From a phage: a stretch of DNA of 64,000 nt. A program made the position numbers and the translations under genes. This document shows, piece after piece, positions 1-64,000 of this stretch. A model generated the notes under the pieces. The model searched no databases, was not told where the DNA came from, and was given only the letters and a program-made list of their open reading frames with translations. The stretch lies in sequence record PX880099.1, one strand, 5' to 3'. How positions within the stretch are numbered: position 1 is the stretch's first letter; every line of letters starts with the position of its first letter.

Positions 1-1
1 G

Positions 2-250
2 ATCGCCCAGGATGTAACAGCCTTTATTAATGCTAATCTTGCCGCTATCTCTGAGGCAATGAGCGACGGCGCAACAGCCAACCAGATCGGGAATGATTTA
101 CATTTTACCCGTAACGGTCACGGCGTAGGATTTTGGGATCGCCCTGAAATATACACCACTAACACGGCGAACCGCCTAACAAATGCAGCTAAGTTTATGC
201 CGAACGTGTCGGCTTACATTGGTGAAGATAATTTGATTTATATTGAATAA
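2..250 (+). CDS. hypothetical protein, 3' fragment (gene starts left of window)
   Basis: Frame open from window edge (codons 2-58, no stop) through ORF 59..250. Confidence 0.4.
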   Translation: MAQDVTAFINANLAAISEAMSDGATANQIGNDLHFTRNGHGVGFWDRPEIYTTNTANRLTNAAKFMPNVSAYIGEDNLIYIE

Positions 251-256
251 AAAGTA

Positions 257-284
257 TTGACACAGATCGCCAGTGTGCTAATAT
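257..284 (+). promoter_or_regulatory. sigma70-like promoter (TTGACA-16-TAATAT) followed by conserved leader CACGTAGGGCGG and hairpin 295-313
   Basis: TTGACA 257-262, TAATAT 279-284; leader hairpin GGGCGGCAATGGTGCCGCC. Confidence 0.6.
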
Positions 285-331
285 TTACCACGTAGGGCGG
301 CAATGGTGCCGCCGATAATGAGGAAAATAAA

Positions 332-631
332 ATGGAAACTATCGCTATTGTTACCGTAGAAAAACTGGTTGTTGGTGATGTGTTCGCGTTAATGGTGCCT
401 AACAGCAGCAAACTGGGCGCTTATGAAGTGATGGACCATAAAAATGAATCATTTGGCGACGGTTGCACAATGGCGGTAAAATCCTTAAAGGATGGAATCA
501 TCCGCCAGGCTAACTGGCACAAAGGGAATCAAGTCGGTTTAATATCAGCTAATTTCTTGCCAGAAGAGCAAACGTTAGACCAACTATCAGGCGGTAAGAC
601 GTTAGCCGAACTACTGGAAACAGCGATCTAA
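332..631 (+). CDS. hypothetical protein (99 aa)
   Basis: ORF with SD GAGGAAAATAAAATG downstream of promoter 257-284. Confidence 0.55.
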   Translation: METIAIVTVEKLVVGDVFALMVPNSSKLGAYEVMDHKNESFGDGCTMAVKSLKDGIIRQANWHKGNQVGLISANFLPEEQTLDQLSGGKTLAELLETAI

Positions 632-639
632 TCAACAAA

Positions 640-655
640 GGGGCGGCAACGCCCC
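640..655 (+). other. GC-rich stem-loop GGGGCGGCAACGCCCC (intergenic; no U-tract)
   Basis: Perfect 6-bp stem with GCAA loop between ORFs; near-identical copy at 922-937. Confidence 0.5.
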
Positions 656-675
656 ACATCAGAAAGGAAAAGATT

Positions 676-912
676 ATGAGTATTGCAACAGTATTAAACG
701 CCGTTAAAACCGCTGAATCATCCGGCTTGCATGTTGAGCTTATAGATCAACCAGGTGGCGATCTCCTTGTCCAGGTTTACCCGCCGAAAGTAGGGGATGA
801 TTATTATTGGGCTTATTCTGATACGTTCGAACAAGTAGACACGAAAGCGATCACGGCTTTTATTTTAAAAGCTATTGAAGAAAATAACTTTCATCATAAC
901 ATCAATCAATAA
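676..912 (+). CDS. hypothetical protein (78 aa)
   Basis: ORF with SD AGGAAAAGATTATG. Confidence 0.5.
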   Translation: MSIATVLNAVKTAESSGLHVELIDQPGGDLLVQVYPPKVGDDYYWAYSDTFEQVDTKAITAFILKAIEENNFHHNINQ

Positions 913-921
913 ACCATAAGC

Positions 922-937
922 GGGGCGGTAACGCCCC
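922..937 (+). other. GC-rich stem-loop GGGGCGGTAACGCCCC
   Basis: Second copy of hairpin family seen at 640-655. Confidence 0.5.
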
Positions 938-966
938 ATTAAACGCAATAGGAAGAGGATAGACGC

Positions 967-1257
967 ATGAAAAACATGATCGCAGTAGTTGCCCTAGTTG
1001 TTGGTATTAACGCGCCTGTACTGGCTAATGAGTTGTCAGAATCCATCACGCTAACCGATATCAACGCAATAAACCGGATCGGCGTTAATTATCGCCTATG
1101 CCTTGCCGCTAAAACTTTCCAGGACGGCACGACAGAATACCACGGATTCGAGGGTATCCGCTGCGGTGAGCTTGCACGCGACCTTAAAGAAGATCCAGAC
1201 CTTGAGGCCATACCGATGACCGTAAACGGTAAAGCTTACGTAAACCGCCAACAATGA
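967..1257 (+). CDS. hypothetical secreted protein (N-terminal signal-peptide-like segment)
   Basis: N-terminus MKNMIAVVALVVGINAPVLA is hydrophobic and signal-like. Confidence 0.5.
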   Translation: MKNMIAVVALVVGINAPVLANELSESITLTDINAINRIGVNYRLCLAAKTFQDGTTEYHGFEGIRCGELARDLKEDPDLEAIPMTVNGKAYVNRQQ

Positions 1258-1388
1258 GAAAGGTAATCATCACAATGGGGATCGTAGTAGCAACGCTGGC
1301 GCTTATCCCCTTCATGGTTGAACATGTGCTGATCAGTGTTGTCCTTGTAGTCAGTGACCTATTGGAAACGGTTGGCACCTGGTTTTAA
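1254..1388 (+). CDS. small hydrophobic membrane peptide (44 aa)
   Basis: ATGA overlap with upstream stop; translation MRKVIITMGIVVATLALIPFMVEHVLISVVLVVSD...; below ORF-track size cutoff. Confidence 0.35.
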   Translation: MRKVIITMGIVVATLALIPFMVEHVLISVVLVVSDLLETVGTWF

Positions 1389-1562
1389 GATAATAAATAG
1401 GGCTTGCAATAGTCCTATTTTTTGTTATACTTATTGAACGGGCGGCACCTGGGAGCAGGTGAAGATAATCACCGGAAGATCCCGCTATATATCGATAGCT
1501 AATACCTATCAAACAACAAAACATCAAAGAGATAAACTATCAAATCTTTACAATCCTACCTA

Positions 1563-1591
1563 TTGACACCGGATCACGCTTACATTATTAT
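1563..1591 (+). promoter_or_regulatory. sigma70-like promoter with CACGTAGGGCGG leader and hairpin
   Basis: TTGACA 1563-1568, TATTAT-like -10, then TCACGTAGGGCGGGAATGTTTCCCGCC. Confidence 0.6.
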
Positions 1592-1639
1592 TTATCACGT
1601 AGGGCGGGAATGTTTCCCGCCTGATTTAGGAGTCATATC

Positions 1640-1873
1640 ATGATCGAACAAATTAAAAGCACTAAACCAAATGTTAACGGTAATGTTTCTCACTTTATCG
1701 GGGATAATGAAAGAGGTACACCGTACGCCGCCGTAACCGTTCAACCGAACGGGGATTATTGGTTTACCGTGTACGGATCTTACTCTTTTGGACGTTCGGC
1801 ACATGATAAGATCTTGCAAGTGGTTAAGCCTACTGGGAAGAATATCACAGCAGAAAAATTTTATAAAAAATAG
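1640..1873 (+). CDS. hypothetical protein (77 aa)
   Basis: ORF with SD AGGAGTCATATCATG after promoter 1563. Confidence 0.55.
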   Translation: MIEQIKSTKPNVNGNVSHFIGDNERGTPYAAVTVQPNGDYWFTVYGSYSFGRSAHDKILQVVKPTGKNITAEKFYKK

Positions 1874-1874
1874 C

Positions 1875-1903
1875 TTGCTTTATATACCCTGTTAACTTAT
1901 AGT
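1875..1903 (+). promoter_or_regulatory. sigma70-like promoter (TTGCTT-17-TATAGT) with GCGTAGGGCG leader
   Basis: -35 1875-1880, -10 1898-1903, leader TATTGCGTAGGGCGAGC. Confidence 0.5.
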
Positions 1904-1951
1904 TATTGCGTAGGGCGAGCAATACAGCAAGCCCACAAAGAGGAAAATAAA

Positions 1952-2320
1952 ATGAGCAAATCAGCAATTAAAGCACTTGAAAAAGCACAAGAAGTGATCG
2001 CAACGTCAACCACTGGCGCAAAGGTTAATCTCGTTTGTTATCTGACAGATGAAACTATCCGTAAAAATTGGCGTAATGCTGATTTACTGGCTTGCTTATT
2101 GATTAATAGTGTCGCTAATGCTTTCCAGTGTGAAACAGCCGAGAGCCTGGAGGAAAACTTGTTTGATAATATGGATCAAGCCATTGAAACCTATATACAA
2201 TCAAACCTGGATAGCTGGAACAGTAAAACATGGCCCGACAATTTACGCGATACAACTGATCAACTGATCCGCCTTGCCCTGATGGTTGAACGCGATAACG
2301 TTTACAACAGCACAAAGTAA
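1952..2320 (+). CDS. hypothetical protein (122 aa)
   Basis: ORF with SD GAGGAAAATAAAATG. Confidence 0.55.
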   Translation: MSKSAIKALEKAQEVIATSTTGAKVNLVCYLTDETIRKNWRNADLLACLLINSVANAFQCETAESLEENLFDNMDQAIETYIQSNLDSWNSKTWPDNLRDTTDQLIRLALMVERDNVYNSTK

Positions 2321-2330
2321 GATTATACAA

Positions 2331-2356
2331 GGGCGCACTAAGCGCCCTTTAACGTA
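2331..2356 (+). terminator. intrinsic terminator-like hairpin GGGCGCACTAAGCGCCC + TTT
   Basis: 7-bp GC stem followed by short T run; sister copy at 2895. Confidence 0.5.
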
Positions 2357-2385
2357 AAGAAATGTAAATAATGCGCTATCCCCTA

Positions 2386-2414
2386 TTGACAGGGGATCGG
2401 CGTTATATTATATT
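2386..2414 (+). promoter_or_regulatory. sigma70-like promoter (TTGACA-17-TATATT)
   Basis: TTGACA 2386-2391; TATATT 2409-2414. Confidence 0.5.
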
Positions 2415-2459
2415 TAACTTACTGGCAGCAAACAACGAAACGAAACAAAGGACAACATC

Positions 2460-2879
2460 ATGAACATTAAATCAAATAATCCAGCTTACTCCTTCGATAA
2501 CGCTTTTTGTCACGGTAGCGCCGCCAAAGGCTTCGAAATCGATGGTAAATTGGTTATCGTGAACGTTGACGGGGAAGAGGTTGCAGTGTATCCGGTAAAC
2601 GATGTTAAAAGCCGTTTACAATGCCGCATGGATGTTACCGCATATCAGCTTGATCCGGTCCGTGTAGTTGCCTTGGTGTTAGAGGAAGAGATCAAAGCAA
2701 TGCATCACAGTAATAAGTTTATTGGTGACGCGCAGGATAATATGAACGTTTGCCGCCATAAAGTTAATGAAGCATTGAAAGAATGCGGTTTTAAGGATCT
2801 GATGATTAAACGTGATGAAAAATTCCGCTTTCGTAATGACCTGGCAAACCGGATCTACTCAATCTATGAAGCGTTATAA
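2460..2879 (+). CDS. hypothetical protein (139 aa)
   Basis: ORF with SD AAAGGACAACATCATG. Confidence 0.55.
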   Translation: MNIKSNNPAYSFDNAFCHGSAAKGFEIDGKLVIVNVDGEEVAVYPVNDVKSRLQCRMDVTAYQLDPVRVVALVLEEEIKAMHHSNKFIGDAQDNMNVCRHKVNEALKECGFKDLMIKRDEKFRFRNDLANRIYSIYEAL

Positions 2880-2894
2880 TTGACAACAAAACAA

Positions 2895-2920
2895 GGGCGC
2901 ACCAAGCGCCCTTTCTTTTT
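2895..2920 (+). terminator. rho-independent terminator GGGCGCACCAAGCGCCC + TTTCTTTTT
   Basis: GC stem followed by T-rich tract; closes the left gene block. Confidence 0.65.
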
Positions 2921-3505
2921 GCCCGAACAATATTGATAGCTTTCGCCTATGAAAAACCGACACAGAACAAAACTGAATAAATCGCGGTATCGAGCTAATC
3001 AACCAGCAAACGAATAACCATACCTCCCAGGGTTACAGGCTGTTAGAGAGCCATTTAGAGCGGTTAAAATCGATCAACAACCAACAACAAACCATCAAAA
3101 ACACCCTTTTACCTCCTTTCTAGTGCAATGATAACCATTATCATCTACCCATGATTATCTATGCAATATAAGCGCATAATTATAATGTTGATAATAGTTC
3201 GCAACAACTAACCAACAAACAACATAAAACAATAAGCAAACTAATCATAATCAAAGGAATAATAGCAAGATGATTGATAACGACAAACAATCAAACCATG
3301 ATGAATACTAAGCAAGATAACGATAACACGACAAAACAACCAACTAACGAACAATAACAAACGAAACCATTAAAATAATAACTATTAGCAAAATAGTGCA
3401 TGAATGAAATCATTACAAAACGAATCATTCATAGAGTCATCATTAGCACGCTATGCCGGACACATAGCGAGCTAATAATAAGCCAACTACACCCCAACAA
3501 TCATA

Positions 3506-3568
3506 ACCATCGGTGATGGTTATTTCTTGTTACTGCGTAGCTTGCAATAATTGCAAGCGTAATGACGC
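3506..3568. repeat. cluster of short inverted repeats inside the ORF-free region
   Basis: ACCATC-GGT-GATGGT (3507-3521); GCTTGCAA-TAA-TTGCAAGC (3540-3558); GCGT-AATG-ACGC (3557-3568). Confidence 0.6.
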
Positions 3569-4200
3569 TTACACTTATTGCGCTGGCTTATTATTAGCAT
3601 TATATGTAATTACCAAGATCATAACATTAGCGCAATAACAATAATCATTGTGGTAATTACGTAAGGAAACAATTAGCATGGCAATAATTATGGGGGCAAT
3701 GGGAGGATGATTATCATCATTCCGATACATTGCACACTATGCACATAATAGAATAAAAAGCAATAATTTTGGGGGCGAAATGTTACCGCCACAGGCGGGA
3801 ATGTTGAGCAAGTTCTCTTAAACGTAAATAAAATCAGAATAATCTTGATTTATTTTAGTTTTTATGTTAATAAACGTTTAAATAATAATCATTCTCATAT
3901 AAATAATAGTCTGCTTGTCATGAGCGGGATTAGTTGACAATGTTCCGTCATATGATGAGGTTGCCAAGCCATTGATAAATAAGTGTTTGTGTGATTTATA
4001 ATCAGGTGGCCCACCTTGTCGCTATGTTGGCATGAGCCTTGCATAAGTCATTGAATACGAATGATAATTATTCTCATTCGCATGATATTTGGGAATTGTC
4101 GCTGCGTGGACCTGACGGCCCGAAAATTCGCGTTAAGCACTTCTTACGTATGCACCATGATTTTTGCCATATCATATTGATTCTATTAGATATTCTTGCC

Positions 4201-4392
4201 ATGATTGCCATGAAACAGGGTGTCCCGAAATAATCTCTCCCCGTAGATATTTTGGGTTACTTTTTATACAAGAGTGGGGTGTCAAAAATAATCGGTATAT
4301 ATGGGATAATTGATAGGAATCCCCTATGATAATTCGATTGTAATTCCCTAAGATTGATCGTATGATGTTGGTGATTAATGATTGCCATGAAA
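4201..4392. repeat. direct repeats upstream of first early gene
   Basis: ATGATTGCCATGAAA at 4201 and 4378; GGGTGTC(CCG/AAA)AAATAATC at 4218 and 4277. Confidence 0.6.
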
Positions 4393-4419
4393 GATGGCTA
4401 ACGATGAGAGGAGATTATC

Positions 4420-4794
4420 ATGCAAGAGAGTAAAAATGTTCCGTTGAGCAGTGCAACATTGCTTCGCTTCTATAAAGCATGGATTGCCAACTATCCTGCA
4501 ATGAATCGCACAACGAGTGGCTTATGTGGTTGTCTGGTAGATTATGTAGATGATTTTGTTGGTGAGACAACTAGAGAAGAAGATAGAAGATGGCGTGATC
4601 ATTTGTTGGACCGTTTGAAATATGAAATGAGGAAACAATTTACATGTGCAGGGTTGGACTACAATCTTCCGTTCAATGCAGATTGCATGGATTACCTTTC
4701 AGAGTGTATAAACTTGGCGTGTCATACCAACACGTTACGTCTTCAATGGGTGAAAGACAGAATTGAAGATGCAAATAATGCTTGCATTGAATAA
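4420..4794 (+). CDS. hypothetical protein, paralog family A (member 1 of 5)
   Basis: SD GAGAGGAGATTATCATG; shares FYKAW..GLCGCL..LPF..WVKDR motifs with 9603, 12928, 16225, 17530. Confidence 0.6.
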   Translation: MQESKNVPLSSATLLRFYKAWIANYPAMNRTTSGLCGCLVDYVDDFVGETTREEDRRWRDHLLDRLKYEMRKQFTCAGLDYNLPFNADCMDYLSECINLACHTNTLRLQWVKDRIEDANNACIE

Positions 4795-4843
4795 AGATGT
4801 TTGTATAATGGATGACATAACAGATAGCCAATGAGGAGATGAA

Positions 4844-5053
4844 ATGAAGAATTTGAAAACTGTCACAATGTTCTTGACTAATCCTACACGTGTGCAAGCA
4901 CTGGCTAAAGCCAGCCGTGTAGCTGTAGAATTCCAAAACTTTAAGCCGTCCGTTGTGACAGGCAGTGAAACGTGTGTTATCGATTTCATTAACGAATACT
5001 TCCGAGGGAATCCGGTTGGTCGTTACTTTATTAAGGGTCTGAAGGATGCATAG
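4844..5053 (+). CDS. hypothetical protein (69 aa)
   Basis: ORF with SD GAGGAGATGAAATG. Confidence 0.5.
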   Translation: MKNLKTVTMFLTNPTRVQALAKASRVAVEFQNFKPSVVTGSETCVIDFINEYFRGNPVGRYFIKGLKDA

Positions 5054-5054
5054 C

Positions 5055-5276
5055 ATGAAACGCATGAAAATTCGTATTGAGAATGATGGTGGTTATAAAG
5101 GACTTACCCGTGCAAAATTCCCACTTGTGTTGGAAGCTACGGTGGAATACAGTGGGCTTGCTCATGTGCGATTCTCGAAGATGATGGAAGTGCAGGAATG
5201 GTTTTGGGACGAGATAGATGCACGAGAAGGGGAAGATTATGTTTTCTTTCCTCACGAATATGAAATTGTTTATTAA
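5055..5276 (+). CDS. hypothetical protein (73 aa)
   Basis: ATG 5055 immediately after upstream stop, SD AAGGA 9 nt upstream; track ORF starts 5046. Confidence 0.45.
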   Translation: MKRMKIRIENDGGYKGLTRAKFPLVLEATVEYSGLAHVRFSKMMEVQEWFWDEIDAREGEDYVFFPHEYEIVY

Positions 5277-5288
5277 AGGTTGTATGCA

Positions 5289-5528
5289 ATGATCACACCA
5301 CAACAAAATGAAGCAGCAATGGATCTTCTTGATAGTTTGTATTTCGATAATTGGTACTCTGAATGTGAATGGATGAATATGCAAACTCTGAAAGAGAAGA
5401 CAAAAGCGTTGATTACAGTAGATCAATTTCTTGCAGAGACGGAAAGAATGAATTATGATATGGCATCTCGCGCACGACGCGTTTCCATTTTCAATAAAAT
5501 GTTAGCATTATGGGGAGGTAGAAAATGA
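5289..5528 (+). CDS. hypothetical protein (79 aa)
   Basis: Track ORF begins at TTG 5280; first ATG at 5289 with SD AAAGG. Confidence 0.45.
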   Translation: MITPQQNEAAMDLLDSLYFDNWYSECEWMNMQTLKEKTKALITVDQFLAETERMNYDMASRARRVSIFNKMLALWGGRK

Positions 5529-5986
5529 GACAATTCACTATACTGGCAGCTTATGTGCAATGTGTTCACGATTATGTTAGTGCTCATACAGGTTTGCTGG
5601 AAGTTACCAGTAAAATTGAAGGTAATATGGGTACTGTCTGTGTGCAACATACTTTATCCAATGTGCCGTTTAAAGTGTTCACTGTTGTAGCTGCCGATTA
5701 CAATCGTGTAGATGTGCGTTTCTTGGATCATAATTTTCGTAACGCACTAGATAATATCGAAGATTATCTTCCCGTGAAACCTTTGTCATTTCCACCAAGT
5801 CGTGCAAATAATGTAGTGACAAATCTTAATGAAAGAAATGTGGCTATGCACAAAAAAGTCCGTCAACTGAAAATGCTGATGGAAATGCAAGAAGAGATTG
5901 AAAAAGAACTGAAAGAAGATTTTGGTATGCTTCCAAAAGACGCTTTGAAATGGTATGATGAACTAGGAGGAGAAAGTTATGAATAA
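5525..5986 (+). CDS. hypothetical protein (153 aa)
   Basis: SD GGGGAGGTAGAAAATG; ATGA overlap with upstream gene. Confidence 0.55.
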   Translation: MRQFTILAAYVQCVHDYVSAHTGLLEVTSKIEGNMGTVCVQHTLSNVPFKVFTVVAADYNRVDVRFLDHNFRNALDNIEDYLPVKPLSFPPSRANNVVTNLNERNVAMHKKVRQLKMLMEMQEEIEKELKEDFGMLPKDALKWYDELGGESYE

Positions 5987-6173
5987 AGGAACTACTGTAT
6001 ATTTAGTGACTAAGAACACCCCAGGTTGGAATCAGTGCACAACGACTCCATATAAGATTTGTGCAACACTGGAACTAGCACAACGTGCAGAAGCGGAAGT
6101 TGATGCTATGCGATACAGCTACGGGGAGATCATTCCTTTCACTCTGGAACAAGAAGGAGCACATAGTGTTTAA
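5979..6173 (+). CDS. hypothetical protein (64 aa)
   Basis: SD AGGAGGAGAAAGTTATG. Confidence 0.5.
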   Translation: MNKGTTVYLVTKNTPGWNQCTTTPYKICATLELAQRAEAEVDAMRYSYGEIIPFTLEQEGAHSV

Positions 6174-6621
6174 GGTAGGGTTTACTTATAAATTCAAAAG
6201 CGTTGCTGACCAAGGAGATATGGCAACACATGACAAAGCAAATATTGCTGTTTGCCAAGCGATTGGAAACGAAGTTTTCAAAGTTATGAATACAGATGAT
6301 AAGTATGGTCATGTTCTTGAGTTTTATATCAATGGTACCCTCTATACAGCAGGTGTTACCCCAGGGTTTAATTCGTATACTTATTTGATTGATAACGAAG
6401 AATTTAAATATTTTGAAGAAGTAAAGGAGGAAACAATGGGTAAAGCAGAACCACAATGGCATGTTGTGATCGTAGGATCAGAGTGTGTAGATGTTTGTTC
6501 TAGTTTTGAAAAAGCTTCTGAAGTCGCTACAAAAGCTAAGAAGGACTATCCGTCGAAGACGGTTGAGATTTACGCTCGTGTTGCAGTAGCAAACGCCACA
6601 ATCACTATTGATAAGGAGTAA
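6166..6621 (+). CDS. hypothetical protein, tandem paralog family B (member 1 of 4)
   Basis: GTG start 6166 after SD GAAGGAG; N-terminus VFKVGFTYKFKS matches the MFKVGF.Y.FKS starts of the next three genes. Confidence 0.5.
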   Translation: MFKVGFTYKFKSVADQGDMATHDKANIAVCQAIGNEVFKVMNTDDKYGHVLEFYINGTLYTAGVTPGFNSYTYLIDNEEFKYFEEVKEETMGKAEPQWHVVIVGSECVDVCSSFEKASEVATKAKKDYPSKTVEIYARVAVANATITIDKE

Positions 6622-6626
6622 AGCCA

Positions 6627-7085
6627 ATGTTCAAAGAAGGTCATGTCTACCGTTTCCAGGATGAGGATTATATGCGACTATATTCTACCTTTGATAACAG
6701 TATTGCGGCTATCATTGGAGAGAATTTTTTCGAGGTGTTGAGCACTGATGCAAATGGTAATATCTTGTCAATGGTTGTAATAGGTATGAGAGATGGTATT
6801 ATCACTGCTGGTGATGGGGATCGTTACATAATCAATTCTGCTCATATAGATTATTTTGTTGACGGTGGTGTTCGTGGTGGTCGTGGAAAACCCCAAGAAG
6901 AACCTGTTGATACGACAAAAGAAGAGTGGTATGTTGTAATGACTGATGACACCTGTATTTCTGGATTTGAAAGTTATGAAGAAGCTTTGAAAGAAGCAGC
7001 AGAGCATAAAATGGCTAATCCTACAGAAGAGGTTGAAGTTTATAAACGTCTGGTTGTTGCTACCATCGGCGTATCTTTTGTTTAA
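6627..7085 (+). CDS. hypothetical protein, paralog family B
   Basis: N-terminus MFKEGHVYRFQD; C-terminal module WYVVM..YEEALKEA..VEVYKRLVV shared with family. Confidence 0.55.
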   Translation: MFKEGHVYRFQDEDYMRLYSTFDNSIAAIIGENFFEVLSTDANGNILSMVVIGMRDGIITAGDGDRYIINSAHIDYFVDGGVRGGRGKPQEEPVDTTKEEWYVVMTDDTCISGFESYEEALKEAAEHKMANPTEEVEVYKRLVVATIGVSFV

Positions 7086-7097
7086 AAGGGGAATGTT

Positions 7098-7883
7098 ATG
7101 TTTAAAGTAGGTTTTGTTTATAATTTCAAATCGGAAGATACCAAAAAGAATTTTGGTAAAGCTAGTATTCGTAACGCTTTCTTTGTAGGTTGCATTCAAG
7201 ATAGCAAGTTTAAAGTTTTAGATGTTGATTTTCTAGGTTCTGTGTCAAAGGTGAAGGTATTAGACACAAATAAGATCATCGAAGGTAGTTCTGGGCTTTT
7301 TCCTGAAGGCTATAAGCTTGTAAGTTGTATAGATTATAGTCGTTTTGAAGAACATCCTCCTGAAGATTATGAGGATTCTCCTACAGGAGGTTGTGTCTTT
7401 GTAGAAGGTGGTGTCTATAAGTTTGCAAGTGAACAAGATCGTAAGCTTTTCGCCAATTATATTGACGGCGGACAAACGACAAACAATGTAAACCGAAAAA
7501 TTTCCGATCTTATTGGAGATGATCCTTTCGTGATCACAAAGATGGTTGGACAAGATGTAACAGCAATCCGTAGGCTTGTATGTAATACAAATCATGTAGC
7601 AGGTGAAGGTTGGTTCAAAGAAGCTTGTGCACTGCTAATCAAAAGCGATAACCCTTACTTTAAAAATATTAAAAATGCTGTTGAGCCTAAACAAGAGGAA
7701 CCCGCAGCGAATTTTAAACACTATGCTATTGTTAAAGGTATGAATGTCCAACTGGTGTCACATTCTTACGAAGAGATCGCCACAGAAGCAAAAAAGATGA
7801 AGGAAGAATACCCAATTTCTACTGTTGAGATCTATGAGCGTATTGGTGTTGTTAGTATTGAGCCTACTGCGGTAATAAAATAA
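7098..7883 (+). CDS. hypothetical protein, paralog family B (261 aa)
   Basis: N-terminus MFKVGFVYNFKS; C-terminal ..YEEIATEAKK..VEIYERIGVV. Confidence 0.55.
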   Translation: MFKVGFVYNFKSEDTKKNFGKASIRNAFFVGCIQDSKFKVLDVDFLGSVSKVKVLDTNKIIEGSSGLFPEGYKLVSCIDYSRFEEHPPEDYEDSPTGGCVFVEGGVYKFASEQDRKLFANYIDGGQTTNNVNRKISDLIGDDPFVITKMVGQDVTAIRRLVCNTNHVAGEGWFKEACALLIKSDNPYFKNIKNAVEPKQEEPAANFKHYAIVKGMNVQLVSHSYEEIATEAKKMKEEYPISTVEIYERIGVVSIEPTAVIK

Positions 7884-7892
7884 GGAGCTATT

Positions 7893-8330
7893 ATGTTCAA
7901 AGCTAATGCTGTTTACTGTTTCAAAAGTAAAGCTGCCTGTGAAGCTTTCTCTGTGATCTCGGATGAAAATTTCAAAATGGCAGCTTTGATTGAAGGGTCT
8001 TGTTTCCGCGTCGAAGATGTTAGTGAATCAGGGTCTGTTTGCTCATTGACTTTATTGGACAGCGGGGATATTATTGAAGCTGGACAGTATCCGTTCAGAA
8101 GTTGGGAGATATTGTTAGCTCGCGGAGAGCGTAACTTTTTTATGTGTGTGTCTGCGGGGGAAGTTGTGAAAGAAACTAATGATGTTTCTGTTTACAATTC
8201 TGAATTTATAAGTTATAGTGAGTATCAACATCTGGAAGGCATTGTTGGTCACTTGTTATCTCTGATTGACGTTGAATGTGACCTGCCTGAATCATTGAAA
8301 GAAGAATTGAAAGCATTAGATCTGTTATAA
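7893..8330 (+). CDS. hypothetical protein, paralog family B (N-terminal domain only)
   Basis: N-terminus MFKANAVYCFKS. Confidence 0.55.
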   Translation: MFKANAVYCFKSKAACEAFSVISDENFKMAALIEGSCFRVEDVSESGSVCSLTLLDSGDIIEAGQYPFRSWEILLARGERNFFMCVSAGEVVKETNDVSVYNSEFISYSEYQHLEGIVGHLLSLIDVECDLPESLKEELKALDLL

Positions 8331-8357
8331 TGTTTCGCACAACGAAAGGAGAATAAG

Positions 8358-8657
8358 ATGAATCTGACCGAACAGTTACGCCGTATTGCAAAAGAAACTT
8401 CCTTCAACTTCCCTGTTGAAGAAGTGATCGAGACATGTTTTGCTGAAGCACGAGCGGGAAACTTTTCAAGGAATTTCACGCCCTCTGATTTTGGTCTGGA
8501 TAATTCCCCTACCCACCCAGGGGAGATCTACAATCAGGTGAAGTGGATGGATGAAGCAGTAGCAATTCTTCGTGAGCGTGGGCTTATTGTTTATAAAGAA
8601 ATGGATCTGAATGGGGCATACGAGTGGATCACTATTGACTGGTCGGAGGTGAAATAA
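8358..8657 (+). CDS. hypothetical protein (99 aa)
   Basis: SD AAAGGAGAATAAGATG. Confidence 0.55.
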   Translation: MNLTEQLRRIAKETSFNFPVEEVIETCFAEARAGNFSRNFTPSDFGLDNSPTHPGEIYNQVKWMDEAVAILRERGLIVYKEMDLNGAYEWITIDWSEVK

Positions 8658-8866
8658 TGGTTACTATCACATTGACAGTTACACAAGAGCAAGCAGAAGA
8701 ATTACGTGATGCAGTAGCATATATGGGGCGCTCTTATTATATGCCTCATAAATCACAAGATGTTTTTGCTACAGCCGTTGAGAAAGCTTTAAACAAATAC
8801 CGAGAAACTCATGCCGTTCCTAAAGTATCAGTAGAAGAGTTTGGCACTTGGCACGAAGTTCACTAA
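8657..8866 (+). CDS. hypothetical protein (69 aa)
   Basis: ATGA-coupled to upstream gene. Confidence 0.5.
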   Translation: MVTITLTVTQEQAEELRDAVAYMGRSYYMPHKSQDVFATAVEKALNKYRETHAVPKVSVEEFGTWHEVH

Positions 8867-8876
8867 GGAGGTTTCG

Positions 8877-9110
8877 ATGAAAGGTAACAAGATGAAAGTT
8901 AATCAGGTACCGAGCGCATACACTCTGTGGCTTGCGCGAGCGTTAAACCAGACGATCAAAAATCCTAAGAAGCCAATGAAGAGTGGGAAGAAGTTTATGT
9001 CTAAGGGCAAAACAACCTTTGGCTTCACTCGTATGTCTGTTAAGATGAAAAGACTGGGGTATAAGCCAAACTACGCTCGTTACCCTTCCGAATACAACTG
9101 GTTTGATTAA
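8877..9110 (+). CDS. hypothetical basic protein (77 aa)
   Basis: ATG 8877 after SD AAGGAGG; Lys/Arg-rich. Confidence 0.5.
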   Translation: MKGNKMKVNQVPSAYTLWLARALNQTIKNPKKPMKSGKKFMSKGKTTFGFTRMSVKMKRLGYKPNYARYPSEYNWFD

Positions 9111-9125
9111 AGAGGAGAACAAAAC

Positions 9126-9410
9126 ATGAAAACATCTATTCGCGTGAAACATGATCCAAACAGCAGTTACCCATACGCGTATGTTGAACGTCATGAAGGA
9201 GACTATTACACCATAAAACGTAAAGTCCCAACTGATACAGGGTTTAACTTCGATGTTATCGCACTGGATGATCAAGGTGTTGATAATCTGGTGAACGCAT
9301 TACTCGCATTGAAGGAAGTACGACATGAAAATCAGACTAAAGGTAAAGTGGCTTTCGATTCTTGTGATCGTTTAGCCGAAGAGATTGCCGAATGGCGTGA
9401 CACTAACTAA
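9126..9410 (+). CDS. hypothetical protein (94 aa)
   Basis: SD AGAGGAGAACAAAACATG. Confidence 0.55.
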   Translation: MKTSIRVKHDPNSSYPYAYVERHEGDYYTIKRKVPTDTGFNFDVIALDDQGVDNLVNALLALKEVRHENQTKGKVAFDSCDRLAEEIAEWRDTN

Positions 9411-9425
9411 AACAGGAGAAAGATT

Positions 9426-9602
9426 ATGGCTACTTTTCAACAACTGAAAGATGTTTCACGTTTAGTAAGAAAAATCCGAGAAGCAGACGCTGCTGTGCGA
9501 AATGCACTAACGCCAGCAGAGCGTGAAGATCTTGAAGAGGAGGTGAAAACAGCCGAGAATGCTTTTGCTGCGTATCTTTCAACACTGTATACAGGAGGTT
9601 AA
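9426..9602 (+). CDS. hypothetical protein (58 aa)
   Basis: SD AGGAGAAAGATTATG; fills gap; below ORF-track cutoff. Confidence 0.45.
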   Translation: MATFQQLKDVSRLVRKIREADAAVRNALTPAEREDLEEEVKTAENAFAAYLSTLYTGG

Positions 9603-9917
9603 ATGTCAGAAGAACTTAAAGAATTTTATCAGGCATATCATAACTGGCTATTAGCTGGTGCTCCAGATAATAATCCTTTCTGGCATGATAAAGGGTTATG
9701 TAGCTGCCTATATCTTTGGTCTGGTGGTTATGATGACCTAAATTATGAAATGCAAATGCAATTCCGCGAAGCAGGTTTGTCTGAAGAATACCCGTTTGAT
9801 GATGGGGATTGGTTTAAATATGATTTTGCACAAAGAAACGGGCTGCTACATTTGAATGCTGCTCGTATAAAATGGGTAAAAGATCATGTCACACAGGAGG
9901 ATGTGCAATGCCTATAG
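9603..9917 (+). CDS. hypothetical protein, paralog family A (member 2)
   Basis: FYQAYHNWLLAGAPDNNPF..GLCSCL..IKWVKDH. Confidence 0.6.
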   Translation: MSEELKEFYQAYHNWLLAGAPDNNPFWHDKGLCSCLYLWSGGYDDLNYEMQMQFREAGLSEEYPFDDGDWFKYDFAQRNGLLHLNAARIKWVKDHVTQEDVQCL

Positions 9918-10108
9918 TGTTTGTTTTCTTGGCAATTGTTATGGTGGTTCTTTTCGCTGTATGGCTTTGGGATTTTGACCCAGGAGCCGCGCAGCAAAGA
10001 GCTACAGACTTGAAAGAACAATGTATTGTGCTCAAACATGAACGAAATGCGGAGAAATTTCTTGACCTGGAGTGTGATCGCCTTGTAAGATACAAGCAAG
10101 ATAAATAA
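9908..10108 (+). CDS. small membrane protein (66 aa)
   Basis: ATG 9908 after SD AGGAGG; TM segment IVFVFLAIVMVVLFAVWLW. Confidence 0.5.
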   Translation: MPIVFVFLAIVMVVLFAVWLWDFDPGAAQQRATDLKEQCIVLKHERNAEKFLDLECDRLVRYKQDK

Positions 10109-10122
10109 CCTTGAGGTGCAAA

Positions 10123-10311
10123 ATGGTAATTGAGATTAAACTTGAATATGCTGGGGCTGTTGCCTTGATCGCACAAATGCTTGGAGCAAAGATTGAAGAA
10201 GTGTATATCAACGCCTGGAGCGTAGAGATTGATGTTCCTATGGACAACATTGCTAATCGCTTGCTGGTGGCAGAGTGTGAACGCACCAACATAATCTACA
10301 AAGGAACATAA
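10123..10311 (+). CDS. hypothetical protein (62 aa)
   Basis: ATG 10123 after SD GAGGTG. Confidence 0.45.
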   Translation: MVIEIKLEYAGAVALIAQMLGAKIEEVYINAWSVEIDVPMDNIANRLLVAECERTNIIYKGT

Positions 10312-10312
10312 T

Positions 10313-10534
10313 ATGAAAATTAGAGTTTGTGATGTATTGGGTTATGTTGGTTTTGAGAATGTTCAGATTCCTTTTGTTGTTGAAGCACATCTTGTTAGTG
10401 AGGATATGACAACATTCTTTGTTACGATAGAAGAAATGTCCAAAGTTGAGGGATGGGAGTGGTTTGAAGAAGATGTTTGGGAAGGTTGTGATTACGTATT
10501 TTTCTCTGACGAAGTGAATGTTCTTGCGGAGTAG
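10313..10534 (+). CDS. hypothetical protein (73 aa)
   Basis: ORF directly abutting upstream stop. Confidence 0.5.
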   Translation: MKIRVCDVLGYVGFENVQIPFVVEAHLVSEDMTTFFVTIEEMSKVEGWEWFEEDVWEGCDYVFFSDEVNVLAE

Positions 10535-10536
10535 GT

Positions 10537-10743
10537 ATGTCTTGTTTTACAAAAGCAGTCTCCATATGTAAGAAACAGTATGAAAGTGATTACGGAATAT
10601 TTAATATTCCAGTAGATCATACAGTGTATTGTTCATGTGGTGGCAGAATGAAGAAAACAGTGATTTATGCGGATAATGGAGATGAACTTGTTCCAGTTAT
10701 GGTTTGCAAAGCTTGTCATTCTGTTAAAACATTAAAAGCGTAA
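10537..10743 (+). CDS. zinc-ribbon protein (68 aa)
   Basis: CSCGG...CKAC cysteine pairs. Confidence 0.5.
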   Translation: MSCFTKAVSICKKQYESDYGIFNIPVDHTVYCSCGGRMKKTVIYADNGDELVPVMVCKACHSVKTLKA

Positions 10744-10839
10744 GGAGTCGGGACACCCGACGATTGGAGCTAAAAATTTTGCGTACAACCCTTTCCGCCC
10801 AACAGGGGGCGCATCGGGTAAACAAAGAGGAGAGTTTAT

Positions 10840-11238
10840 ATGAAAAAGATTATCGTAGGTTTATTGTTACTCATTGCATCTCTTGGAACAGCGAATGCAT
10901 CTCAAGTTTATGAGTGTGTATCAGACGTAGTTGTTAAAAATCTGAAAGGTGAAGTGATTTCTGGTCCTAAGAAAATGGCTTCTGTTGTCATTAATAAAGA
11001 CAACTCCTTTATCCTTAAAAATTCGGGTGGTGCTTTGATGAGCGGTATTCTTCAAAACACAGGAGGAAAGAGTAAAGATGGAAGTTCTATGTACGGTTCA
11101 CAGCAGTTTATTGGCACTACCGAAGTTGTGATGATGCGCACAGAGTATCGAGATACTTTAGCTTGGTTTGCATTTCTAAAAAATGATAAAACAATAACGA
11201 ATGTTCTTACTCTAGAAGCTGATTGTACGCAACGATAA
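10840..11238 (+). CDS. secreted protein with signal peptide (132 aa)
   Basis: MKKIIVGLLLLIASLGTANA signal-like N-terminus; SD AGAGGAGAG. Confidence 0.55.
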   Translation: MKKIIVGLLLLIASLGTANASQVYECVSDVVVKNLKGEVISGPKKMASVVINKDNSFILKNSGGALMSGILQNTGGKSKDGSSMYGSQQFIGTTEVVMMRTEYRDTLAWFAFLKNDKTITNVLTLEADCTQR

Positions 11239-11246
11239 GGGGATTT

Positions 11247-11693
11247 ATGACTAAAGTGAGGCATTACGCTGTAAACTGCAACGATGCTTGGCGTTTGTGT
11301 CCTGATGATCCGACAGAAGGCACATTTGTAAGATATGAGGATTATAAAGAGTTATCGGATGCTGTGATCGCATTGTTAACTGATATCCGTTCACGTTATC
11401 CAGGACAAGATTTCACTTGCCCTCACATCAAACTTCTTGCTTGTCTGGTAGAAGGTGAGAAAGAAGTGGAAGATGGCTTCAAGCGTGTAGAGTATCAAGG
11501 TGAAACTTTAGAGGTTCCTGAATTTGTTAATTATATTGCAACAGATTCGAGTGGCGAGCGTTATGGCTACAGCCATAAGCCAGAGATTCCTGATTGGATT
11601 CCCGCTTGGAGATATTCCGTTAGGACCGGAGACTATATCTTCCTTGGTGTAGGTAGTAGTAAGGATTGGCGTTTCTCTTTGACAGAGGTTTAA
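11247..11693 (+). CDS. hypothetical protein (148 aa)
   Basis: ATG 11247 after SD AAGGGGA; track start is TTG 11223. Confidence 0.5.
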   Translation: MTKVRHYAVNCNDAWRLCPDDPTEGTFVRYEDYKELSDAVIALLTDIRSRYPGQDFTCPHIKLLACLVEGEKEVEDGFKRVEYQGETLEVPEFVNYIATDSSGERYGYSHKPEIPDWIPAWRYSVRTGDYIFLGVGSSKDWRFSLTEV

Positions 11694-11697
11694 TAAT

Positions 11698-11961
11698 ATG
11701 GAAGAAACATTACCAGCAGCATATCGTTTGAATGATGAGCGTATTTGGGAGTGGACCGACGTTTCTTGTTTTTACCCTGAAATAGTTCAGTATTGGCGAG
11801 CGAAAGGGTGTGTTGTAGTTATCAACCCTTGTGGACCAGTGGATGAAGATTGCTTGTATCTCGATGGAAAGTGGCACAGTTATTGTCGCTGGCCTTTTGA
11901 GTGGATGTGTAAAGAAGATCTCCCAGAGGGTTGGGAGTATCCAAAAGCAAATAGGAGATAA
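11698..11961 (+). CDS. hypothetical Cys-rich protein (87 aa)
   Basis: ORF; several Cys/Trp. Confidence 0.5.
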   Translation: MEETLPAAYRLNDERIWEWTDVSCFYPEIVQYWRAKGCVVVINPCGPVDEDCLYLDGKWHSYCRWPFEWMCKEDLPEGWEYPKANRR

Positions 11962-11962
11962 T

Positions 11963-12325
11963 ATGTCTAAAGATTTTGTTGAAGTGTTTGTCAAAGATGA
12001 AGAAACTGGTTTAGGCACGGGTTTCATTTGTGAAGAAACTTTTAAACGTGAACAAGAAAAAGCTATCCTTATGCGAAACTATGATCATGCACTAGAACAA
12101 TGGAAAAATGCAGAACAAAAATGCAAAAACCTTTATGCAGAAAATAGAAAACTACAAGATCAAATGGAGTTGTTAGCTATCAGTTTACGATCTCTCATTT
12201 TGGCTGTAGAAGATGGTTTTAAAAATCCAGATGGTTTTCCTGTGAGCGATATTGAACATGATTTGTATCTTGCTCGTGGTGCTTACTTTTATGTTAAACA
12301 GAAGTCTGTAGAAGGAGAGAAGTGA
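11963..12325 (+). CDS. hypothetical coiled-coil protein (120 aa)
   Basis: ATG 11963 after SD AGGAGATAAT. Confidence 0.5.
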   Translation: MSKDFVEVFVKDEETGLGTGFICEETFKREQEKAILMRNYDHALEQWKNAEQKCKNLYAENRKLQDQMELLAISLRSLILAVEDGFKNPDGFPVSDIEHDLYLARGAYFYVKQKSVEGEK

Positions 12326-12522
12326 TGGAAGAAAAACTGGAACGTATTATCGAGTTAGCCATGTCTATTGGCTACGACGATTGTTTTCTCCAAACTATTG
12401 GAGAAACACAGAACGATTACGACTCTTGGGTGAAAGAGTTGGAAGAACTCAAAACTTCCTTGATTGCTGACTTTGCTGAAGCAGAGGATAAAGCGGATCG
12501 TTACAACTATCTGTGTCGATAA
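12322..12522 (+). CDS. hypothetical protein (66 aa)
   Basis: ATGA-coupled. Confidence 0.5.
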   Translation: MMEEKLERIIELAMSIGYDDCFLQTIGETQNDYDSWVKELEELKTSLIADFAEAEDKADRYNYLCR

Positions 12523-12525
12523 ACC

Positions 12526-12553
12526 TTGACATTTCTTTTATGTATGGTATACA
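12526..12553 (+). promoter_or_regulatory. sigma70-like promoter (TTGACA-16-TATACA)
   Basis: TTGACA 12526-12531; TATACA 12548-12553. Confidence 0.5.
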
Positions 12554-12583
12554 TACATTATCAACACAGATAAGGAGAGAAAA

Positions 12584-12928
12584 ATGATTAAACTCTTATG
12601 TGCAGAGTCTTCTGTCGAGTTCCTTAAAGAGGGTAAGCAGTATCTAGCTTCCCAAGTTATAGATAATCCAGGTTTGTTTTATATTACAGACGAAGAAGGG
12701 GATACCCTGTGTATCTCTTTGATTATGGATTGTGGTCGGTTTCATGTAATTGAGGATGACACTATTCGTCTCTTTGAGGTTTCCTACACAAAAGACAATG
12801 GTCCTGTCCGTAAATATCAAATTCCAGCAAAATCCGCCTTTAACGCATGTGTACGATTAGGTCAAATCTACGGGGACGATAAAGATTGTCGTGAAGATGT
12901 ATTTATCAACGTGATCGAGGTAAAATAA
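12584..12928 (+). CDS. hypothetical protein (114 aa)
   Basis: SD AAGGAGAGAAAAATG. Confidence 0.55.
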   Translation: MIKLLCAESSVEFLKEGKQYLASQVIDNPGLFYITDEEGDTLCISLIMDCGRFHVIEDDTIRLFEVSYTKDNGPVRKYQIPAKSAFNACVRLGQIYGDDKDCREDVFINVIEVK

Positions 12929-13254
12929 TGAAAACAAGTAAAGATTTGATGGAGTTTTATAAAATTTATCTAGCATGGATTGATGTTGGTGCTCCTGATG
13001 GTAAACCTTTTCGGCGGGATTGTGGTTTGTGTGCCAACTTGTTCGATTATGTGCACAGAGGTAATTACAACCCCATTATAACAACCTTGTCAGATGAAAT
13101 GCACGCACAGTTTTACCATAAAGGGTTGAATCAAGGACTCCCTTTCAATGAGAACTACGATGCATATGTCTTAGAGTCAGATGCAGATGCCTGTCACCTG
13201 AACGTGGACAGAATTAATTGGGTAAGAGATCGTATTGCAGAGGAGGATGAATAA
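12928..13254 (+). CDS. hypothetical protein, paralog family A (member 3)
   Basis: FYKIYLAWIDVGAPDGKPF..GLCANL..INWVRDR. Confidence 0.6.
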   Translation: MKTSKDLMEFYKIYLAWIDVGAPDGKPFRRDCGLCANLFDYVHRGNYNPIITTLSDEMHAQFYHKGLNQGLPFNENYDAYVLESDADACHLNVDRINWVRDRIAEEDE

Positions 13255-13481
13255 TGTCGGATTATAACTGGTATGAACTTGAAGCTGTTTGTCAGTTTTA
13301 TGATTCAATAGTTCTACGTGATCCAATCTGTCAAGAATTGAGTCGCCGTGCAAGTGCATTGGCAATCCGTGTTAAAATAAATGGTTGGAACCCAGACTTG
13401 GAAAAAGAGTTGGAATTTCTCTTAGAAACAACACGTGTCTTCCACAAAGTGTTCCCTGAATGGTTTGAGATGGAAGAATGA
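13254..13481 (+). CDS. hypothetical protein (75 aa)
   Basis: Translationally coupled ORF. Confidence 0.5.
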   Translation: MSDYNWYELEAVCQFYDSIVLRDPICQELSRRASALAIRVKINGWNPDLEKELEFLLETTRVFHKVFPEWFEMEE

Positions 13482-13699
13482 TCATGTGGATTGTGCGTCT
13501 TAAGTATGATGGCCCTAATCCTTGGGTGAGAACAGTTTGCGGATGTGATACTAAAGAGTCAGCAGATAAAGCTGGAAGAATGATAAGTGCCTTTTATAAT
13601 AGTAAACCTCTTTGTTTAGAAATGTCTGGTGTGGTTTGTATGAGCATGTTCGAATACTACTCTTATGAGATCAAAGAACACCAAGGAGAATGGAAATAA
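13478..13699 (+). CDS. hypothetical protein (73 aa)
   Basis: Coupled ORF. Confidence 0.45.
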   Translation: MIMWIVRLKYDGPNPWVRTVCGCDTKESADKAGRMISAFYNSKPLCLEMSGVVCMSMFEYYSYEIKEHQGEWK

Positions 13700-13703
13700 A
13701 TCG

Positions 13704-13732
13704 TTGACAGAAGGATCTGTCTTTGTCATAAT
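13704..13732 (+). promoter_or_regulatory. sigma70-like promoter (TTGACA-17-CATAAT)
   Basis: TTGACA 13704-13709; CATAAT 13727-13732. Confidence 0.5.
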
Positions 13733-13761
13733 CATCTCATCGAAACAAAGAGGAGAAAATC

Positions 13762-14175
13762 ATGAAAAAGTTTATTTGCACCCGTTCCACTAACAGTGAT
13801 ATCCTTGTAGGTAAGGTTATCAAAGGAGAACTCTTCCATGCAAACGGTAAGAAATATATTCTGCTGAAAGATTCTTTCAACGGGGAATATCCGCGCTGCA
13901 CTTTCTTCAATTACAACACTCCGTTTGCTTTAGAAGGAGATGCTTGGGAATGGGCTGAACTCAATCCTTGTTGTGAGGAAGAAGAATCTATGTTCTTAGG
14001 TTTAAACGTTTACCGTGTAGATTACACCATGTGCGGAGCGGAACATTCTGTTCGCGTAGAAGCCGAATCCAAACTACAAGCACCTTTCAAGGCAGGATTG
14101 ACTTTGGGTCATTGTTTGGCAAACATTGAAGATGTTGTGATCCAAAGAGTTGTTTTAGAGAAAGAGGCTATTTGA
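13762..14175 (+). CDS. hypothetical protein (137 aa)
   Basis: SD AAAGAGGAGAAAATCATG. Confidence 0.55.
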   Translation: MKKFICTRSTNSDILVGKVIKGELFHANGKKYILLKDSFNGEYPRCTFFNYNTPFALEGDAWEWAELNPCCEEEESMFLGLNVYRVDYTMCGAEHSVRVEAESKLQAPFKAGLTLGHCLANIEDVVIQRVVLEKEAI

Positions 14176-14227
14176 GAGAAGACGGCACAATATTTAAATA
14201 TAAAGATTAACCACAAAGGAGATAGAT

Positions 14228-14527
14228 ATGCAAGTTGAAGACCTGATCAAAATTTTGAATGAAGCCAAAGAGAAAGGTGCTATCAAGGACTGGAAACGTG
14301 AAACAAGTGAAGACCTATCTCACTGTTGCCGAGAATTTTACATCGAAGGTATTGCTAACGATCATTATACTATTGAATGGTATATTAACTTAATGACTCT
14401 TAAACACGGTTCATTTGAGGTTTGGTTTGATGACATTGATGTAAATGGTTTTCATCCTGGCTATAAAATCGCTATGCAGTTATCTTATCGTAGAGAAGTT
14501 GTAGCACATTTGGGTTTACATAACTAA
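14228..14527 (+). CDS. hypothetical protein (99 aa)
   Basis: SD AAAGGAGATAGATATG. Confidence 0.55.
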   Translation: MQVEDLIKILNEAKEKGAIKDWKRETSEDLSHCCREFYIEGIANDHYTIEWYINLMTLKHGSFEVWFDDIDVNGFHPGYKIAMQLSYRREVVAHLGLHN

Positions 14528-14537
14528 GGAGAAAAGA

Positions 14538-14861
14538 ATGCAAGCAGTTGTTAACGAAGCTATTATGAACTTATCCTTCTTGTTAGCTGGTTTAGGAGGT
14601 GTTCTCATAGGTTTGGCTCTTATCTGGTGTATTCGTCGATTAATCGGGTACCGACAAAAAGGTGTTTCATGTTTTGTATCTTACAATTTTACAACTGCTT
14701 ACAGCAATGAGGTTGGATCTGGTAATGCTCAAGCATTTTTACCAACATATCCTCCTACGGTGGAAGATATTCGAAACTTGGAAGTAGAACTTATGGGACT
14801 AAGTGATAACTATACATCTCTCGTTATTCAAAATATTTTTCGACTAAAACAGGAGGCGTGA
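14538..14861 (+). CDS. membrane protein (107 aa)
   Basis: TM segment LSFLLAGLGGVLIGLALIWCI. Confidence 0.5.
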   Translation: MQAVVNEAIMNLSFLLAGLGGVLIGLALIWCIRRLIGYRQKGVSCFVSYNFTTAYSNEVGSGNAQAFLPTYPPTVEDIRNLEVELMGLSDNYTSLVIQNIFRLKQEA

Positions 14862-15074
14862 ATGAAGGCACATTACCCTCATCCCTTTGATCCTAAAAAC
14901 AAAGCCGTAATTCTTCGTCAGTGGCAACGGGTTTGTCGTACTAAATGTCCAATTAATAGCCAACACAATGTGGACAAGGACTATCTTGGGACATTTGTTG
15001 AATACACTTACATAGACAAAAACAAGCGTAAACAACATGTCGAGGAATACTGTTTAAGAGTAGAATGGCTGTAA
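14862..15074 (+). CDS. hypothetical protein (70 aa)
   Basis: Coupled ORF. Confidence 0.5.
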   Translation: MKAHYPHPFDPKNKAVILRQWQRVCRTKCPINSQHNVDKDYLGTFVEYTYIDKNKRKQHVEEYCLRVEWL

Positions 15075-15086
15075 ATAATAAATACC

Positions 15087-15115
15087 TTGACAAGTGTTTA
15101 TTCGTTTTGTAAAGT
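15087..15115 (+). promoter_or_regulatory. sigma70-like promoter (TTGACA-17-TAAAGT)
   Basis: TTGACA 15087-15092; TAAAGT 15110-15115. Confidence 0.5.
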
Positions 15116-15144
15116 GAGAATACAGCAATGGTTTAGGAGTGGTT

Positions 15145-15816
15145 ATGAAAAAGTTTGTTGTTTACAGTCGTCTTTCTAAACAGAAAAAAGGTGAGGCACA
15201 ATATGGTATGGAGAGCCAAGAGAATGATATCCGTTACTTCTTAGACTCTGTGCCTGATGCGGAAGTTATTGGTCAATTTTCTGAATACTATTCTGGTAAG
15301 GGCGATTGGAAGCAACGTAAGGAACTGGTTAAAGCGGTTGAAATGTGTAAAGCTACCGGAGCAACTTTATTGGTAGCTAAAGTTGACCGCTTGGGTCGTA
15401 ACAACGCCTCCGTAGCAACTCTTCTGGAGATGATCGATGTTAAGATAGCCATCATGCCAGACGCAGATAAAATGGTTATACAGCTTCTATCTGTTCTGGC
15501 TGAACAAGAAGTTAGAGGTATTGCTGATCGTATTAAAAAGGGTCTTGCTGTAGCAAAAAGTAAAGGTGTTTTATTAGGTAGTGCTAATCCTAAAACTGCC
15601 GCTGCACGTAGAAAAGGAAAAATGGAATACAACTCTGTTAAAGCAGACGCTTTTGCAGAGACATTCCGTGAACGCTTGGAGATCCTTAGAGATTTAAATA
15701 CACCTTACAAAACTATTGCTGAAAAATTCAATAGTAAGAAAATAGCAACAGCACGTGGTGGTAAATGGGATGCTAAAACTGTTTCTCGTTTGTGTGCCAG
15801 ACTTAACATTAAATAG
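15145..15816 (+). CDS. serine recombinase (resolvase/invertase family)
   Basis: N-terminal catalytic motifs VVYSRLSKQKKGE...G.ESQ and LLVAKVDRLGRN; C-terminal recombinase-like segment GGKWDAKTVSRL. Confidence 0.8.
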   Translation: MKKFVVYSRLSKQKKGEAQYGMESQENDIRYFLDSVPDAEVIGQFSEYYSGKGDWKQRKELVKAVEMCKATGATLLVAKVDRLGRNNASVATLLEMIDVKIAIMPDADKMVIQLLSVLAEQEVRGIADRIKKGLAVAKSKGVLLGSANPKTAAARRKGKMEYNSVKADAFAETFRERLEILRDLNTPYKTIAEKFNSKKIATARGGKWDAKTVSRLCARLNIK

Positions 15817-15824
15817 GAGAGGAT

Positions 15825-16235
15825 ATGAAACAAGAAAATGAATCTGTAGATCACTTAATCATGCTGTCAACCCTTTTTGCCGGATGGGACGTATTTTTTG
15901 AAAATTTGTTCAATTCTGCTACAGATGGTTCCGATTTTATGCGGCAGTTTAAACGACGAACTGTTGAGGACTATGCTTTCTATTCAGGTCGGATTGAAAA
16001 AGGTTACGAAGATACAAATACAACACTCACCATTAAAGTTTTAGATGTGATGTTTAGTGTTATAGATGCTATCGACGAAAGTCTTCCGATCCTGGACAAT
16101 TGTAATACGAAAGCCTATGTTTACAAAATAGCCCGTGCTTATGTGTCTGCAAACAGTTGTCTTCTTTCCACGCAGATTGCCGTGAACAATCTTGCCAACT
16201 TGTTCGACGAAGGAGAAACTTTTTATGACAATTGA
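15825..16235 (+). CDS. hypothetical protein (136 aa)
   Basis: SD AGGAGAGGATATG. Confidence 0.55.
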   Translation: MKQENESVDHLIMLSTLFAGWDVFFENLFNSATDGSDFMRQFKRRTVEDYAFYSGRIEKGYEDTNTTLTIKVLDVMFSVIDAIDESLPILDNCNTKAYVYKIARAYVSANSCLLSTQIAVNNLANLFDEGETFYDN

Positions 16236-16590
16236 TTTGAAGTGTAAAAGGATTCTTTTAGATTTCTATAATAATTGGTTAGAACACCTCCGTCTCTTTC
16301 CAAGAGAAAGTGGTTACGCTGATGTTGGCTTATGCCGAGGTCTACGTATGTATATAAGTGATGAATTTCGGGCCGAGCATTCTTTAGCATATTCTGTTTA
16401 TGGTATGCAATTAGCCAGTTTTGAAAACGCTGGCTTAGATACAACTTTCCCATTTAACACAGCAAAATCTTTTGAGCAAGAGTGTAAGGAAAAACGTTGC
16501 ATGTTTAATGAAAAACGTGTACAGTGGGTTAAGGATCGAGTTAAACAACTGGAACAAGAGTTGGATTTCTTCTATGATGAGGCAGAATAA
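16225..16590 (+). CDS. hypothetical protein, paralog family A (member 4)
   Basis: ATG 16225 after SD AGGAGA; LLDFYNNWL..GLCRGL..FPF..VQWVKDR. Confidence 0.55.
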   Translation: MTIDLKCKRILLDFYNNWLEHLRLFPRESGYADVGLCRGLRMYISDEFRAEHSLAYSVYGMQLASFENAGLDTTFPFNTAKSFEQECKEKRCMFNEKRVQWVKDRVKQLEQELDFFYDEAE

Positions 16591-16862
16591 TGGATAGACA
16601 AACCTTAAAAACAATGGCAGATGCCACTAATTCCCCGTACTTTGAAAAAGTAAGTAAATTGGTAGCTCAAGCCGCAGAGGAAGGATATTATAACATAAAC
16701 ATCCACAACCCAAGTCTTATACTAGAAATGCCAAGTGATAAGAAGATACAAGAAAGTATCTGTGAAGGTATTGTTAGTTACTGGCGCGAGCGTGGGTGTG
16801 GTGCAAACATGGCTTTAGACAGTGCAAACATTGTAAGATATATAAATATTTCTTGGGGGTGA
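16590..16862 (+). CDS. hypothetical protein (90 aa)
   Basis: ATGA-coupled. Confidence 0.5.
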   Translation: MDRQTLKTMADATNSPYFEKVSKLVAQAAEEGYYNINIHNPSLILEMPSDKKIQESICEGIVSYWRERGCGANMALDSANIVRYINISWG

Positions 16863-16866
16863 TTTT

Positions 16867-17478
16867 ATGATTCAATGCACTCATATCCAAATTACTTGGA
16901 GAGATGAACTTTACCATTTGGGACAATTTACTGTAGGGGAAACATACCCTATCATTAAACATAATCCTAACATCGCAAACTTTGACAGGATGGTTCTTGT
17001 TGAGGACGATCTAGGTCAAACTTATTCTTTAGATCTAAAATATCCGTTTTCTTACGGCTACGATTGGATCGTTACTTTTGAAGACGTGGAGGAAAATAAA
17101 ACAATGAACGAAAAAAATTCTTGGTATTATCGTTGTGAACTGCCGCCAGTAGGTGAAAAGGTTATCTTTGTTCCTGATTTGGAAAGATATTCTTGGGACA
17201 GTTCTTATTCTGTTCCTAAAGAAGGCACCGAAGTTGAAGTTATTGCACATCGCACAACTTCGCATGGTAACGATGTAGCAGTTGTTTTCTGGGATGATGA
17301 AGGCGCTGCTTGTGCAGGTGGCTTTGTTGCAGGTAATTTTGAACCCCTGCCAGATCCTTTGAAGGAGGCAATTTTAGGCGTAGCTTCTTTTGGACTCTCT
17401 TACACATCTGCACAGGAGATCGTAGAAGGTATTTTAAACGGTACCGTTCCAAACGAAATTTTCAAACAGATTAAATAA
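16867..17478 (+). CDS. hypothetical protein (203 aa)
   Basis: ORF with no competing frame. Confidence 0.55.
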   Translation: MIQCTHIQITWRDELYHLGQFTVGETYPIIKHNPNIANFDRMVLVEDDLGQTYSLDLKYPFSYGYDWIVTFEDVEENKTMNEKNSWYYRCELPPVGEKVIFVPDLERYSWDSSYSVPKEGTEVEVIAHRTTSHGNDVAVVFWDDEGAACAGGFVAGNFEPLPDPLKEAILGVASFGLSYTSAQEIVEGILNGTVPNEIFKQIK

Positions 17479-17484
17479 CAGTTG

Positions 17485-17510
17485 CACCCCGTTCTTCGGG
17501 GTGTTATTGT
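17485..17510 (+). terminator. hairpin CACCCCGTTCTTCGGGGTG + TTATTGT
   Basis: 7-bp stem with UUCU loop, weak U tract. Confidence 0.45.
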
Positions 17511-17529
17511 ATACGTAAAGGAGGAGATA

Positions 17530-17868
17530 ATGTATTACACTGAAGACTACATACTGTATAACTTTTTTAAAGGCTGGTTGAAATGGGCTGAACAAGCTCC
17601 TGTCGGAGATTGTGTTTTTCCTTGGGATTCTCGTCAAGGTTTGTGTCGTTGTTTGGAAGATTGGCTTATAACCACAAACTACAACTCAGAAACTAAGAAA
17701 TCTACATCACAGAGACTAAAAATGTTATTTGAAGAAGATGGTTTAGATCCGATTTATCCTTTCGGTGAGGAAAGTTTCCACAATGGTCTTTTCCTTGGCA
17801 CTCAACATTATGATAAAGATCGTGTAGATTGGGTAAAAGAAAAGGTAGCACAGTATGAATGGGGTTAA
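17530..17868 (+). CDS. hypothetical protein, paralog family A (member 5)
   Basis: ATG 17530 after SD AAGGAGGAG; FFKGWLKWAEQAP..GLCRCL..YPF..VDWVKEK. Confidence 0.55.
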   Translation: MYYTEDYILYNFFKGWLKWAEQAPVGDCVFPWDSRQGLCRCLEDWLITTNYNSETKKSTSQRLKMLFEEDGLDPIYPFGEESFHNGLFLGTQHYDKDRVDWVKEKVAQYEWG

Positions 17869-18058
17869 GAATTATCACCGCTGGTTAGAAAGCTATCTTA
17901 AGAAATGTGAACTTGGTGTTCCAGGTTATACTTACGACACGGACGAGATTCTTGATGAAATGGAAGTTTGGTTTAAAGAGCCTCGTGAACTATTGGCAAA
18001 TATTCTAATGGCTTGGGATGGTACGGCACAAAGCATCGGAGGAGGTAGAAATGAGTAA
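17855..18058 (+). CDS. hypothetical protein (67 aa)
   Basis: Overlapping coupled ORF. Confidence 0.45.
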   Translation: MNGVKNYHRWLESYLKKCELGVPGYTYDTDEILDEMEVWFKEPRELLANILMAWDGTAQSIGGGRNE

Positions 18059-18185
18059 GAAATTGTTTAATATTCGTGAGAACCGTGATGGATCGTTCTC
18101 TGTAGTCAATGAGTTTAACGTTTCGGTTGGGACTTTTATTACTAAACGTCAAGCAGAACAAGTAAGAGATACTTTAAACAAGTAA
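18051..18185 (+). CDS. hypothetical protein (44 aa)
   Basis: Strong SD GGAGGAGGTAGAAATG; below ORF-track cutoff. Confidence 0.4.
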   Translation: MSKKLFNIRENRDGSFSVVNEFNVSVGTFITKRQAEQVRDTLNK

Positions 18186-18202
18186 GTTTTTAAGGGGGAC
18201 TT

Positions 18203-18622
18203 ATGTTAGGTAACATCAAAGCTTTTTTCAAACGTATTGTTGAAGGAAGTCCAACAGAAGGTGCATTAGGAAGATCTCTAACAGGAGAACCCCTTGCCAT
18301 AATTTCTATCAGTCGGCATGGTGGATATTCCATTCGACAAACACCTTTAGGTATAGAAGGTAGTATGCTTTCTTGGACAATATCTCAAGTTGGTGATAAC
18401 AGACTTGCAGCTATAGCGTTACTTCGTGGGGAGTATGACTATTGTTTATCAGCATCTTGTAAAAAGCACCTCATAGAGCACATTAGAGACAGAGTAGAAA
18501 GAGAAGGCGGATACTTCTTCGAAACTAAGAGAAACGAACAAGGAACTCTTGACTTCACTAAGGTTTACTGGGACAATCATACTCGTCAAACTGTTGAACA
18601 ACTTCTGGAGGAAAGATGTTAA
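18203..18622 (+). CDS. hypothetical protein (139 aa)
   Basis: SD AAGGGGGACTTATG. Confidence 0.55.
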   Translation: MLGNIKAFFKRIVEGSPTEGALGRSLTGEPLAIISISRHGGYSIRQTPLGIEGSMLSWTISQVGDNRLAAIALLRGEYDYCLSASCKKHLIEHIRDRVEREGGYFFETKRNEQGTLDFTKVYWDNHTRQTVEQLLEERC

Positions 18623-18825
18623 AAGCTTTTGCTGTATACTCTACTGTAGGATTCTTTTATTGGATTATAGTTATTGTCGGATGTTGGTTAGGTTCTTGTG
18701 TTGTGATGGGAGAATGGTTAACATACAATGTATTCGAATGGGATGTAGTTTGTAGATCATTACTTGTTATATGGACTGCTATTGTTTGTTGGATAACTGT
18801 TAGTCTAACATTAGATCTATATTGA
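18616..18825 (+). CDS. small membrane protein (69 aa, 2 TM)
   Basis: Hydrophobic stretches FFYWIIVIVGCWLGSCVV and LLVIWTAIVCWITV. Confidence 0.5.
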   Translation: MLKAFAVYSTVGFFYWIIVIVGCWLGSCVVMGEWLTYNVFEWDVVCRSLLVIWTAIVCWITVSLTLDLY

Positions 18826-19118
18826 TTAATAGATGGTAGATAGATGATCATAGTTTATCTACCTTCACTTACGTTTCATACCTCACTATCGTGAGTAACA
18901 TGAAACATTATTATATAGAAATCTACTACTCGCTATCGCTCGTAAACATATGTTTAGGGTACCATACTTTTTTGAAAAAGTCAATGGTGACTCACCTATC
19001 AATTATCTGTTTAAGATAAGTCTTACCTATCAATCTAACTCTTAACTAGTATTGCACCTATAGTAAGACTATTCCTATAGTTATTAACCCTCTTCTTCTG
19101 TAGAATGTAATTAGATCC

Positions 19119-19147
19119 TTGACAAACTCACAAAACTTGTGTTACAT
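19119..19147 (+). promoter_or_regulatory. sigma70-like promoter (TTGACA-17-TTACAT)
   Basis: TTGACA 19119-19124; TTACAT 19142-19147; in AT-rich gap 18830-19185. Confidence 0.5.
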
Positions 19148-19185
19148 TGTGTCTCACAGGTGAATAATACCGAACAGGAGGAAGA

Positions 19186-19401
19186 ATGAGTTCCAATTTT
19201 CTATACAAAGCAAAAGATTCACGAGATGGAGAGAACCATTGGTGGTTGATCACAGAAGATGGTGTTATCATCCTACCGTGGGACGGAGAGACGAAAGTTC
19301 AAATATTAGAGAAAGTAAAAGGTGTTAGTTTTAATGTTAGTCATGACATAACAACTTTCAAAGCTTTTGCTGTGAATCCTAGTCTTGTTGCTGAATGGTA
19401 A
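19186..19401 (+). CDS. hypothetical protein (71 aa)
   Basis: SD CAGGAGGAAGAATG. Confidence 0.55.
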   Translation: MSSNFLYKAKDSRDGENHWWLITEDGVIILPWDGETKVQILEKVKGVSFNVSHDITTFKAFAVNPSLVAEW

Positions 19402-19414
19402 TCCAGGAGAAAAT

Positions 19415-19633
19415 ATGACTAAAATGTATGCAGCCGTTGATAAGCTGGATGGGTCTGATTCTGTTTTTATTTTGAATAAAATGGGTGTCTTAGTTTATGC
19501 CCGAACTTCTCAAAACATAGAACACCAAGTGGAAGCAGCACAAATTTTAGAGCAAATAACCCCTCCATACCTATACTCAAATGTTGAGCGTTTTAACGAT
19601 GCACTTGGTTTGACGTTAATAGCGGAATGGTAA
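19415..19633 (+). CDS. hypothetical protein (72 aa)
   Basis: ATG 19415 after SD CAGGAGAAAAT. Confidence 0.5.
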   Translation: MTKMYAAVDKLDGSDSVFILNKMGVLVYARTSQNIEHQVEAAQILEQITPPYLYSNVERFNDALGLTLIAEW

Positions 19634-19635
19634 TA

Positions 19636-19821
19636 ATGGCGAAAATGTTGGAAATTGATAATGTCGTAACAATCAACTTTACGTCCATACCTTGCCCCTA
19701 TTGTGGTGGTGCAGGATATGTTATGGCGGATGTAGGTCAAATTTACGAGTGTAACCCGTGCAAAACCACAGGCTATATCGAAATAGAATCAGAGGAGAAA
19801 CACTATGAGCCAAAACGCTAA
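19636..19821 (+). CDS. zinc-ribbon protein (61 aa)
   Basis: CPYCGG...CNPC. Confidence 0.5.
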   Translation: MAKMLEIDNVVTINFTSIPCPYCGGAGYVMADVGQIYECNPCKTTGYIEIESEEKHYEPKR

Positions 19822-20254
19822 AGAAAAAGAAGTAATCACGGTAATCCGTCAGATGGAAGGTGCCGAAAACAACGCTTTTGTTACTAAGATTCTTCTTAAT
19901 ATCTTTGAAGATATTATTTTAAACAATCCTGGTCATAAAGATTATCAGTATGATGTTATGATGGGTGCTTTGCTTGAGATTAACAAAAACACTTTTGCTG
20001 AATATGAGCAACACATGCTTTTACCAGAGGAAGATCAGGATTATTTGTTATCTGGTGCTTTAAGTGCACAAGAAAATTTCTACCACGTTCTTAATATGGC
20101 TTATGCAGATGAACTTGCTGTTTCCCTTGAAGAGCGTATTCAAATGGTTCGTGATGTGATGAATGAACAAATCCAAGAAGTTGAAGACTTGGTAGCAGAA
20201 CCTTTAGCAGAAATTCGTGCAGCTATTGAAAAACAAAAAGGAACTCAATCATGA
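19805..20254 (+). CDS. hypothetical protein (149 aa)
   Basis: SD GAGGAGAAACACTATG. Confidence 0.55.
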   Translation: MSQNAKEKEVITVIRQMEGAENNAFVTKILLNIFEDIILNNPGHKDYQYDVMMGALLEINKNTFAEYEQHMLLPEEDQDYLLSGALSAQENFYHVLNMAYADELAVSLEERIQMVRDVMNEQIQEVEDLVAEPLAEIRAAIEKQKGTQS

Positions 20255-20418
20255 TGCAAGTAGGTGATGTGGTTTGCCTTAAAGGTGCAAACAAACAAAT
20301 GACAGTAATAGAAAGTTATGGTGAATCTTGTAAAGTAACTTGGTTCGATGAAAACGGGGAATTGCAACACGCCATATTCGATCAAAAAGCTTTGAGGAAG
20401 GTTGAAGAAAAAGAATGA
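20251..20418 (+). CDS. hypothetical protein (55 aa)
   Basis: ATGA overlap at both ends; fills coding gap; below ORF-track cutoff. Confidence 0.45.
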   Translation: MMQVGDVVCLKGANKQMTVIESYGESCKVTWFDENGELQHAIFDQKALRKVEEKE

Positions 20419-20678
20419 GCCATCCGTCAATATTTTTCTGTTTTGTAGATCTTGAAAACGAGTCTTTAATCGTTGATAGTGAGGGTTACTTCACTTATTG
20501 GGAATCCGAGCACGAAACTATAAGTGTAGTGAAAGAAATTATGCAAACCAATCCAAGCCTACCAGCGCATAAGTACGGTATTGCAAAAGTGTTTGTTACT
20601 AAAACAGAGTACACAAAAGAGCGAAGCACTTTGTACCATAATATTGAAGTGATTCACTATTTCAAAGATGTTATTTAG
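20415..20678 (+). CDS. hypothetical protein (87 aa)
   Basis: ATGA-coupled. Confidence 0.5.
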   Translation: MSHPSIFFCFVDLENESLIVDSEGYFTYWESEHETISVVKEIMQTNPSLPAHKYGIAKVFVTKTEYTKERSTLYHNIEVIHYFKDVI

Positions 20679-20686
20679 GAGGTTAT

Positions 20687-21295
20687 ATGGAAGAGAAGAT
20701 TTGGGATGGTAAAGATCCTTTAGAAGTTGGACACGTAGCGCGTGTCAAAAAATCTACTACGGGTCCTGGTTTTTCTGGTTTGTATCATATACCAGAAGAA
20801 GGTCAGCACGTTACAATTTTGGCTCGTGACAAACAAAACGGAGCAACGCCTGTGTGGATTGTTCGTTGGTATGACAAAGATCTTAACATTTGCTTGTCAC
20901 CTATTATGGCTCATTTGCTGGAAGCCCCTTGCTCTGAAGAAGCTCTCATTTTTGTTTCTGCTTTTCAGAAAGCCACAGGTTTAACATTAGATGCAAAAGA
21001 TGTGCAAAAAGCACTTGACATTATTGAGGAAGACAACGATACTACATCTAACGACGAACTGGTTGAAGTTACAATATTATCTTCAGCAGATATCCGAGAG
21101 ATTGAGAATTGTGATTTTCCAATCACATTTAAAATGTCGCAGAAAGACGTGCAGTCATCTGGAAGTTGTTTTGGCATACCTCGTTGGTTTTTTGATTCTA
21201 TCAAAAATTCTACTACAGAGGGATCAGACTATGATCAAGATGACATGCTTTGGTTCTTAAAAAACCGAGAGATTGTTCTCTCACCACTTAAGTAA
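20687..21295 (+). CDS. hypothetical protein (202 aa)
   Basis: SD AGGAGGTTATATG. Confidence 0.55.
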   Translation: MEEKIWDGKDPLEVGHVARVKKSTTGPGFSGLYHIPEEGQHVTILARDKQNGATPVWIVRWYDKDLNICLSPIMAHLLEAPCSEEALIFVSAFQKATGLTLDAKDVQKALDIIEEDNDTTSNDELVEVTILSSADIREIENCDFPITFKMSQKDVQSSGSCFGIPRWFFDSIKNSTTEGSDYDQDDMLWFLKNREIVLSPLK

Positions 21296-21304
21296 GGAGA
21301 AATA

Positions 21305-21406
21305 ATGGTTTCATTTATCGTAGGTGTAGTTGTAGGCTATCTTATTAACAAATATCAAGACGTTATCACGGCAAAAGTAAAAGACATTTTAGACTCATCT
21401 AAATAA
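21305..21406 (+). CDS. small membrane peptide (33 aa)
   Basis: SD AAGGAGAAATAATG; MVSFIVGVVVGYLI hydrophobic. Confidence 0.3.
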   Translation: MVSFIVGVVVGYLINKYQDVITAKVKDILDSSK

Positions 21407-21458
21407 TCTATCAAAGCTGCATCTTCAATAGGTGCAGCCTTTTAAAAGGAGATATGGC

Positions 21459-21632
21459 ATGACTAAACGCACTGATTTTAAATGTATGCATTGTGGGAAA
21501 TCTTTTGGGGATCATCAAGCTCGCACATTCAACTGTCCACGTAAAGGTCGCGGAAATTTTAAAGGTTTTAATCCCGCACATGTTTATTCTCCAGATTACG
21601 ATAAGCCAGAAGAAGAAAAATTTGTTATTTAA
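21459..21632 (+). CDS. zinc-binding protein (57 aa)
   Basis: ATG 21459 after SD AAAAGGAGA; CMHCGK...NCPRKG. Confidence 0.5.
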   Translation: MTKRTDFKCMHCGKSFGDHQARTFNCPRKGRGNFKGFNPAHVYSPDYDKPEEEKFVI

Positions 21633-21644
21633 TAAGGAGGTCAT

Positions 21645-21926
21645 ATGGAACTCGTTCAAGAATTGTATAATGCTTTAGGAGCAAAAGGAAAAGATTGGCC
21701 CGAACATGCGCTTATTGCTATAAGAGACTCCGATGGTGAGATTAAGTTTTCAAGCGTAAGTAAAGAGCACATCGTAGAAACAAAACTGGGTATTTACATG
21801 CGTGGAACTTATTGCTTATTCAACACCAGAATGGTAGAAGCCCCTGTTATCGAGGATGGAACAAAAGGTTGCCCCACAATCGTAACAAAATCTGAATATG
21901 AGAAGTTTTTCTACGCTAAGGCTTGA
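21645..21926 (+). CDS. hypothetical protein (93 aa)
   Basis: SD AAGGAGGTCATATG. Confidence 0.55.
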   Translation: MELVQELYNALGAKGKDWPEHALIAIRDSDGEIKFSSVSKEHIVETKLGIYMRGTYCLFNTRMVEAPVIEDGTKGCPTIVTKSEYEKFFYAKA

Positions 21927-21951
21927 CACAGAAACAATACTATAGGATAGT
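21923..21951 (+). promoter_or_regulatory. sigma70-like promoter (TTGACA-17-GATAGT) just upstream of a terminator hairpin
   Basis: TTGACA 21923-21928; GTAGCAATAG repeated at 21961 and 21999. Confidence 0.4.
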
Positions 21952-21970
21952 GATCCTATCGTAGCAATAG

Positions 21971-21992
21971 AACCCGCTTCGGCGGGTTTTTT
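21971..21992 (+). terminator. rho-independent terminator AACCCGCTTCGGCGGGTT + TTTTT
   Basis: UUCG tetraloop hairpin followed by T6. Confidence 0.7.
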
Positions 21993-22017
21993 CATATCTG
22001 TAGCAATAGGAGGTCGT

Positions 22018-22248
22018 GTGTTAAATAAAATCGAAGAAGGTTGTATGGCATTTTTGGTAGATAACCCGTTTCCCTTTATGGTTAAGGTCCATGTAGGAGA
22101 GTATTTAGGTTATGACGAATGGGATTGTAGTATCAATAGTGAAATGCACCACTACCAACCAACAATACTTAAGACGGATCAAATGGCGCGTATTACAGTA
22201 GAGGATGAATTGATCATTGAGTTATACGAGAGAGCACTACACAAGTAA
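22018..22248 (+). CDS. hypothetical protein (76 aa, GTG start)
   Basis: SD AGGAGG then GTG 22018. Confidence 0.45.
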   Translation: MLNKIEEGCMAFLVDNPFPFMVKVHVGEYLGYDEWDCSINSEMHHYQPTILKTDQMARITVEDELIIELYERALHK

Positions 22249-22293
22249 GCTAGAACCCACCTAAATCGAACAGAGACGCTCTAAAATAGAAAA

Positions 22294-22319
22294 GGCACCC
22301 ACTTGGGTGCCTTTGTTTT
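22294..22319 (+). terminator. terminator GGCACCCACTTGGGTGCC + TTTGTTTTA at the rightward/leftward block boundary
   Basis: 7-bp stem, T-rich tail; convergent transcription point. Confidence 0.7.
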
Positions 22320-22590
22320 ATTCTTCGTTAGATTGCGTCTCAGACGCGTTAAATTCGGTTTCAGTACAACTTGCTAGGTAACTTATATTTTGCATCACTA
22401 CGACTACAGGTGTTTGAAGTTTATCTTCTAGCCCCGCAGCCACTTGAGCCAAGGCATTATCAATATTTGATTTCCTAACGCCTGTTCCATGTCCTGTTGC
22501 CAAGTAAAGATTACCTTCCCCTTTTTGTGTAGCATTAGCAAAGTAGTAAACGTAATGTGCAAGGTAGTAATCACGGATTTCTTCAGTCAT
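22318..22590 (-). CDS. hypothetical protein (90 aa)
   Basis: ORF with SD AGGAG (reverse strand). Confidence 0.5.
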   Translation of the reverse strand: MTEEIRDYYLAHYVYYFANATQKGEGNLYLATGHGTGVRKSNIDNALAQVAAGLEDKLQTPVVVVMQNISYLASCTETEFNASETQSNEE

Positions 22591-22609
22591 TTTATTCTCC
22601 TAATAAGAA

Positions 22610-22625
22610 AGGGGCCGAAGCCCCT
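22610..22625 (-). other. conserved hairpin AGGGGCCGAAGCCCCT (copy 1 of 3)
   Basis: Identical 16-mer at 34715 and 40883; gives a UUCG-loop hairpin in leftward RNA. Confidence 0.6.
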
Positions 22626-22633
22626 TGAGTGGT

Positions 22634-23449
22634 TTATTTGTTTAAGTGGTCTTCGACCATTTTAATGAAACCTTCATTGCTGAAGGCTGTTGCAGCTTTT
22701 TCTCGGTAAACAAAAACTCCACGATCTTCATAGAGAAGTGTTTCTTCGTAATTAACTCCAGGGTTAACTACAACCATTTTTGTACCCATACTAAGCGCAG
22801 GGAATAATTCCCAATTAAAATTGATAACTTGGTTTGAACATCCTACTACTACAACCAAATCTTGCATGGTCAAAGTATCGAACAAGTGAGCCATATCTGC
22901 ATACAAAGGTGCAGCCTCACCAAAAAATACAACATTAGGCTTCACCCAGTTATAATCATCTATGTTTATACTATTGTAACCAATATCTACCAGTGTTTTG
23001 TAATCTCCAGGATGCATACGGTAAACTACTTCAGGAAGATATCCGTGCACGTGAATAACAGAATCTCTGTCTACACCTGCTCGCTCTAATAGATCATCAA
23101 CGTTTGTCGTCAAGTTTACTACTTGGTTAGGATATTCCTTAAACCACTTTGCTATTTGAATATGTGCAGCATTAGGTTGTACATCTTTAAGCTCAACACG
23201 TCTTTTGTTATAAAATTCGTGTGTTTTGGCATACAAATCCATACCGTTCTCGTCTACACCACCGACCACTGGAAGATCTGGAGATGTTCTAACACGATAA
23301 CCTGCTTGGAAAGCTCCAATATCGCAGACCTCTTCTAAATCATATTCTTCCCATAAGGCACGACCACTATCGGTGTCTGTTCGGAATGTTCTAATCCCAC
23401 TATCTGCACTTAAACCTGCACCGCTTACAAAAATCACTCGTCTTGGCAT
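22634..23449 (-). CDS. Sir2-family (sirtuin-like) protein
   Basis: VIFVSGAGLSADSGIRTFR (GAG..SGI.TFR), TTNVDDLLERAG (TQN.D.LHERAG-like), VIHVHG; no internal Zn-ribbon cysteines seen. Confidence 0.65.
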   Translation of the reverse strand: MPRRVIFVSGAGLSADSGIRTFRTDTDSGRALWEEYDLEEVCDIGAFQAGYRVRTSPDLPVVGGVDENGMDLYAKTHEFYNKRRVELKDVQPNAAHIQIAKWFKEYPNQVVNLTTNVDDLLERAGVDRDSVIHVHGYLPEVVYRMHPGDYKTLVDIGYNSINIDDYNWVKPNVVFFGEAAPLYADMAHLFDTLTMQDLVVVVGCSNQVINFNWELFPALSMGTKMVVVNPGVNYEETLLYEDRGVFVYREKAATAFSNEGFIKMVEDHLNK

Positions 23450-23925
23450 TCTTCCTCCTCATAATCATCATAATCTTCGTCATCCAAATCGTACACTTCG
23501 TCTTGAGAATAACTCACTTCAAAGTAAATATCAAACTCCGCAAACAAACGTAGAATGTTGGACATGCTATAATAATTATCGTAGGCAGATTCAGCTTCAT
23601 AGTAAACATAAAGCAAATGGTTAGCCTTATCATCTTCCAAATATTTCCCGTCTGCATACGCATAGTCTGCATATGCTTTACCTGCATCTTCCACAAGAGA
23701 ACGATCAAGCAGAGTAGGAAATGGTTTCTCTTTTTCTTTTAGTTTGCTCACCAACCAGTGTGCAATATCATGCCAATCTGCATCCTCTCCGCTGAAGCAG
23801 CTTGCGATTTCGCCAAACTTGGCATCTCCTAAGTCTCCGCTAATAGTGATCATGGTTGAACTATTGTAACCACAAGTTTCGCAATTTGAACAACTGTTGT
23901 GCACATGAATTTCTACTTGAAACAT
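23434..23925 (-). CDS. hypothetical protein with N-terminal Cys cluster and acidic C-terminal tail
   Basis: HNSCSNCETCGY near N-terminus; C-terminus DLDDEDYDDYEEEECQDE; stop overlaps Sir2-like start. Confidence 0.5.
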   Translation of the reverse strand: MFQVEIHVHNSCSNCETCGYNSSTMITISGDLGDAKFGEIASCFSGEDADWHDIAHWLVSKLKEKEKPFPTLLDRSLVEDAGKAYADYAYADGKYLEDDKANHLLYVYYEAESAYDNYYSMSNILRLFAEFDIYFEVSYSQDEVYDLDDEDYDDYEEEECQDE

Positions 23926-23936
23926 ATTCCCTCCTA

Positions 23937-23965
23937 TAAAAGAAAAGCCCCCTGAAACAGGAGGC
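23937..23965 (-). terminator. hairpin + U-tract on leftward strand
   Basis: Stem GCCCCCTG/CAGGAGGC (1 mismatch), followed on reverse strand by TTTTCTTTTA. Confidence 0.45.
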
Positions 23966-23983
23966 TTTGTTCAGATATCGGCA

Positions 23984-24637
23984 CTATACCAGACTTTCAA
24001 GGTATTTGTCAAGGGCTTCTTGATCACCTTGACAAACATAGCAACGGAAGTCTTGAGCCGAAGGTTGTTTATTTTCATCCCAGTCCCAATAAACATTACC
24101 CTTATAACGTGAACCAGGAAACTCAAAAGAGGCTGTATGTGTAATGTATCCTGGGCCACCAGTGAAATCACAGAATGAGAATTGGGGGTATGCCGCCTTT
24201 ACTGCCTCAATAAACCAAGCTTTACGATCTAAAGCTTCATTGATGCTATACGCATGTCTCTCCATTTCTTCCCACGTTTTCCAGACACTTCTTTCATCAG
24301 GAGAAAAGACAAGCCATTCTGGAAGGTAGAGAGTGTCATAGTAATCATCATATTCGATCTCGGAGGCGCACGAGGCTGACTCCTCCAGTCTTGAGTAATC
24401 AAAAGCAGAATATACCCACCAACCATCTTCCAGTAAGGCTTTGATAGGGACGAAGCCTTTATCAGCATATTGATCGAATTGTTTGACACGGTGGCTTGTG
24501 CAGTCTTCAAACTCACATTCTAAACGATATGACCCTTTTCGACGAGCCTCAAGACCGTGTGTACTGAAAATAACAACACTTCCTTCACCATCATTACGAT
24601 CTACTTGATAAGCAACTACTGGTTTTGAATTTGACAT
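23984..24637 (-). CDS. hypothetical protein (217 aa)
   Basis: ORF, last gene of leftward operon 23984-26651. Confidence 0.55.
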   Translation of the reverse strand: MSNSKPVVAYQVDRNDGEGSVVIFSTHGLEARRKGSYRLECEFEDCTSHRVKQFDQYADKGFVPIKALLEDGWWVYSAFDYSRLEESASCASEIEYDDYYDTLYLPEWLVFSPDERSVWKTWEEMERHAYSINEALDRKAWFIEAVKAAYPQFSFCDFTGGPGYITHTASFEFPGSRYKGNVYWDWDENKQPSAQDFRCYVCQGDQEALDKYLESLV

Positions 24638-25320
24638 TATTTCTCCTTATCTAGAAGATTATTAGACAAAAACACTGCACGGGCAAAACCACGTGCTGTT
24701 AGTGATCTAAGTTGTTTTGTTTTTGCACTAGCTCCACCTAAGCTTTTCCAACCCCAGAAGCAGCCTATATGATCTACTGGTTTCTTCACTGGTTGAACAA
24801 AACCATTGCCGTGCCAAATACAAGTTTTCTTTGTATACCCATCACGGGTAGGCATTTTAGGATGAAAGCTTCCTTCCTCTTCAAACAAATACCCACCATA
24901 CTCATAAGGATCAAAGTAAAAATCGGGTTTACGCCATAAGGTTGAAAGTTTACCTACTGGGTTCTCAATCATCCAAGGAACATTATATTTGTTACCCAAA
25001 GCTTCCACTACACGAATATTAGCTAAAGCTTCATCTAATTCCTCTGTGCTACGTTCGTGTTTGCTACCACTACCTGCTAACATAGTGCAAGGTGGAAATC
25101 CAAAAATAATATCGGGTTTAGGTATCCCATAATCTTCAGGGTTGAATGTAGAATCTATCCAGGCATTCACATAGGTTATGTTTGGGTGCTCCATCCTAAC
25201 CTCGTATTTACCGTGATCCCCTTCATCAGCGTTTACACAAAAACACTTGTGACCTGCTTCGGCATAACGTAACACCATGATCCCAGATCCGTCAAACATA
25301 GACAAAACTGTTTTACTCAT
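24637..25320 (-). CDS. C5-cytosine methyltransferase-like protein (short, about 228 aa)
   Basis: Motif I-like LSMFDGSG, motif IV-like FGFPPC, motif VI-like ENPVG; start moved to ATG 25320 (SD GGAGG). Confidence 0.45.
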   Translation of the reverse strand: MSKTVLSMFDGSGIMVLRYAEAGHKCFCVNADEGDHGKYEVRMEHPNITYVNAWIDSTFNPEDYGIPKPDIIFGFPPCTMLAGSGSKHERSTEELDEALANIRVVEALGNKYNVPWMIENPVGKLSTLWRKPDFYFDPYEYGGYLFEEEGSFHPKMPTRDGYTKKTCIWHGNGFVQPVKKPVDHIGCFWGWKSLGGASAKTKQLRSLTARGFARAVFLSNNLLDKEK

Positions 25321-25708
25321 TACCCCTCCATTCAAGACAAGCCATAACTTTACGCCAATCACTTTCTGTAAGAAAAATCTCGTTTGCTTTCTTCCACAAA
25401 TCTAAATCGTGAAGGGTTGGAATACGATATGTTAGTTCACAGAATCTATGCTCTTCTTCTGTAATATAACCAAAATGCAGAGCCACATCGTGAAACCAAC
25501 ACCAACCATGCATCTCTCGAACAACATGGTCATGTTGAGACATTGTTTTATGCCGTAAACCTAACCAACAAGGAACGGATACTTTAGTAGTCTTTAATCT
25601 GTGATCAACAGTATTAGAGTATTCAATAATAGCTGTCAGTTTCAATCGTGCTTTTTCTAAATCCTCATGCGTCACTTTGAAATAACTTTCTGAAAGATAT
25701 CCACACAT
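25313..25708 (-). CDS. hypothetical protein (131 aa)
   Basis: ATG 25708 with SD AAGGAGG 8 nt upstream; track start is TTG 25726. Confidence 0.5.
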   Translation of the reverse strand: MCGYLSESYFKVTHEDLEKARLKLTAIIEYSNTVDHRLKTTKVSVPCWLGLRHKTMSQHDHVVREMHGWCWFHDVALHFGYITEEEHRFCELTYRIPTLHDLDLWKKANEIFLTESDWRKVMACLEWRGNE

Positions 25709-25709
25709 A

Positions 25710-26651
25710 TTAATAACCTCCTTCAAAAGGCTTTACTACATGTTGATTAGCTTTAAAACGTTCAACATAGTCGTTTTCACCCATGTTTTCATATAGTTTA
25801 GTAACAACATAAAAGTTTTCCCAAGCATATTCCCTAAACCAACCACTAGTGATGGATGTGCAGACTTTAGATAAAGCCATTATAAAACTTTGCTTAGGGG
25901 TTGGACCTCCGATCTCTTCACCGAAAGGAATTTGTGAACGTTCCAAAGCCAAAACACACGCTTCTTCATAAACACCTAACAGGCGCACATGTTTTGGTTG
26001 AGCAAAAAACTTTTCTTTGCTGGTCATAACTTCACTTCCATCTTTCATATAAGATTTATATGCTGGAGCATCCATTACCGCGATTGCTTCATGGATAGAA
26101 TCATGATCATAAACATACGGAACCTCATCACCTTTAAAGAAGTCTTTACTTTTTACGTTTAAGTTTGGATGAGAGTAAGTGTATGTTTCTTTCTCACGCA
26201 ACTCATAAATACTCTTAAGATTTTCTGGGATCTTTGCGCCCAGTGATCGCATGAAATGAATATCTTTCATAGTTTTAAAGAAGTGAGGACTATCCTTTTT
26301 AAAACGATGACTCATTTTAAGAAGGTAGAGCACATCTAAAGGAGCAACAACGTGTCCAGCGTAAGTTCGACGAATATCATCAGAGTCTTCACAATAACTA
26401 ATCAAAGCTTCTGTGCTATCTCCTTGAGAAGCAATATCGTATTCCAAATGTGCACCAGCTATCATTTTGACATGGCCTTTGTTCCCTTTACGTTCTACAA
26501 GTTCAACAAACTCATCTTGAGAGAACATTTTTGATAATTCTTCCCACTCTTGTTCTGTACACAGGTAATCTAGATCTACACAAGGGCGATACAAGTCTTT
26601 TCCCATGTCCATAGCATGAATTTGTAATGCACGGCTACCAATTAACACCAT
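25710..26651 (-). CDS. hypothetical protein, possible nucleotidyltransferase-like N-terminus
   Basis: LIGSRAL...VDLD resembles GS...DxD; weak. Confidence 0.5.
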   Translation of the reverse strand: MVLIGSRALQIHAMDMGKDLYRPCVDLDYLCTEQEWEELSKMFSQDEFVELVERKGNKGHVKMIAGAHLEYDIASQGDSTEALISYCEDSDDIRRTYAGHVVAPLDVLYLLKMSHRFKKDSPHFFKTMKDIHFMRSLGAKIPENLKSIYELREKETYTYSHPNLNVKSKDFFKGDEVPYVYDHDSIHEAIAVMDAPAYKSYMKDGSEVMTSKEKFFAQPKHVRLLGVYEEACVLALERSQIPFGEEIGGPTPKQSFIMALSKVCTSITSGWFREYAWENFYVVTKLYENMGENDYVERFKANQHVVKPFEGGY

Positions 26652-26681
26652 AATATTTCTCCTCTATTGGTTGATAGGTTA

Positions 26682-26710
26682 AGTTTATCAAGCTTCCAGA
26701 TTCCTGTCAA
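26682..26710 (-). promoter_or_regulatory. leftward sigma70-like promoter (TTGACA-17-TAAACT)
   Basis: Reverse complement of 26705-26710 is TTGACA; of 26682-26687 is TAAACT. Confidence 0.5.
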
Positions 26711-26715
26711 TAAAA

Positions 26716-26733
26716 AACCCGCCGAAGCGGGTT
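26716..26733 (-). terminator. leftward terminator AACCCGC-UUCG-GCGGGUU + U5
   Basis: Hairpin with T-run on reverse strand (plus-strand AAAAA 26712-26716). Confidence 0.65.
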
Positions 26734-26741
26734 ATTATTTA

Positions 26742-27014
26742 CTAACACATTGAGGAAGAAGAGATCCAAACACCTCTTGTGGTTAAACCATTTTCATCCA
26801 ACTCTACACCATAATCTTCACAAATGAAATCAATATAGTGATCTGCGGCTGGCGTTCCTGTAGGGTAATAAGTTTCTCCGTTACCGTAGTCACCTATCCA
26901 AGCTTGTTCCTGGAACTGTTCACAAAGTTCTTCAATTTCCTTACGAAACTTTCTTTGTGCTTGTTCCATCTCTTTAACTTTCTTTTTTATCAGCAGTTCG
27001 CCTTCAGATTCCAC
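26742..27014 (-). CDS. small protein with C-terminal W-x-SSSS-x-C tail (family C, member 1)
   Basis: C-terminus TRGVWISSSSMC. Confidence 0.5.
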   Translation of the reverse strand: MESEGELLIKKKVKEMEQAQRKFRKEIEELCEQFQEQAWIGDYGNGETYYPTGTPAADHYIDFICEDYGVELDENGLTTRGVWISSSSMC

Positions 27015-27023
27015 AATCTCTCC

Positions 27024-27284
27024 TTAACAGCTACTACTGTGCCAAACGCCTTGAGAATTAACGACGAAACCATCATCACCTTCACCATAACAAGAAGAGG
27101 ATTGCCAATCTTCAAAACAGATTGCGTCATTTTCTAAACTAAGACCAAAACCAGCATCTTCAGCTTCTTTTGTAAGTTCGTCCACTAAAGCCATAATAGC
27201 TTGGGCTTTTTCAGTTAATTCTTCAACATTACGATCACTCATTAGTATTTCTCCTCCGGTTGGAAAACTGAACGACAAGCCCAC
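27024..27284 (-). CDS. small protein with C-terminal WHSSSC tail (family C, member 2)
   Basis: C-terminus SQGVWHSSSC plus internal EDWQSSSCYGEGDDGF. Confidence 0.5.
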   Translation of the reverse strand: MGLSFSFPTGGEILMSDRNVEELTEKAQAIMALVDELTKEAEDAGFGLSLENDAICFEDWQSSSCYGEGDDGFVVNSQGVWHSSSC

Positions 27285-27556
27285 ATACTAGCTTCTTTTA
27301 AATGTTTAATAGCACAACGGATTTGATCAATACGTTCGTATGCAAGATCTAATTCTTTTTCTGTGCCGTCAAAAGACCCATGATATGCTTCACAATACTC
27401 TTCCTCTAAAGCTTTGAAGATTAAACCTAAACGCTCTTCTGCATCTTTAATAGCGTTAACCTTGCCAATCTTATCGTCAGTATGCGCCTTATAACCTTTG
27501 ATATCTTCGATTCCCACTTTACCTCCTATTAACAACTTAAAGAAGATGGATGCCAA
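27242..27556 (-). CDS. hypothetical protein (104 aa)
   Basis: ORF. Confidence 0.45.
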   Translation of the reverse strand: MASIFFKLLIGGKVGIEDIKGYKAHTDDKIGKVNAIKDAEERLGLIFKALEEEYCEAYHGSFDGTEKELDLAYERIDQIRCAIKHLKEASMWACRSVFQPEEKY

Positions 27557-27726
27557 TTTGTTCCAGTATTCTCATTTTCATCTTCTGGATCATAATAACC
27601 ACCCATCCCATATTCAGGGGAGAAACGGAAACCTTTACCAGTCTCATCTGCTAACTGCTCTGCTTCCGCTAAAGCCTCATAAGCTGCTTTTACGGCTTCT
27701 TCTACTGTTTTAAACTTGGTCGTCAT
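27529..27726 (-). CDS. small protein with C-terminal WHPSSLSC tail (family C, member 3)
   Basis: C-terminus TGTNWHPSSLSC. Confidence 0.5.
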   Translation of the reverse strand: MTTKFKTVEEAVKAAYEALAEAEQLADETGKGFRFSPEYGMGGYYDPEDENENTGTNWHPSSLSC

Positions 27727-28000
27727 AAAATTTCTCCTCTCCTAAAGACATGTTGACATGAAATGCACGATATGTAAATTCGTTGTCCGTTGTGTTTGAA
27801 TAAAACTCAAATTGAACAACACCGTCTTGAGAAGACAGATACATGCCAATTTGAACTGTTCCTTCTGGTACCAGGTAAGCATACTCTGGACGTAGTGTTA
27901 CATTGTAAAAATAAAGTTCCCCAACACCCATTTCATCCCAAGCTTCCCAAGCGGTAACGAAGTTACTTTCAAAACTTGTTACTGATCCGAACTCTGCCAT
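27710..28000 (-). CDS. hypothetical protein (96 aa)
   Basis: ORF. Confidence 0.5.
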   Translation of the reverse strand: MAEFGSVTSFESNFVTAWEAWDEMGVGELYFYNVTLRPEYAYLVPEGTVQIGMYLSSQDGVVQFEFYSNTTDNEFTYRAFHVNMSLGEEKFYDDQV

Positions 28001-28491
28001 AAAACCTCCTCAATCTTGTAGTTTGACTCCATCTCCAACACATTTCCACGAACGTCTCTCCGAAGAAAGGCATAAGCTTTATTAGGTATTGTAGACTCAT
28101 ATTTAACCATATCTGGCACAGCAAAAGATACTACTACTCCTGCTGGGCTTCTGTCAAGAGCCTTATTAATATTTCTAAGGATATCGTTAGCCAAGATTTC
28201 TGCCAATTCTCCAAGAACAGTTTCGGTTATATCTTTATATCCCATTAAGTATTTGTTGATATCTTTCATCTCTGTATTGTTCAGAGTATAGTCCAAAGGA
28301 TAGAAATTCAAAGCGGAGTCACTTTTATGTGTCCACATGAAATGCACCCGATCCGAGCAGAATCGTAACCCTCTGTGAAGAATATCTTCTACAACAGGGA
28401 GAATTTCTTTTGTCACATCATTAACCATGTTGTAATCTAAGATTTCTGCCAAGTTTGTTCTTTGTTCACCACGTTTACGTTTAGGAATCAC
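27979..28491 (-). CDS. hypothetical protein (170 aa)
   Basis: ORF. Confidence 0.5.
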   Translation of the reverse strand: MIPKRKRGEQRTNLAEILDYNMVNDVTKEILPVVEDILHRGLRFCSDRVHFMWTHKSDSALNFYPLDYTLNNTEMKDINKYLMGYKDITETVLGELAEILANDILRNINKALDRSPAGVVVSFAVPDMVKYESTIPNKAYAFLRRDVRGNVLEMESNYKIEEVLWQSSDQ

Positions 28492-29062
28492 TTGTTATTG
28501 CCCTCATTACCAAAGGTCGTAGAAAATCGTAAATCTCTTGTTTTGTTTTCCCACGAATGTTTAAACAAGGAACATTATTGGCTTTAGCTATCTTCCAAGC
28601 CGTAGCTGTTCCACCTTTTGCATCTCCATGTTTATCAGTATTAGCACAAGCCAACAAGAAACATGATGGAGCAGGATTCTCCAAATCTCTACCTAACACT
28701 TGATGCACATTACGTTGGTGCAATTTTCTAGCACCCTGCTTAAGCTTTTCATAGGCTGGGTGAACATCTTTGATCCATTGCACAGAGATAGCATAGTTCA
28801 TTGTATCTGGTTTTGCAAGAACAATAACATCCCCTGGAATCTGATTACCTTTGAAATTTTCCCAAGGAACATAAATCTCCTTGTTAGTAGGATTTTCAGA
28901 CTCTTGGACACCTGTTTCAAAAGCAGAATCACTACCCTCTGCCTTCCCAGACCTTAATTTAAACCCAAGGTTTGAAAGCCATTTCCCTATGCCTACCATC
29001 AAAGCCCACTCTTCTTCGGATATGTCTCTACTTCCAACTCCCGTATAGAACAGTTCTGCCAT
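28481..29062 (-). CDS. DprA/Smf-like (SLOG-type Rossmann fold) protein
   Basis: FYTGVGSRD ... RSGKAEGSDSAFETG resembles the GxR ... SGGAxGxDxxA pattern; start at ATG 29062 (SD GAGGTG). Confidence 0.4.
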   Translation of the reverse strand: MAELFYTGVGSRDISEEEWALMVGIGKWLSNLGFKLRSGKAEGSDSAFETGVQESENPTNKEIYVPWENFKGNQIPGDVIVLAKPDTMNYAISVQWIKDVHPAYEKLKQGARKLHQRNVHQVLGRDLENPAPSCFLLACANTDKHGDAKGGTATAWKIAKANNVPCLNIRGKTKQEIYDFLRPLVMRAITSDS

Positions 29063-29069
29063 AATCACC

Positions 29070-29378
29070 TCAACAAGTAATTTCAAAAGGTGTATAGGGT
29101 TCCGTATTTCTCATGATCCAAGGACTGCTAGGATTGCTCGGATCATAAGGACCGAAAGGTTTTATGGTAGGTTGTGTTTCTTTCTTCTGAATCTCTTCAA
29201 AAATACGACGAAGTTCAGAATATTCTTGATCCACCATAAGATTCGGTGCATCTGATTCTACAGCTTGCAGGTTATTTTCCTTAAAAACAACCTCACGAAC
29301 AAGATTAACATCCTCTGTTTCTAAGATAACTTCTTTACGGATATTACCTACACTTTGAATAATTGTAATCTTATACAT
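29070..29378 (-). CDS. hypothetical protein (102 aa)
   Basis: ORF. Confidence 0.5.
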   Translation of the reverse strand: MYKITIIQSVGNIRKEVILETEDVNLVREVVFKENNLQAVESDAPNLMVDQEYSELRRIFEEIQKKETQPTIKPFGPYDPSNPSSPWIMRNTEPYTPFEITC

Positions 29379-30121
29379 TAATCCTCCTCAAGAGTTGAAT
29401 AAAATTGAAGACCACCGTCCATATCGAAATAAGCAAATGTTAAGTTATTATTGAACACAGATCCAGTATCCATATAAACACGATTCGCATTGATAATAGG
29501 TGTTTTTACATAAGAGTGTCCATGAAACACATAATCCACACCCATCACAACAGGAAGTTTCATTCCCTCTTTAGCACAGTCTACCATGTCTCTGTCCCAC
29601 ATAAGTGCTTCAGCAAAACGGTTTTCCTGTGTTTTTGTCATCTTCAAAATGTATTCTGGAATATCTGTTACAGGGAGATATTCCAAAGAAGATGGATACC
29701 CACCATGAATAAACGCAAGTTTCATGCCTCTGTAGTTAACAATGAGAACAACAGGTAAATCTTCTGTCATCATTGCTAAGGCTGTAGCTCCTTCTTCACC
29801 ACATTCTTCAAGGACCGTATATCCTCCATTTTGATACCAACACTCGAAGTAGCTACGATCTCCTTCCAGCATACCTTTAATCATCATATCTTCATGATTT
29901 CCACGAACAGCGTAGCGATTGTGTTTACGAGTAAATTCTAAAACACAACGAAAGTTTTGCTTTCCACGGTCAGTAAGATCTCCTAAAGATACAACTACAT
30001 CTGTATCTCGGATACCTAACTTTGCCTTTCCTTTTTCATACAAATTATAACAACCGTGTAGATCTCCAATTATAAAAAGATCTTGATCGCTTTTAACAGT
30101 AATTTCTCTGTGTATGATCAC
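29378..30121 (-). CDS. Ser/Thr protein phosphatase (calcineurin-like metallophosphoesterase)
   Basis: GDLHG, GDLTDRG, GNHE motifs. Confidence 0.85.
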   Translation of the reverse strand: MIIHREITVKSDQDLFIIGDLHGCYNLYEKGKAKLGIRDTDVVVSLGDLTDRGKQNFRCVLEFTRKHNRYAVRGNHEDMMIKGMLEGDRSYFECWYQNGGYTVLEECGEEGATALAMMTEDLPVVLIVNYRGMKLAFIHGGYPSSLEYLPVTDIPEYILKMTKTQENRFAEALMWDRDMVDCAKEGMKLPVVMGVDYVFHGHSYVKTPIINANRVYMDTGSVFNNNLTFAYFDMDGGLQFYSTLEED

Positions 30122-30447
30122 TTATCCTCCTCAAAATCTAAGAAAATAAAAATATTTACCTTTCCTTCAATCTCTTGTTCTAAAACAAGATCGGCAAATT
30201 CTGCATAAGCTTTCTCTTCAACTTTTTCAATATGTTCTGCGGCATCTTTAAAAGGTGTATCCCCATCCACCTTTACTAATAAGAAAAGAGATCGCATTTC
30301 GACGCTTTTACTGTTACGAGGAAGGAAATCTACAGCTTCAACAATTCTCCAACCCAAATAGCCAGGGGTTTTATGAATCTCCCCTAAATACTTTTCTAAG
30401 ATTTTACGACCCTCGTCGATAAGGGCTTGTTCTGTAGTAATTTCCAT
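30118..30447 (-). CDS. hypothetical protein (109 aa)
   Basis: ATGA-coupled ORF. Confidence 0.5.
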   Translation of the reverse strand: MEITTEQALIDEGRKILEKYLGEIHKTPGYLGWRIVEAVDFLPRNSKSVEMRSLFLLVKVDGDTPFKDAAEHIEKVEEKAYAEFADLVLEQEIEGKVNIFIFLDFEEDK

Positions 30448-30457
30448 TCCTTCCTCC

Positions 30458-31048
30458 TCAAATTATTAACGAAACCGCATGACTAAATCTTGGTTCAGAT
30501 ATAACCTCTGCTACAGTCACATATGTATCGTGCAGCCAAAAAGATTCTACTCTACAAACACAAATACCGTTGATAATGAAATCTACACAGGATTTATTAT
30601 TTTCGCACACCTGTTGACTATAAACAACCCCTAAAGAGTCATAAAGTGATCTCACTGTTGCTATCATTTCATCTGTTTCGTCTTCCTGTGAAACAAAGAA
30701 AACGAATACAGACAAGTTATTAGCGAAAGTATTGCTATTCTCTACTTCAACCGACTTACAAGGTAAAAAGGAGTAATATTTACCGCTAGGTATCAATTTC
30801 GCCTCAACCTGGTTAAGTATGCTTTGAGATGGTTTTGTTACATAAAAAAGATTTTCTGTTGGGTTTTCAACATTACTCCTTACTATGCAACGAGTGGGGT
30901 TCGAAGGATCAAAAACATGATCGAAATCGACACACACAGGTAAGTTAACAACTTTAAACTTTTTGCTAAGAATGCTTACTGCTGTAAAAATCAAACCAGC
31001 ATTTATTTTGCCAGTGAAAGTTGAACGCATAACTACTCCTCGGATCAT
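30458..31048 (-). CDS. hypothetical protein (196 aa)
   Basis: ORF. Confidence 0.5.
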   Translation of the reverse strand: MIRGVVMRSTFTGKINAGLIFTAVSILSKKFKVVNLPVCVDFDHVFDPSNPTRCIVRSNVENPTENLFYVTKPSQSILNQVEAKLIPSGKYYSFLPCKSVEVENSNTFANNLSVFVFFVSQEDETDEMIATVRSLYDSLGVVYSQQVCENNKSCVDFIINGICVCRVESFWLHDTYVTVAEVISEPRFSHAVSLII

Positions 31049-31239
31049 TCTACCAAAGAGAATTCCGCCTCTTCCAGGTAGATTACAGACCTTGTTGCAT
31101 GATATTTAACGCTCCAGAAATTACCTTCGCGCCGTAAAAGTATCTCATTCACATCAAGATTGCTTAGAAAAACCATATAACTTAAAGCTTGTTGACGCGT
31201 TGAGAATTGTTTCTCTAAAAGTTCTTCTCCGCTCTGCAT
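31045..31239 (-). CDS. hypothetical protein (64 aa)
   Basis: Coupled ORF. Confidence 0.45.
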   Translation of the reverse strand: MQSGEELLEKQFSTRQQALSYMVFLSNLDVNEILLRREGNFWSVKYHATRSVIYLEEAEFSLVE

Positions 31240-31284
31240 AATCCCTCCTTAAAATACTCCCTCCGAAAAGGGAGTATAAGTATA

Positions 31285-31488
31285 TCACGTAGTTGTTATG
31301 TTGTCTTCTTGGATACTAGAATCCACTTCTGCAAACATATCTTCTGCACTGTAATTATTTCCAGTCCAGCGTGATAAAAGGACAGCACCAATCTCTTTTG
31401 CATGAGATTCGGACTCCGCATAAACGTTAGTCCCAGTGTCACCTTTTTTCTTTTCATGTGCATAAATGCAGTAATAATTGTAAGCCAT
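31285..31488 (-). CDS. hypothetical protein (67 aa)
   Basis: ORF. Confidence 0.45.
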   Translation of the reverse strand: MAYNYYCIYAHEKKKGDTGTNVYAESESHAKEIGAVLLSRWTGNNYSAEDMFAEVDSSIQEDNITTT

Positions 31489-31724
31489 TAGTCTTCCCAG
31501 TCATTGTCCTCGGTAGAGTGAACCAAAGCTCGCACGATACCACCGTAATCTACTGCCTGATTTGCAGCATGTTCGGCATAAACTTCAATGGCTTTTTTGA
31601 AGAAAAGAGCAGTAGCTGCTTCAATATTATCCATTTCGCCATCTACATCAGTAGAAAGTGAAAGGTTGAGGCTTTCATCTACTTCATCAAAATCAATAGC
31701 CACTGTCATAATTAGTTTACCCAT
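31488..31724 (-). CDS. hypothetical acidic protein (78 aa)
   Basis: ORF. Confidence 0.45.
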   Translation of the reverse strand: MGKLIMTVAIDFDEVDESLNLSLSTDVDGEMDNIEAATALFFKKAIEVYAEHAANQAVDYGGIVRALVHSTEDNDWED

Positions 31725-31736
31725 AGTTCACACTCC

Positions 31737-32246
31737 TTAAACAAAATAAAATGGTTGAGAGAGGCCCAAACGATTCTTTGGGTCGTATACATACCAAGCG
31801 TATGCTGTCTTATCTGTTCCACCTGCAACAAACGAAGGCCGTTCTGAAAGGACTATAAGGTTCGTTGGTGGATTCTTTTGATGGAACTCTCGTCGTTTCT
31901 TTGACTCCAAGAAGCCCAACCGAAGAAGATAAATACAAACATCCGCCTCTTTTAAGCTCTTTTCCAAGAACTCCATTGCTAACTTGAATGGAGGATTTGT
32001 GATTATAATGTCGGGACGATTTTCCCATTCATGACTAAAATAATCTTTACCTTCTTCAAGTTCACAATATTCTGAACCTTCAGGAAAATGGCGATAAATC
32101 GCTTCAGCTTCACCTCTACAAGGTTCTGCAAAAACCCAACCTTCTTCCTTTAGATTTTTGAAATCTATAACACTAAACAAACTATTGATTGCTTTTTGCG
32201 GTGTCGGATAATAATCGCTCGTTGGGCGATCATAATCTAATGCCAT
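31737..32246 (-). CDS. putative DNA methyltransferase (NPPF motif, N6A/N4C class)
   Basis: DIIITNPPF (motif IV-like). Confidence 0.4.
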   Translation of the reverse strand: MALDYDRPTSDYYPTPQKAINSLFSVIDFKNLKEEGWVFAEPCRGEAEAIYRHFPEGSEYCELEEGKDYFSHEWENRPDIIITNPPFKLAMEFLEKSLKEADVCIYLLRLGFLESKKRREFHQKNPPTNLIVLSERPSFVAGGTDKTAYAWYVYDPKNRLGLSQPFYFV

Positions 32247-32664
32247 CTAAAATCTCCTCTTTTGTAATATTATCCAACTCTTTAAAGGATGAAATCTCAT
32301 TTAATAATCCTATTTGATCAGCCTCTAGAGGATAAGTGTTTTTATCTGTTTTTCTAGACAGAATATCTTCAACAAACTTATCAATAGCCAAAGAAGAATC
32401 ATAAAATTTTAAAAGTTGGTAATCCATAGGAGATATTTTGTCATCTCTTAGAAATATTTCTAACATGTTTTCAGGAGTATCGTGGTTTAGTTTATGTTCA
32501 CCAAAAATATTAACTTCGTAAACATCTTTGCCAAACCAACGTTTTTTCTTTTCAACAGTATAGGTTTTTGCCACCAGACCATCTAAACAGTTTCTTGCCC
32601 TCTTACATGTTTGACGGTAAGAGTGGATAGCGCCTTCAACAAACTTAGCAGGAACTTGTAACAT
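32230..32664 (-). CDS. hypothetical protein (144 aa)
   Basis: ORF. Confidence 0.5.
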   Translation of the reverse strand: MLQVPAKFVEGAIHSYRQTCKRARNCLDGLVAKTYTVEKKKRWFGKDVYEVNIFGEHKLNHDTPENMLEIFLRDDKISPMDYQLLKFYDSSLAIDKFVEDILSRKTDKNTYPLEADQIGLLNEISSFKELDNITKEEILDGIRL

Positions 32665-32709
32665 TATTAATCTCCTATGTTTAAGAAATGCCCCCGAAGG
32701 GGCAGTTTG

Positions 32710-33402
32710 TTAAATAGCGGTTCCTTCGAAATCCGCCACATTTACGAGATTAATATTTTCAGATTTAGAAGTCAAGTTGTTTTCTGCAACAGATTTTTCT
32801 TCAGTATCCGCCTCGTTACCTGCCACGTTACGAGGTTCTTCTTCACCGTAGGGATTACCGAATTTCAAAAGATTGATTAATTCTTCTTTGGAGAAGTTTT
32901 CTAAATCATCGTCTGTTAATTCAATAATCTCGTCTTGTTCTTCAATAAATGTTTCACCACCAGAAAAAGCATCTCGCTTTTTAGCTACTTCCATAGCCTG
33001 TTCTGGTGTTGCCCCTGCATCAAGAGCAGCTAAAGCAAAGTCTGACCCACTCCCCACTGCATAATATTCTTCATCAATCGGATATGCACGTGTTGGGTTG
33101 TTACCTTCGTGCAGGAAAATACGTCCGTCTGGATGAACAACAAGTGCAATAAACTCTTCATCTTCTTTGTCTGGATCAGAATGAATCATCAAACCAGGGA
33201 CAGCATCGCGTGCTGCTTCGCACTGTAGATTTTGTTCAAACCATTGAAAGAAAGAAAGCACGGAGGTCAGACGACCAGCACCACCTACAAGGTAATCTCC
33301 AATTTTTCGGACCTTTTTGAAATTAATAGAATCTACACGTCCACCAAAAGTTACCTTACCATCACTCAAAATCTTATTTTTGGTTGCAATAATTGTCGTC
33401 AC
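32710..33402 (-). CDS. HslV-like Ntn-hydrolase peptidase (proteasome beta-type) with acidic C-terminal extension
   Basis: MTTIIATKN (Thr right after Met), GGAG, AVGSGSDFALAAL resemble HslV TTIV...GFAGG...AIGSGG..A.AAA. Confidence 0.6.
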   Translation of the reverse strand: MTTIIATKNKILSDGKVTFGGRVDSINFKKVRKIGDYLVGGAGRLTSVLSFFQWFEQNLQCEAARDAVPGLMIHSDPDKEDEEFIALVVHPDGRIFLHEGNNPTRAYPIDEEYYAVGSGSDFALAALDAGATPEQAMEVAKKRDAFSGGETFIEEQDEIIELTDDDLENFSKEELINLLKFGNPYGEEEPRNVAGNEADTEEKSVAENNLTSKSENINLVNVADFEGTAI

Positions 33403-33905
33403 TATTCTTCCTCCTCTGTTAATGTTTTAAGAACCGCTTTCCCGCCATTCACATATTTGCAGATGTATTCTATCGCACGTAGTGTCTCTTTGTCAACAAA
33501 AATTTGATCAGACGTTGCGAGCGGGTTATTAAGAAGATCACTGCAATCACGAACAAGCAGTGCTTTCTTATTAAACAAATTACTTAAGAACAGTAACTTC
33601 GCCTCTTCTTCTGTTATATGCAGAAGGCTAGGATCGGAGCCAGCTATTCCTATTATACAATCAAACAAGCTTTCTTTACTATCAGAAAGTTCTTGAAAAT
33701 GGTTTAAAAGCCAATCTTCTCCTAGACACCAACATTTAAACATTTCCAGTTTATCTCGGAGGGTCATATTCTCTAAAGTAAGAGCAATCTCTTTTTCAAT
33801 ATGGTTTACACAAATTTGACGAAATTCGTTAGGTTTTACGAGTCCCGTTTGATAGCACTCATCTATACCGCTTCTTCCGATAGCTATTGTTGCTACACCC
33901 ATCAA
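33402..33905 (-). CDS. hypothetical protein (167 aa) upstream of HslV-like gene
   Basis: ATGA-coupled to HslV-like ORF. Confidence 0.5.
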   Translation of the reverse strand: MMGVATIAIGRSGIDECYQTGLVKPNEFRQICVNHIEKEIALTLENMTLRDKLEMFKCWCLGEDWLLNHFQELSDSKESLFDCIIGIAGSDPSLLHITEEEAKLLFLSNLFNKKALLVRDCSDLLNNPLATSDQIFVDKETLRAIEYICKYVNGGKAVLKTLTEEEE

Positions 33906-33937
33906 TCCTCCTTATAAATGGCTTCCCTGCCATGTTA

Positions 33938-34696
33938 TTAAATAAACACTTCAGTAATCAGTTTAGACAAACGTCCACGTTTATTATCGTCCGTTGTCAG
34001 TTCAACGTATCCAATAAAATCTACAATTGGCTCACGAACACCTTCTTCATTTTCTGGATACAAAAGTTCCAAAATTTGATGCAGACCATTGCTACGTTTT
34101 TTAATTGCATATGTCTGGCGAACATCGCCTAATACAATAACATGCGTATTAATACCTGCACGTTCAATAAGAAGTTTAAGTGTTTCTGTTGACATAAGTT
34201 GTGCTTCGTCAATAATGACGATTGTATTATCCAGGGTAGCCCCCAACAAATAGTTAGGAATATTCAATTCGATCTTACCTGATCCAATATCGTTTTCCAA
34301 TTTGTTGGCTGTCATGAATTGCTGGAAAATACGTTTTGTAGATTCATAGTGTGCTGCTAGTTTATCTGTTTTATCCCCAGACAAGAAACCAATCTGGTCA
34401 TCTCCGACTTCAGTAGGGTTCTTAATAAAAAGTAGTTTACGGAAGTCTCCTGAACGAAGCATCTGCAAAGCTTTCCATAAAGCAACAGAGGTTTTACCAG
34501 TCCCTGCCGGAGCATTTACAACAGTCAGATCATTCCAAATCATACTTTGAACAATCTTATTTTGGTCCCCTTCAGGCATAAATTCATCTAAACGGTAATC
34601 GTCATTACCTACCGCTTTTGCTGCATAACGGCTTTCAATCTTTGCTGAATTAGCCAGTTTCTGCCGTTGTGTTTTAGCTGCGGTTTTATTTCCCAT
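33938..34696 (-). CDS. phoH: PhoH-like ATPase
   Basis: Walker A NAPAGTGKT; Walker B IIDEAQ; start taken at ATG 34696 (MGNKTAAK). Confidence 0.85.
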   Translation of the reverse strand: MGNKTAAKTQRQKLANSAKIESRYAAKAVGNDDYRLDEFMPEGDQNKIVQSMIWNDLTVVNAPAGTGKTSVALWKALQMLRSGDFRKLLFIKNPTEVGDDQIGFLSGDKTDKLAAHYESTKRIFQQFMTANKLENDIGSGKIELNIPNYLLGATLDNTIVIIDEAQLMSTETLKLLIERAGINTHVIVLGDVRQTYAIKKRSNGLHQILELLYPENEEGVREPIVDFIGYVELTTDDNKRGRLSKLITEVFI

Positions 34697-34714
34697 AGTA
34701 GCACTCCTTTTAGA

Positions 34715-34730
34715 AGGGGCCGAAGCCCCT
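34715..34730 (-). other. conserved hairpin AGGGGCCGAAGCCCCT (copy 2 of 3)
   Basis: Between lysozyme stop and phoH start. Confidence 0.6.
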
Positions 34731-34733
34731 TTA

Positions 34734-35234
34734 TTAGTTGTAAGCATCTAAAGTTCCAGAAGTCAGAACTTTAATTACTCGTTCAGCACGGTTTGGCGTC
34801 TGGCTATACCATCGGCTTTTACGCATGTTTTTACCTGCTTGAGTATAATATGCATTGCTGATTAAAGTCAAGCTATTTTGAAACCCTTCAGCACCTTTTA
34901 ACCCCAACTGGAAAACCATGTTGATTATTCCCAATTTACGAGTATCACTAACCTTATCATAGATTGGTGATAAGATAGTACTGTTTTTTATGTCTCTCTT
35001 CACTTTTGCAACATCGTCAGCAAAGATTTGACGGGCTTCTTTTTCTGTGATAACTCCATTAGTCTTACGACCAAGAAGATTATCTAAGATTTGAATAGCC
35101 TTTGCTTTATCTTTTATTTTAGTCAGAAGGTGTCCTATGCCGACTGTCCAATAACCAAGATGGTCTTGATAAACAGTAAGCTTCAGTCCTTCATCGACTC
35201 GTAGCATATCAAACTCATCTACTACTTTAGCCAT
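34734..35234 (-). CDS. T4-type lysozyme (endolysin, GH24)
   Basis: LRVDEGLKLTVYQDHLGYWTVGIGHLLTK and C-terminal RWYSQTPNRAERVI closely match T4 lysozyme. Confidence 0.95.
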   Translation of the reverse strand: MAKVVDEFDMLRVDEGLKLTVYQDHLGYWTVGIGHLLTKIKDKAKAIQILDNLLGRKTNGVITEKEARQIFADDVAKVKRDIKNSTILSPIYDKVSDTRKLGIINMVFQLGLKGAEGFQNSLTLISNAYYTQAGKNMRKSRWYSQTPNRAERVIKVLTSGTLDAYN

Positions 35235-35241
35235 TTACTTC

Positions 35242-35391
35242 CTATTCGTCGTCTCCTACTCCGTGATCCAACTCGTTAAACAACAGATGTTCTGGAGAAG
35301 TTTCACGTTTTGGTTTCGTTTTCTTTATGTTGGACTTCAGCTCATTTGCCAAAGCACGAGAAAAGATCTTACGTTTCTGTTTACTTTTCAT
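35242..35391 (-). CDS. small basic protein (49 aa)
   Basis: MKSKQKRKIFSRALANELKSNIKKTKPKRE...; below ORF-track cutoff. Confidence 0.3.
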   Translation of the reverse strand: MKSKQKRKIFSRALANELKSNIKKTKPKRETSPEHLLFNELDHGVGDDE

Positions 35392-35396
35392 AATTG

Positions 35397-35657
35397 TTAC
35401 TCCGCAATTTGAGCCATGAGATCACGCAGTTCGGTAAAACCGCCTACGTATGTTACCTCCCCGTTCACTTCAGACAGAATTTGTGGAAATGTGCGTGGAG
35501 GAACTCCGGTAAGATCAACAACTGTTTTAGTCATTGATTCTAAATCATAGTCTTGGTCAAGACTTAAATATTCAAACTGTTTATTGCGCATAGTCAATAG
35601 TTGTTTTGACATTTCACAAAATTGACAGTTAGGTTTACCAAAAATTACAAATTCCAT
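35397..35657 (-). CDS. glutaredoxin (thioredoxin-fold)
   Basis: FGKPNCQFCEMSK CxxC active-site-like; 86 aa; adjacent to rml and nrd genes. Confidence 0.7.
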   Translation of the reverse strand: MEFVIFGKPNCQFCEMSKQLLTMRNKQFEYLSLDQDYDLESMTKTVVDLTGVPPRTFPQILSEVNGEVTYVGGFTELRDLMAQIAE

Positions 35658-36499
35658 TACCTCTCCTTATTAAGTAATACTGCTAAAGACTGTTCAATAC
35701 CTTTATTTAAATCTGATTTTGTAAGATAGTGACTGGTTACTAGTTGTGACTTCACCGGACGTGCTGCTGGAGCATTATAGGTTGAAGCTGATACCGCCGA
35801 TATCTTAACAGGTTCTGGCATCTGTGTCAAGATCTTTTCCGCAAACTCCGCCCAAGAAATAAGATGGCTTCCTGCAAAATGGTAAGTCTTAACAGACCTT
35901 GACCAACCTGTTTTTAATACTTCAAAAATAGCTTCTGCTAAATCTGGAGCATATGTTGGACAAGAGAACTGATCAGCAACAATAATAAAATCACGTTGTC
36001 CATCATTATAGCGAGACAACATGGTTTTTAGAAAGTTATTTCCAAATTCGCTATATACCGAGGCTGTTCGAATAATATATGCATTTGGGTTAACTCCTCG
36101 CACCATTTTTTCACCAAGTTCTTTCGTATACCCATAATTGTTTATTGGGTTAGGTGTAGTATCTTCAAAAATAGGATGAGAATAATTAAAAATATAGTCT
36201 GTGGAAATATGCACAAAATCAATTTTAAGTTTGCTGCACACTGCCGCAATATTTGCAGGGCCATAAGCATTAACAGCCAAAGCAGTAGCAAAATCTTGTT
36301 CGGCTTTATCTACAGCCGTATAAGCGGCGCAATTAATAACACCATCTACATAATCTTCAATAATAGCGTTTCGCACAGCTTCAAAATTTGTAATATCTAC
36401 ACGTTCTTTAGGATAAATTAAAGATACATTTGCAGGGGCAACTTTACGTAAAGCTTGTCCCAGTTGTCCATTACCACCCAATACCAAATATGTTAGCAT
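35657..36499 (-). CDS. rmlD: dTDP-4-dehydrorhamnose reductase
   Basis: N-terminal YLVLGGNGQLG Rossmann motif; 280 aa; ATGA-coupled to rmlC. Confidence 0.8.
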   Translation of the reverse strand: MLTYLVLGGNGQLGQALRKVAPANVSLIYPKERVDITNFEAVRNAIIEDYVDGVINCAAYTAVDKAEQDFATALAVNAYGPANIAAVCSKLKIDFVHISTDYIFNYSHPIFEDTTPNPINNYGYTKELGEKMVRGVNPNAYIIRTASVYSEFGNNFLKTMLSRYNDGQRDFIIVADQFSCPTYAPDLAEAIFEVLKTGWSRSVKTYHFAGSHLISWAEFAEKILTQMPEPVKISAVSASTYNAPAARPVKSQLVTSHYLTKSDLNKGIEQSLAVLLNKER

Positions 36500-37059
36500 A
36501 CACCCTCGCTACGTAACTGTTGAAAAGATTTAGCCATTGCATCTTTTGTTGATAGGATAGGTTTAAAACCTTCATCAAAAATCATATCGAAGCCCCAATC
36601 GATCCCTATATCAGGATCATCCCAACGTAAACTTTGTTCACTAGAAGGGTCGTATGGAGTTGTGCATTTGTATTCAAAGATAGCATCCATACTCAAAACT
36701 ATAAAACCATGTGCCAAACCAGGTGGAAGCCAAAACTGCGTATGGTGTCGTGCACGAAGAACAACACCGTCCCAAGCACCGTAAGTAGGACTATCTTTAC
36801 GTAAGTCTACAGCGAAATCCAATACTTCACCACTTACACAACGAACAAGCTTACCTTGCGGATTATTTGTTTGAAAGTGCATTCCTCGCAAAACACCGAA
36901 GTTTGATTTAGACATGTTATCTTGAACGAAAGTTTGTCTACCAATAATATCTTCGTATTTTTGTTCATTATATGTTTCTAAAAAGAAACCACGGTCATCT
37001 TTATAAACGTCTGGTTTGATAATTACCGCACCTTCAATTTTTGTTTTTTCTACTTTCAT
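36493..37059 (-). CDS. rmlC: dTDP-4-dehydrorhamnose 3,5-epimerase
   Basis: [25 protein letters not shown]; start at ATG 37059 overlapping rmlA stop. Confidence 0.85.
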
Positions 37060-37934
37060 TTTCCCTCCGCTAATTTGAGTAGGTATTGCCCGTACTCTGT
37101 TTTCTTCAGTGAGTTTCCATGATAGACCAAAGTCTCTAAAGAAATCCACCCTTTTTTGAAAGCAATTTCTTCCAGGCACGCAATCTTCAATCCTTGACAG
37201 TTCTCAATAGTCTGCACGAATTGACCAGCTTCCATCAGACTGGCGTGTGTTCCTGTGTCAAGCCAAGTAAATCCTCGTCCGAGAACTTCTACTTGTAACT
37301 TCCTGTCTTCGAGGTAGCTGCGATTGATATCGGTGATCTCCAGTTCTCCACGCGCGGAAGGGGTTACTTCTAATGCACGTTGAATAACAGAGTTATCATA
37401 GAAATACAAACCTGTGACAGCATAATCTGATTTAGGATTTTCAGGTTTCTCTTCAATAGAAATAACTTGACGATTACTCCCAAATTCAACCACACCGAAT
37501 CGTTCAGGATCTTTCACCAAACACCCGAAGATACAAGCTCCGCCCCAAACATCTACCATCTCACTAGCGTTAATCAGTAGTTTACCAAAGCTTTGTCCGA
37601 AGAACAGGTTGTCACCTAAAATAAGAGCAACAGAGTCTTCTCCGATAAAATCTTTACCGATGATGAAAGCGTCCGCAAGACCTCGTGGCTCGGATTGGAT
37701 TGCGTAAGTGAGTTTTATCCCAAACATAGACCCATCTCCAAGAAGATGCTCAAAGTCTTCCTGATCGCCTGGTGTGGTGATGATTAAGATATCCTTAATG
37801 TCAGCCAACATCAATACCGATAAAGGGTAGTAGATCATGGGTTTGTCATACACAGGGAGCAATTGCTTGCTCACACTGCGTGTTACCGGATGAAGGCGGG
37901 TTCCACTTCCTCCCGCCAAAATAATACCTTTCAT
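37056..37934 (-). CDS. rmlA: glucose-1-phosphate thymidylyltransferase
   Basis: [39 protein letters not shown]. Confidence 0.9.
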
Positions 37935-37942
37935 AACCCTCC

Positions 37943-38935
37943 TTAAATCTTCTCACTCCACCATTGAGGGTTGTTTAAGTACCATTCAATCGTTGAGTAG
38001 AGATCTTGTTCAAATGTAGAGTTTGCACTCCAACCCAGTTCAGACTCTATTTTAGAAGGATTGATTTCATAACGCAAGTCATGTCCTTTACGATCTTCAA
38101 CAAAAGTTATCAAGTTGGAAGAAGGGTAGGTTCCTGCTTCTGGATGTACAGCATCCATGTAGTCACAAACCATATAGATGATCTCCATATTGGTTTTGGG
38201 ATTACGTGTTCCAACATTATACGTTTGACCTGGTTCTCCACCTGTTGCCACTTGAAGAATAGCTCGCGCATGATCCTCAACAAAAAGCCAGTCTCGCACC
38301 TGATCGCCTTTACCATACACCGGAATCTCTTTATTCGTCAAGATACTTGTGATGATTTTTGGGATCAGCTTTTCTGGATGTTGATAAGGTCCAAAGTTAT
38401 TGGAGCAGTTGGTTATCACAACAGGTAAACCGTAGGTACGGTACCAAGCTTTCACAAGATGGTCAGATGCTGCCTTAGACGCACTGTACGGGCTTGAAGG
38501 GGCATAAGCTGTCTCTTCGGTAAAGGGAACGCCAGAGTCTGCCATATCGCCGTACACTTCGTCTGTGGAGACGTGTACGAACATCTTCAGTTTATTTTTT
38601 GGGAGGAGCCTTGCAGCTTCCAATAAATTGTATGTGCCAATAATATTGGAGTCGATGAAAACTCGTGGATTCTTGATAGAATTATCCACATGACTCTCTG
38701 CCGCTAAGTGAATGATGAAATCGGGATTGCACTCTACTACTAAACTTTTGACCTGGGTTTCGTTTGCCAAATCTGTTATGCTTAGTTTAACGTGAGTGAT
38801 ATCGCCTACATTCTCAATATCTGCTGCATAGCCCATCTTATCAACGACAAAAACTTCGTTATTGGGATCTTGACAAAGAGAGCGCACCACGGCACTCCCA
38901 ATAAAACCAAGACCACCTGTTACCAGATAGCGCAT
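37943..38935 (-). CDS. rmlB: dTDP-glucose 4,6-dehydratase
   Basis: [30 protein letters not shown] (YxxxK), HVSTDEVYG. Confidence 0.9.
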
Positions 38936-38944
38936 CAGTTCTCC

Positions 38945-39271
38945 TTACCAGACATGTTGAGAAATAATAGTTTCCGTTTTAATGTTATATTTTTCAAGTA
39001 GCTTTGCATAGGCTTCTTTTGCATTCTCATTCAATTGCTCAAGATCTACAGCTATGCTTCCTTCTCCGCCTTCTAAATCAAGGCCATATATGCAATAAGA
39101 CTCATCCGCATCGTAGAAAGGAGAGATGCGGCTTAAGTCAAGACCTTCTTGTAAGAACCAGTTAAAATCTCCGTCAAATTCTTCTTCAATTCTAGGATCT
39201 TCTCCTACAGCCTCTTCCCACTTATTAAAAGGTGCACCCTGTAACATACGCCATTCGATATCAATACCCAT
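38945..39271 (-). CDS. hypothetical acidic protein (108 aa)
   Basis: ORF. Confidence 0.5.
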   Translation of the reverse strand: MGIDIEWRMLQGAPFNKWEEAVGEDPRIEEEFDGDFNWFLQEGLDLSRISPFYDADESYCIYGLDLEGGEGSIAVDLEQLNENAKEAYAKLLEKYNIKTETIISQHVW

Positions 39272-39425
39272 TTTTCATCTCCTCCTCTTCTTGAGCAGCT
39301 TTAATAATTGCTTCATAAATATCGTAAGCAATGCCTCCACAACATCTAGCTTCGAAAGCTATTGCTTCTGCAATGTGATCTGTTAATTCTCGTGGAATGC
39401 GAACATACTCTTTTTCACTCTCCAT
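39261..39425 (-). CDS. small hypothetical protein (54 aa)
   Basis: MESEKEYVRIPRELTDHIAEAIAFEARCCGG...; below ORF-track cutoff. Confidence 0.3.
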   Translation of the reverse strand: MESEKEYVRIPRELTDHIAEAIAFEARCCGGIAYDIYEAIIKAAQEEEEMKNGY

Positions 39426-39567
39426 CTTCTACCTCCAACCCTTCTTTTTCAAAGACTACTACTCGTCCCTCACCATGACAATTCAGGCAAGGAAATGTTA
39501 CCATAATTTCCACTTCCATCTGTCCCGTCCCACCGCACACAGGACAAAAAATAAGTTTTTCAGCCAC
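39415..39567 (-). CDS. small zinc-ribbon protein (50 aa, GTG start)
   Basis: SD AGGAGG then GTG; CPVCGG...CLNCHG. Confidence 0.35.
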   Translation of the reverse strand: MAEKLIFCPVCGGTGQMEVEIMVTFPCLNCHGEGRVVVFEKEGLEVEDGE

Positions 39568-39776
39568 TATTCCTCCTTAATTATTTCAAATTTGGCAACA
39601 CCATTTACAATAATATGACCACAAGACATAACTCCTAGCCAAGGATCGCCGTTTTTCTTCAGGCGTTTACCGAATACATCACAAAAACCATTCTTCATTT
39701 CAGAGGCTTCATAAGAAGCCCCTTTATCAAAAACGTCTTTGAATGTGTCAATTATACCAACACATTTCAAAATCAT
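39567..39776 (-). CDS. hypothetical protein (69 aa)
   Basis: ATGA-coupled to nrdB. Confidence 0.5.
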   Translation of the reverse strand: MILKCVGIIDTFKDVFDKGASYEASEMKNGFCDVFGKRLKKNGDPWLGVMSCGHIIVNGVAKFEIIKEE

Positions 39777-40861
39777 TCGAAGTCAAGCTCCTCATCATCA
39801 GAGAGATCTTTGTTAGCTGAATTCAATTTGTAGTTAGTTAACTGAATCTCTTGGGCTGCTGACTGAATCAAATCAGGATTCAACCATTTTTCCATCCAAG
39901 CTAAAGGGCTATGTTTAGGTGCTTTAAACTTGGCTTTCATTTTCAATCGACGATAAATAGGAGCAGCATTGAAATAAACCCACTGTTTAGACAATTCGGC
40001 GTTAAGACCTACAATAAAACGACCTTCACTAAACAGGTAGTCACACCACTGTTCCTCTTGTTCAACAACAGTGTCGAGGATCAAAGTCAACTCTTCAATA
40101 TTGTCTTCGTAAATTTTACGCCAAATTGGGTCATGCATCAATGCATCAATTACAGCATAATCCATCTTAACATGCAAGATTTCATCTAGCATAATTTTCT
40201 GGATCAGTTTACAAGCCCCAACAAACAGTTGTTGTTCTGCCATAGCAAAAGTAGCAGAGAAGGAAGATATAAACTGAATACCTTCTAATCCAATTAGGGC
40301 TACCATCCCTTTAAGAATCAGCAATCGAAGTTCATCGTTAGCTTCAATCAATCCTAGAGCATACTTATGACCAGCTTCTTCCAACTGACCCATGATATCA
40401 GCAATGATACCCATACGATTGAAAATTTTATCATTAATCATAATCTGATTGATGACTTCGATTGGATCTGGAGTACATTGACGGATTATTTCAGAATACG
40501 TTAACGCATGGAGAACTTCCATTTCACTCTGCTTCATCATCATAGCACAGGCTTCATTGTTACTCAAGAATGGAGAGAACAAAGTGATGATTGATTTTGC
40601 AAGAGAATCATTTTCCCATTGGAACGATAAGTTTTTAATCATAACATCATAGTTGTTTTTAGAACAAGCTACGAAATCTTTACGTGTCTGATCCAGATTG
40701 ACTTCATTCTCATCCCAATCTTGTGCTTTTTGAAGTTTGTAGAGTTTGTGCATCTCTGGATAAGTTACGTTAACAGAATCAAAGATCCCTAATTGTTCCC
40801 CTAAAAATACTGGATATTTTCCTGTTTTGTAAACTTCATTGTGTAAATTAATTGCTGCCAT
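39773..40861 (-). CDS. nrdB: ribonucleotide reductase small (beta) subunit, class I
   Basis: LIGLEGIQFISSFSATFAMAE, acidic C-terminal tail DDEELDFE. Confidence 0.85.
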   Translation of the reverse strand: MAAINLHNEVYKTGKYPVFLGEQLGIFDSVNVTYPEMHKLYKLQKAQDWDENEVNLDQTRKDFVACSKNNYDVMIKNLSFQWENDSLAKSIITLFSPFLSNNEACAMMMKQSEMEVLHALTYSEIIRQCTPDPIEVINQIMINDKIFNRMGIIADIMGQLEEAGHKYALGLIEANDELRLLILKGMVALIGLEGIQFISSFSATFAMAEQQLFVGACKLIQKIMLDEILHVKMDYAVIDALMHDPIWRKIYEDNIEELTLILDTVVEQEEQWCDYLFSEGRFIVGLNAELSKQWVYFNAAPIYRRLKMKAKFKAPKHSPLAWMEKWLNPDLIQSAAQEIQLTNYKLNSANKDLSDDEELDFE

Positions 40862-40882
40862 TTAAAATTCTCCTCAATAAAA

Positions 40883-40898
40883 AGGGGCCGAAGCCCCT
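40883..40898 (-). other. conserved hairpin AGGGGCCGAAGCCCCT (copy 3 of 3)
   Basis: Between nrdA stop and nrdB start. Confidence 0.6.
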
Positions 40899-40905
40899 AG
40901 TTTCA

Positions 40906-43146
40906 TCACATCTTGCAAGCTTCACAACCACCATCAGAATCTTCTTGTGCTAAAGAGTCTGCTGATTTTGTTCTACTATTAAGGTAATACAATGATTTGC
41001 CACCCAGTCTAGCAAAATTCAGAATAAACTGCATCTCAGCTTTCACGGATAAACGTCCACCTACCAATTTAGAATAATCTAGCCAAGAATCACAAGAAAT
41101 TCCTTGGTCAGTAAACTTGGTAAAGATACCATACATTTCTGCAAGATCTTTAGCCGGAGTATCCCAGGCGGATTGGTAGAACATTTTCAGTTTTTCGTAG
41201 TCTGGAACAATAAATAATACACTACCTTTCTGACTCTGTTTATACATAATAGTATCACGAACAGGATACAAAGAGTTAGTAGTATTGCTTACCAAACTGC
41301 TGGACTCATTAGGTGCAATAGCAGCCAATACACTGTTACGGATACCACCTTGTTCAATGATTTCAGCACGTAAGCCTTCCCAGTCCATTTTAAGATCAAA
41401 ATTACCGATACTATCTACTGTTTTAGCATAGGTGTCAATTGGTAGCCAACCTTGAGGCCATTTGGTCTTATCGATCCATTCCGCATTACCTTTTTCCTTA
41501 GCCAGACGCAGAGAGGCTTTTGCCAACCAAAAGTAATGACGTTCTGCAAGTTCATGCATTAATTTTTTAGCATAAGCATCTGAATAATTTACAAAATTAC
41601 TTGCCAAGTAATGCGCTAAGTTTGTAATACCTACACCAATAGATCTACGTGCTTTAGCAGTTATTTCGTTATGTTTAAATGGATAATCCATTGTTTCAAT
41701 AACGTTGTCAATTGTCAATACAGTGTAGTATGCAACATCCTCATATTCTTCAGGTAATACACGACCAGCAACAATAGAAGATAAGAAGCATAAAGCCAAT
41801 TCTTGATCTTCTGTATTCTCACCAGTAAAGAGATCCGGCATACTGTGGAAAGCTTTAGTTGGCAAGAAGATCTCTTGACACAGGTTTGATTGATACACCG
41901 TATCCAGGAAAGGTGTATGGTTGTTAACGTTGTCAGCAAAGAACATGTAAATACGTCCTGTTTCTGCACGTTGAACAATAATCTCTGTCAGAAGATCACG
42001 AGCCTTAACAAATTTTTTCTTAATGCGTCGTCTACTTACTTTGTCATAAACTGCATCAAACTCTTCTTCACTTTTATATAAAGCTTCATAAAGTTCAGGA
42101 GCATCATCACAACTAACTAACATCCAGTCTTCGTTTTTTGCTGCTCGACGCAAGAACGAACGGTTAACAACAATAGAATAATCTAGTTTATCCACTCGTT
42201 TATCTATAGGTGTTGTTGGATTCTTCAGTCGAATCAGATCGTCGAAGTCTGGTTCAAGTATGGTAAAGGTAACTGTAGCACTACCTCCACGGCTTGCTTG
42301 CTTTGAAGCTCCAACACTATCTTCCATCCATTTCAGATACGGAAGAAGACCACCGTGAATAATACGATTATTCTTAACACCTTGACCTGTGGCACGAGTT
42401 TGAAGATTAACACCAATACCTGCGTTATTCAACGTATACTCATGAGCTAAGTAATTAGCAATGGCTAAAGATTCTGCCGTATCGTCTGCACGGAATAAAC
42501 AACAAGACGCACTTCCTTTGATTGGAGTTCGTAGAGTTGTCAGATACGGCGATGGCAGATTAATCTTAAGATCGCTAACATAAGTATAAAGTTTTTTAAT
42601 ATCTTCTATACGGCGTTCTTTTGGTTGGATCTCCATAACCTTCATTGCGACACCAATGAAAAGAAACTGTGGAGACTCATGCACCACATCGTTTACTGCA
42701 TCTCGAATAAGATATTTATCCACCATTTGACGTAAAACAGAATAACCATAAGTTAGATTTTTATTATGCTTTACAATCTTACCGATTTCTTTGATCTCTT
42801 CATCAGTATAATCCATTTTAGCCCAATGACCACGTTCTACCATATCATGATAAAAGGTATTCAGTGAAGGGATACTGTGGTATCCCCCATGAGCCTGTTT
42901 GTAAATCATACCTAGAAGAAGTCTTCCTGCCATATCACTGTAAGCTTGTGTTTTCTTGTCAATACACGCTGCAATCATTGCTTTATGCAGATCACGTGTA
43001 GACACACCGTCATAACACCGCTTCACAGCTTCTAATTCAATTTCAGACCAGTTTAGTTTACCTGCTGCAAATTCCGACCACTTGCGAAGTTTTTCTGGGT
43101 TAAACTCCTCTGTCTTACCATTAGATTTAGTTACAAAACGAATCAA
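40906..43146 (-). CDS. nrdA: ribonucleoside-diphosphate reductase large (alpha) subunit
   Basis: 746 aa; SNLCQEIFLPT active-site region; C-terminal CEACKM. Confidence 0.9.
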   Translation of the reverse strand: MIRFVTKSNGKTEEFNPEKLRKWSEFAAGKLNWSEIELEAVKRCYDGVSTRDLHKAMIAACIDKKTQAYSDMAGRLLLGMIYKQAHGGYHSIPSLNTFYHDMVERGHWAKMDYTDEEIKEIGKIVKHNKNLTYGYSVLRQMVDKYLIRDAVNDVVHESPQFLFIGVAMKVMEIQPKERRIEDIKKLYTYVSDLKINLPSPYLTTLRTPIKGSASCCLFRADDTAESLAIANYLAHEYTLNNAGIGVNLQTRATGQGVKNNRIIHGGLLPYLKWMEDSVGASKQASRGGSATVTFTILEPDFDDLIRLKNPTTPIDKRVDKLDYSIVVNRSFLRRAAKNEDWMLVSCDDAPELYEALYKSEEEFDAVYDKVSRRRIKKKFVKARDLLTEIIVQRAETGRIYMFFADNVNNHTPFLDTVYQSNLCQEIFLPTKAFHSMPDLFTGENTEDQELALCFLSSIVAGRVLPEEYEDVAYYTVLTIDNVIETMDYPFKHNEITAKARRSIGVGITNLAHYLASNFVNYSDAYAKKLMHELAERHYFWLAKASLRLAKEKGNAEWIDKTKWPQGWLPIDTYAKTVDSIGNFDLKMDWEGLRAEIIEQGGIRNSVLAAIAPNESSSLVSNTTNSLYPVRDTIMYKQSQKGSVLFIVPDYEKLKMFYQSAWDTPAKDLAEMYGIFTKFTDQGISCDSWLDYSKLVGGRLSVKAEMQFILNFARLGGKSLYYLNSRTKSADSLAQEDSDGGCEACKM

Positions 43147-43162
43147 CTTCTCCTCCCTATTA

Positions 43163-43417
43163 TTAATGCATATTCAAAACATCTACATCATAACCGAACT
43201 TCATTTCATTAAAAAGTCCATTAGCATATAGAAAACCTTCAAAATGAGTTATGTCATCAAACCCTTTTGCTTTTGCTCGACGATCTGCTTCTTGTCTTTT
43301 AGGAGATAAACGTTTTGAAGTGTCTAGAATTACAGTTACATTACAACCAATAGTTTCATCAAAATAGACTTCGATTTCACAGCCTTCATATTTATTATCA
43401 GTCATTGTCCCTCTCAT
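43163..43417 (-). CDS. hypothetical protein (84 aa)
   Basis: ORF. Confidence 0.5.
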   Translation of the reverse strand: MRGTMTDNKYEGCEIEVYFDETIGCNVTVILDTSKRLSPKRQEADRRAKAKGFDDITHFEGFLYANGLFNEMKFGYDVDVLNMH

Positions 43418-43857
43418 TGATTAGTATCATCTGCTTTCGCAGGATCATAAGAGTTACCGAAATCATCCATCTTAATATGTGACGCACCCCAACCTGTAAA
43501 TTCTTCATCACCAAAATGAAAAATATCATTTTCTTGATAGATTCGTTTAAAACCACAATTAGGTGAAACAGGGAAAGTGAAAAGCGTTGTATTTGCAAAC
43601 ACTACTCGCTTATCGTTATTGCTTCGGATATTCACATTACGCTCAACAGAGTAGTGTGAATCTTCAGCCATACCCAGCATTACAAGCGACGCTCTAATAA
43701 CAGCATTTTGTTTCTCGTGTGGGATATTGCCATTGTGTTTATTTGATTCTAGTTTCCAGATAGGGGTAGACATTACAGTAGACATGCTTACGGTAGCCCA
43801 AGTTGTAGTATTTACTAATGACATATTTTCTCCTTCGTTTTGAATGGGAGGACTCAC
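43414..43857 (-). CDS. hypothetical protein (147 aa)
   Basis: ORF. Confidence 0.5.
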   Translation of the reverse strand: MSPPIQNEGENMSLVNTTTWATVSMSTVMSTPIWKLESNKHNGNIPHEKQNAVIRASLVMLGMAEDSHYSVERNVNIRSNNDKRVVFANTTLFTFPVSPNCGFKRIYQENDIFHFGDEEFTGWGASHIKMDDFGNSYDPAKADDTNQ

Positions 43858-43922
43858 CTCCTCCCAGTATTGTGCTATATTATACTAAAACTAATACTAA
43901 AGTCAATAACTATTTAAACAGA

Positions 43923-44921
43923 TCACCATTTAGTATGATTTGTTAAAAGTTGACGATGTTGAATCCAACCTTTGAAATTGCCAGACCAAAACTTACCATT
44001 ACGATCTACATGGGTAATACCTGGTTCCCAAGAGTTAAAATCCCAAGGAGCATTGATAAACAAATCTTCAAAACAGTTCTCTCCGTATTGTTCGCATGTT
44101 TCTTGCATTGGGGTGGCTTGATGTTCAAACGGAGAAGCATGAACCTTGCGCCCAGTCAGCAAACGACCATAGATATCTAAAGCTTTATCTTTAGTTGCAT
44201 TTAAACGACGATAGCTAACCTGTGCACAACACGAAGCTGAAATAGCTTTGGCTTCTTCCAAAGTAAGCACGACAACTTCTCCAGATTCATCTTGAACGTA
44301 GTATCCACCAAAAACAAAATGATCGTCACCTTCTGTGCCAATATTATCATAGAAATGGTCTACATAAGGTGTGTGCCATTGCCCTGGTTTCAGCACTTCT
44401 GGTGTAGATTCTTCATACTCTTTGTGCATCTCTTTAGCCAAAGCTTCGATAGTAGGATCGGCTTCTTTGTCATCACGTAGCCACCAGAAATTTTCATATT
44501 CTGTTGCTGTCAGAACTGTTTTAATTCGTTGGAAAGGTTCCAGAAGACGGTTTGCAACTTGTTTGTGGTACCCTGCCAAAGAGAATTCTTCTGCAAAACG
44601 TGCTGCACTAAGCGCGGCAAGATCCCACCACTCTTGAGCAGTATAACCTGCATCAATAAGAGCGTCATGATCAACACCTTTATCCTGCATACCAGGTTGG
44701 TTAGCCCCAAAACGATAAGGACGAGCAGGCTGATTTCGCACCATTTCGATCAGTGTTTTAACAGGTATAGCACGGCTAGAAGCAGCGTTACGACTGAATA
44801 GGCGGTGAGTCATCAGTTCTGAATGAATAATACGTGGATATTCAAGTTCGAAAGTTACAATCTCTTTTCCGTCTTCAGTGATGGAATGTGCAATAATACT
44901 AGCCGAAATCTGTTTTGTCAT
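43923..44921 (-). CDS. thyX: flavin-dependent thymidylate synthase
   Basis: ThyX motif THRLFSRNAASSRA (RHR...S...S.R). Confidence 0.8.
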   Translation of the reverse strand: MTKQISASIIAHSITEDGKEIVTFELEYPRIIHSELMTHRLFSRNAASSRAIPVKTLIEMVRNQPARPYRFGANQPGMQDKGVDHDALIDAGYTAQEWWDLAALSAARFAEEFSLAGYHKQVANRLLEPFQRIKTVLTATEYENFWWLRDDKEADPTIEALAKEMHKEYEESTPEVLKPGQWHTPYVDHFYDNIGTEGDDHFVFGGYYVQDESGEVVVLTLEEAKAISASCCAQVSYRRLNATKDKALDIYGRLLTGRKVHASPFEHQATPMQETCEQYGENCFEDLFINAPWDFNSWEPGITHVDRNGKFWSGNFKGWIQHRQLLTNHTKW

Positions 44922-44930
44922 TTTTTCTCC

Positions 44931-45539
44931 TTAGTTTTTAAAATTGTTCAAAGTGTTAAAAACATCCAAACATGTTAGCCACTGATCTTCTAAACCTGTG
45001 ATCACAACATTTGGTTTTTTCTTTAGTTCTTCTAGATGGTTATCTTTATAAGGCGTATTAAAATATATTTTAACCACTTCATCTGGAAAATATAGTAGGT
45101 TATCAGCCCTGTCATCTATTGCTATATCACAAGGCAATAAATATTTTTCTTTCGTAGCAAAAAAGCCGTTACCAGATCCTTTGCTAAAATCAATCGTATC
45201 TAATGTTCTTAAAACATGCTTATGTTTAGAACTTAAGTGACCACCTTTTGTCACACTTGCGATCAAAAGATTGCTACCTTTCCTTGAAACATACTTTAAG
45301 AAATCTGGCATACCTGGAACAAAACCCATTGTATCATAGAGATGAGGATTATCCAGAAATCCGTAAGGATCTATATTGAACTCCTCCCTGAAACCAGGAA
45401 AGTAGTTGGTAAGATCATAGTCTGCATTTTTTGTGAATGTGTCTATCTTAACACCAAGTCCACTAATCTTATTCAACCATTCTAACCAAGCAACATCTAA
45501 TGGAGCCACAACTAAATCCCAATCACATACTATCTGCAT
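44931..45539 (-). CDS. HAD-like 5'(3')-deoxyribonucleotidase (putative)
   Basis: N-terminal IVCDWDLVVAPLD resembles the D-x-D-x-V-[LV]-A HAD motif I; about 200 aa. Confidence 0.4.
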   Translation of the reverse strand: MQIVCDWDLVVAPLDVAWLEWLNKISGLGVKIDTFTKNADYDLTNYFPGFREEFNIDPYGFLDNPHLYDTMGFVPGMPDFLKYVSRKGSNLLIASVTKGGHLSSKHKHVLRTLDTIDFSKGSGNGFFATKEKYLLPCDIAIDDRADNLLYFPDEVVKIYFNTPYKDNHLEELKKKPNVVITGLEDQWLTCLDVFNTLNNFKN

Positions 45540-45575
45540 AAAACCTCCTCTCTCTTTTAGTATAGTTATCTTATA

Positions 45576-46151
45576 CTAACTTTCAATTTCCTGCAATAGG
45601 ATTTTGACTATTTGTTTGCGGCGTTTTGCTACTGTGCTTTCAGGTTCTATTTTACGCTTCTTCAACCAAGCTTTATCTTTCTTAGCTCTACACAAAGCTA
45701 TCGCTTCTTTTTCAGCTTTTGCTTCTTCAAAAGATATGCCTTGCTTGTCTGCATAAGCAAGAATAGAGTTGCACAATTTACAAACCATTCGCAAATCTTC
45801 TTCTTTCACATAGATTAAACGGAAAACAAAAAGAGGAATATCATCAAAACATTGAAGTTGTTTTGCTGCGTGAATATGATCCACTTGGAAGTCTTTCATT
45901 CCTCCTCTATGTCCACATATTTCGCACTCACAATTCCAAACTTGTTTTGGTTTTCCAGTTTTCTTATCTATCATTACATTGCCGTCTTTATCTACACGAT
46001 CAACTTTAAAACGCCTTGCATTGATAACCTTAATTTTATTAGGGTGTCTCATCCATGCTTTTCTAAAGCATCCCCTAAGATAAGTATAAAATTCAGCTTG
46101 TGTTTTCCAGGGTGTTCCTTCACCCCACATTATTTTTGGTTCACCTGCCAA
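45576..46151 (-). CDS. HNH-endonuclease-like protein (putative)
   Basis: CECEICGH...VDHIHA...KLCN; basic C-terminus. Confidence 0.4.
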   Translation of the reverse strand: MAGEPKIMWGEGTPWKTQAEFYTYLRGCFRKAWMRHPNKIKVINARRFKVDRVDKDGNVMIDKKTGKPKQVWNCECEICGHRGGMKDFQVDHIHAAKQLQCFDDIPLFVFRLIYVKEEDLRMVCKLCNSILAYADKQGISFEEAKAEKEAIALCRAKKDKAWLKKRKIEPESTVAKRRKQIVKILLQEIES

Positions 46152-46318
46152 TATTGCTCACCTTTTTAGCTGTATATTCCCCTGGTGGGATATTATGTTT
46201 AAAAAACAAAAGGCGGTCTAACCCCGCCTTGCACATTGTTTCTGGAATAGTCAAAGTTAGTAAAAGTTTATCACCTTTTCGGTTGAATATTTTATAAACT
46301 TCTCCTGCTCCATATTGT

Positions 46319-46720
46319 TTAGTATTGCTCGCCACTAATACGTTCCTTAAGTTGTTTAATAGCTTCGATTGCATCTACATAAGAAGAGTTATACATGTGT
46401 TTCAGTGCCACTCGTATTAAAGGATCTTTTGTGAAGAAATCAATAAGAAGCATAGCTTGATCATGTTTAGCTGCATTTGTCATAGATGGATAATTTTCAC
46501 GAACCATATACGTGTTATTTTGCATAAGGGTTCTTTCTAGTTCAATACAATGGATAGCTTTATCTAGGTTAATCTGACGTTCACCTTTAATACGTGTTGC
46601 GTATTTTGCCAATTTGCAAAAACAAGGTGTGCCACCAACCAAATAAGCTAGTTCAATAGGTTGCATTGCCATTTTTGTGTAGTGATCACCGTCAACCTGA
46701 TTATCAAAAGCATTAGACAT
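46319..46720 (-). CDS. hypothetical protein (133 aa)
   Basis: ORF. Confidence 0.5.
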   Translation of the reverse strand: MSNAFDNQVDGDHYTKMAMQPIELAYLVGGTPCFCKLAKYATRIKGERQINLDKAIHCIELERTLMQNNTYMVRENYPSMTNAAKHDQAMLLIDFFTKDPLIRVALKHMYNSSYVDAIEAIKQLKERISGEQY

Positions 46721-46976
46721 AATTTTCCTCCTGAATTCCTACTGCGCCTTCTTCTGGGTAGTCTGTATAATAAGCTACCCTACCTTGATAGATAACATCA
46801 CCATCATTATTGTAGATTGCTGTATCTTCTTGAATTGTTATTTCAACATCAAGTAAATCTGGGTCTTTCTCGATGGTATAGTTCAAACCTAACATTTCAA
46901 ACAGTTCGAAAATTTCGTTACCTGTTAATGTAATGCTCATATTTCCTCCTTTTATTGTGGTTAGCAGAGTATACAC
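46713..46976 (-). CDS. hypothetical protein (87 aa)
   Basis: ORF. Confidence 0.5.
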   Translation of the reverse strand: MYTLLTTIKGGNMSITLTGNEIFELFEMLGLNYTIEKDPDLLDVEITIQEDTAIYNNDGDVIYQGRVAYYTDYPEEGAVGIQEENYV

Positions 46977-47026
46977 TAATATAAAATTTTTGTCAATAAA
47001 AAAGGGAGCAATAAGCTCCCTGATTA

Positions 47027-47986
47027 TTAGATTCCAATAATAGTTGCTGCTCGTTTATCCTTGGATCTGGTGTTTGCTCTACTACGTGACAAACCTCCGC
47101 AAGATTCACAACGAATGATATCGAAAGAACTTACCGCAGTGTGGTATTGTTTACCAGTAACAACGTGAACGTGATCACTGCCACAACGAGAACAACGGAC
47201 CTTCTCATCTGGGTAATAAGCGGATAAGTTAGGATGCTGTGGAATCCACGGAAGGATTTTCATATACAAATCACGGAGTGAAACAACATCGCCATCATTG
47301 TAAATCTGCATACGTTCAAAAGCATCACGATCACCTTCACAACATGCTTTCCATAAAGGGAACCCCTCGTTATCCAGTTTTTCACTTTCTGTTTCGAAAT
47401 ATGCTCCCATTTCTTTAAGGGAGTTGGAAGGAAGTGCAAATTGTTTCTTAGCTGCCTTCAATGTATCAACAACTACATAATTAGAAGGAGGAGCCATATC
47501 GTGATATGCAAATCGTTGGTTAATGTATGCACGGTCAAACTTATACCCGTTGTGTGCCACAACTACATCTGCCTCATTCAGAAGGTTCCAAAGATCTTGG
47601 CAAAGCTCCCAATCATCTGTATGATCGATATCGAAAAGAGGATAAGAAGATAAGTTCTTACCTTCTACTTCACCTGTATACAAATCAGCAGAAGAGTAAG
47701 ATAACAAATAACCCCTACGAATTACCTGGTCTGGAGAAATGAAGGCTTTGAATCGACGGAAAGTATATGCAATCTCTGGTGCAGTTTCAACATCAATAAT
47801 TTTAATAACTGGTTGTTTCTTTTTAACTGGCTCTTGTTTACTTGCACCGAAACGTGCAAGGAAATCATTTACTGTGCTTTTTCTTGTTGGACTACCTAAA
47901 ACAATTGCTGCAATATTGCGAGAAGACATACCCTCTGCACTCATACTAAGGATATCTGCTTTCTGCTCTTCTGTTAATCTGCTCAC
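47027..47986 (-). CDS. DEDD-type 3'-5' exonuclease with N-terminal HTH-like region and C-terminal Cys cluster
   Basis: IIDVETAP (Exo I), VVAHNGYKFD (Exo II); RCSRCGS...CESCGG. Confidence 0.55.
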   Translation of the reverse strand: MSRLTEEQKADILSMSAEGMSSRNIAAIVLGSPTRKSTVNDFLARFGASKQEPVKKKQPVIKIIDVETAPEIAYTFRRFKAFISPDQVIRRGYLLSYSSADLYTGEVEGKNLSSYPLFDIDHTDDWELCQDLWNLLNEADVVVAHNGYKFDRAYINQRFAYHDMAPPSNYVVVDTLKAAKKQFALPSNSLKEMGAYFETESEKLDNEGFPLWKACCEGDRDAFERMQIYNDGDVVSLRDLYMKILPWIPQHPNLSAYYPDEKVRCSRCGSDHVHVVTGKQYHTAVSSFDIIRCESCGGLSRSRANTRSKDKRAATIIGI

Positions 47987-49101
47987 TCTGCCTCCTGTTG
48001 TGAGATGTATGACTGAAGCATACTCTCAAATGTTGTATCGTCATTATCCCAGCGTTTCATATATACCAACTGGAAAATTGTTTCTATCCATTCATCTGTT
48101 GTCATATGGACTTCTTCTCCATCCCAAGAAGTAAAATTAACACCATCTGGGAACCACGAGTAGTAAGTATCTTTAACTGTTTGGAAAAGCTCTGCTTGAG
48201 TTTTACAAGCTGAAAGAAGATTAAAACAAGTAATATCTCCAAACTTAATATCAAAATCTTGATAAGGTCGGATACTATCTGTTTTATCTCCCATTAGCAT
48301 CTGATAGGCTAACCAATAACTTCCCCAACCTTTAACTTCTTTCTTTTTACCTTTATCTACGATCCATATGTCGCCAATAGACTCGTCAATAAGAATTATA
48401 TCTGGATTTTTAAATACTCCATCCTCTTTGTAGAAATTAAAAAGGATACTAGGAGTATGTAAACTATCTTTATCTATAGACACTACGATATAAGAAAATT
48501 TACCCGTCCTTTTATAATCTTTATAACCTTGGAAACCATACTTCTCTAACTCATCGTCAGCCTCTATTACAGTAACAACATCACCATTGTGGAACTCCAC
48601 AAGATAATCTTTGGTTTCTGAAAGCTGAAGTGGTTTGATATCTAATCGTTCAGATTTATATTCTACAGGCATTTTGAAGGCGTGTCTGAAAGTTTTTCCT
48701 ACGCCAATAACTCCGCAATATTTTTCTAAACGTAGATGTTTTAGAATACCTAAGACTTTTGTTTTAGCTGCTTGGAAGGTGTGTCCGATATCTTCTGGCG
48801 GGTATTGCTTATCAATGATTTCGAACTCTTCCTTTGTGAAGGGACGTTTGTTTTTGGAGGCTCTTTCTGCATTTGTATCTCCTAGCCAACCTCCAATTTT
48901 AGTCTTGCTTTTACCCCAAAACTCTGTCTTATTTTTAAATTCCTTTTGAGCACCTGAAGGGATGTGCTTCGCAATGATTGTTCTTTTCTCTAATGCAGAC
49001 GCTGCTTGGAAAGCAATCTGATCATAATCAATTGCAGCTATTGTTTCTTCGTTGACATATAAATGAAGATCTTCAGGTTTAATTAAAATATAACCGCTAA
49101 T
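47983..49101 (-). CDS. T4 RNase H-like 5'-3' exonuclease / flap endonuclease (putative); start codon uncertain (possibly AUU)
   Basis: IAAIDYDQIAF, IEADDE, LIDESIGD and MLMGDKTDS resemble T4 RNase H acidic motifs; frame is open 143 codons upstream of the first ATG (48672) with no ATG/GTG/TTG; ATT at 49101 sits 5 nt after AGGGGGG. Confidence 0.45.
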   Translation of the reverse strand: MSGYILIKPEDLHLYVNEETIAAIDYDQIAFQAASALEKRTIIAKHIPSGAQKEFKNKTEFWGKSKTKIGGWLGDTNAERASKNKRPFTKEEFEIIDKQYPPEDIGHTFQAAKTKVLGILKHLRLEKYCGVIGVGKTFRHAFKMPVEYKSERLDIKPLQLSETKDYLVEFHNGDVVTVIEADDELEKYGFQGYKDYKRTGKFSYIVVSIDKDSLHTPSILFNFYKEDGVFKNPDIILIDESIGDIWIVDKGKKKEVKGWGSYWLAYQMLMGDKTDSIRPYQDFDIKFGDITCFNLLSACKTQAELFQTVKDTYYSWFPDGVNFTSWDGEEVHMTTDEWIETIFQLVYMKRWDNDDTTFESMLQSYISQQEAE

Positions 49102-49114
49102 ATTTCCCCCCTAA

Positions 49115-49324
49115 TTATTCATCGTCATCCTCTGTTGAGAATGTTTTAGTATACGGACATTGACGACTTTTCGGGATTGCTATAACTTCATCTTGGTTAG
49201 CGTTAGAATAGTAGCAATATTTTGTGTTGCCATTAACTTCAGAATCAGACAAGATTAAAGTAATTTGACCTGCTGCTACTGTGAAACTAAAAGCTAAAAG
49301 AACGACTGTCAGAATCTTTTTCAT
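49115..49324 (-). CDS. small secreted protein (signal peptide)
   Basis: MKKILTVVLLAFSFTVAAGQ. Confidence 0.5.
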   Translation of the reverse strand: MKKILTVVLLAFSFTVAAGQITLILSDSEVNGNTKYCYYSNANQDEVIAIPKSRQCPYTKTFSTEDDDE

Positions 49325-49396
49325 AACGCCTCCTAAAAAGCCTACCTCATTAAGTAGGTAGGCATAATATCATAACTAATCCCGCAAGTCAAGAAC

Positions 49397-50275
49397 TTAT
49401 TTAAGGATTGTTGCTTTGGTTAAATCTTCCATCAGACCTCGAATCTCATTGAAGCACAGAAGGACTGAAGCTTCAATACTACCTTCTTCGTCTGCAAAAT
49501 ATTTCGGAAAACGTAGTTTAGAAAGTTTAAACTCTTTATCCACTACAAAATCTACAACACCGTCATATTCAAGACCGATTGCAACCACATCTTTACCATC
49601 TTCTTTTAGTTCGACAGCTTTAGACTCGTATAGGGATTCTTTACTCCAAACAACAACGCCCTCGCTATCCTCCATTTTGATATAATTTCCGAGAGTAATA
49701 CGATCTGCTTCGTGATTCTCCAGCAATTCACCAAAACCTTTTACAATAGCTTCTTCGTGCACACTAAAACCTACCGAAGGGAAAGTCCCCAGAACGGAAC
49801 GGAGGAAAGAAGTAATCTCTTCTGCAACCTTTTTACTTCCATTAAGAACATAAAGAAGATTCGTAGTTTTATCCAAGACAACATAGTTAAAGAAATCTTC
49901 AGGTTCTGTTTCAGGCAATAGTGCAAATTCAATATCTTCCTTCATTGCTTTGACTACTTCTTTATCAACATAAAACTCTTTACCTTCGCTCTCCATGTCC
50001 TGACGCATTTCTTCTAGACGTTCATTCAGAATACGTTTAACTTTCTTTTTATCTACCTTCTTCACAGATTGACCTACATTAAGCAGTTCAAGATCTGAAA
50101 ACTCTTTTACAAATTTAGAGTCATCTTCGAAACGAACAAGACCGATAGTGTGTGACTGGGAGCCTTCTGCTGTTACAAACTCCAGAGGAATATCTGTAAT
50201 GCTGTTAAGGGATGCTACAGAAGCATTGTCACCAACAACCATAGGCAGAGCGGATTTAAAAGATTTTACAAACAT
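49397..50275 (-). CDS. RdgC-like recombination-associated protein
   Basis: Central segment KEVVKAMKEDIEFALLPE...LLYVLNGSKKVAEEITSFLRSVLGTFPSVGF aligns by eye with E. coli RdgC; about 300 aa. Confidence 0.5.
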   Translation of the reverse strand: MFVKSFKSALPMVVGDNASVASLNSITDIPLEFVTAEGSQSHTIGLVRFEDDSKFVKEFSDLELLNVGQSVKKVDKKKVKRILNERLEEMRQDMESEGKEFYVDKEVVKAMKEDIEFALLPETEPEDFFNYVVLDKTTNLLYVLNGSKKVAEEITSFLRSVLGTFPSVGFSVHEEAIVKGFGELLENHEADRITLGNYIKMEDSEGVVVWSKESLYESKAVELKEDGKDVVAIGLEYDGVVDFVVDKEFKLSKLRFPKYFADEEGSIEASVLLCFNEIRGLMEDLTKATILK

Positions 50276-50331
50276 GTTTCCTCCTATTTAATACATCTCA
50301 CATTACCGCCCATAAGGGGCGGCTTACAACA

Positions 50332-51057
50332 TTACTTATTAATAATACCTGCAATATTAGGTTTGACAAAGGTCGATGGTTTCATGATCTTACCTTTATC
50401 ATCAAAGAACACATACACTTTCTGTTTTTCATTATAAACAGCATGAACACCAGTGTATGCTCCTTCTGGACGATTGGCATTTCGTTCTTCAATTGCAGTG
50501 CATTCTTGTGCAATGGCTGAATCGATATCTGAAGTTTTCCAAGTTTTCAGCAACTGTTGTTTAGTTGGATACTTGGAATCATTACTTTTCAATACCTCTT
50601 TAATAATTTTCTTTTCTGGATATTTTGAACGGATTAGAGTGTCACGAGACATACGCATAATACCAGCAGCCATTAGTGCCATTTGAACTGGTTCTGTAAA
50701 TGTTTGTTCCAAAGCATCAAAATCAGTATACACAGTTGGAGTAAAAACATCGCCTACAGCATAGTCCAAGAAATTCATCGTATGTTCTTCACCAAAGAAC
50801 ATGTAAGTCAGATAACTGGATACTACAAAAATATCCGCTGCTGCATCCAAGAGTTCTACATGATCGTTTACTTTCGCGGCTGTTTCATACTCTTTAAGCT
50901 CTTCACGAACGAACCCGATTTGGGACATAAATAGCTCTTGAGTGAATTCAGGTTGTTCACCACCTCGTGCTTTGGCATTCCAATCAATCACGTGCTTTGC
51001 TGCATTTTTGAAAAATTCAGTATCGAATTTAATATCTTTAAAAAAATTCTCGATCAT
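50332..51057 (-). CDS. hypothetical protein, possible MazG-like nucleotide pyrophosphohydrolase
   Basis: VREELKEYETAAK...VELLDAAADI resembles the EExxE...D all-alpha pattern; weak. Confidence 0.35.
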   Translation of the reverse strand: MIENFFKDIKFDTEFFKNAAKHVIDWNAKARGGEQPEFTQELFMSQIGFVREELKEYETAAKVNDHVELLDAAADIFVVSSYLTYMFFGEEHTMNFLDYAVGDVFTPTVYTDFDALEQTFTEPVQMALMAAGIMRMSRDTLIRSKYPEKKIIKEVLKSNDSKYPTKQQLLKTWKTSDIDSAIAQECTAIEERNANRPEGAYTGVHAVYNEKQKVYVFFDDKGKIMKPSTFVKPNIAGIINK

Positions 51058-51066
51058 TATAACTCC

Positions 51067-51249
51067 TTATTTAAAATAGCTTTCTAGAAAGTTGCTAATA
51101 TTTACTACAGTCTCACCCATGTAAATTCCTGCGAAACCGAAAACAAGCATACGTGGAATATTGAAATACCATTTATCCGCCGGAAAAGATGCCAGAATTA
51201 CAATAGCAATTGCTATCAACATCATAAGAATTGTTGCTAAAATTATCAT
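51067..51249 (-). CDS. small membrane protein (60 aa)
   Basis: ATG 51249 overlaps upstream stop (ATGA); MIILATILMMLIAIAIVILASF. Confidence 0.45.
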   Translation of the reverse strand: MIILATILMMLIAIAIVILASFPADKWYFNIPRMLVFGFAGIYMGETVVNISNFLESYFK

Positions 51250-51440
51250 AAAAATGCCTCCAGGTATTTTGCACAATGATAAGCTAAGAAACAAGAAACT
51301 ACCGCATACCCAACTCCAGACATACATGAATCAATCGCAACACATATGGTTCTTTTCTTTGAATTCTTAGGAAAGTTTTCAGAAGCATTCATACAATAAA
51401 AAGAAAGCACACTGAAAACGATTAAAATGGCTAAGAACAT
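51246..51440 (-). CDS. small membrane protein (64 aa)
   Basis: MFLAILIVFSVLSFY hydrophobic N-terminus. Confidence 0.45.
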   Translation of the reverse strand: MFLAILIVFSVLSFYCMNASENFPKNSKKRTICVAIDSCMSGVGYAVVSCFLAYHCAKYLEAFL

Positions 51441-51449
51441 TTTTCCTCC

Positions 51450-52577
51450 TTATTCTGCTGGTTCCCAAGTGCCTGGGATCATTTCTCGGATACGAACACC
51501 AACAGGTTTTGTTGGAATACCTTCATCTGAAAATTCTTCATACTCTATTTCAACGAACTGATTAATCAAGGTAGAAGCATTCTCTGCTTTACGATAATTG
51601 ATAGTCTCATGAGCATCTTTACGCATTAAGAATTCGACTACTTTACCATTTTCCATCTCACCTGTCAACACTCCATCGCCATTTTTATCACTTTTTGAAT
51701 TTGTTACTTTAACTTCAAGGGTGTGGCGAGGCTTACGTTTAATAACGTCATAAGAACGTTTATCAAATTCGTAAACTCCGTGAGCATTACGATATACTAC
51801 ACCTTCAGCTTTCTCAAGTAAAGCTTTTTCATAGAAAGCATCAAACTGTTCTTGGTTTTCAATATACTCTGTATGAACTACACAAATAAGCTCATCAAGA
51901 CCATAATCCTCCACTACTGCCTTAAGAGCAGTAAGAACATCAACACGTTTTTCAAACGGTAGATCTGGAACTGGAATATCGTATACGTAATAATTCAGCA
52001 AAGGCGTATTTGCATTATGCTTCTTCCAGGCACTGTTAATTTGTTGCAGACTAAGGACACCTAACCCAGCAAACACTTCACCATCAAGAGGATGACCAAC
52101 AACTTCACTAATAAAGTTTGGAATACCTTTCCAATGAGGTGGCAGGTTATACACTTCTCCAGCTTTTGATAAACACTCCCCTTTCATGTTAATCATAGAA
52201 CGTAACCCGTTCAGTTTGTATTGTGCATAACCAGGGAACACAACCCTTTCAGGATAATCTTTATAATCCTGGCATTTCATTGGTGTAGAAGGAACATGGT
52301 TTTCAGCTTCTTCTTTTGTTTTATAATAGCCATTCTTTAACTGTTTTGTCCATTTGGCAAAAGCTTCAAGTTCAGCTTGTTCTTCCGGTGTTGTTTCATT
52401 GGAACGACCAATGTTTTTTGCTTCTGCTGTATAAGATTTTTCTGTGATTTTTCCACCTACCCTTCCATGAGCTACAGTAACAACTGCACCATCTGTATAC
52501 ACTGTCCACTGTTTAAGTTTTCCTTTTGAATCTTTACCGTACAGCGTTTGATTTGTTTGTTGCATTAGTCCTCCCAT
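51450..52577 (-). CDS. ATP-dependent DNA ligase (nucleotidyltransferase superfamily)
   Basis: Motif I YKLNGLR (KxDG-like), motif III HPLDGEVF, motif IV EGVVYR, motif V VIKRK. Confidence 0.55.
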   Translation of the reverse strand: MGGLMQQTNQTLYGKDSKGKLKQWTVYTDGAVVTVAHGRVGGKITEKSYTAEAKNIGRSNETTPEEQAELEAFAKWTKQLKNGYYKTKEEAENHVPSTPMKCQDYKDYPERVVFPGYAQYKLNGLRSMINMKGECLSKAGEVYNLPPHWKGIPNFISEVVGHPLDGEVFAGLGVLSLQQINSAWKKHNANTPLLNYYVYDIPVPDLPFEKRVDVLTALKAVVEDYGLDELICVVHTEYIENQEQFDAFYEKALLEKAEGVVYRNAHGVYEFDKRSYDVIKRKPRHTLEVKVTNSKSDKNGDGVLTGEMENGKVVEFLMRKDAHETINYRKAENASTLINQFVEIEYEEFSDEGIPTKPVGVRIREMIPGTWEPAE

Positions 52578-52786
52578 TTAAAAACTGAAATTTTCAATCT
52601 GTTACACACTTCATCCAAATCTGCGTCGAGTAACGTTGTAGATGTTGCCAACATATAATCAATGCTTGTGAAACCTTGCCCTTTGGCATAGTCAAGCATA
52701 TCTTCATACATATCTTCAAGATCACCGTCATCAAAAGTAGCTAGAAAATCCTCGTCCCCGCTACGAACATAAAATGCAGTACTCAT
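52565..52786 (-). CDS. hypothetical acidic protein (73 aa)
   Basis: ORF. Confidence 0.45.
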   Translation of the reverse strand: MSTAFYVRSGDEDFLATFDDGDLEDMYEDMLDYAKGQGFTSIDYMLATSTTLLDADLDEVCNRLKISVFKWED

Positions 52787-52974
52787 TCTTCTTCATCCCA
52801 AGATTCAAAAGCACAACAATCATCGGTTTCTATAATACCAACACGTCCGCAGGTATTGCAAGTGATTTTATCCCCGTAGAATAAATAATTTTTATCACCC
52901 TTTGTGTTTACAGTTATGTCATTACTACCACAAGGGCAAGTCAGCCAACCAACAACAACGATATCTTTTTTCAT
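52783..52974 (-). CDS. zinc-ribbon protein (63 aa)
   Basis: CPCGS...CNTCGR...CC. Confidence 0.5.
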   Translation of the reverse strand: MKKDIVVVGWLTCPCGSNDITVNTKGDKNYLFYGDKITCNTCGRVGIIETDDCCAFESWDEEE

Positions 52975-52983
52975 AATCCCTCC

Positions 52984-53310
52984 TTAAGCGTTCAGTTCGT
53001 TGTTGAGTTCGTAAATCTCTTCTTGAAGAGCATCAATCTCTTCCTCCAAACGGGAGATCTCTTCTTTTAGATATACCATTTCGGATTCTTTCTCTTCTAA
53101 TTCATTTTCAAATTTTACTTTATTAGCCTCATTTTCATAATGCAGTTCAGCGTAATCATCACGCATTTGTTCAATAAGATGAATCAGAGACAAGATATAA
53201 TTGTCTCCCGTTTCATCACGCCACTCTTCACCGTGACGGAGAACGGTAATTCGTCCAGTATCTTCATCTAAAATTGTCTCATATTTACGATCATCTGTAT
53301 AAATCTGCAT
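52984..53310 (-). CDS. coiled-coil protein (108 aa)
   Basis: Heptad-like LEEKESEMVYLKEEISRLEEEIDALQEEIYELNNEL. Confidence 0.5.
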   Translation of the reverse strand: MQIYTDDRKYETILDEDTGRITVLRHGEEWRDETGDNYILSLIHLIEQMRDDYAELHYENEANKVKFENELEEKESEMVYLKEEISRLEEEIDALQEEIYELNNELNA

Positions 53311-53319
53311 TATTTCTCC

Positions 53320-53724
53320 TTATTGAAGTTTAAGTGAACCACGAAGACGTTTCTCTTGCTGATCACGGATATATTGTGGAACATCGTGAATTGAATCATT
53401 ACCGTGCCTATTTTCAACAACTAAAGAGATAACTTGATAACCAAACTCTTCAGCAAGAGCTAGATAAGGTTTAAGTTCTTTCTCTGTGGTTGAAGTATTA
53501 GAAACAATAATCTTGTTAAGATTAGATGCCATAGCATCACGAACAATACCCTGACACCATGCGTGTGCTTTACCTACATTTTCTGGCTTCCAGTCGTAAA
53601 CACCACTTTCTGTGTAATGATATTGATCTGCCTCACAGATAGGCCAATAACCTTCAGAAATAATTTCTGCTACTGTAGATTTACCAGCACCTGAAACGCC
53701 ACGTAAAATGATAAGTTGTTTCAT
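53320..53724 (-). CDS. P-loop kinase (polynucleotide/nucleotide kinase-like)
   Basis: Walker A ILRGVSGAGKST; 134 aa; abuts RNA ligase gene. Confidence 0.55.
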   Translation of the reverse strand: MKQLIILRGVSGAGKSTVAEIISEGYWPICEADQYHYTESGVYDWKPENVGKAHAWCQGIVRDAMASNLNKIIVSNTSTTEKELKPYLALAEEFGYQVISLVVENRHGNDSIHDVPQYIRDQQEKRLRGSLKLQ

Positions 53725-54657
53725 TTATCCTCCAAAAAAGTTTTCGATTTTTTCACGTCGCTCTTGCTGATTTAAAGCAGCCCATTGAGTCTTCGTAAAA
53801 TTATTTCGAATCCATTCTAACAAAGCGTAATATTCTTCGTCAACCATTTGTTTGGCATTTTTTGGATTATCCCAAATCAGATCCCACTTTTTATCTCCAC
53901 CGCGCATAAGAAACTTCTTAGTAAGATAGTGTGGTGATTTAATTTTTAAAAGTAAGTTGAACGGATAGTTTGTTTCACGAACTACAAACCCTTCGTGTTT
54001 ACAATGTTTAGACATTTCAACAACATCTGAAAACTTAACCATTGGATGAACTTCAGGACGCTTAAATTTGGTGACAGAAGCAATTCCATCAAGAGCACCT
54101 TCAGGTAACATAAAACTTGTCCCATCAGGATTTTGAATTCTGGCACCAATTAAGTATGCACCTGGTTCTTCTTCGACAATATGCGGATCAGAAGGATCAC
54201 AGATTTCAAAAAGAAAAGTTGCTTTTGCACTCTCTGTCCATTTAATGAAATGTTCTATGTCATCACACTCTGAAACAATATGATTCTTTGCAATACTTGC
54301 AAAATCTGATTCAAGGCTTCCTGTTGTCGATACAATAAGTTGACCTTTATATACACCTACAGAGGCCATAAAACCATTTACTTTACGAACCACATCTACA
54401 AGTTCATCCGCTGGTAGATCTGTGCCATTCTCAAAACGATTAAAAATCTTAGTGAAAGGCCAAATAACAACATTGTCATCAGCATCAACAACAATTCCGC
54501 GACATTCTAGAAGACGAGAATCAATGCTCCATAAGTTATCCCAGAAAACTTTGTTCTTATACTTAAGAACAGATAGACCAGAATACTCTCCTTCTCTATA
54601 TGTTTTCTTATGAACTAAACCTTTTTCAACCAAATCGTCGCAATTAAATTTAGCCAC
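53725..54657 (-). CDS. RNA ligase, T4 Rnl1-like
   Basis: LLECRGIVV (T4 Rnl1 LECRGIMF), motif I RKVNGFM, motif IV EGFVVR, motif V LLKIKSPHY. Confidence 0.6.
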   Translation of the reverse strand: MAKFNCDDLVEKGLVHKKTYREGEYSGLSVLKYKNKVFWDNLWSIDSRLLECRGIVVDADDNVVIWPFTKIFNRFENGTDLPADELVDVVRKVNGFMASVGVYKGQLIVSTTGSLESDFASIAKNHIVSECDDIEHFIKWTESAKATFLFEICDPSDPHIVEEEPGAYLIGARIQNPDGTSFMLPEGALDGIASVTKFKRPEVHPMVKFSDVVEMSKHCKHEGFVVRETNYPFNLLLKIKSPHYLTKKFLMRGGDKKWDLIWDNPKNAKQMVDEEYYALLEWIRNNFTKTQWAALNQQERREKIENFFGG

Positions 54658-54658
54658 A

Positions 54659-55210
54659 TTACTCTCCTTTGATTATTTTGTGATGGTCTACAGTCACGAT
54701 ATCTCGTTTACTCATCATAGAAATTATCTCATCAAAATGCAAGATTTTTCCGTGTGCATCCCAACCCACATCTAACATTTTACCATAAGCTTCATCAGGG
54801 AAAGATCCGTGGGAATGCCCGTGTAGCATGATTGATCCACGACCTTGTTTATTCCAGGAGGCCATAGGGTAATGGCTTAAGACGAAGAACAGCTTCTGAT
54901 ATTTCACTTCGTCATAATACACCACTTCTCCATACTCTGCAAGCACTTCTCGGTGTTTGCTGTAGTCATGGTTCCCAACACAGTAGGTGATATCTCCTTG
55001 GAGACGGGAAGCAATTTTACGGGTATCTTCTTCTGTCCCAAAACAGAAATCGCCTAAATGCCACATCTTGACACCAGGACTCGTAGCACATTTATTCCAT
55101 GCTTCGATCAGTGCTTCTGTCATGTGGTCCATATCCTCCCACGGTCGATATTCAGGAGCAAACTCTCGTATACGTTTGTGCATAAAATGCAAATCACTTG
55201 TAATAAACAT
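54659..55210 (-). CDS. calcineurin-like metallophosphoesterase
   Basis: SDLHFMH, LGDFCFG, VGNHD, LHGHSH. Confidence 0.7.
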   Translation of the reverse strand: MFITSDLHFMHKRIREFAPEYRPWEDMDHMTEALIEAWNKCATSPGVKMWHLGDFCFGTEEDTRKIASRLQGDITYCVGNHDYSKHREVLAEYGEVVYYDEVKYQKLFFVLSHYPMASWNKQGRGSIMLHGHSHGSFPDEAYGKMLDVGWDAHGKILHFDEIISMMSKRDIVTVDHHKIIKGE

Positions 55211-55566
55211 TAGTATAATCCCTCGCTAAATAGGTCACGATCATGACCATTACGTTCGTAGTCAATCTGGTCTGCGTGTTTTGCAATGATGTATGCATCT
55301 TCACGACTCCACCAATTGTAATACTGATCAATAAAACCTTGATTGTTTGGAAGACAGTGTATTTTATCAAGCACACCTGCTTCTTTCAATACATTCAATT
55401 GTGCAGATAATACAGGATTTGCATGTCGAACACAAGGAATAATTAACTCTTCACCATTATTCAAAATATACTTATTCGCAGCACAAACAATAACACGTTG
55501 CGCATAATGTCCCTCACCGATCCAAGTGAGAGGTTGGTAACAAATGTTCTGACCAATACTGCTCAT
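55210..55566 (-). CDS. hypothetical protein (118 aa)
   Basis: ATGA-coupled to phosphoesterase. Confidence 0.5.
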   Translation of the reverse strand: MSSIGQNICYQPLTWIGEGHYAQRVIVCAANKYILNNGEELIIPCVRHANPVLSAQLNVLKEAGVLDKIHCLPNNQGFIDQYYNWWSREDAYIIAKHADQIDYERNGHDRDLFSEGLY

Positions 55567-55577
55567 TAAGTTTCTCC

Positions 55578-55922
55578 TTAATAGTGAACACGCTTCATTT
55601 GAATACCATAACGCAGCATGGATTCTTTTGCAAGCATGAATTTATCCCCAGCGGCGGGATTAGAAGTATGCACGAAAATGGTAGGTGAACCAAAACAAGG
55701 TTTACCAAACGCCAGAAGTTCTTCCAGGTGCAGGAAAACATCATACCCATCTTGGTCTGACTCCATACCTAAATCATTGTCAAAAGACCACTCGGTTACT
55801 CTTCGATACAGTTTAGCAGGATCATTGAGAAAGGCCATAGCTTCTTGTGACGTTTTAAACCAAATTGCATCTTCCTGTCCATAGTCGGCTGGGTTCCGCA
55901 TATCATCTATCCAAACTTTCAT
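55578..55922 (-). CDS. hypothetical protein (114 aa), receiver-like N-terminus
   Basis: MKVWIDDMRNP...WSFDNDLG pattern; family not confidently recognised. Confidence 0.45.
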   Translation of the reverse strand: MKVWIDDMRNPADYGQEDAIWFKTSQEAMAFLNDPAKLYRRVTEWSFDNDLGMESDQDGYDVFLHLEELLAFGKPCFGSPTIFVHTSNPAAGDKFMLAKESMLRYGIQMKRVHY

Positions 55923-55932
55923 ATAACCTCCT

Positions 55933-56403
55933 TTAAGCTGGCATGATTAAAAAAGAACTTTCCACTTCAAAATGCCAATCATCAACAAGCCCTGATTCCC
56001 AATCCTTCTCTTCATGGAAAGAGCAAATCCAACGATACATACCTGGCGGTGTATTCTCAACATCTTCTGGCAACCCATAATCCAAAGCTGTCTTACCGTT
56101 CTCTGTAAAACTAGGATGGAGATTAGGAGCTTTCAATACAGAAACCCTGCCTCCAACATCTACAGCCACAATCCACTCTGTCATGTATGGGCTGTCATAT
56201 TGAGGCTCATCAGAACCTACCTCAACAGCCTCTGTGCGTAAGATGATAATAGCCTGCTCTGTGATTGGGGCTTTGACAATATAACCGTGGTCCTCAAAAA
56301 GATCGATAACCTCGAACTCATCGCCGTTTTCGACACCATAACTCTTATTCAAAGAGATAAACTTCGGGTTATCATCGTAAGCTTTAGTTACTTTAATTCT
56401 CAT
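55933..56403 (-). CDS. hypothetical protein (156 aa)
   Basis: ORF. Confidence 0.5.
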   Translation of the reverse strand: MRIKVTKAYDDNPKFISLNKSYGVENGDEFEVIDLFEDHGYIVKAPITEQAIIILRTEAVEVGSDEPQYDSPYMTEWIVAVDVGGRVSVLKAPNLHPSFTENGKTALDYGLPEDVENTPPGMYRWICSFHEEKDWESGLVDDWHFEVESSFLIMPA

Positions 56404-56624
56404 TTTTCCTCCTTCACTTTAACCTCAAATTCTACAGGCTTACCCTCAATGTAAAAACACTGATACTCTGCCTTATCATCCTCGTCACGAGGCCAAGTTA
56501 CCAAGGAGTTATAGCAATCTTCTGGTGCTTTGAAGATGGTTTTAGTCTCCACAGTAACATTCCCATTAAGTGTTGCCAATACCACCCACCCAGCTACAGT
56601 GATCATAGTGCCTCCACTTTCCAA
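56400..56624 (-). CDS. hypothetical protein (74 aa)
   Basis: ATGA-coupled. Confidence 0.45.
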   Translation of the reverse strand: MESGGTMITVAGWVVLATLNGNVTVETKTIFKAPEDCYNSLVTWPRDEDDKAEYQCFYIEGKPVEFEVKVKEEK

Positions 56625-56785
56625 GTTTTACCATTATCAACCAAGGTCTTTGCTACAGCATACTCCTTCCCATTAACAAAGAAACAATAAACGATAAAAG
56701 ATTTCCCTATTGTTACTGTCCTAGTAACCTCTACGCGTTTAACACCTTGCATGTATTTTGCCTTACCGGAATAGAGCAAAATCAT
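56603..56785 (-). CDS. hypothetical protein (60 aa)
   Basis: ORF. Confidence 0.4.
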   Translation of the reverse strand: MILLYSGKAKYMQGVKRVEVTRTVTIGKSFIVYCFFVNGKEYAVAKTLVDNGKTWKVEAL

Positions 56786-57063
56786 TTTGCATTCCTCTTG
56801 TTGTTGATAACATCCATAGCAGTATATGGTTTATTAGTGCCATGATACTCCAGAATCATTGGAGAGCCTTCTTGCACCACTTCAAAGATACCATAGACAG
56901 AGCTTTCAGCAAATACCATTTGCTTCGTGCCTTCATCGTTTACAACGAGAGAAAACTTCTTGCCTGTCCCGTTGAGGATCTCATATTTCTTGCCAACAGT
57001 GAATAATCCAGAGTACCACTCACTATCTGTTGCTTTTACACACTTCAGGAAAGTCTTGATCAT
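56782..57063 (-). CDS. hypothetical protein (93 aa)
   Basis: ATGA-coupled. Confidence 0.5.
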   Translation of the reverse strand: MIKTFLKCVKATDSEWYSGLFTVGKKYEILNGTGKKFSLVVNDEGTKQMVFAESSVYGIFEVVQEGSPMILEYHGTNKPYTAMDVINNKRNAK

Positions 57064-57413
57064 TTCTTTTTGCTCCTCTTCTTAGATTTATCATACAAAC
57101 CTAACACAGCAGCCTCTTTTGCACAAGTAGGGACTGAAGTCATTCCTCTTCGCTTTGCATCGGGCAGGTTGAGCGTCCACCATCCGAACCAGTAGATTTG
57201 GTCTTCCGTGAGTGGTTCAGCCATTGGATCTGCCTCCTGCTCCTCAAGACGTTGCAACGCTTCTTCAATCTTCTCAATTGGTGTGTCAAAGACGAATGCC
57301 TCCGTATCAAACTTATCTTTCTTAGGAACTGATTTGGCTACTTTGAGAACCTCGTTTTTCGGTTTCTTAGTAACGTTCTTTGGCTTTGATAACTTCTTCG
57401 GTGTTTTCGCCAC
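57060..57413 (-). CDS. lysine-rich basic protein (117 aa)
   Basis: N-terminus AKTPKKLSKPKNVTKKPK; C-terminus KSKKRSKKK. Confidence 0.5.
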   Translation of the reverse strand: MAKTPKKLSKPKNVTKKPKNEVLKVAKSVPKKDKFDTEAFVFDTPIEKIEEALQRLEEQEADPMAEPLTEDQIYWFGWWTLNLPDAKRRGMTSVPTCAKEAAVLGLYDKSKKRSKKK

Positions 57414-57606
57414 TTACTACCTCCATGCGATCTAAAAAGTCATTCACAAATCTCCAATAACGTTGACCTGTTCTAAGATCTTCATAGATAACAACAGGAT
57501 CAAACACTTTAGATATTCCGGCAGGTTTTGGAAATTCCACGACCGTATATAAGCCACCTTTCGATACACAAGAATAGGTTACACCTGTAATTGGATATTT
57601 GCTCAT
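57367..57606 (-). CDS. hypothetical protein (79 aa)
   Basis: ORF. Confidence 0.45.
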   Translation of the reverse strand: MSKYPITGVTYSCVSKGGLYTVVEFPKPAGISKVFDPVVIYEDLRTGQRYWRFVNDFLDRMEVVSGENTEEVIKAKERY

Positions 57607-57797
57607 TTCTTTACGTACTCCATGATTGGGGTATGGTCGCCAGTGAGCGTCACACGGTTGTAGGAAACGTTTTGTGTCTTCAACGTCTCAACCCATTCCA
57701 GGAAATGTTCTTTCGCTTCTGTGTAGTTCTGGGTGCCTTTAACAACATGAATATCATCCAGGGTGACACGGAATACCATTTGAATAACGTCTTTCAT
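57603..57797 (-). CDS. hypothetical protein (64 aa)
   Basis: ATGA-coupled. Confidence 0.45.
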   Translation of the reverse strand: MKDVIQMVFRVTLDDIHVVKGTQNYTEAKEHFLEWVETLKTQNVSYNRVTLTGDHTPIMEYVKK

Positions 57798-57893
57798 TTC
57801 TTACCTCCTTTGTTGTCAAAATAGCTTACCAGAACATCGTGAACCACACAAATGGCGAAAATCAGAACAATTGTTGCCAGGACTGGGTGCTCA

Positions 57894-58217
57894 CTAATTA
57901 GTGCTATCATCTTTAACTACCTCCAGTTGCCTTTCGAGTTTAACTTTGTTTGAGAACTGATAATGACACAGCTTACAATCAATGTCAACAATCTGATCGT
58001 GATTTAACCCTACAATTTTAACTTCCTTTGCACCATCCCACTCTAAGTATTCGAAGTCTGATAAACAACTACTCTTACTTAAAATAAAATCCACCTGTTT
58101 CCACTCCACCTGCATATCATCGATATGATAAGCTGCACAGAATACATCATGGTAGTAAAATGCTATCATAACCATCTTTTCATCAACAGCAACTACTTCC
58201 CGCCTTGTAAATCTCAT
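57894..58217 (-). CDS. hypothetical protein (107 aa), first gene of leftward block
   Basis: SD AGGAGG before ATG on reverse strand. Confidence 0.55.
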   Translation of the reverse strand: MRFTRREVVAVDEKMVMIAFYYHDVFCAAYHIDDMQVEWKQVDFILSKSSCLSDFEYLEWDGAKEVKIVGLNHDQIVDIDCKLCHYQFSNKVKLERQLEVVKDDSTN

Positions 58218-58470
58218 TCTAGCCTCCTAAACGCGTCTCTGACGCACTTTTTATATATAAGATGATAAATCACCTTACCTCATAAGTAAACTTGCTCCAC
58301 GAGCCTCTTATGAAGCTTACGTCATAGGTTATACTATTGCTACCTATTTAAGCAAGTTTTTGCACACAGAAAATAATTTTTAATAAAACTCTTGACTTTT
58401 GTGTTCGAAGTATGCTACCCTAGAAATCTATTAACGAGCGCAGCGAGTTAAGGTTTTAGGTTGTTGATGT

Positions 58471-58505
58471 AGTACTCTGTACTCAAGTACTGTACTCCGT
58501 ACTAG
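58471..58505. repeat. tandem GTACT-containing iterons
   Basis: AGTACTCTGTACTCAAGTACTGTACTCCGTACTAG; further GTACAG copies at 58562-58585 and 58659-58668. Confidence 0.6.
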
Positions 58506-58506
58506 A

Positions 58507-58546
58507 TTAATAATTATTAAATATTCATAATAAATAATTATTAGAT
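58507..58546. repeat. AT-rich block with AATAATTATT direct repeats
   Basis: AATAATTATT at 58509 and 58535. Confidence 0.5.
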
Positions 58547-58636
58547 CTAACAAATAGGTACAGTGTATCAGAACTGGTATGTACAGATCAACTTCTATCA
58601 ATTAAAAATAAAATAATAAATTATTATAAATAATAC

Positions 58637-58665
58637 TTGATTTATAGATTAGTATGAAGTACAGT
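58637..58665 (+). promoter_or_regulatory. rightward sigma70-like promoter (TTGATT-17-TACAGT)
   Basis: TTGATT 58637-58642; TACAGT 58660-58665; 33 nt before ATG 58698. Confidence 0.4.
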
Positions 58666-58697
58666 ACGAAACATCTTAACAAGAATGGAGGTGTGCA

Positions 58698-58883
58698 ATG
58701 ATTAGTGAGAATCCGTGCAAATGGCATCATGTGCCTATTAAAGATTGTATGTCTTGTAATCCACGTTCTATTTATAACATTGCATCTTATGACGATGACA
58801 ATGTGTTAGACGATGATGAAGGCTGGGAGGATTTAGATTGGACTGGTTATGAAACCAAAAAGGATAAAATTATTCCTAGTTGA
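58698..58883 (+). CDS. hypothetical Cys-containing acidic protein (61 aa)
   Basis: SD GGAGGTGTGCAATG. Confidence 0.5.
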   Translation: MISENPCKWHHVPIKDCMSCNPRSIYNIASYDDDNVLDDDEGWEDLDWTGYETKKDKIIPS

Positions 58884-58920
58884 CTTAAGATATCCTTCGT
58901 GCTAAACTAGAAGTGAGGAG

Positions 58921-59172
58921 ATGCCGATCACTCCCCATTTGGGGTTCGAAGGATATATGCAAAATAGCTTTTATTTTAGGTGCCGTGCTTGTAATAGGCA
59001 TTTGACAAACCACTCCAGACGTGATAAAAATGGAGTCATCAAGGAATCAGACCTCTGTTCTATTTGCACAGGTTTGGCTTTTGATGATAGTCCCGAAAGG
59101 GTTTATCAGCATCAATGTATAACAGACGTTCTCGTGTCAAACTTGGTAGAGGACGAACAACTAACAGATTAG
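58921..59172 (+). CDS. zinc-finger protein (83 aa)
   Basis: CRACNRH...CSICTG; SD GAGGAGATG. Confidence 0.5.
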   Translation: MPITPHLGFEGYMQNSFYFRCRACNRHLTNHSRRDKNGVIKESDLCSICTGLAFDDSPERVYQHQCITDVLVSNLVEDEQLTD

Positions 59173-59180
59173 GAGGAACA

Positions 59181-59429
59181 ATGTCTCTATTAGAAAAACA
59201 CGTGTTTGAAGATGGTAACGGCAATGCAGTTTTTCTTTTCCATCCAGAAAAATACACATCTGAAAACAATGGTACAACTTCTATTGTAATCACTAAAGAT
59301 GTTAAAGTTATTGATTTCTTGGCTCTGATGCGAGAGATGGATCTTGAAATTAATACTTTTAACGCAGAAGCTTTGGTTGTTGCTCTTCTGGAAAAGAAAG
59401 ATAGTGAAGAAGTAGCAGAATATGCTTAA
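59181..59429 (+). CDS. hypothetical protein (82 aa)
   Basis: ATG 59181 after SD AGGAGG. Confidence 0.5.
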   Translation: MSLLEKHVFEDGNGNAVFLFHPEKYTSENNGTTSIVITKDVKVIDFLALMREMDLEINTFNAEALVVALLEKKDSEEVAEYA

Positions 59430-59436
59430 ATAACTA

Positions 59437-59466
59437 TTGACAAACGTATCCTTCATATGTTAGGAT
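59437..59466 (+). promoter_or_regulatory. promoter, tRNA-cluster type (TTGACA-N11-ATGTTAGGAT)
   Basis: TTGACA 59437-59442; shares ATGTTAG(R) downstream element with promoters at 60025 and 61189. Confidence 0.5.
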
Positions 59467-59479
59467 ACGTTCATCAAGT

Positions 59480-59670
59480 GTGGTAACAGGGTCGTTGACT
59501 TTTGTTAAGAGGGGCTTGCACTGCGGATAGTGTTAGAGACTACTTCTTCAGAGGTTAGCTACCAAAGAGGAAAAGGAATAGTCTCGGCTCAAGAACTTTT
59601 ACGCTGAAAGTTGGGCTTGGTCTTAGAGAATGTAGCGGTTCTCTACAATCGTCAGCGTCTCTGTTACCAC
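59480..59670 (+). ncRNA. candidate structured small RNA / tRNA precursor leader
   Basis: GTGGTAACAG (59480-59489) is the exact reverse complement of CTGTTACCAC (59661-59670); internal stem GAGACTA/TAGTCTC (59536/59579); no ORF; sits between promoter 59437 and tRNA-Met. Confidence 0.35.
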
Positions 59671-59676
59671 ATTTAT

Positions 59677-59751
59677 GGCCCTGTAGCTCAATGGGAGAGC
59701 TGTCGGCTCATAACCGATAGGTAGCTGGATCGAAACCAGCCAGGGCCACCA
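59677..59751 (+). tRNA. tRNA-Met (CAT), elongator type or Ile-lysidine
   Basis: Hand-folded cloverleaf: acceptor GGCCCTG/CAGGGCC, anticodon loop CTCATAA, T-arm GCTGG-ATCGAAA-CCAGC, CCA encoded. Confidence 0.75.
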
Positions 59752-59753
59752 AC

Positions 59754-59828
59754 GTCTTTATGGTGTAATGGATAGCACAGGAGTCTTCTAAACTCTTAGT
59801 CAAGGTTCGATTCCTTGTAAAGACACCA
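59754..59828 (+). tRNA. tRNA-Arg (TCT)
   Basis: Acceptor GTCTTTA/TAAAGAC, anticodon loop CTTCTAA, T-arm CAAGG-TTCGATT-CCTTG, CCA encoded. Confidence 0.75.
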
Positions 59829-60024
59829 GAACATTTTAACATGAATTAGCTCAAGTGATTTGAACCCACTACTGATCATGGTGGCAGAGAATGAGGCAAG
59901 TATGTCAGAAATTATAAACAAAGGCCACGGTTATATTAGAAGACATAAATGCTCGAAGAGCACCGTTCGTGGAGAACGGGGGTTGGTGGAGTCACCATTC
60001 ATGGTAAAATGTTTTAAAAAACTA

Positions 60025-60059
60025 TTGACAACAAACATTATTTTATGTTAGATTATAAG
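60025..60059 (+). promoter_or_regulatory. promoter, tRNA-cluster type (TTGACA-N11-ATGTTAGATT)
   Basis: TTGACA 60025-60030; ATGTTAGAT 60045-60053. Confidence 0.5.
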
Positions 60060-60062
60060 TAT

Positions 60063-60153
60063 GGAAGGGCAAATCGACGTGGCGACGAAAACGGTCTTGA
60101 AAACCGCCGAGCTTGAAAGAGCCTTGGGAGTTCGACTCTCCCTCCTTCCGCCA
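60063..60153 (+). tRNA. tRNA-Ser (TGA), long variable arm, atypical D-arm
   Basis: Acceptor GGAAGGG/TCCTTCC, discriminator G, anticodon arm ACGGT-CTTGAAA-ACCGC like E. coli Ser-UGA, T-arm GGGAG-TTCGACT-CTCCC; D-stem could not be paired by hand. Confidence 0.55.
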
Positions 60154-60158
60154 GATTA

Positions 60159-60244
60159 GGTAGATTGGTGAAATGGTAGCCACAACAGTTTGCTAAACTG
60201 TAGTCGGAAACGGCGTGTAGGTTCGAGTCCTACATCTACCGCCA
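60159..60244 (+). tRNA. tRNA-Ser (GCT), type II
   Basis: Acceptor GGTAGAT/ATCTACC, anticodon loop TTGCTAA, long variable arm, T-arm GTAGG-TTCGAGT-CCTAC. Confidence 0.75.
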
Positions 60245-60415
60245 AGTTATCTTTAATGTAGCTTGTTGCTCTTAGTTGCTTGGTGTAACTTTTTGGAAGG
60301 ATGGCTGCAACCATCTTACTTTAATAGAGTAAACTTTCGGCAGATGGCCCCCACCATCTTACCGATACCTCATAGTCAGTGGTGCGAACACTGGCTATTT
60401 TAAAGATAATTTTAT

Positions 60416-60490
60416 ACATCGTTAGCCAAGCGGTAAGGCACTTGACTTTTAATCAAGGGAGCGAAGGTTCGAATCCTTCACGATGTACCA
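60416..60490 (+). tRNA. tRNA-Lys (TTT)
   Basis: Acceptor ACATCGT/ACGATGT, anticodon arm CTTGA-CTTTTAA-TCAAG, T-arm GAAGG-TTCGAAT-CCTTC. Confidence 0.7.
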
Positions 60491-60495
60491 AACAC

Positions 60496-60582
60496 GTAGG
60501 TATCGCATAGCGGCAATTGCTGGAGACTGTAAATCTCCTGCCCTTCGGGGCTTCGTTGGTTCGAGTCCAACTACCTGCACCA
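60496..60582 (+). tRNA. tRNA-Tyr (GTA), type II
   Basis: Acceptor GTAGGTA/TACCTGC, anticodon arm GGAGA-CTGTAAA-TCTCC, long variable arm, T-arm GTTGG-TTCGAGT-CCAAC. Confidence 0.75.
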
Positions 60583-60589
60583 AATTAAA

Positions 60590-60674
60590 GATGGATTGGC
60601 CTAGTGGTTGGGCGACGGACTGTTAATCCGTGAACGAAAGTTCTAGCAAGGTTCAAATCCTTGATCCATCGCCA
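60590..60674 (+). tRNA. unusual type II tRNA with anticodon GTT (Asn codons) on a Ser/Tyr-like scaffold
   Basis: Perfect acceptor GATGGAT/ATCCATC, discriminator G, 3-bp D-stem GCC/GGC, anticodon arm ACGGA-CTGTTAA-TCCGT, 15-nt extra arm GAACGAAAGTTCTAG, T-arm CAAGG-TTCAAAT-CCTTG. Confidence 0.6.
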
Positions 60675-60753
60675 AATAGTGCTTGTAGAGTTAATAGAAA
60701 CCTCTAGAATTTTCTAGAATTGTAGATATCAAATCCTACCAAGCAAATATTTT

Positions 60754-60828
60754 GCTCCTATCGTATAACGGCTATTACGGTTGCCTTGTAAGCAACTTAT
60801 CAGGGTTCGAGTCCTTGTGGGAGCACCA
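60754..60828 (+). tRNA. tRNA-Thr (TGT)
   Basis: Acceptor GCTCCTA/TGGGAGC, anticodon arm GTTGC-CTTGTAA-GCAAC, T-loop TTCGAGT. Confidence 0.7.
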
Positions 60829-60850
60829 ATTTAACTCTAAAGGAGTGTAT

Positions 60851-61174
60851 GTGACAGAAAAAGAGTTAGAGAAATATTTTAATATCAATGTTTTCGATGG
60901 TTTTGATGATATTGAAGATGTTGAAAGATATTATGAAGTAGAGTTAGATAAGGATAACATTGTAATTCTTTCTGCCACTTATGATTGTGCATATTATGAA
61001 GGTGAATCTCACGTTTATTTCTATGATATGAAAACATCTTTGTTTTATGAAGTACACGCATATCATTGTTCTTGTTATGGCTTAGAAGGTCAGTGGGAAC
61101 CTGAAGAAATAGGTGATTTGAGCTTTACGGTTGCATATCTAAACAGACGTGGTGCATCTACTATTTTAAAATAA
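60851..61174 (+). CDS. hypothetical protein inside tRNA cluster (107 aa, GTG start)
   Basis: SD TAAAGGAG then GTG 60851; track ORF (from TTG 60752) trimmed because it overlaps tRNA-Thr. Confidence 0.5.
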   Translation: MTEKELEKYFNINVFDGFDDIEDVERYYEVELDKDNIVILSATYDCAYYEGESHVYFYDMKTSLFYEVHAYHCSCYGLEGQWEPEEIGDLSFTVAYLNRRGASTILK

Positions 61175-61188
61175 ATATTAAAAGCCTC

Positions 61189-61218
61189 TTGACAAAGGGG
61201 CTAATAATATGTTAGAGT
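61189..61218 (+). promoter_or_regulatory. promoter, tRNA-cluster type (TTGACA-N11-ATGTTAGAGT)
   Basis: TTGACA 61189-61194; ATGTTAGAG 61209-61217. Confidence 0.5.
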
Positions 61219-61229
61219 AATATTGTTAA

Positions 61230-61304
61230 GCGGGTATAGTGTTAATGGTAGCATATGAGGTTTCCACCCTCCAGGTGCAGGTTCAAGTCCTGTTACTCGC
61301 TCCA
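61230..61304 (+). tRNA. tRNA-Gly (TCC)
   Basis: Acceptor GCGGGTA/TACTCGC, discriminator T, anticodon loop TTTCCAC, T-loop TTCAAGT. Confidence 0.7.
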
Positions 61305-61404
61305 AGATTATTTAAATGGAATCGCTAGAGAAAATTTCTCTTTTCGCTCATGGTTTTCTCCTTCAAACTCTAGCGGTTCTTTTTAAGTGATTTTTTAGTT
61401 TTAT

Positions 61405-61479
61405 TGGAGATTAGCCTAGTGGGAAGGCAACGGCCTTTGAAGTCGTGATGACTAGGTTCGATTCCTAGATCTCCAGCCA
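61405..61479 (+). tRNA. tRNA-Gln (TTG)
   Basis: Acceptor TGGAGAT/ATCTCCA (U1-A72 as in E. coli Gln), discriminator G, anticodon loop CTTTGAA, T-arm CTAGG-TTCGATT-CCTAG. Confidence 0.7.
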
Positions 61480-61486
61480 ATATTTA

Positions 61487-61562
61487 CAGTGCGTAGCGCA
61501 GTTGGTAGCGTGGGAGCTTTGGACGCTTCAGGTCGCAGGTTCGAGTCCTGCCGCACTGACCA
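61487..61562 (+). tRNA. tRNA-Pro (TGG)
   Basis: Acceptor CAGTGCG/CGCACTG (C1-G72), anticodon arm GGAGC-TTTGGAC-GCTTC, T-arm GCAGG-TTCGAGT-CCTGC. Confidence 0.75.
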
Positions 61563-61567
61563 AATTT

Positions 61568-61642
61568 GCAGAGATAGCTGAGACGGATTAGTGCTACCCT
61601 GAAAAGGTAGAAAGGATGGATCGTTACCATCTCTCTGCACCA
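61568..61642 (+). tRNA. tRNA-Phe (GAA), non-canonical T-loop
   Basis: Acceptor GCAGAGA/TCTCTGC, anticodon arm CTACC-CTGAAAA-GGTAG, T-arm GATGG-ATCGTTA-CCATC. Confidence 0.6.
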
Positions 61643-61719
61643 AATAACACCATCCAAGGAGTAGACTTGGTTAACTGTCAATAGCACATTGAGGCTTCTT
61701 ACAGTGGTGTACTTATTAT

Positions 61720-61804
61720 GGCTAAGTGGTGGAATGGTATACACGATACGCTTAGAACGTATTGCCCCAAGGGATTGTGAGTTCGAGTCTCACCTTAGCT
61801 ACCA
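61720..61804 (+). tRNA. tRNA-Leu (TAG), type II
   Basis: Acceptor GGCTAAG/CTTAGCT, discriminator A, anticodon arm ATACG-CTTAGAA-CGTAT, long variable arm, T-arm GTGAG-TTCGAGT-CTCAC. Confidence 0.7.
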
Positions 61805-61819
61805 AATTATTAGATGTTT

Positions 61820-61898
61820 CGCGGGATAGAGGAGTCTGGTCGTCCTCGCCAGTTTCATATGCTGGAGATCGTTGGTTCAAATCCAACTCCCGTTACCA
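61820..61898 (+). tRNA. initiator-like tRNA-fMet (CAT)
   Basis: 5' CGCGGGA like E. coli initiator CGCGGGG; 1:72 mismatch (C/U); A11:U24 in D-stem; anticodon loop TTCATAT; T-arm GTTGG-TTCAAAT-CCAAC. Confidence 0.55.
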
Positions 61899-61917
61899 AA
61901 TTTTGCAAGGAGATAAA

Positions 61918-62331
61918 GTGACAGCCAAGAAATCAGCCCAGTTGGGAATGAACGTAAGTACCGCTACGGGCAGGTTAACAAAAGATATAATGTGGCGACT
62001 GATCGTTCAGACAAATCAGAACATGTGCTTTCATTGCGGTAAAGAAATGACGAGAGAAGACTTCTCCATCGAGCACAAAGTTCCTTGGTTGGATAGTGAA
62101 AACCCACAAGACTTATTTTTTGACTTGGACAATATTGCTTTCAGTCACTTATCCTGTAATGTTGCCGCAGCACGTAAGCCGAACAAAGGTATTATTCCTC
62201 ATGGAACATCATCAGGATATGATACTCACAAATGTAGGTGTGATGCATGCAAAGCAGCAAAAGCTGCAAGACGTAAAAAAGAATACACACCAGAAAAGCG
62301 CAGAGCAACTTACGAGCGTACTGGTAAATAG
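61918..62331 (+). CDS. HNH homing-endonuclease-like protein inside tRNA cluster
   Basis: CFHCGKEM...IEHKVPW...NIAFSHLSCN; GTG 61918 after SD AGGAG; track ORF (from 61762) trimmed because it overlaps tRNA genes. Confidence 0.65.
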   Translation: MTAKKSAQLGMNVSTATGRLTKDIMWRLIVQTNQNMCFHCGKEMTREDFSIEHKVPWLDSENPQDLFFDLDNIAFSHLSCNVAAARKPNKGIIPHGTSSGYDTHKCRCDACKAAKAARRKKEYTPEKRRATYERTGK

Positions 62332-62336
62332 ATAAT

Positions 62337-62419
62337 AGCCGGGTAGATTTAAAAGAGTATGGTACTCAATATGGCTCCAAACCATAGATCAGGGGGTTCG
62401 ATTCCTCACCTTGCTGCCA
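62337..62419 (+). tRNA. tRNA-Trp (CCA)-like, irregular (possible pseudo-tRNA)
   Basis: Anticodon arm TATGG-CTCCAAA-CCATA matches E. coli Trp loop; T-arm GGGGG-TTCGATT-CCTCA; acceptor AGCCGGG/CCTTGCT has 1 mismatch; extra nt between acceptor and D-stem. Confidence 0.35.
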
Positions 62420-62424
62420 ATTAT

Positions 62425-62500
62425 TGTGGTATCGTACAGATGGTTAGTACACTCGACCGATAATCGAGAAACAACGGTTCGACTCCGTTTACCACGACCA
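62425..62500 (+). tRNA. tRNA-Ile (GAT), C33 in anticodon loop
   Basis: Acceptor TGTGGTA/TACCACG, D-arm GTAC-AGATGGTTA-GTAC, anticodon arm CTCGA-CCGATAA-TCGAG, T-arm AACGG-TTCGACT-CCGTT. Confidence 0.55.
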
Positions 62501-62614
62501 AACTCCGTGCCAGCGGTGTCTTCGAAGAACAAGCCTAGTTCCTTCTAAGATGGAGGGGTGCGACTCCTTAACGCACAATCATAATAAAGCATTTCAAATT
62601 AACAGTATTTATTG

Positions 62615-62636
62615 GCCTCCTTATTGGAGGCTTTTT
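62615..62636 (+). terminator. rho-independent terminator GCCTCC-TTATTG-GAGGC + TTTTT
   Basis: Hairpin plus T5 immediately after tRNA cluster. Confidence 0.7.
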
Positions 62637-62705
62637 GCTATCTATTGAATAAAACTTGACTTATTATTTTTTATATGTTAAGATAAAGTTTAGGAGGATT
62701 TTATT

Positions 62706-63002
62706 ATGCCTAAACTAAAACGTGGTCGTGGAAGACCAACAGCCGAAATGCAACAGATTTACGCAATGGATGCGGCGCAAGCAAGTGTAAAAGAATTATT
62801 TGCAGAGCATTATTTAGAAGCTATGCGGTATATTGTTGAACTTGTTAATGATAAGGATGCAGCAAAACCTCTCCGCTTCCAAGCAGCTAAAGCTATTAAA
62901 GAGCAAGTAGAAGAATGGTTAGAAGAACATTATGAAGCTATGGAAGAAGAAACCCCTGCCGTGCAGAATACAGATGACGTTCCTAAAAAGATCGTAATCT
63001 AA
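62706..63002 (+). CDS. hypothetical protein with N-terminal AT-hook-like KRGRGRP
   Basis: SD TAGGAGGATTTTATTATG. Confidence 0.55.
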   Translation: MPKLKRGRGRPTAEMQQIYAMDAAQASVKELFAEHYLEAMRYIVELVNDKDAAKPLRFQAAKAIKEQVEEWLEEHYEAMEEETPAVQNTDDVPKKIVI

Positions 63003-63017
63003 TCCCTCTCCTCTCTT

Positions 63018-63086
63018 GGGGCTTTGCCCCCTCCTCCTTGTTATTTTTAACACCCCTCTCCGAAAGGTTAGGGGCTTTTTATTTTT
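63018..63086 (+). terminator. tandem terminators (GGGGCTTTGCCCC...; CCCCT...AGGGGC + TTTTTATTTTT)
   Basis: Two GC hairpins each followed by T-rich tract. Confidence 0.65.
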
Positions 63087-63091
63087 AATGC

Positions 63092-63121
63092 TTGCAATTG
63101 TATATCCTTTTGTGATAAGAT
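63092..63121 (+). promoter_or_regulatory. sigma70-like promoter (TTGCAA-17/18-TAAGAT)
   Basis: TTGCAA 63092-63097; GATAAGAT 63114-63121. Confidence 0.4.
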
Positions 63122-63142
63122 CAGATATGAGGAGGATAAAAT

Positions 63143-63313
63143 ATGCGCAATTTTGTAGTTAAAAATGATTTTAACCGTTCTTCTTATCATAAAGATAAAA
63201 AGAATGATTACACACGGGCTTGGAACTTGGAGGAAGAACTTTATGATGACAGAGAAGACGTGGGAAGAGATCCTAGCGGAGGCTCAACCAATGGAAGTGA
63301 AGAAGATAGTTAA
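63143..63313 (+). CDS. hypothetical acidic protein (56 aa)
   Basis: Strong SD GAGGAGG 6-7 nt before ATG 63143; below ORF-track cutoff. Confidence 0.4.
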   Translation: MRNFVVKNDFNRSSYHKDKKNDYTRAWNLEEELYDDREDVGRDPSGGSTNGSEEDS

Positions 63314-63380
63314 TAATGCCCCTTCTCTTCCTAAAATAAAATTTTATGAGGAAGCAGAAGATAATGAATCTAAAGACTAA
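63243..63380 (+). CDS. hypothetical protein (45 aa), alternative/overlapping frame
   Basis: SD GGAGGAAG 9 nt before ATGATG 63243; part of track ORF 63165..63380; overlaps 63143-63313. Confidence 0.3.
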   Translation: MMTEKTWEEILAEAQPMEVKKIVNNAPSLPKIKFYEEAEDNESKD

Positions 63381-63756
63381 AACTGTATTAGGTTTTGTTT
63401 TAATTGTTGTTCTTATTCTTACCGGAATGTTTGCTTATAACAAGATACGTGAGTCTGGCTACAAAGATGGTGTTGCCTATCAAACGCAATTATATCAAGC
63501 AGCCCAAGCAAAAGCAAAACAGGATTTTGATGTTCTTCAAAAAAGAGCCGATGAAGAAAGAGCATTATTAAATACTCAAATAAACAACTTGTCTAAAAAC
63601 AATGCACAATTAAAAGCAGATTTAGAGAAGAAGAAACAAACGATCAATGAGGATACAACGAATTATGCAAAAACTAATTCTGGCAGTATGTCTTGCTTTG
63701 CCCCTAATGATGACGGGTTGTTCATCATCAACAAAAGTTTCCCCAGTTCTTATTGA
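63346..63756 (+). CDS. i-spanin (Rz-like: N-terminal TM anchor + coiled coil)
   Basis: TM segment TVLGFVLIVVLILTGMFAY then charged coiled-coil region; the o-spanin gene is embedded in its 3' part; alternative start ATG 63364. Confidence 0.6.
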   Translation: MRKQKIMNLKTKTVLGFVLIVVLILTGMFAYNKIRESGYKDGVAYQTQLYQAAQAKAKQDFDVLQKRADEERALLNTQINNLSKNNAQLKADLEKKKQTINEDTTNYAKTNSGSMSCFAPNDDGLFIINKSFPSSY

Positions 63757-63991
63757 TGAGTGTAAGGCCGTAGCAATAGAAAAGGTTAGAGGTCCAGATT
63801 CTGATCTGATGGATAAAGTATCGACACCTGTGCCATACACTAAAAATCAAATTGCAAAAGGGGTTAGTAGATCTGAAGTTGTTAACAACCAAACTCAAAA
63901 CAATGCTCTTTGGGAGCAAGATAGACGAAAGGTTTTAGGTTTACAAACATATATTAAAACACTGCAAGAAAAAGGTATTATTGCTGAATAA
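63647..63991 (+). CDS. o-spanin (Rz1-like outer-membrane lipoprotein)
   Basis: Lipobox LAVCLALPLMMTGC; overlaps i-spanin 3' end in another frame; alternative start ATG 63665. Confidence 0.6.
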   Translation: MRIQRIMQKLILAVCLALPLMMTGCSSSTKVSPVLIDECKAVAIEKVRGPDSDLMDKVSTPVPYTKNQIAKGVSRSEVVNNQTQNNALWEQDRRKVLGLQTYIKTLQEKGIIAE

Positions 63992-64000
63992 GGAGGGAAT

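Follow-up and report, generated by a model that had tools for sequence, protein, structure and literature searches.

A zinc-cysteine-less, CobB-like sirtuin gene of a Phapecoctavirus and the acidic orphan protein encoded upstream of it

Proteins with a sirtuin-type Rossmann core have been described in several settings. The SIR2 domains of bacterial defence systems lack the zinc ribbon and, in ThsA, DSR1/2, SIR2-HerA and SIR2-APAZ, belong to NADases. SirTM proteins use the sirtuin fold for ADP-ribosyl transfer; they have a Gln instead of the catalytic His and are encoded in linkage with a macrodomain gene (PMC8120803). Phages also encode Sir2 proteins, and those of phiSt2 and KVP40 were reported to be devoid of zinc cysteines in 2016, in a modelling study of Vibrio phage Sir2 that favoured a deacylase function (PMC5107563). 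More recently, a KptA-like role in RNA repair was predicted for the same phage sirtuin clade (Iyer et al., 2022; PMC9503650); RNA-repair-linked phage sirtuins in this sense are defined by genes that lie among those for RNA ligase, cREC, kinase, MazG, HAD, 2H or Nudix proteins. Our searches of the literature turned up no experiments on true sirtuins encoded by phages, for any member of the clade. Here, we compared these systems with a Sir2 gene and its upstream neighbor found in a 64,000-nucleotide stretch of phage DNA (PX880099.1; hereafter the window).

The locus consists of two overlapping minus-strand genes, both of them real and located exactly where the earlier note had placed them. The Sir2 gene (22634..23449) starts with an ATG and encodes 271 amino acids, while the upstream gene, referred to here as the partner (23434..23925), also starts with an ATG and encodes 163 amino acids. 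The window belongs to the genus Phapecoctavirus and shares approximately 97% identity with many GenBank phages, in which the same gene is already labeled Sir2 or NAD-dependent deacetylase; the encoded protein is 100% identical to that of phage dw-ec. The locus is the previously annotated Sir2 gene of phAPEC8-like Escherichia coli phages. The anti-TIR factor Atd1, reported in Phapecoctavirus, was also considered as a candidate for this locus and rejected, as it is a different gene; Ho et al. reportedly described it in 2023 as a MazG-like enzyme.

The gene junction (23434..23460, minus strand) could be read directly off the nucleotides and comprises the Shine-Dalgarno sequence, the Sir2 ATG and the partner stop codon. 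The Sir2 ATG (23447-23449) is followed 13 nt downstream by the TGA stop of the partner (23434-23436), resulting in a 16-nt overlap, and the Sir2 Shine-Dalgarno GAGGAGG (23454-23460) coincides with the EEEE codons of the partner tail. The same layout was observed in phages phAPEC8, ESCO5, iGC_PHA_EC001 and AMO3598. A programmed frameshift joining the two ORFs was ruled out, the overlap containing no slippery heptamer. A terminator-like hairpin with an 11-bp stem and a T run after it (23944..23968, minus strand) separates the upstream 217-aa gene from the partner ribosome-binding site, and a second one with a weak T-tract (22609..22626, minus strand) lies just downstream of the Sir2 stop codon. 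Terminators are annotated at the matching positions of both hairpins in phage Schickermooser. Within the 3' end of the upstream gene, we found a match to the sigma-70-like promoter consensus (23983..24012, minus strand; TTGACA, 18 nt, TG-n-TATAGT), which agrees at 11/12 positions and is a consensus match only. Because it is placed upstream of the hairpin at 23944..23968, the role of this candidate promoter is uncertain. In our reading, the partner and Sir2 would share a transcript, and their translation may be coupled.

The earlier note had recognized sirtuin NAD-binding motifs in the 271-aa ORF and had proposed that it lacked the zinc cysteines; both statements were confirmed. The Pfam SIR2 profile (PF02146) matched the protein in two stretches with 81 bits (gathering cutoff 24; E = 1.3e-22), and PHROG 2162 aligned residues 2-271 with positions 10-271 of its 277-position profile (E = 8.3e-105). 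With such profile scores, the assignment to the Sir2 family is far beyond chance. The AlphaFold2 model of Sir2 alone (pLDDT 89.9) has a two-domain sirtuin fold, for which the best Foldseek match was E. coli CobB (1s5p; E = 8.5e-19, TM 0.85). The search against the PDB returned 278 matches at E <= 1e-3, and the best 50 of these 278 were all sirtuin structures. E. coli CobB was also the top match in a PDB sequence search (E = 1e-18), and the nearest proteins after it, by sequence and by fold, were Sir2Af1 and SIRT5. By both measures, the closest cellular relative of the phage protein is the class III sirtuin CobB.

The phage protein shares with CobB (1s5p, 6rxj) the fold, the GAGxS and SGIxTFR motifs, the Asn and Asp of the xNxD motif, the catalytic HG and the FGE motif. 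The class III Tyr-x-x-Arg pair is also present, as Y80 and R83 align with Y53 and R56 of the 1s5p chain, which we take to be CobB Y92 and R95 in full-length numbering. In contrast to CobB, with which it has approximately 27% identity, the phage protein is without zinc cysteines, has a Thr in place of the Gln of TQNID, carries an insertion of about 22 residues (50-74) and differs in the loop after GxS. It also scored far below the cutoffs of the NCBIfam CobB equivalogs (NF040867, NF001753 and others), its best scores being 106.6 bits where the cutoff is 243 and 86.1 where it is 320. Judged by these profiles, it is a relative of CobB and not an orthologue.

We then compared individual residues among the phage sirtuins. 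The motifs of the window protein are GAGLS (residues 10-14), SGIRTFR (17-23), TTNVDD (114-119) and HG (135-136). In the NAD-binding loop GAGLS (codons at 23408..23422, minus strand), G10, A11 and G12 did not vary among 39 family members. These three residues together with F22, R23, Y80, R84, N116, H135, G136 and E178 were invariant over eight phage lineages and CobB; they include the catalytic His135 (codon at 23045..23047, minus strand), which aligns with the HG motif of CobB. R83, the equivalent of CobB R95, was kept in most lineages and is a Leu in BF and G17. The Asn and Asp of the xNxD motif correspond to N116 and D118, and the conserved Gln that precedes them is Thr115 in the window and Thr, Ala or Ser throughout the phage clade.

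The segment that aligns with the CobB zinc site (VRCSQS...DKCHCCQF) forms a small β-module (residues 136-173; 22931..23044, minus strand), the cysteine-free counterpart of the zinc ribbon. Sir2 has only two cysteines, C42 and C204, neither of which is in this segment, and none of the eight phage lineages aligned had a cysteine at the CobB zinc-ligand positions. The alignments indicate that the zinc-less state is clade-wide, in agreement with earlier descriptions. The module is hypervariable, with indels between Sir2 alleles, and its three strands (136-144, 152-155 and 168-173) were modeled by AlphaFold2 with a pLDDT of 95-96. The earlier note had suggested that a zinc module might be supplied in trans by the upstream protein. 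This idea is not supported, because the β-module stays in cis and is modeled at high confidence. The insertion of about 22 residues (approximately residues 50-74; 23228..23302, minus strand) was found by alignment only in the sirtuins of the Stephanstirmvirinae: the window, phAPEC8 and muut have it, and T5, rV5, nt-1, BF, G17 and CobB do not.

Sir2 homologues were identified in 984 phage records, which include T5, rV5, KVP40-like phages and jumbo phages. The window protein resembles this PHROG 2162 clade (T5 'cobB' AAX12033, rV5, KVP40/nt-1, BF AQW88637) over its full length at 30-52% identity (T5, 52%; rV5, 47%; BF, 37%; nt-1, 36%; G17, 30%), and has in common with it the zinc-less small module and the Thr, Ala or Ser at the position of the conserved Gln. 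The genomic context is where it departs from the other members. In rV5, the gene order is Rnl1, cREC (E = 3e-15) and Sir2, and in T5, a HAD_SAK_2 protein (E = 4e-20) is encoded after Sir2. In BF, GAP32 and XbC2, the order is NAMPT, a 2H-type 'RNA ligase', Sir2 and Nudix, and in G17 and RaK2, the Nudix gene comes after Sir2. RNA-repair-type linkage of Sir2 is thus present in rV5, T5, BF, GAP32, XbC2, G17 and RaK2. Unlike these relatives, the window Sir2 does not adjoin RNA-repair, Nudix or HAD genes, contains the subfamily-specific insertion, and is located in a two-gene unit of its own behind a subfamily-specific orphan gene. A module encoding cREC, a metallophosphoesterase, Rnl1, a kinase, a DNA ligase and a MazG-like protein is present in the window at 50.3-55.9 kb, and Sir2 lies approximately 30 kb away from it, without linkage.

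Taken together, we favor, as the rather probable reading, that Sir2, which had been annotated before, is an unremarkable member of the zinc-less phage sirtuin clade and most likely an active NAD+ consumer, and that the partner is a separate protein. In such an enzyme, NAD+ would be bound in the Rossmann cleft by GAGxS, F22/R23, N116/D118 and N229. An oxygen nucleophile of a macromolecular substrate would then attack the nicotinamide ribose at C1' and set nicotinamide free, and in a second step, the ribose 2'-OH would be activated by His135. Two readings of the substrate lead, RNA 2'-phosphate and acylated protein lysine. The first, a KptA/Tpt1-like step in a phage RNA-repair pathway as predicted by Iyer et al. 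(2022), is plausible though tentative; the gene contexts in rV5, T5, BF, GAP32, XbC2, G17 and RaK2 speak for it, and the distance of about 30 kb between Sir2 and the RNA-ligase module speaks against it in this genome. We know of no sirtuin shown to act on RNA.

The protein could instead be an NAD+-dependent protein lysine deacylase similar to the CobB of its host, stripping acetyl or succinyl groups off proteins of the host or the phage early in infection to reprogram metabolism. Database annotations give the gene this function, its nearest relatives in sequence and structure (CobB, Sir2Af1 and SIRT5) are deacylases, and the catalytic His, the FGE motif and the Y80/R83 pair are retained; the 2016 modeling of Vibrio phage Sir2 came to the same view (PMC5107563). 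However, CobB is already encoded by the host, neither the zinc ligands nor the conserved Gln are retained in the clade, whose loop after GxS is altered, and the scores of 86-107 bits fall well short of the NCBIfam CobB cutoffs of 221-395. Moreover, the neighbors of Sir2 in at least four phage lineages process RNA ends or ADP-ribose and are not metabolic genes. Deacylation is a possibility that we regard as somewhat doubtful, and a similar degree of doubt applies to outcomes other than RNA 2'-phosphate removal and acyl-lysine removal.

The earlier note had also viewed the protein against the background of the defence NADases, as a possible decoy, and this framing was not supported. In such a reading, Sir2 would be related to defence-type SIR2 NADases and serve as a decoy, as a competitor, or as an NAD+-depleting effector of host shutoff or superinfection exclusion, the partner being its inhibitor as in toxin-antitoxin systems. 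The window Sir2 does share the Rossmann core and the missing zinc ribbon with defence SIR2 domains, and the layout of a small acidic protein encoded upstream of Sir2 recalls a toxin-antitoxin pair. On the other hand, PADLOC gave no meaningful match, the best being a candidate-system model with an E-value of 0.0066 over 36 residues, and its top sequence and fold matches were all true sirtuins of the deacylase type, on the CobB/class III-like branch, rather than ThsA, DSR or SIR2-HerA. The protein is single-domain (271 aa), and a sensor or partner domain (SLOG, HerA, pAgo or a large C-terminal domain) is neither fused to it nor present in its neighbors. Most phages with Sir2 have no partner, and the clade occurs in virulent phages, often beside NAD+ salvage genes (NAMPT), which fits regulated use of NAD+ and not its depletion. 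An NADase or decoy role seems highly improbable. SirTM offers a further comparison, as a sirtuin fold encoded in a small operon; the phage protein differs from it by keeping the HG motif, and no macrodomain was detected by Pfam in the proteins flanking Sir2.

The partner gene encodes an orphan acidic protein that belongs to PHROG 9509, a family without known function (E = 8.9e-63; residues 1-162 on profile positions 1-157 of 158). The protein had no match in Pfam, NCBIfam or PADLOC, none of the 21 family members had a hit when scanned with Pfam, and its profile gave nothing below E = 0.028 against PDB sequences. Modeled alone, it was predicted by AlphaFold2 (pLDDT 89.2) as a novel α/β fold, for which a fold search gave no informative match. 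The predicted structure starts with a long β-hairpin (residues 2-30; 23836..23922, minus strand; strands 2-15 and 19-30), with C15-x-x-C18 at its tip. The earlier note had pointed to a cysteine cluster, and SCSNCETCGY (C12, C15 and C18) is indeed there, along with C43; nonetheless, C12 is not conserved, and the cysteines that do not vary are C15, C18 and C43 (codon at 23797-23799, minus strand). Along with G38, these are the only invariant columns in the family alignment (21 members, 19-84% identity). H9 varies within the family, as does C12, and the tail cysteine C160 is under constraint from the Sir2 start codon that overlaps it. The very acidic character proposed for this Cys-bearing, Sir2-overlapping product is borne out by a pI of 4.05 and a net charge of about -30 for the whole protein. 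Its acidic tail (residues 142-163; 23437..23502, minus strand) has a net charge of -15 and is predicted to be disordered, with residues 148-163 at a pLDDT under 50. Nearly all distant family members likewise have an acidic tail, with an aromatic residue close to its end. From its three conserved cysteines, we consider the partner as probably a metal-binding, orphan acidic early protein.

An exhaustive search of 1.84 billion proteins retrieved just 18 relatives of the partner, which was found in only about 140 phage records. Two large proteins from this search, P0136 (HYR_4C repeats) and P0139 (YadA adhesin), were discarded as repeat-amplified chance matches, and a search with the distant member P0135 found no further partner loci. 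The relatives GAP32_166, RaK2_00016 and those of pEa_SNUABM (PHROG 9509 and allies) share with the partner the N-terminal hairpin, the D/N-C-E-x-C-G and A-x-C-F/Y-G motifs, the helical middle, the C-terminal strand and the acidic tail with its aromatic residue, with BFVD structure matches at E-values of 7e-14 and 1e-9. They differ in location, near tk and after a DUF5856 gene, 36-45 kb from Sir2 in the jumbo phages, and all are uncharacterized. By analogy only, the partner recalls DNA mimics or inhibitors of the Ocr/ArdA type, in being small, very acidic and encoded among non-structural phage genes, and it may be a DNA mimic or regulator, as the earlier note had proposed. No sequence or fold similarity to such proteins was detected, and the three conserved cysteines of the partner suggest a metal site, which the Ocr/ArdA type lacks.

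Whether the two genes work together was evaluated by comparing their arrangement among phages. A dedicated pair could take several forms: the three-Cys acidic protein might bind the sirtuin, for example at the 22-aa insertion or at the zinc-less module, and regulate it, target it or complement it structurally by providing zinc in trans, or the acidic tail might gate the active site. Several features are in line with such a pair. The 16-nt overlap sets the Sir2 Shine-Dalgarno inside the tail codons, and terminator-like hairpins bracket both genes as one unit. The two genera of the subfamily, Phapecoctavirus and Justusliebigvirus, maintain the adjacency and the start/stop overlap even though their partners have only about 34% identity, and the adjacency is broken only in muut, by an HNH-like gene. 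Every lineage with a partner homologue also encodes Sir2 somewhere in its genome, and the Sir2 insertion, like the adjacency, is restricted to the Stephanstirmvirinae. In addition, an unrelated small Zn-ribbon protein (CxxC..CxxCxC) is encoded directly upstream of the zinc-less Sir2 of BF, GAP32 and XbC2.

Weighing against a dedicated pair, the partner is missing from most of the approximately 980 Sir2-bearing phage genomes, and its relatives elsewhere never adjoin Sir2: none of nine partner loci outside the Stephanstirmvirinae had Sir2 in its flanks, and a partner HMM found no match among the Sir2 neighbors of T5, rV5, nt-1, BF, G17 and muut. Within the subfamily, the adjacency adds nothing beyond synteny, because a four-gene block (217-aa gene, partner, Sir2 and 90-aa gene) is syntenic as a whole. 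Overlapping genes are also the norm in the block, in 12 of 24 neighboring gene pairs according to annotated coordinates, all four combinations of partner-type and Sir2-type alleles exist, in keeping with free reassortment, and the sirtuin keeps its own β-module. The proposal that the two proteins are coupled was therefore not upheld, and a dedicated pair appears unlikely. As the gene orders stand, the pairing is specific to the Stephanstirmvirinae and is not a conserved two-component system. A more specific version seems more unlikely still, in which the Stephanstirmvirinae partner would dock on the 22-aa insertion or the cysteine-free β-module to gate or target NAD+ use, with the Zn-ribbon gene of BF, GAP32 and XbC2 acting likewise. 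If such dedicated partners did exist, phage sirtuins would have repeatedly shifted their metal-binding module to a separate, fast-evolving subunit.

As a finding in itself, this locus matters little, since dozens of near-identical phage genomes already carry an annotation of the gene, and both the description of zinc-less phage sirtuins and a prediction of their function are already published. Small, recombining, fast-diverging families often prove to be host-interaction or anti-defence factors, and the orphan partner belongs to a family of this kind. As for the sirtuin, NAD+ is recognized as central to the conflict between phages and bacteria, and approximately 980 sequenced phages, T5 included, carry this enzyme of predicted function. 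If the RNA 2'-phosphate hypothesis is correct, it would be the first sirtuin to act on nucleic acid.

The two genes are adjacent on the minus strand, the sirtuin-like gene (Sir2; 22634..23449, 271 aa, ATG at 23447-23449) lying downstream of the gene for an acidic protein that we call the partner (23434..23925, 163 aa, stop at 23434-23436). The partner stop codon falls within the Sir2 gene, giving a 16-nt overlap, and the Sir2 ribosome-binding site GAGGAGG (23454-23460) coincides with the EEEE codons of the partner tail. The coordinates of both ORFs in the earlier note were exact, and the features it had read from the sequence (motifs, cysteines, acidic tail and start/stop overlap) all hold. 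Terminator-like hairpins precede the partner (23944-23968, minus strand) and follow Sir2 (22609-22626), both being also annotated in phage Schickermooser. Upstream of the first hairpin, within 23944-24012 on the minus strand, we noted a near-consensus extended -10 promoter (TTGACA, 18 nt, TG-n-TATAGT). Transcripts from this promoter would carry the hairpin at their start, where it might attenuate transcription or stabilise the 5' end; alternatively, the match may be due to chance. Across the whole of positions 22000-26000, identity was approximately 97% to dozens of Escherichia phages in the genus Phapecoctavirus (subfamily Stephanstirmvirinae, phAPEC8-like myoviruses), whose records label the genes 'Sir2 (NAD-dependent deacetylase)' or 'Sir2-like protein' and, for the partner, 'hypothetical protein'. 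The Sir2 protein of phage dw-ec is 100% identical to that of the window. Upstream in the same gene block, a 313-aa protein (25710-26651, minus strand) matched DUF7277 (E 8e-14) and DUF7275 (E 1e-75), with a Dcm-like DNA methyltransferase beside it (24637..25362). Going by the Schickermooser annotation (31787-35065), the homologous stretch at approximately 34000-39000 in the same minus-strand block would encode a full dTDP-rhamnose pathway (rmlA/B/C/D-like genes) along with glutaredoxin and class Ia ribonucleotide reductase.

Profile searches and structure prediction agreed on the sirtuin assignment. Sir2 belongs to both the SIR2 family (Pfam SIR2, 81 bits, E 1.3e-22, threshold 24) and the phage clade PHROG 2162 'Sir2', with which it aligned end to end (E 8e-105). 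The NCBIfam CobB-type models matched far below their cutoffs; Sir2 is a relative of CobB and not an orthologue, and a CobB equivalog was ruled out. By sequence, the closest solved structures were E. coli CobB (E 1e-18), then archaeal Sir2Af, Sir2Tm and SIRT5. The AlphaFold2 model (pLDDT 89.9, 39 homologues), in which the cofactor-binding loop 23-30 was the sole poorly defined part, retrieved CobB first from the PDB with Foldseek (E 8.5e-19, TM 0.85), followed by Sir2Af1 and SIRT5. Homologues were present in 984 of 50,697 phage records, including T5-like, rV5-like, Mydovirus, KVP40-like and several jumbo-phage groups. The suggestion that the protein might be a defence NADase or a decoy found no support; PADLOC defence models gave nothing meaningful for Sir2 and, as there is also no sensor, a defence-type SIR2 NADase was ruled out. 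SirTMs carry Gln at the position of the catalytic His and come with a linked macrodomain (PMC8120803), whereas Sir2 keeps the HG motif and has no macrodomain next door, and this identity was rejected as well.

Sir2 carries the motifs GAGLS, SGIRTFR, TTNVDD and HG and two cysteines only (C42 and C204). When aligned with the sirtuins of T5, rV5, Vibrio phage nt-1, Serratia phage BF, E. coli phage G17, phAPEC8 and muut, as well as with CobB segments, residues G10, A11, G12, F22, R23, Y80, R84, N116, H135, G136 and E178 were invariant. Y80 and R83 line up with the Tyr-x-x-Arg pair of CobB, which in class III sirtuins binds the carboxylate of succinyl- or malonyl-lysine; R83 is present in most phage lineages, with Leu instead in BF and G17. 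In place of the conserved Gln of TQNID, all aligned phage sirtuins have Thr, Ala or Ser. Given the invariant residues, the Tyr-x-x-Arg pair and the replaced Gln, Sir2 looks catalytically competent yet divergent, and it is probably an active NAD+-consuming enzyme. The lack of zinc cysteines, suspected earlier, was confirmed, the zinc-ligand segment of CobB (VRCSQS...DKCHCCQF) aligning to a cysteine-free stretch in all eight phage lineages. AlphaFold2 placed three β-strands (136-144, 152-155 and 168-173; pLDDT 95-96) at this position, and the small module itself is retained, free of cysteines, in the predicted structure. Unlike usual sirtuins, Sir2 has no canonical Cys4 zinc site, like the rest of the phage clade. 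This state is neither new nor confined to the window phage; in 2016, Sir2/CobB proteins without the zinc ligand site were described for the Vibrio phages phiSt2 and KVP40, where salt bridges were suggested to take its place (PMC5107563).

The partner contains cysteines C12, C15, C18, C43 and C160 and has a pI of 4.05, with a net charge of -15 over residues 142-163. Its sole family match was PHROG 9509 (E 9e-63), a family with no assigned function; Pfam, NCBIfam and PADLOC yielded no match. The family is very small: a collection of 5.8 billion proteins contained 8 close relatives, and 1.84 billion representatives, searched exhaustively with HMMER, gave only 18 matches at E <= 1e-3, two of them discarded as repeat-driven artefacts. 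Within Stephanstirmvirinae, identity was 69-100% in Phapecoctavirus and about 37% in Justusliebigvirus, and distant forms were found in jumbo phages (GAP32, BF, pEa_SNUABM, XbC2 and the RaK2 group). Across 21 family members (19-84% identity), only C15, C18, G38 and C43 are invariant. The Cys cluster SCSNCETCGY singled out in the earlier note thus stands for C15 and C18 but not for C12, which varies, as does H9. C160 is kept only in members whose tail runs into the Sir2 start codon, and nearly every member has a C-terminal acidic tail in which an aromatic residue stands close to the end. In the AlphaFold2 model (pLDDT 89.2), the chain opens with a long β-hairpin whose tip carries C15-x-x-C18 and continues through a short strand and four helices to a last strand near the C-terminus; residues 148-163 form a disordered tail. 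At most, the partner can be described as a small and strongly acidic protein with a predicted novel fold, which probably binds metal through three cysteines. GenBank records PQ571307, PQ571289, MZ501063, PP239276 and MZ501100 mis-annotate it, the labels being 'major head protein' or 'putative aminoacyl-tRNA synthetase'; nothing lay behind the latter label except a single weak PhetRS_B1 match (E 0.022) in one family member. Outside Stephanstirmvirinae (comparison loci L003, L004, L015-L017 and L021), partner relatives follow a DUF5856 gene a few genes from thymidine kinase, sometimes with a Phage_T4_Y13G gene next. In pEa_SNUABM_12 (L016), the third gene downstream of the relative encodes a NADAR (ADP-ribose-processing) protein.

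Are the two proteins coupled, as the earlier note held? A dedicated functional pair would fit the overlap with its embedded ribosome-binding site, the hairpins bracketing both genes and their adjacency in all Stephanstirmvirinae loci examined (the window, Schickermooser, phAPEC8, ESCO5, iGC_PHA_EC001 and AMO3598, with muut interrupted). However, overlaps affect 12 of 24 adjacent gene pairs on the same strand in this genome part, five of these by at least 11 nt (Schickermooser coordinates). Partner and Sir2 are also the middle genes of a block of four (217-aa gene, partner, Sir2, 90-aa gene) whose order is conserved throughout the subfamily, so their adjacency carries no weight beyond that synteny. 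In muut (L002, 4468-5208), a 246-aa gene sits exactly between the two; with its weak HNH_3 match (E 1e-4, under the Pfam cutoff), it looks like a homing-endonuclease insertion. Every partner-bearing lineage also encodes Sir2 somewhere in its genome, but the partner occurs in only about 140 of about 980 Sir2-bearing phage records, and jumbo phages with both genes carry them 36-45 kb apart. At nine loci of partner relatives outside the subfamily, Sir2 was absent from the flanks, the conserved neighbours being the DUF5856 and thymidine kinase genes, and the partner HMM matched none of the Sir2 neighbours in T5, rV5, nt-1, BF and G17.

Besides the presence of Sir2 in every partner-bearing lineage, two further points leave some room for a pair. 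Sir2 residues ~50-74 (window 23228-23302) form an insertion of ~22 aa that is confined to Stephanstirmvirinae sirtuins, being missing from T5, rV5, nt-1, BF, G17 and CobB; it appears ordered in the model (pLDDT ~89) and differs between the two Sir2 allele types. Directly upstream of Sir2, BF (L013, 4738-4953), GAP32 (L022, 2253-2489; 4-nt overlap with Sir2) and XbC2 (L024, 2264-2482) encode an unrelated, zinc-ribbon-like CxxC...CxxCxC protein of ~72 aa, within a block of NAMPT, 2H 'RNA ligase', Zn ribbon, Sir2, Nudix and PhoH; in RaK2 and G17 its position is taken by a small membrane protein. Against a pair, partner and Sir2 alleles reassort, all four combinations of types being seen. The window joins a phAPEC8-type partner (99%) to a Schickermooser-type Sir2 (100%), phAPEC8 has the same partner type with a Sir2 only 72% identical, and in AMO3598 the Sir2 is 96% identical but the partner 34%. 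The Sir2 types (271 and 266 aa) are 68-72% identical, with near-identical C-terminal ~70 aa, and the partner N-terminal and middle segments come in two types each, in all combinations among sequenced phages. Compared with L001, L002 and L009-L012, locus 22634-23925 is a recombination mosaic, and the 96%-identical 'Phapecoctavirus' Sir2 allele is found in one Justusliebigvirus. Synteny, common overlaps, partner-less Sir2 phages, distant jumbo-phage loci and reassortment all point away from coupling; a dedicated pair is improbable, and a Zn module supplied in trans is unsupported. A role of the partner as regulator or DNA mimic, raised in the earlier note, is conjectural. We conclude that the two are co-expressed neighbours in one subfamily, a link that subfamily-specific gene order explains best.

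Iyer, Burroughs, Anantharaman and Aravind (2022, PMC9503650) placed most viral sirtuins, among them those of Serratia phage BF, Escherichia phage V5 and T5-like SP15, in a single distinct clade and proposed for it, on the basis of gene neighbourhoods, KptA/Tpt1-like removal of RNA 2'-phosphate by ADP-ribosyl transfer. We re-checked these neighbourhoods and found Rnl1, cREC (E 3e-15) and Sir2, with DNA ligase further on, in rV5; Sir2 then a HAD_SAK_2 'Swiss-army-knife' phosphatase (E 4e-20) in T5; Sir2 then Nudix in G17 and RaK2; and, in BF, GAP32 and XbC2, the block described above with NAMPT, a 2H-type 'RNA ligase', Sir2, Nudix and PhoH. The window has a complete RNA-repair-type module with the same toolkit (50332-55922, minus strand), comprising cREC (55578..55922), a metallophosphoesterase (54659..55210), a T4 Rnl1-like ligase (53725..54657), an AAA_33 kinase (53320..53724), an ATP-dependent DNA ligase (51450..52577) and a MazG/PRA-PH-like pyrophosphatase (50332..51057). 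It lies 30 kb from Sir2, whereas the rV5 sirtuin lies inside the homologous module. Atd1, a MazG-like anti-TIR factor, has reportedly been described for Phapecoctavirus. In the sirtuin active site, an oxygen nucleophile would attack C1' of NAD+ and the catalytic His would activate the ribose 2'-OH for the second step; as a 2'-phosphotransferase reaction has these same needs, an RNA substrate would be chemically plausible. We tentatively favour RNA 2'-phosphate or nucleic-acid-end processing for Sir2. A CobB-like protein deacylase, as in the database annotation, draws on homology and the retained acyl-lysine-type residues; we hold this alternative to be somewhat less likely, on a level with the other outcomes (free NADase, protein ADP-ribosylation or inactivity) taken together. 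Literature searches found no experiment on any member of the phage sirtuin clade. Sir2 is an ordinary, already annotated phage sirtuin beside an uncharacterised orphan protein, and the zinc-less state and likely role of phage sirtuins are already discussed in print. The remaining value of the locus lies in the function of this widespread phage enzyme.

Follow-up and report, generated by a model that had tools for sequence, protein, structure and literature searches.

A conserved C-terminal Ser/Cys tail in arrays of small acidic phage proteins and its near-obligate synteny with a predicted nucleotidyltransferase

Introduction

Three small proteins encoded close together in a 64,000-nucleotide stretch of phage DNA (record PX880099.1; the whole stretch is the window hereafter) share a Ser/Cys-rich C-terminal tail, and the question that this locus raises is what such a tail is for and which protein, if any, reads it. 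A first-pass annotation described the N-terminal parts of the three as helical, charged and divergent, likened the proteins to precursor peptides with a variable leader or to substrates of lipid/prenyl-type C-terminal processing, and pointed to enzymes of unknown function encoded downstream. Here, we examine the family to which these proteins belong, its predicted fold and its association with one downstream enzyme, and we weigh four explanations for the tail.

Results

The locus and its three tail-bearing proteins

At 98-99.5% identity, the window matches genomes of Phapecoctavirus, a group of phAPEC8-like E. coli myoviruses of ~150 kb within the Stephanstirmvirinae. The three genes, whose products we term P65, P72 and P90, lie within a long minus-strand block of small genes that mostly lack annotation. 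The features of the locus are:

27529..27726, minus strand: P65, small acidic protein, 65 aa, pI 4.3 (phrog_899 E=1.2e-12; family HMM E=2.8e-17)
27242..27517, minus strand: protein assigned by profile to the Acb2/Tad1-hairpin family, 91 aa, GTG start (PF24729 E=1.2e-16; phrog_717)
27024..27242, minus strand: P72, small acidic protein, 72 aa, pI 4.05 (divergent phrog_899 member, E=1.4e-5; HMM E=0.004; annotated as a CDS in a RefSeq relative)
26742..27014, minus strand: P90, small acidic protein, 90 aa, pI 4.4 (phrog_899 E=5.1e-14)
26716..26733, minus strand: intrinsic-terminator-like hairpin, 7 bp with 5 GC and a T-run, closing the small-protein operon (annotated as a terminator in a RefSeq relative)
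26682..26710, minus strand: sigma-70-like promoter, TTGACA-17-TAAACT with an extended -10 TG, directly upstream of the enzyme gene (a consensus match only)
25710..26651, minus strand: 313-aa DUF7277 + DUF7275 protein (phrog_2141), the syntenic partner of the small-protein family and here called the enzyme

The enzyme gene, starting at 26651, thus follows closely on the array, which ends at 26742. All three ORFs of the first-pass annotation are present on the minus strand with the shared endings that it reported; what it overlooked is the 91-aa gene (27517..27242) between P65 and P72. The product of this gene matches PF24729 at 61 bits, against a cut-off of 27, over the full profile length (1-58), and by this match it belongs to the Acb2/Tad1-hairpin family and not to the tail family; PF24729 matches none of P65, P72 and P90. 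Acb2 is a proven family of anti-CBASS cyclic-nucleotide sponges. Its insertion into the array is lineage-specific: in a contig from a related phage (L041) the Acb2 gene is absent and the three small genes are contiguous. The second ORF had also been given as 86 aa, the length that results from a start at 27284. An ATG at 27242 yields 72 aa, carries a GGAGG ribosome-binding site, overlaps the preceding gene in a TAATG, and agrees with the RefSeq annotation of phage Schickermooser, where the counterpart is 72 aa; for these reasons the shorter form is most likely the correct one.

P65, P72 and P90 share the ending W-x-[S/P]-S-S-x(0-2)-Cys-stop. P65, which ends in ...TGTNWHPSSLSC, consists of an N-terminal helix, a YGMGGYY hairpin motif and the tail W58-H-P-S-S-L-S-C65 (nt 27532-27555), and its sole Cys is the final residue. 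P72 ends in ...SQGVWHSSSC, with zero spacer before the Cys of its terminal tail W67-H-S-S-S-C72 (nt 27027-27044), and the internal copy noticed at first pass (...EDWQSSSCYGEGDDGF) is indeed there, as W46-Q-S-S-S-C51 (nt 27090-27107) followed by YGEG. P90, which ends in ...TRGVWISSSSMC, has a helix at residues 4-34, a G-D-Y-G-N-G-E-T-Y-Y-P hairpin and the tail G81-V-W83-I-S-S-S-S-M-C90 (nt 26745-26768). Among stop-to-stop segments of at least 30 aa in the window, the tail pattern matches 3 of 1067, namely these three proteins, and in a complete 142,881-bp Phapecoctavirus genome it matches 3 of 2306 segments, namely their orthologues; these counts rule out a tail arising by chance. Serine in the tail is encoded by TCN codons in some copies and by AGY codons in others, which rules out a DNA repeat and places the conservation at the protein level. 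The three proteins find no family match in Pfam, NCBIfam or PADLOC. Their matches to phrog_899, a PHROGs family without assigned function, reach the C-terminal end of the profile or stop within one residue of it.

The tail is the most conserved part of a divergent phage family

Relatives of these proteins are widespread: word-indexed searches retrieved 85, an exhaustive profile search retrieved 324 clusters at 50% identity, and tblastn found relatives in hundreds of GenBank phages, all annotated 'hypothetical'. Those in T4-like phages come from Escherichia, Klebsiella, Enterobacter, Citrobacter, Serratia, Aeromonas and Acinetobacter hosts, and further tblastn relatives occur in Pseudomonas, Ralstonia and Providencia phages. 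Two profile matches of 1084 and 1504 aa are MBG/NHL repeat proteins, and we set them aside as spurious Gly/Tyr-rich matches.

In an alignment of 45 sequences the only invariant columns are W83, S86, S87 and C90 (P90 numbering), with Y43, G44, G46 and Y49 near-invariant. Cysteine is the last residue in 215 of 225 small relatives, the last Trp stands exactly 7 residues before the end in 207, and 120 have no Cys other than the terminal one; the mean net charge of the same 225 proteins is -9. For 360 non-redundant tails of the main class the logo reads G(-9)-x-W(-7)-[V/I/M]-[S/A/P](-5)-S(-4)-S(-3)-x-x-C(0), in which W(-7), S(-4) and C(0) are 100% and S(-3) 97.5% conserved. A minority of members, P72 included, have a zero or one-residue spacer before the Cys, and in zero-spacer tails Pro, Ala or Thr may occupy position -3. 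In many members, additional W-x-S-S copies lie internally within an acidic linker. Even between distant phages, then, no feature of the family is better conserved than the Ser/Cys C-terminus reported at first pass, with W, S, S and the terminal C invariant, and since the tail is the part that homologues retain best, a lack of conservation in related phages no longer comes into question. The description of the N-terminal parts holds for their helix, which AlphaFold2 predicts, and for their charge; the part taken to be variable has conserved motifs of its own, A-D/E-x-x-G-x-x-F and Y-G-x-G-x-x-Y-Y-P.

Tail-bearing genes occur in viral contigs as tandem arrays of 2-6, with up to five in a row in T4-like genomes and six in some contigs. 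Three paralogue classes have orthologues in different lineages: P65 typifies the YGMGG class, P90 the YGNGETYYP class and P72 the 'DW-SS-CYGE...W-SSC' class, the last found in T4-like loci as well. Each class keeps 42-57% identity between T4-like and phAPEC8-like phages, which suggests that each has its own function beyond enzyme binding.

Some tail bearers fall into other PHROGs (phrog_23943, phrog_4882) or into none, making at least three PHROG families altogether, and one is a fusion with an N-terminal WYL_2 domain. The idea that the tail is common to unrelated proteins is upheld only in part: the PHROGs split the tail bearers, whereas permissive BLAST places 304 of 321 in one cluster, and the longer and other-PHROG bearers all end, by inspection, in the same helix-strand-tail module. 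Because BLAST unites so many and the longer bearers share this module, the simpler view is that the tail bearers are likely one divergent superfamily by sequence, some members of which have added N-terminal domains.

In the AlphaFold2 model the tail is part of a compact domain

AlphaFold2 models P90 with a mean pLDDT of 95.2, a pTM of 0.80 and no segment below 50, as a compact domain of a helix and a 3-stranded sheet. The tail is part of this domain, forming a strand (residues 82-85) and a turn (86-88) at a pLDDT of about 90. The small proteins are predicted to share a module of ~50-60 residues, in which an amphipathic helix and a short beta-sheet precede the final strand/turn G-x-W-[V/I]-[S/A/P]-S-S-x-x-Cys-COOH. 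A structural search of the PDB with the small-protein model gave no fold match, so the predicted fold has no solved relative, and the model showed no structural similarity to known sponges. Because the tail sits inside the folded domain in the model, it is perhaps structural rather than an accessible substrate.

Tail proteins and one enzyme are near-obligate neighbors

The function-unknown enzyme that had been noticed downstream proves to be linked to the tail proteins by near-obligate synteny across phage lineages. Among 37 viral loci, partly redundant, fetched with a small-protein profile built from the YGMGGTY subset of the family, 34 have an enzyme homologue within ~1.6 kb on the same strand, downstream of the profile match in 33 and upstream in one; the remaining three are cut by contig ends, so the enzyme is present in 34 of 34 loci with enough flank. 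No neighbor other than the enzyme is broadly conserved in these 37 loci. A NinI-like Ser/Thr phosphatase encoded upstream, which had come into consideration as an actor on the SSS tail, was ruled out because it is not a recurrent neighbor in them.

In the reverse direction, tail-bearing ORFs are found in 72 of 80 loci (again partly redundant) fetched with the enzyme. In these loci a strict tail pattern matches 150 of the 974 same-strand ORFs in the 2.5 kb upstream of the enzyme, 2 of 1642 same-strand ORFs elsewhere and none of the 2871 on the opposite strand. Of the eight loci that seem to be exceptions, two carry variant tails; a lineage without tail genes directly upstream of the enzyme has a tail-bearing ORF 6 kb away, and a few enzyme loci (L097, L113) lack a tail gene nearby. 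When GenBank phage records are tallied by host genus, the small-protein and enzyme queries give nearly the same numbers: Escherichia 253 versus 260, Klebsiella 34 versus 35, Enterobacter 34 versus 36, Shigella 18 versus 18 and Serratia 9 versus 9.

This synteny spans T4-like, phAPEC8-like, jumbo and other phages, and in many other loci the last small gene stops 10-20 nt before the enzyme start. Each enzyme is accompanied by 2-6 distinct tail-bearing proteins whose shared feature is the C-terminal helix-strand-tail module, a many-to-one pattern that is typical of substrates or clients. At the level of gene order, an enzyme and the proteins that are its partners or substrates would be expected to leave a genomic signature of just this kind, near-obligate synteny.

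The partner is predicted to be a phage-restricted nucleotidyltransferase

The closest structural relatives of the enzyme are nucleotidyltransferases (NTases), to which ~147 of its 313 residues align: MenT1 (score 11.7), TglT/MenT3 (10.2), ANT(2'') (9.9), Megavirus poly(A) polymerase (9.5), TM1012 (9.1), LnuA (9.1), MenT4 (8.8) and a putative NTase from H. pylori (4ok0; 8.8). We predict on this basis a pol-beta-type nucleotidyltransferase of the MenT/AbiEii/ANT structural clade. In the reactions of its nearest structural relatives, the hydroxyl that receives the NMP belongs either to a tRNA 3' end or to a small molecule. Residues G5-S6, D26/D28, E70 and K112, which supply the GS...DxD...(D/E) catalytic core, are invariant in its homologues, and for that reason it is probably active as a nucleotidyltransferase. 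The helical C-terminal half (~150 residues) contains invariant H161, H183-D184, H187 and C264-T-S-I-T-S-G270 and gave no structural match.

Sequence searches place the enzyme apart from characterized families. PDB sequences hold no relative, PADLOC models give no match, and Pfam returns only DUF7277 and DUF7275, with no DUF1814/AbiEii even at E<=10 on split domains. Identity with the RNA-repair NTase RlaP (mentioned in PMC7824862) was ruled out, there being no Pfam match. The enzyme has a pI of about 5.7 and a net charge of -10, so that it is acidic like the small proteins (net about -9). The families phrog_2141, DUF7277 and DUF7275 carry no assigned function.

The enzyme occurs in 640 of 50,697 GenBank phage records and has more than 2,200 homologues in a large protein collection. 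A scan of 185,579 prokaryotic species genomes, which used exact peptide patterns and could miss distant cellular relatives, returned 5 matches, all on MAG contigs; four of these contigs (73-167 kb) are probably phage, and the fifth is 2.3 kb long. By these counts the enzyme appears restricted to phages, being almost absent from prokaryotic genomes. In the searchable literature, we found no mention of phrog_899, phrog_2141, DUF7275, DUF7277, PF23940/PF23942, the tail motif, the pairing of the two families, or Acb2 in phAPEC8-like phages.

Discussion

A direct functional pairing, with the tail as the feature that the enzyme reads, best accounts for the observations: the invariant C-terminus is locked in position, many paralogues accompany each enzyme, the synteny is near-obligate across unrelated lineages, and the predicted fold of the enzyme is one that nucleotidylylates hydroxyls. 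Tail-enzyme contact, covalent modification, its chemistry and a biological role are what we infer from these features. Specifically, we propose that the array of small, very acidic proteins and one dedicated MenT/ANT-like nucleotidyltransferase (DUF7277-DUF7275) would form a phage-specific two-component module, in which the invariant tail would be the recognition element for the enzyme, and covalent modification of the tail by the enzyme would draw on an NTP or a nucleotide-activated group. The hydroxyls of the invariant Ser-Ser pair would be the most likely acceptors, with the thiol or carboxylate of the terminal Cys serving as a second recognition point or taking part in follow-up chemistry. 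A candidate chemistry is Ser O-nucleotidylylation; alternatively, nucleotidylylation could drive the elimination of a Ser, whereupon the terminal Cys would attack and form a lanthionine-like staple at the C-terminus. Once modified, the small proteins, each of which keeps a conserved body of its own, may then act as early host-takeover or counter-defense effectors. We put at roughly 0.35 the probability that the enzyme recognizes the tail and probably modifies it covalently, most likely on the Ser-Ser hydroxyls.

Covalent modification is favored over mere binding by the many-to-one pattern and by the precedent of NTase-type enzymes that act on dedicated partner proteins. In the small acidic carrier proteins CitD and MdcC, a Ser receives a nucleotide-derived prosthetic group from CitX and MdcG (EC 2.7.7.61/66), and GlnD, GlnE and MntA nucleotidylylate PII, GS and HepT, respectively. 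As functional analogies, these systems resemble the proposed module in pairing an NTase-type enzyme with the hydroxyl of a dedicated small partner encoded nearby. They differ in that their acceptor motifs are unrelated to the tail and their partners have neither a conserved C-terminal Cys nor paralogue arrays, and we detected no homology of the module to the CitX/MdcG, GlnD, GlnE or MntA families.

Several observations weigh against this proposal. The tail lies inside a folded domain in the AlphaFold2 model and may be structural; enzyme and small proteins are both acidic, which does not favor a simple electrostatic complex; in this phage a terminator lies between the array and the enzyme gene, which has a promoter of its own; a few enzyme loci (L097, L113) have no nearby tail gene; and the substrates of the enzyme's nearest structural neighbors are tRNA 3' ends or antibiotics rather than proteins. 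In its fullest form, the proposal describes a new phage-specific protein-tagging or modification system, in which a MenT/ANT-like nucleotidyltransferase with a novel C-terminal domain modifies the -W-x-S-S-S-x-x-Cys-COOH end of small acidic proteins with a new fold, these serving as early effectors in ~1% of sequenced phages; this form we offer as a tentative one.

The main alternative is that the small helical proteins bind the nucleotidyltransferase non-covalently as regulators, antitoxin-like proteins or adaptors. With the tail or the helix docked in or near the active site, they might inhibit the enzyme, set when it works or steer it toward various targets, host tRNAs among them. Such a reading has an analogue in MenA1, a 68-aa helical antitoxin encoded upstream of the MenT1 NTase, which blocks its active sites (PMC10435456). 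The NTase fold with its GS...DxD...(D/E) core is predicted to be common to the phage enzyme and to MenT1 and the wider MenT/AbiEii (DUF1814) group. The likeness goes only so far, however. Two to six conserved, distinct paralogue classes per enzyme are atypical of toxin-antitoxin pairs, which are one-to-one, as is MenT1 with its single partner; the C-terminus of MenA1 is dispensable (PMC10435456), whereas the extreme C-terminus here is invariant; and the module is phage-encoded rather than a chromosomal toxin-antitoxin system. The enzyme itself also departs from the MenT toxins, being acidic where they are RNA-binding, carrying an extra conserved C-terminal half of ~150 residues, and lacking any sequence-level relationship to AbiEii/MenT in Pfam, PADLOC and PDB sequence searches, and in this phage its gene has its own promoter after a terminator. 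On balance we consider a purely regulatory role of the small proteins somewhat unlikely.

A further possibility is that the small proteins are autonomous effectors, in which the tail and the YGxGxxYY hairpin together form a structural element or a ligand or metal site, and that the enzyme belongs to the same pathway or gene island and never touches them. They could, for example, be sponges for a nucleotide or an immune signal, or build a metal site from the terminal cysteines of an oligomer. The confident folding of the tail into the domain by AlphaFold2 speaks for this, as do the aromatic (Y, Y, W), Gly-rich and Ser-rich conserved residues, which recall many nucleotide-binding pockets, the presence of the proven sponge family Acb2 inside the array in this phage, and the small size and acidity of the proteins and their place in a block of small, mostly uncharacterized genes. 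The single terminal Cys of many members could contribute to a metal or disulfide site, through oligomerization only, since there is just the one at the terminus. Such autonomy would leave unexplained both the near-obligate adjacency to one enzyme across very different lineages and the fixed terminal position of the Cys; moreover, the Acb2 insertion is lineage-specific, being absent in L041, and the small-protein fold resembles neither known sponges nor any PDB fold. We judge autonomous action unlikely.

Very improbable, finally, is the first-pass suggestion of a classical RiPP precursor or a lipid/prenyl-anchored peptide, with a disordered leader that directs a maturase to a Ser/Cys-rich core before cleavage or lipidation: several paralogues do adjoin one enzyme, and the Ser...Cys spacing formally permits lanthionine- or AviCys-type chemistry, but the predicted fold is compact, with the tail as an integral strand/turn and no disordered leader; Pfam and PHROG scans of the neighbors found only DUF7277/DUF7275, Acb2, DprA-like and methyltransferase proteins and unknowns, and no LanB/LanC/LanM/LanKC/LanD, YcaO, radical-SAM, ATP-grasp, prenyltransferase, protease or exporter; and the Cys is the last residue in 215 of 225 relatives, not at -4 as in a CaaX box, while the N-termini are charged helices without a signal peptide or lipobox. 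The likeness to RiPP systems is one of arrangement. As in RiPP precursor arrays, where many LanA or ProcA peptides are served by one synthetase, paralogous small products share one short invariant Ser/Cys motif beside a single adjoining enzyme, and as in the AviCys substrates of LanD/EpiD, a C-terminal Cys follows Ser residues at a distance of a few positions. Zero-spacer tails in which residue -3 is Pro, Ala or Thr rule out a fixed ring of the AviCys kind between Ser(-3) and Cys. In contrast to a leader-core organization, the tail proteins are predicted to be folded domains in which the conserved element corresponds to the 'core' and the rest has conserved structural motifs as well.

Returning to the proposed recognition of the tail by the enzyme, the module resembles, by analogy, known systems of an NTase plus a small partner protein in kind. 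What is new beyond the NTase core is the partner fold, the invariant C-terminal Cys motif, the paralogue arrays, the C-terminal domain of the enzyme and the restriction to phages. Many T4-like, phAPEC8-like and jumbo phages that serve in therapy and as models carry the enzyme; their hosts include Escherichia, Klebsiella, Acinetobacter, Aeromonas and Pseudomonas. An invariant terminal Cys, a predicted fold without a solved counterpart and a near-obligate pairing with an NTase together make a sharply defined and cheaply testable hypothesis. If the tail does undergo modification, viruses would have a new kind of post-translational chemistry and NTases a new substrate class; regulation of the enzyme by the small proteins would instead point to a phage-borne MenAT-like module with multi-partner control. 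Either way, two sizeable 'dark matter' phage families, and an island that holds an anti-CBASS gene, would gain a functional context.

Genomic surroundings of the array

The tandem array of tail-bearing genes and its syntenic partner, the predicted MenT/ANT-like nucleotidyltransferase (hereafter the enzyme), lie in a block of about 36 kb with negative GC skew; the skew switches sign near positions 22000 and 58000 of the window. Every gene examined in this block, over about 24.6-30.1 kb, is encoded on the minus strand, and the matching region of an annotated RefSeq relative carries Sir2, HslV-like peptidase, PhoH-like and 'histidyl tRNA synthetase'-like genes. The following genes flank the enzyme and array:

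24637-25362 (-): Dcm-like DNA methyltransferase, phrog_757
25313-25726 (-): 137-aa protein of the unknown-function family phrog_16551
28481-29086 (-): DprA-like protein, phrog_768
29378-30121 (-): NinI-like Ser/Thr metallophosphatase

The phrog_16551 gene is directly 3' of the enzyme gene and, together with it, the methyltransferase gene forms the immediate downstream neighborhood; the methyltransferase gene likewise lies downstream of the enzyme gene in a tail-less lineage (L045 and L130). Upstream of the array, in the same strand block, are the DprA-like gene, for whose product a Pfam match was not found, and the NinI-like gene, both of which are absent from the recurring neighbors in the 37 viral loci fetched with the small-protein profile.

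The window also encodes a tRNA cluster:

59677-62500 (+): 14 tRNA genes (Met x2, Arg, Ser, Lys, Tyr, Asn, Thr, Gly, Gln, Pro, Phe, Leu, Ile)

This cluster is relevant to the module because the structures closest to that of the enzyme are those of MenT toxins, which modify the 3' ends of tRNAs, and because the module-carrying phages are large myoviruses, of kinds that usually encode tRNAs.

Fusions and spurious matches

One related locus, L111, encodes a fusion of the small-protein module:

L111 2458-3030 (+): 190-aa protein, WYL_2 (PF10902, E=3.9e-8) plus phrog_899-type module

Its N-terminal WYL_2 domain, an Sm-like SH3 barrel, precedes a C-terminal phrog_899-type module ending ...SWSSSSMIC, a possible sensor-plus-tail architecture. 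Two long proteins, P0098 and P0187 (1084 and 1504 aa), also matched the family profile in multiple stretches. These are MBG/GLUG and NHL-repeat proteins. The matches cover Gly/Tyr-rich repeats similar to the YGxGxxYYPxG hairpin and almost certainly do not reflect homology.

An Acb2 gene within the array

In the window, the first tail-bearing gene is separated from the second by an inserted member of the Acb2/Tad1-hairpin proteins, an anti-CBASS cyclic-nucleotide sponge family:

27242-27517 (-): 91-aa Acb2/Tad1-hairpin protein, PF24729 (E=1.2e-16), phrog_717

Since the three small genes are contiguous, without an Acb2/Tad1-hairpin gene, in the 153-kb related viral contig L041, the window's Acb2 gene is a lineage-specific insertion. 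This insertion identifies the array as a place where counter-defence genes can be taken up.
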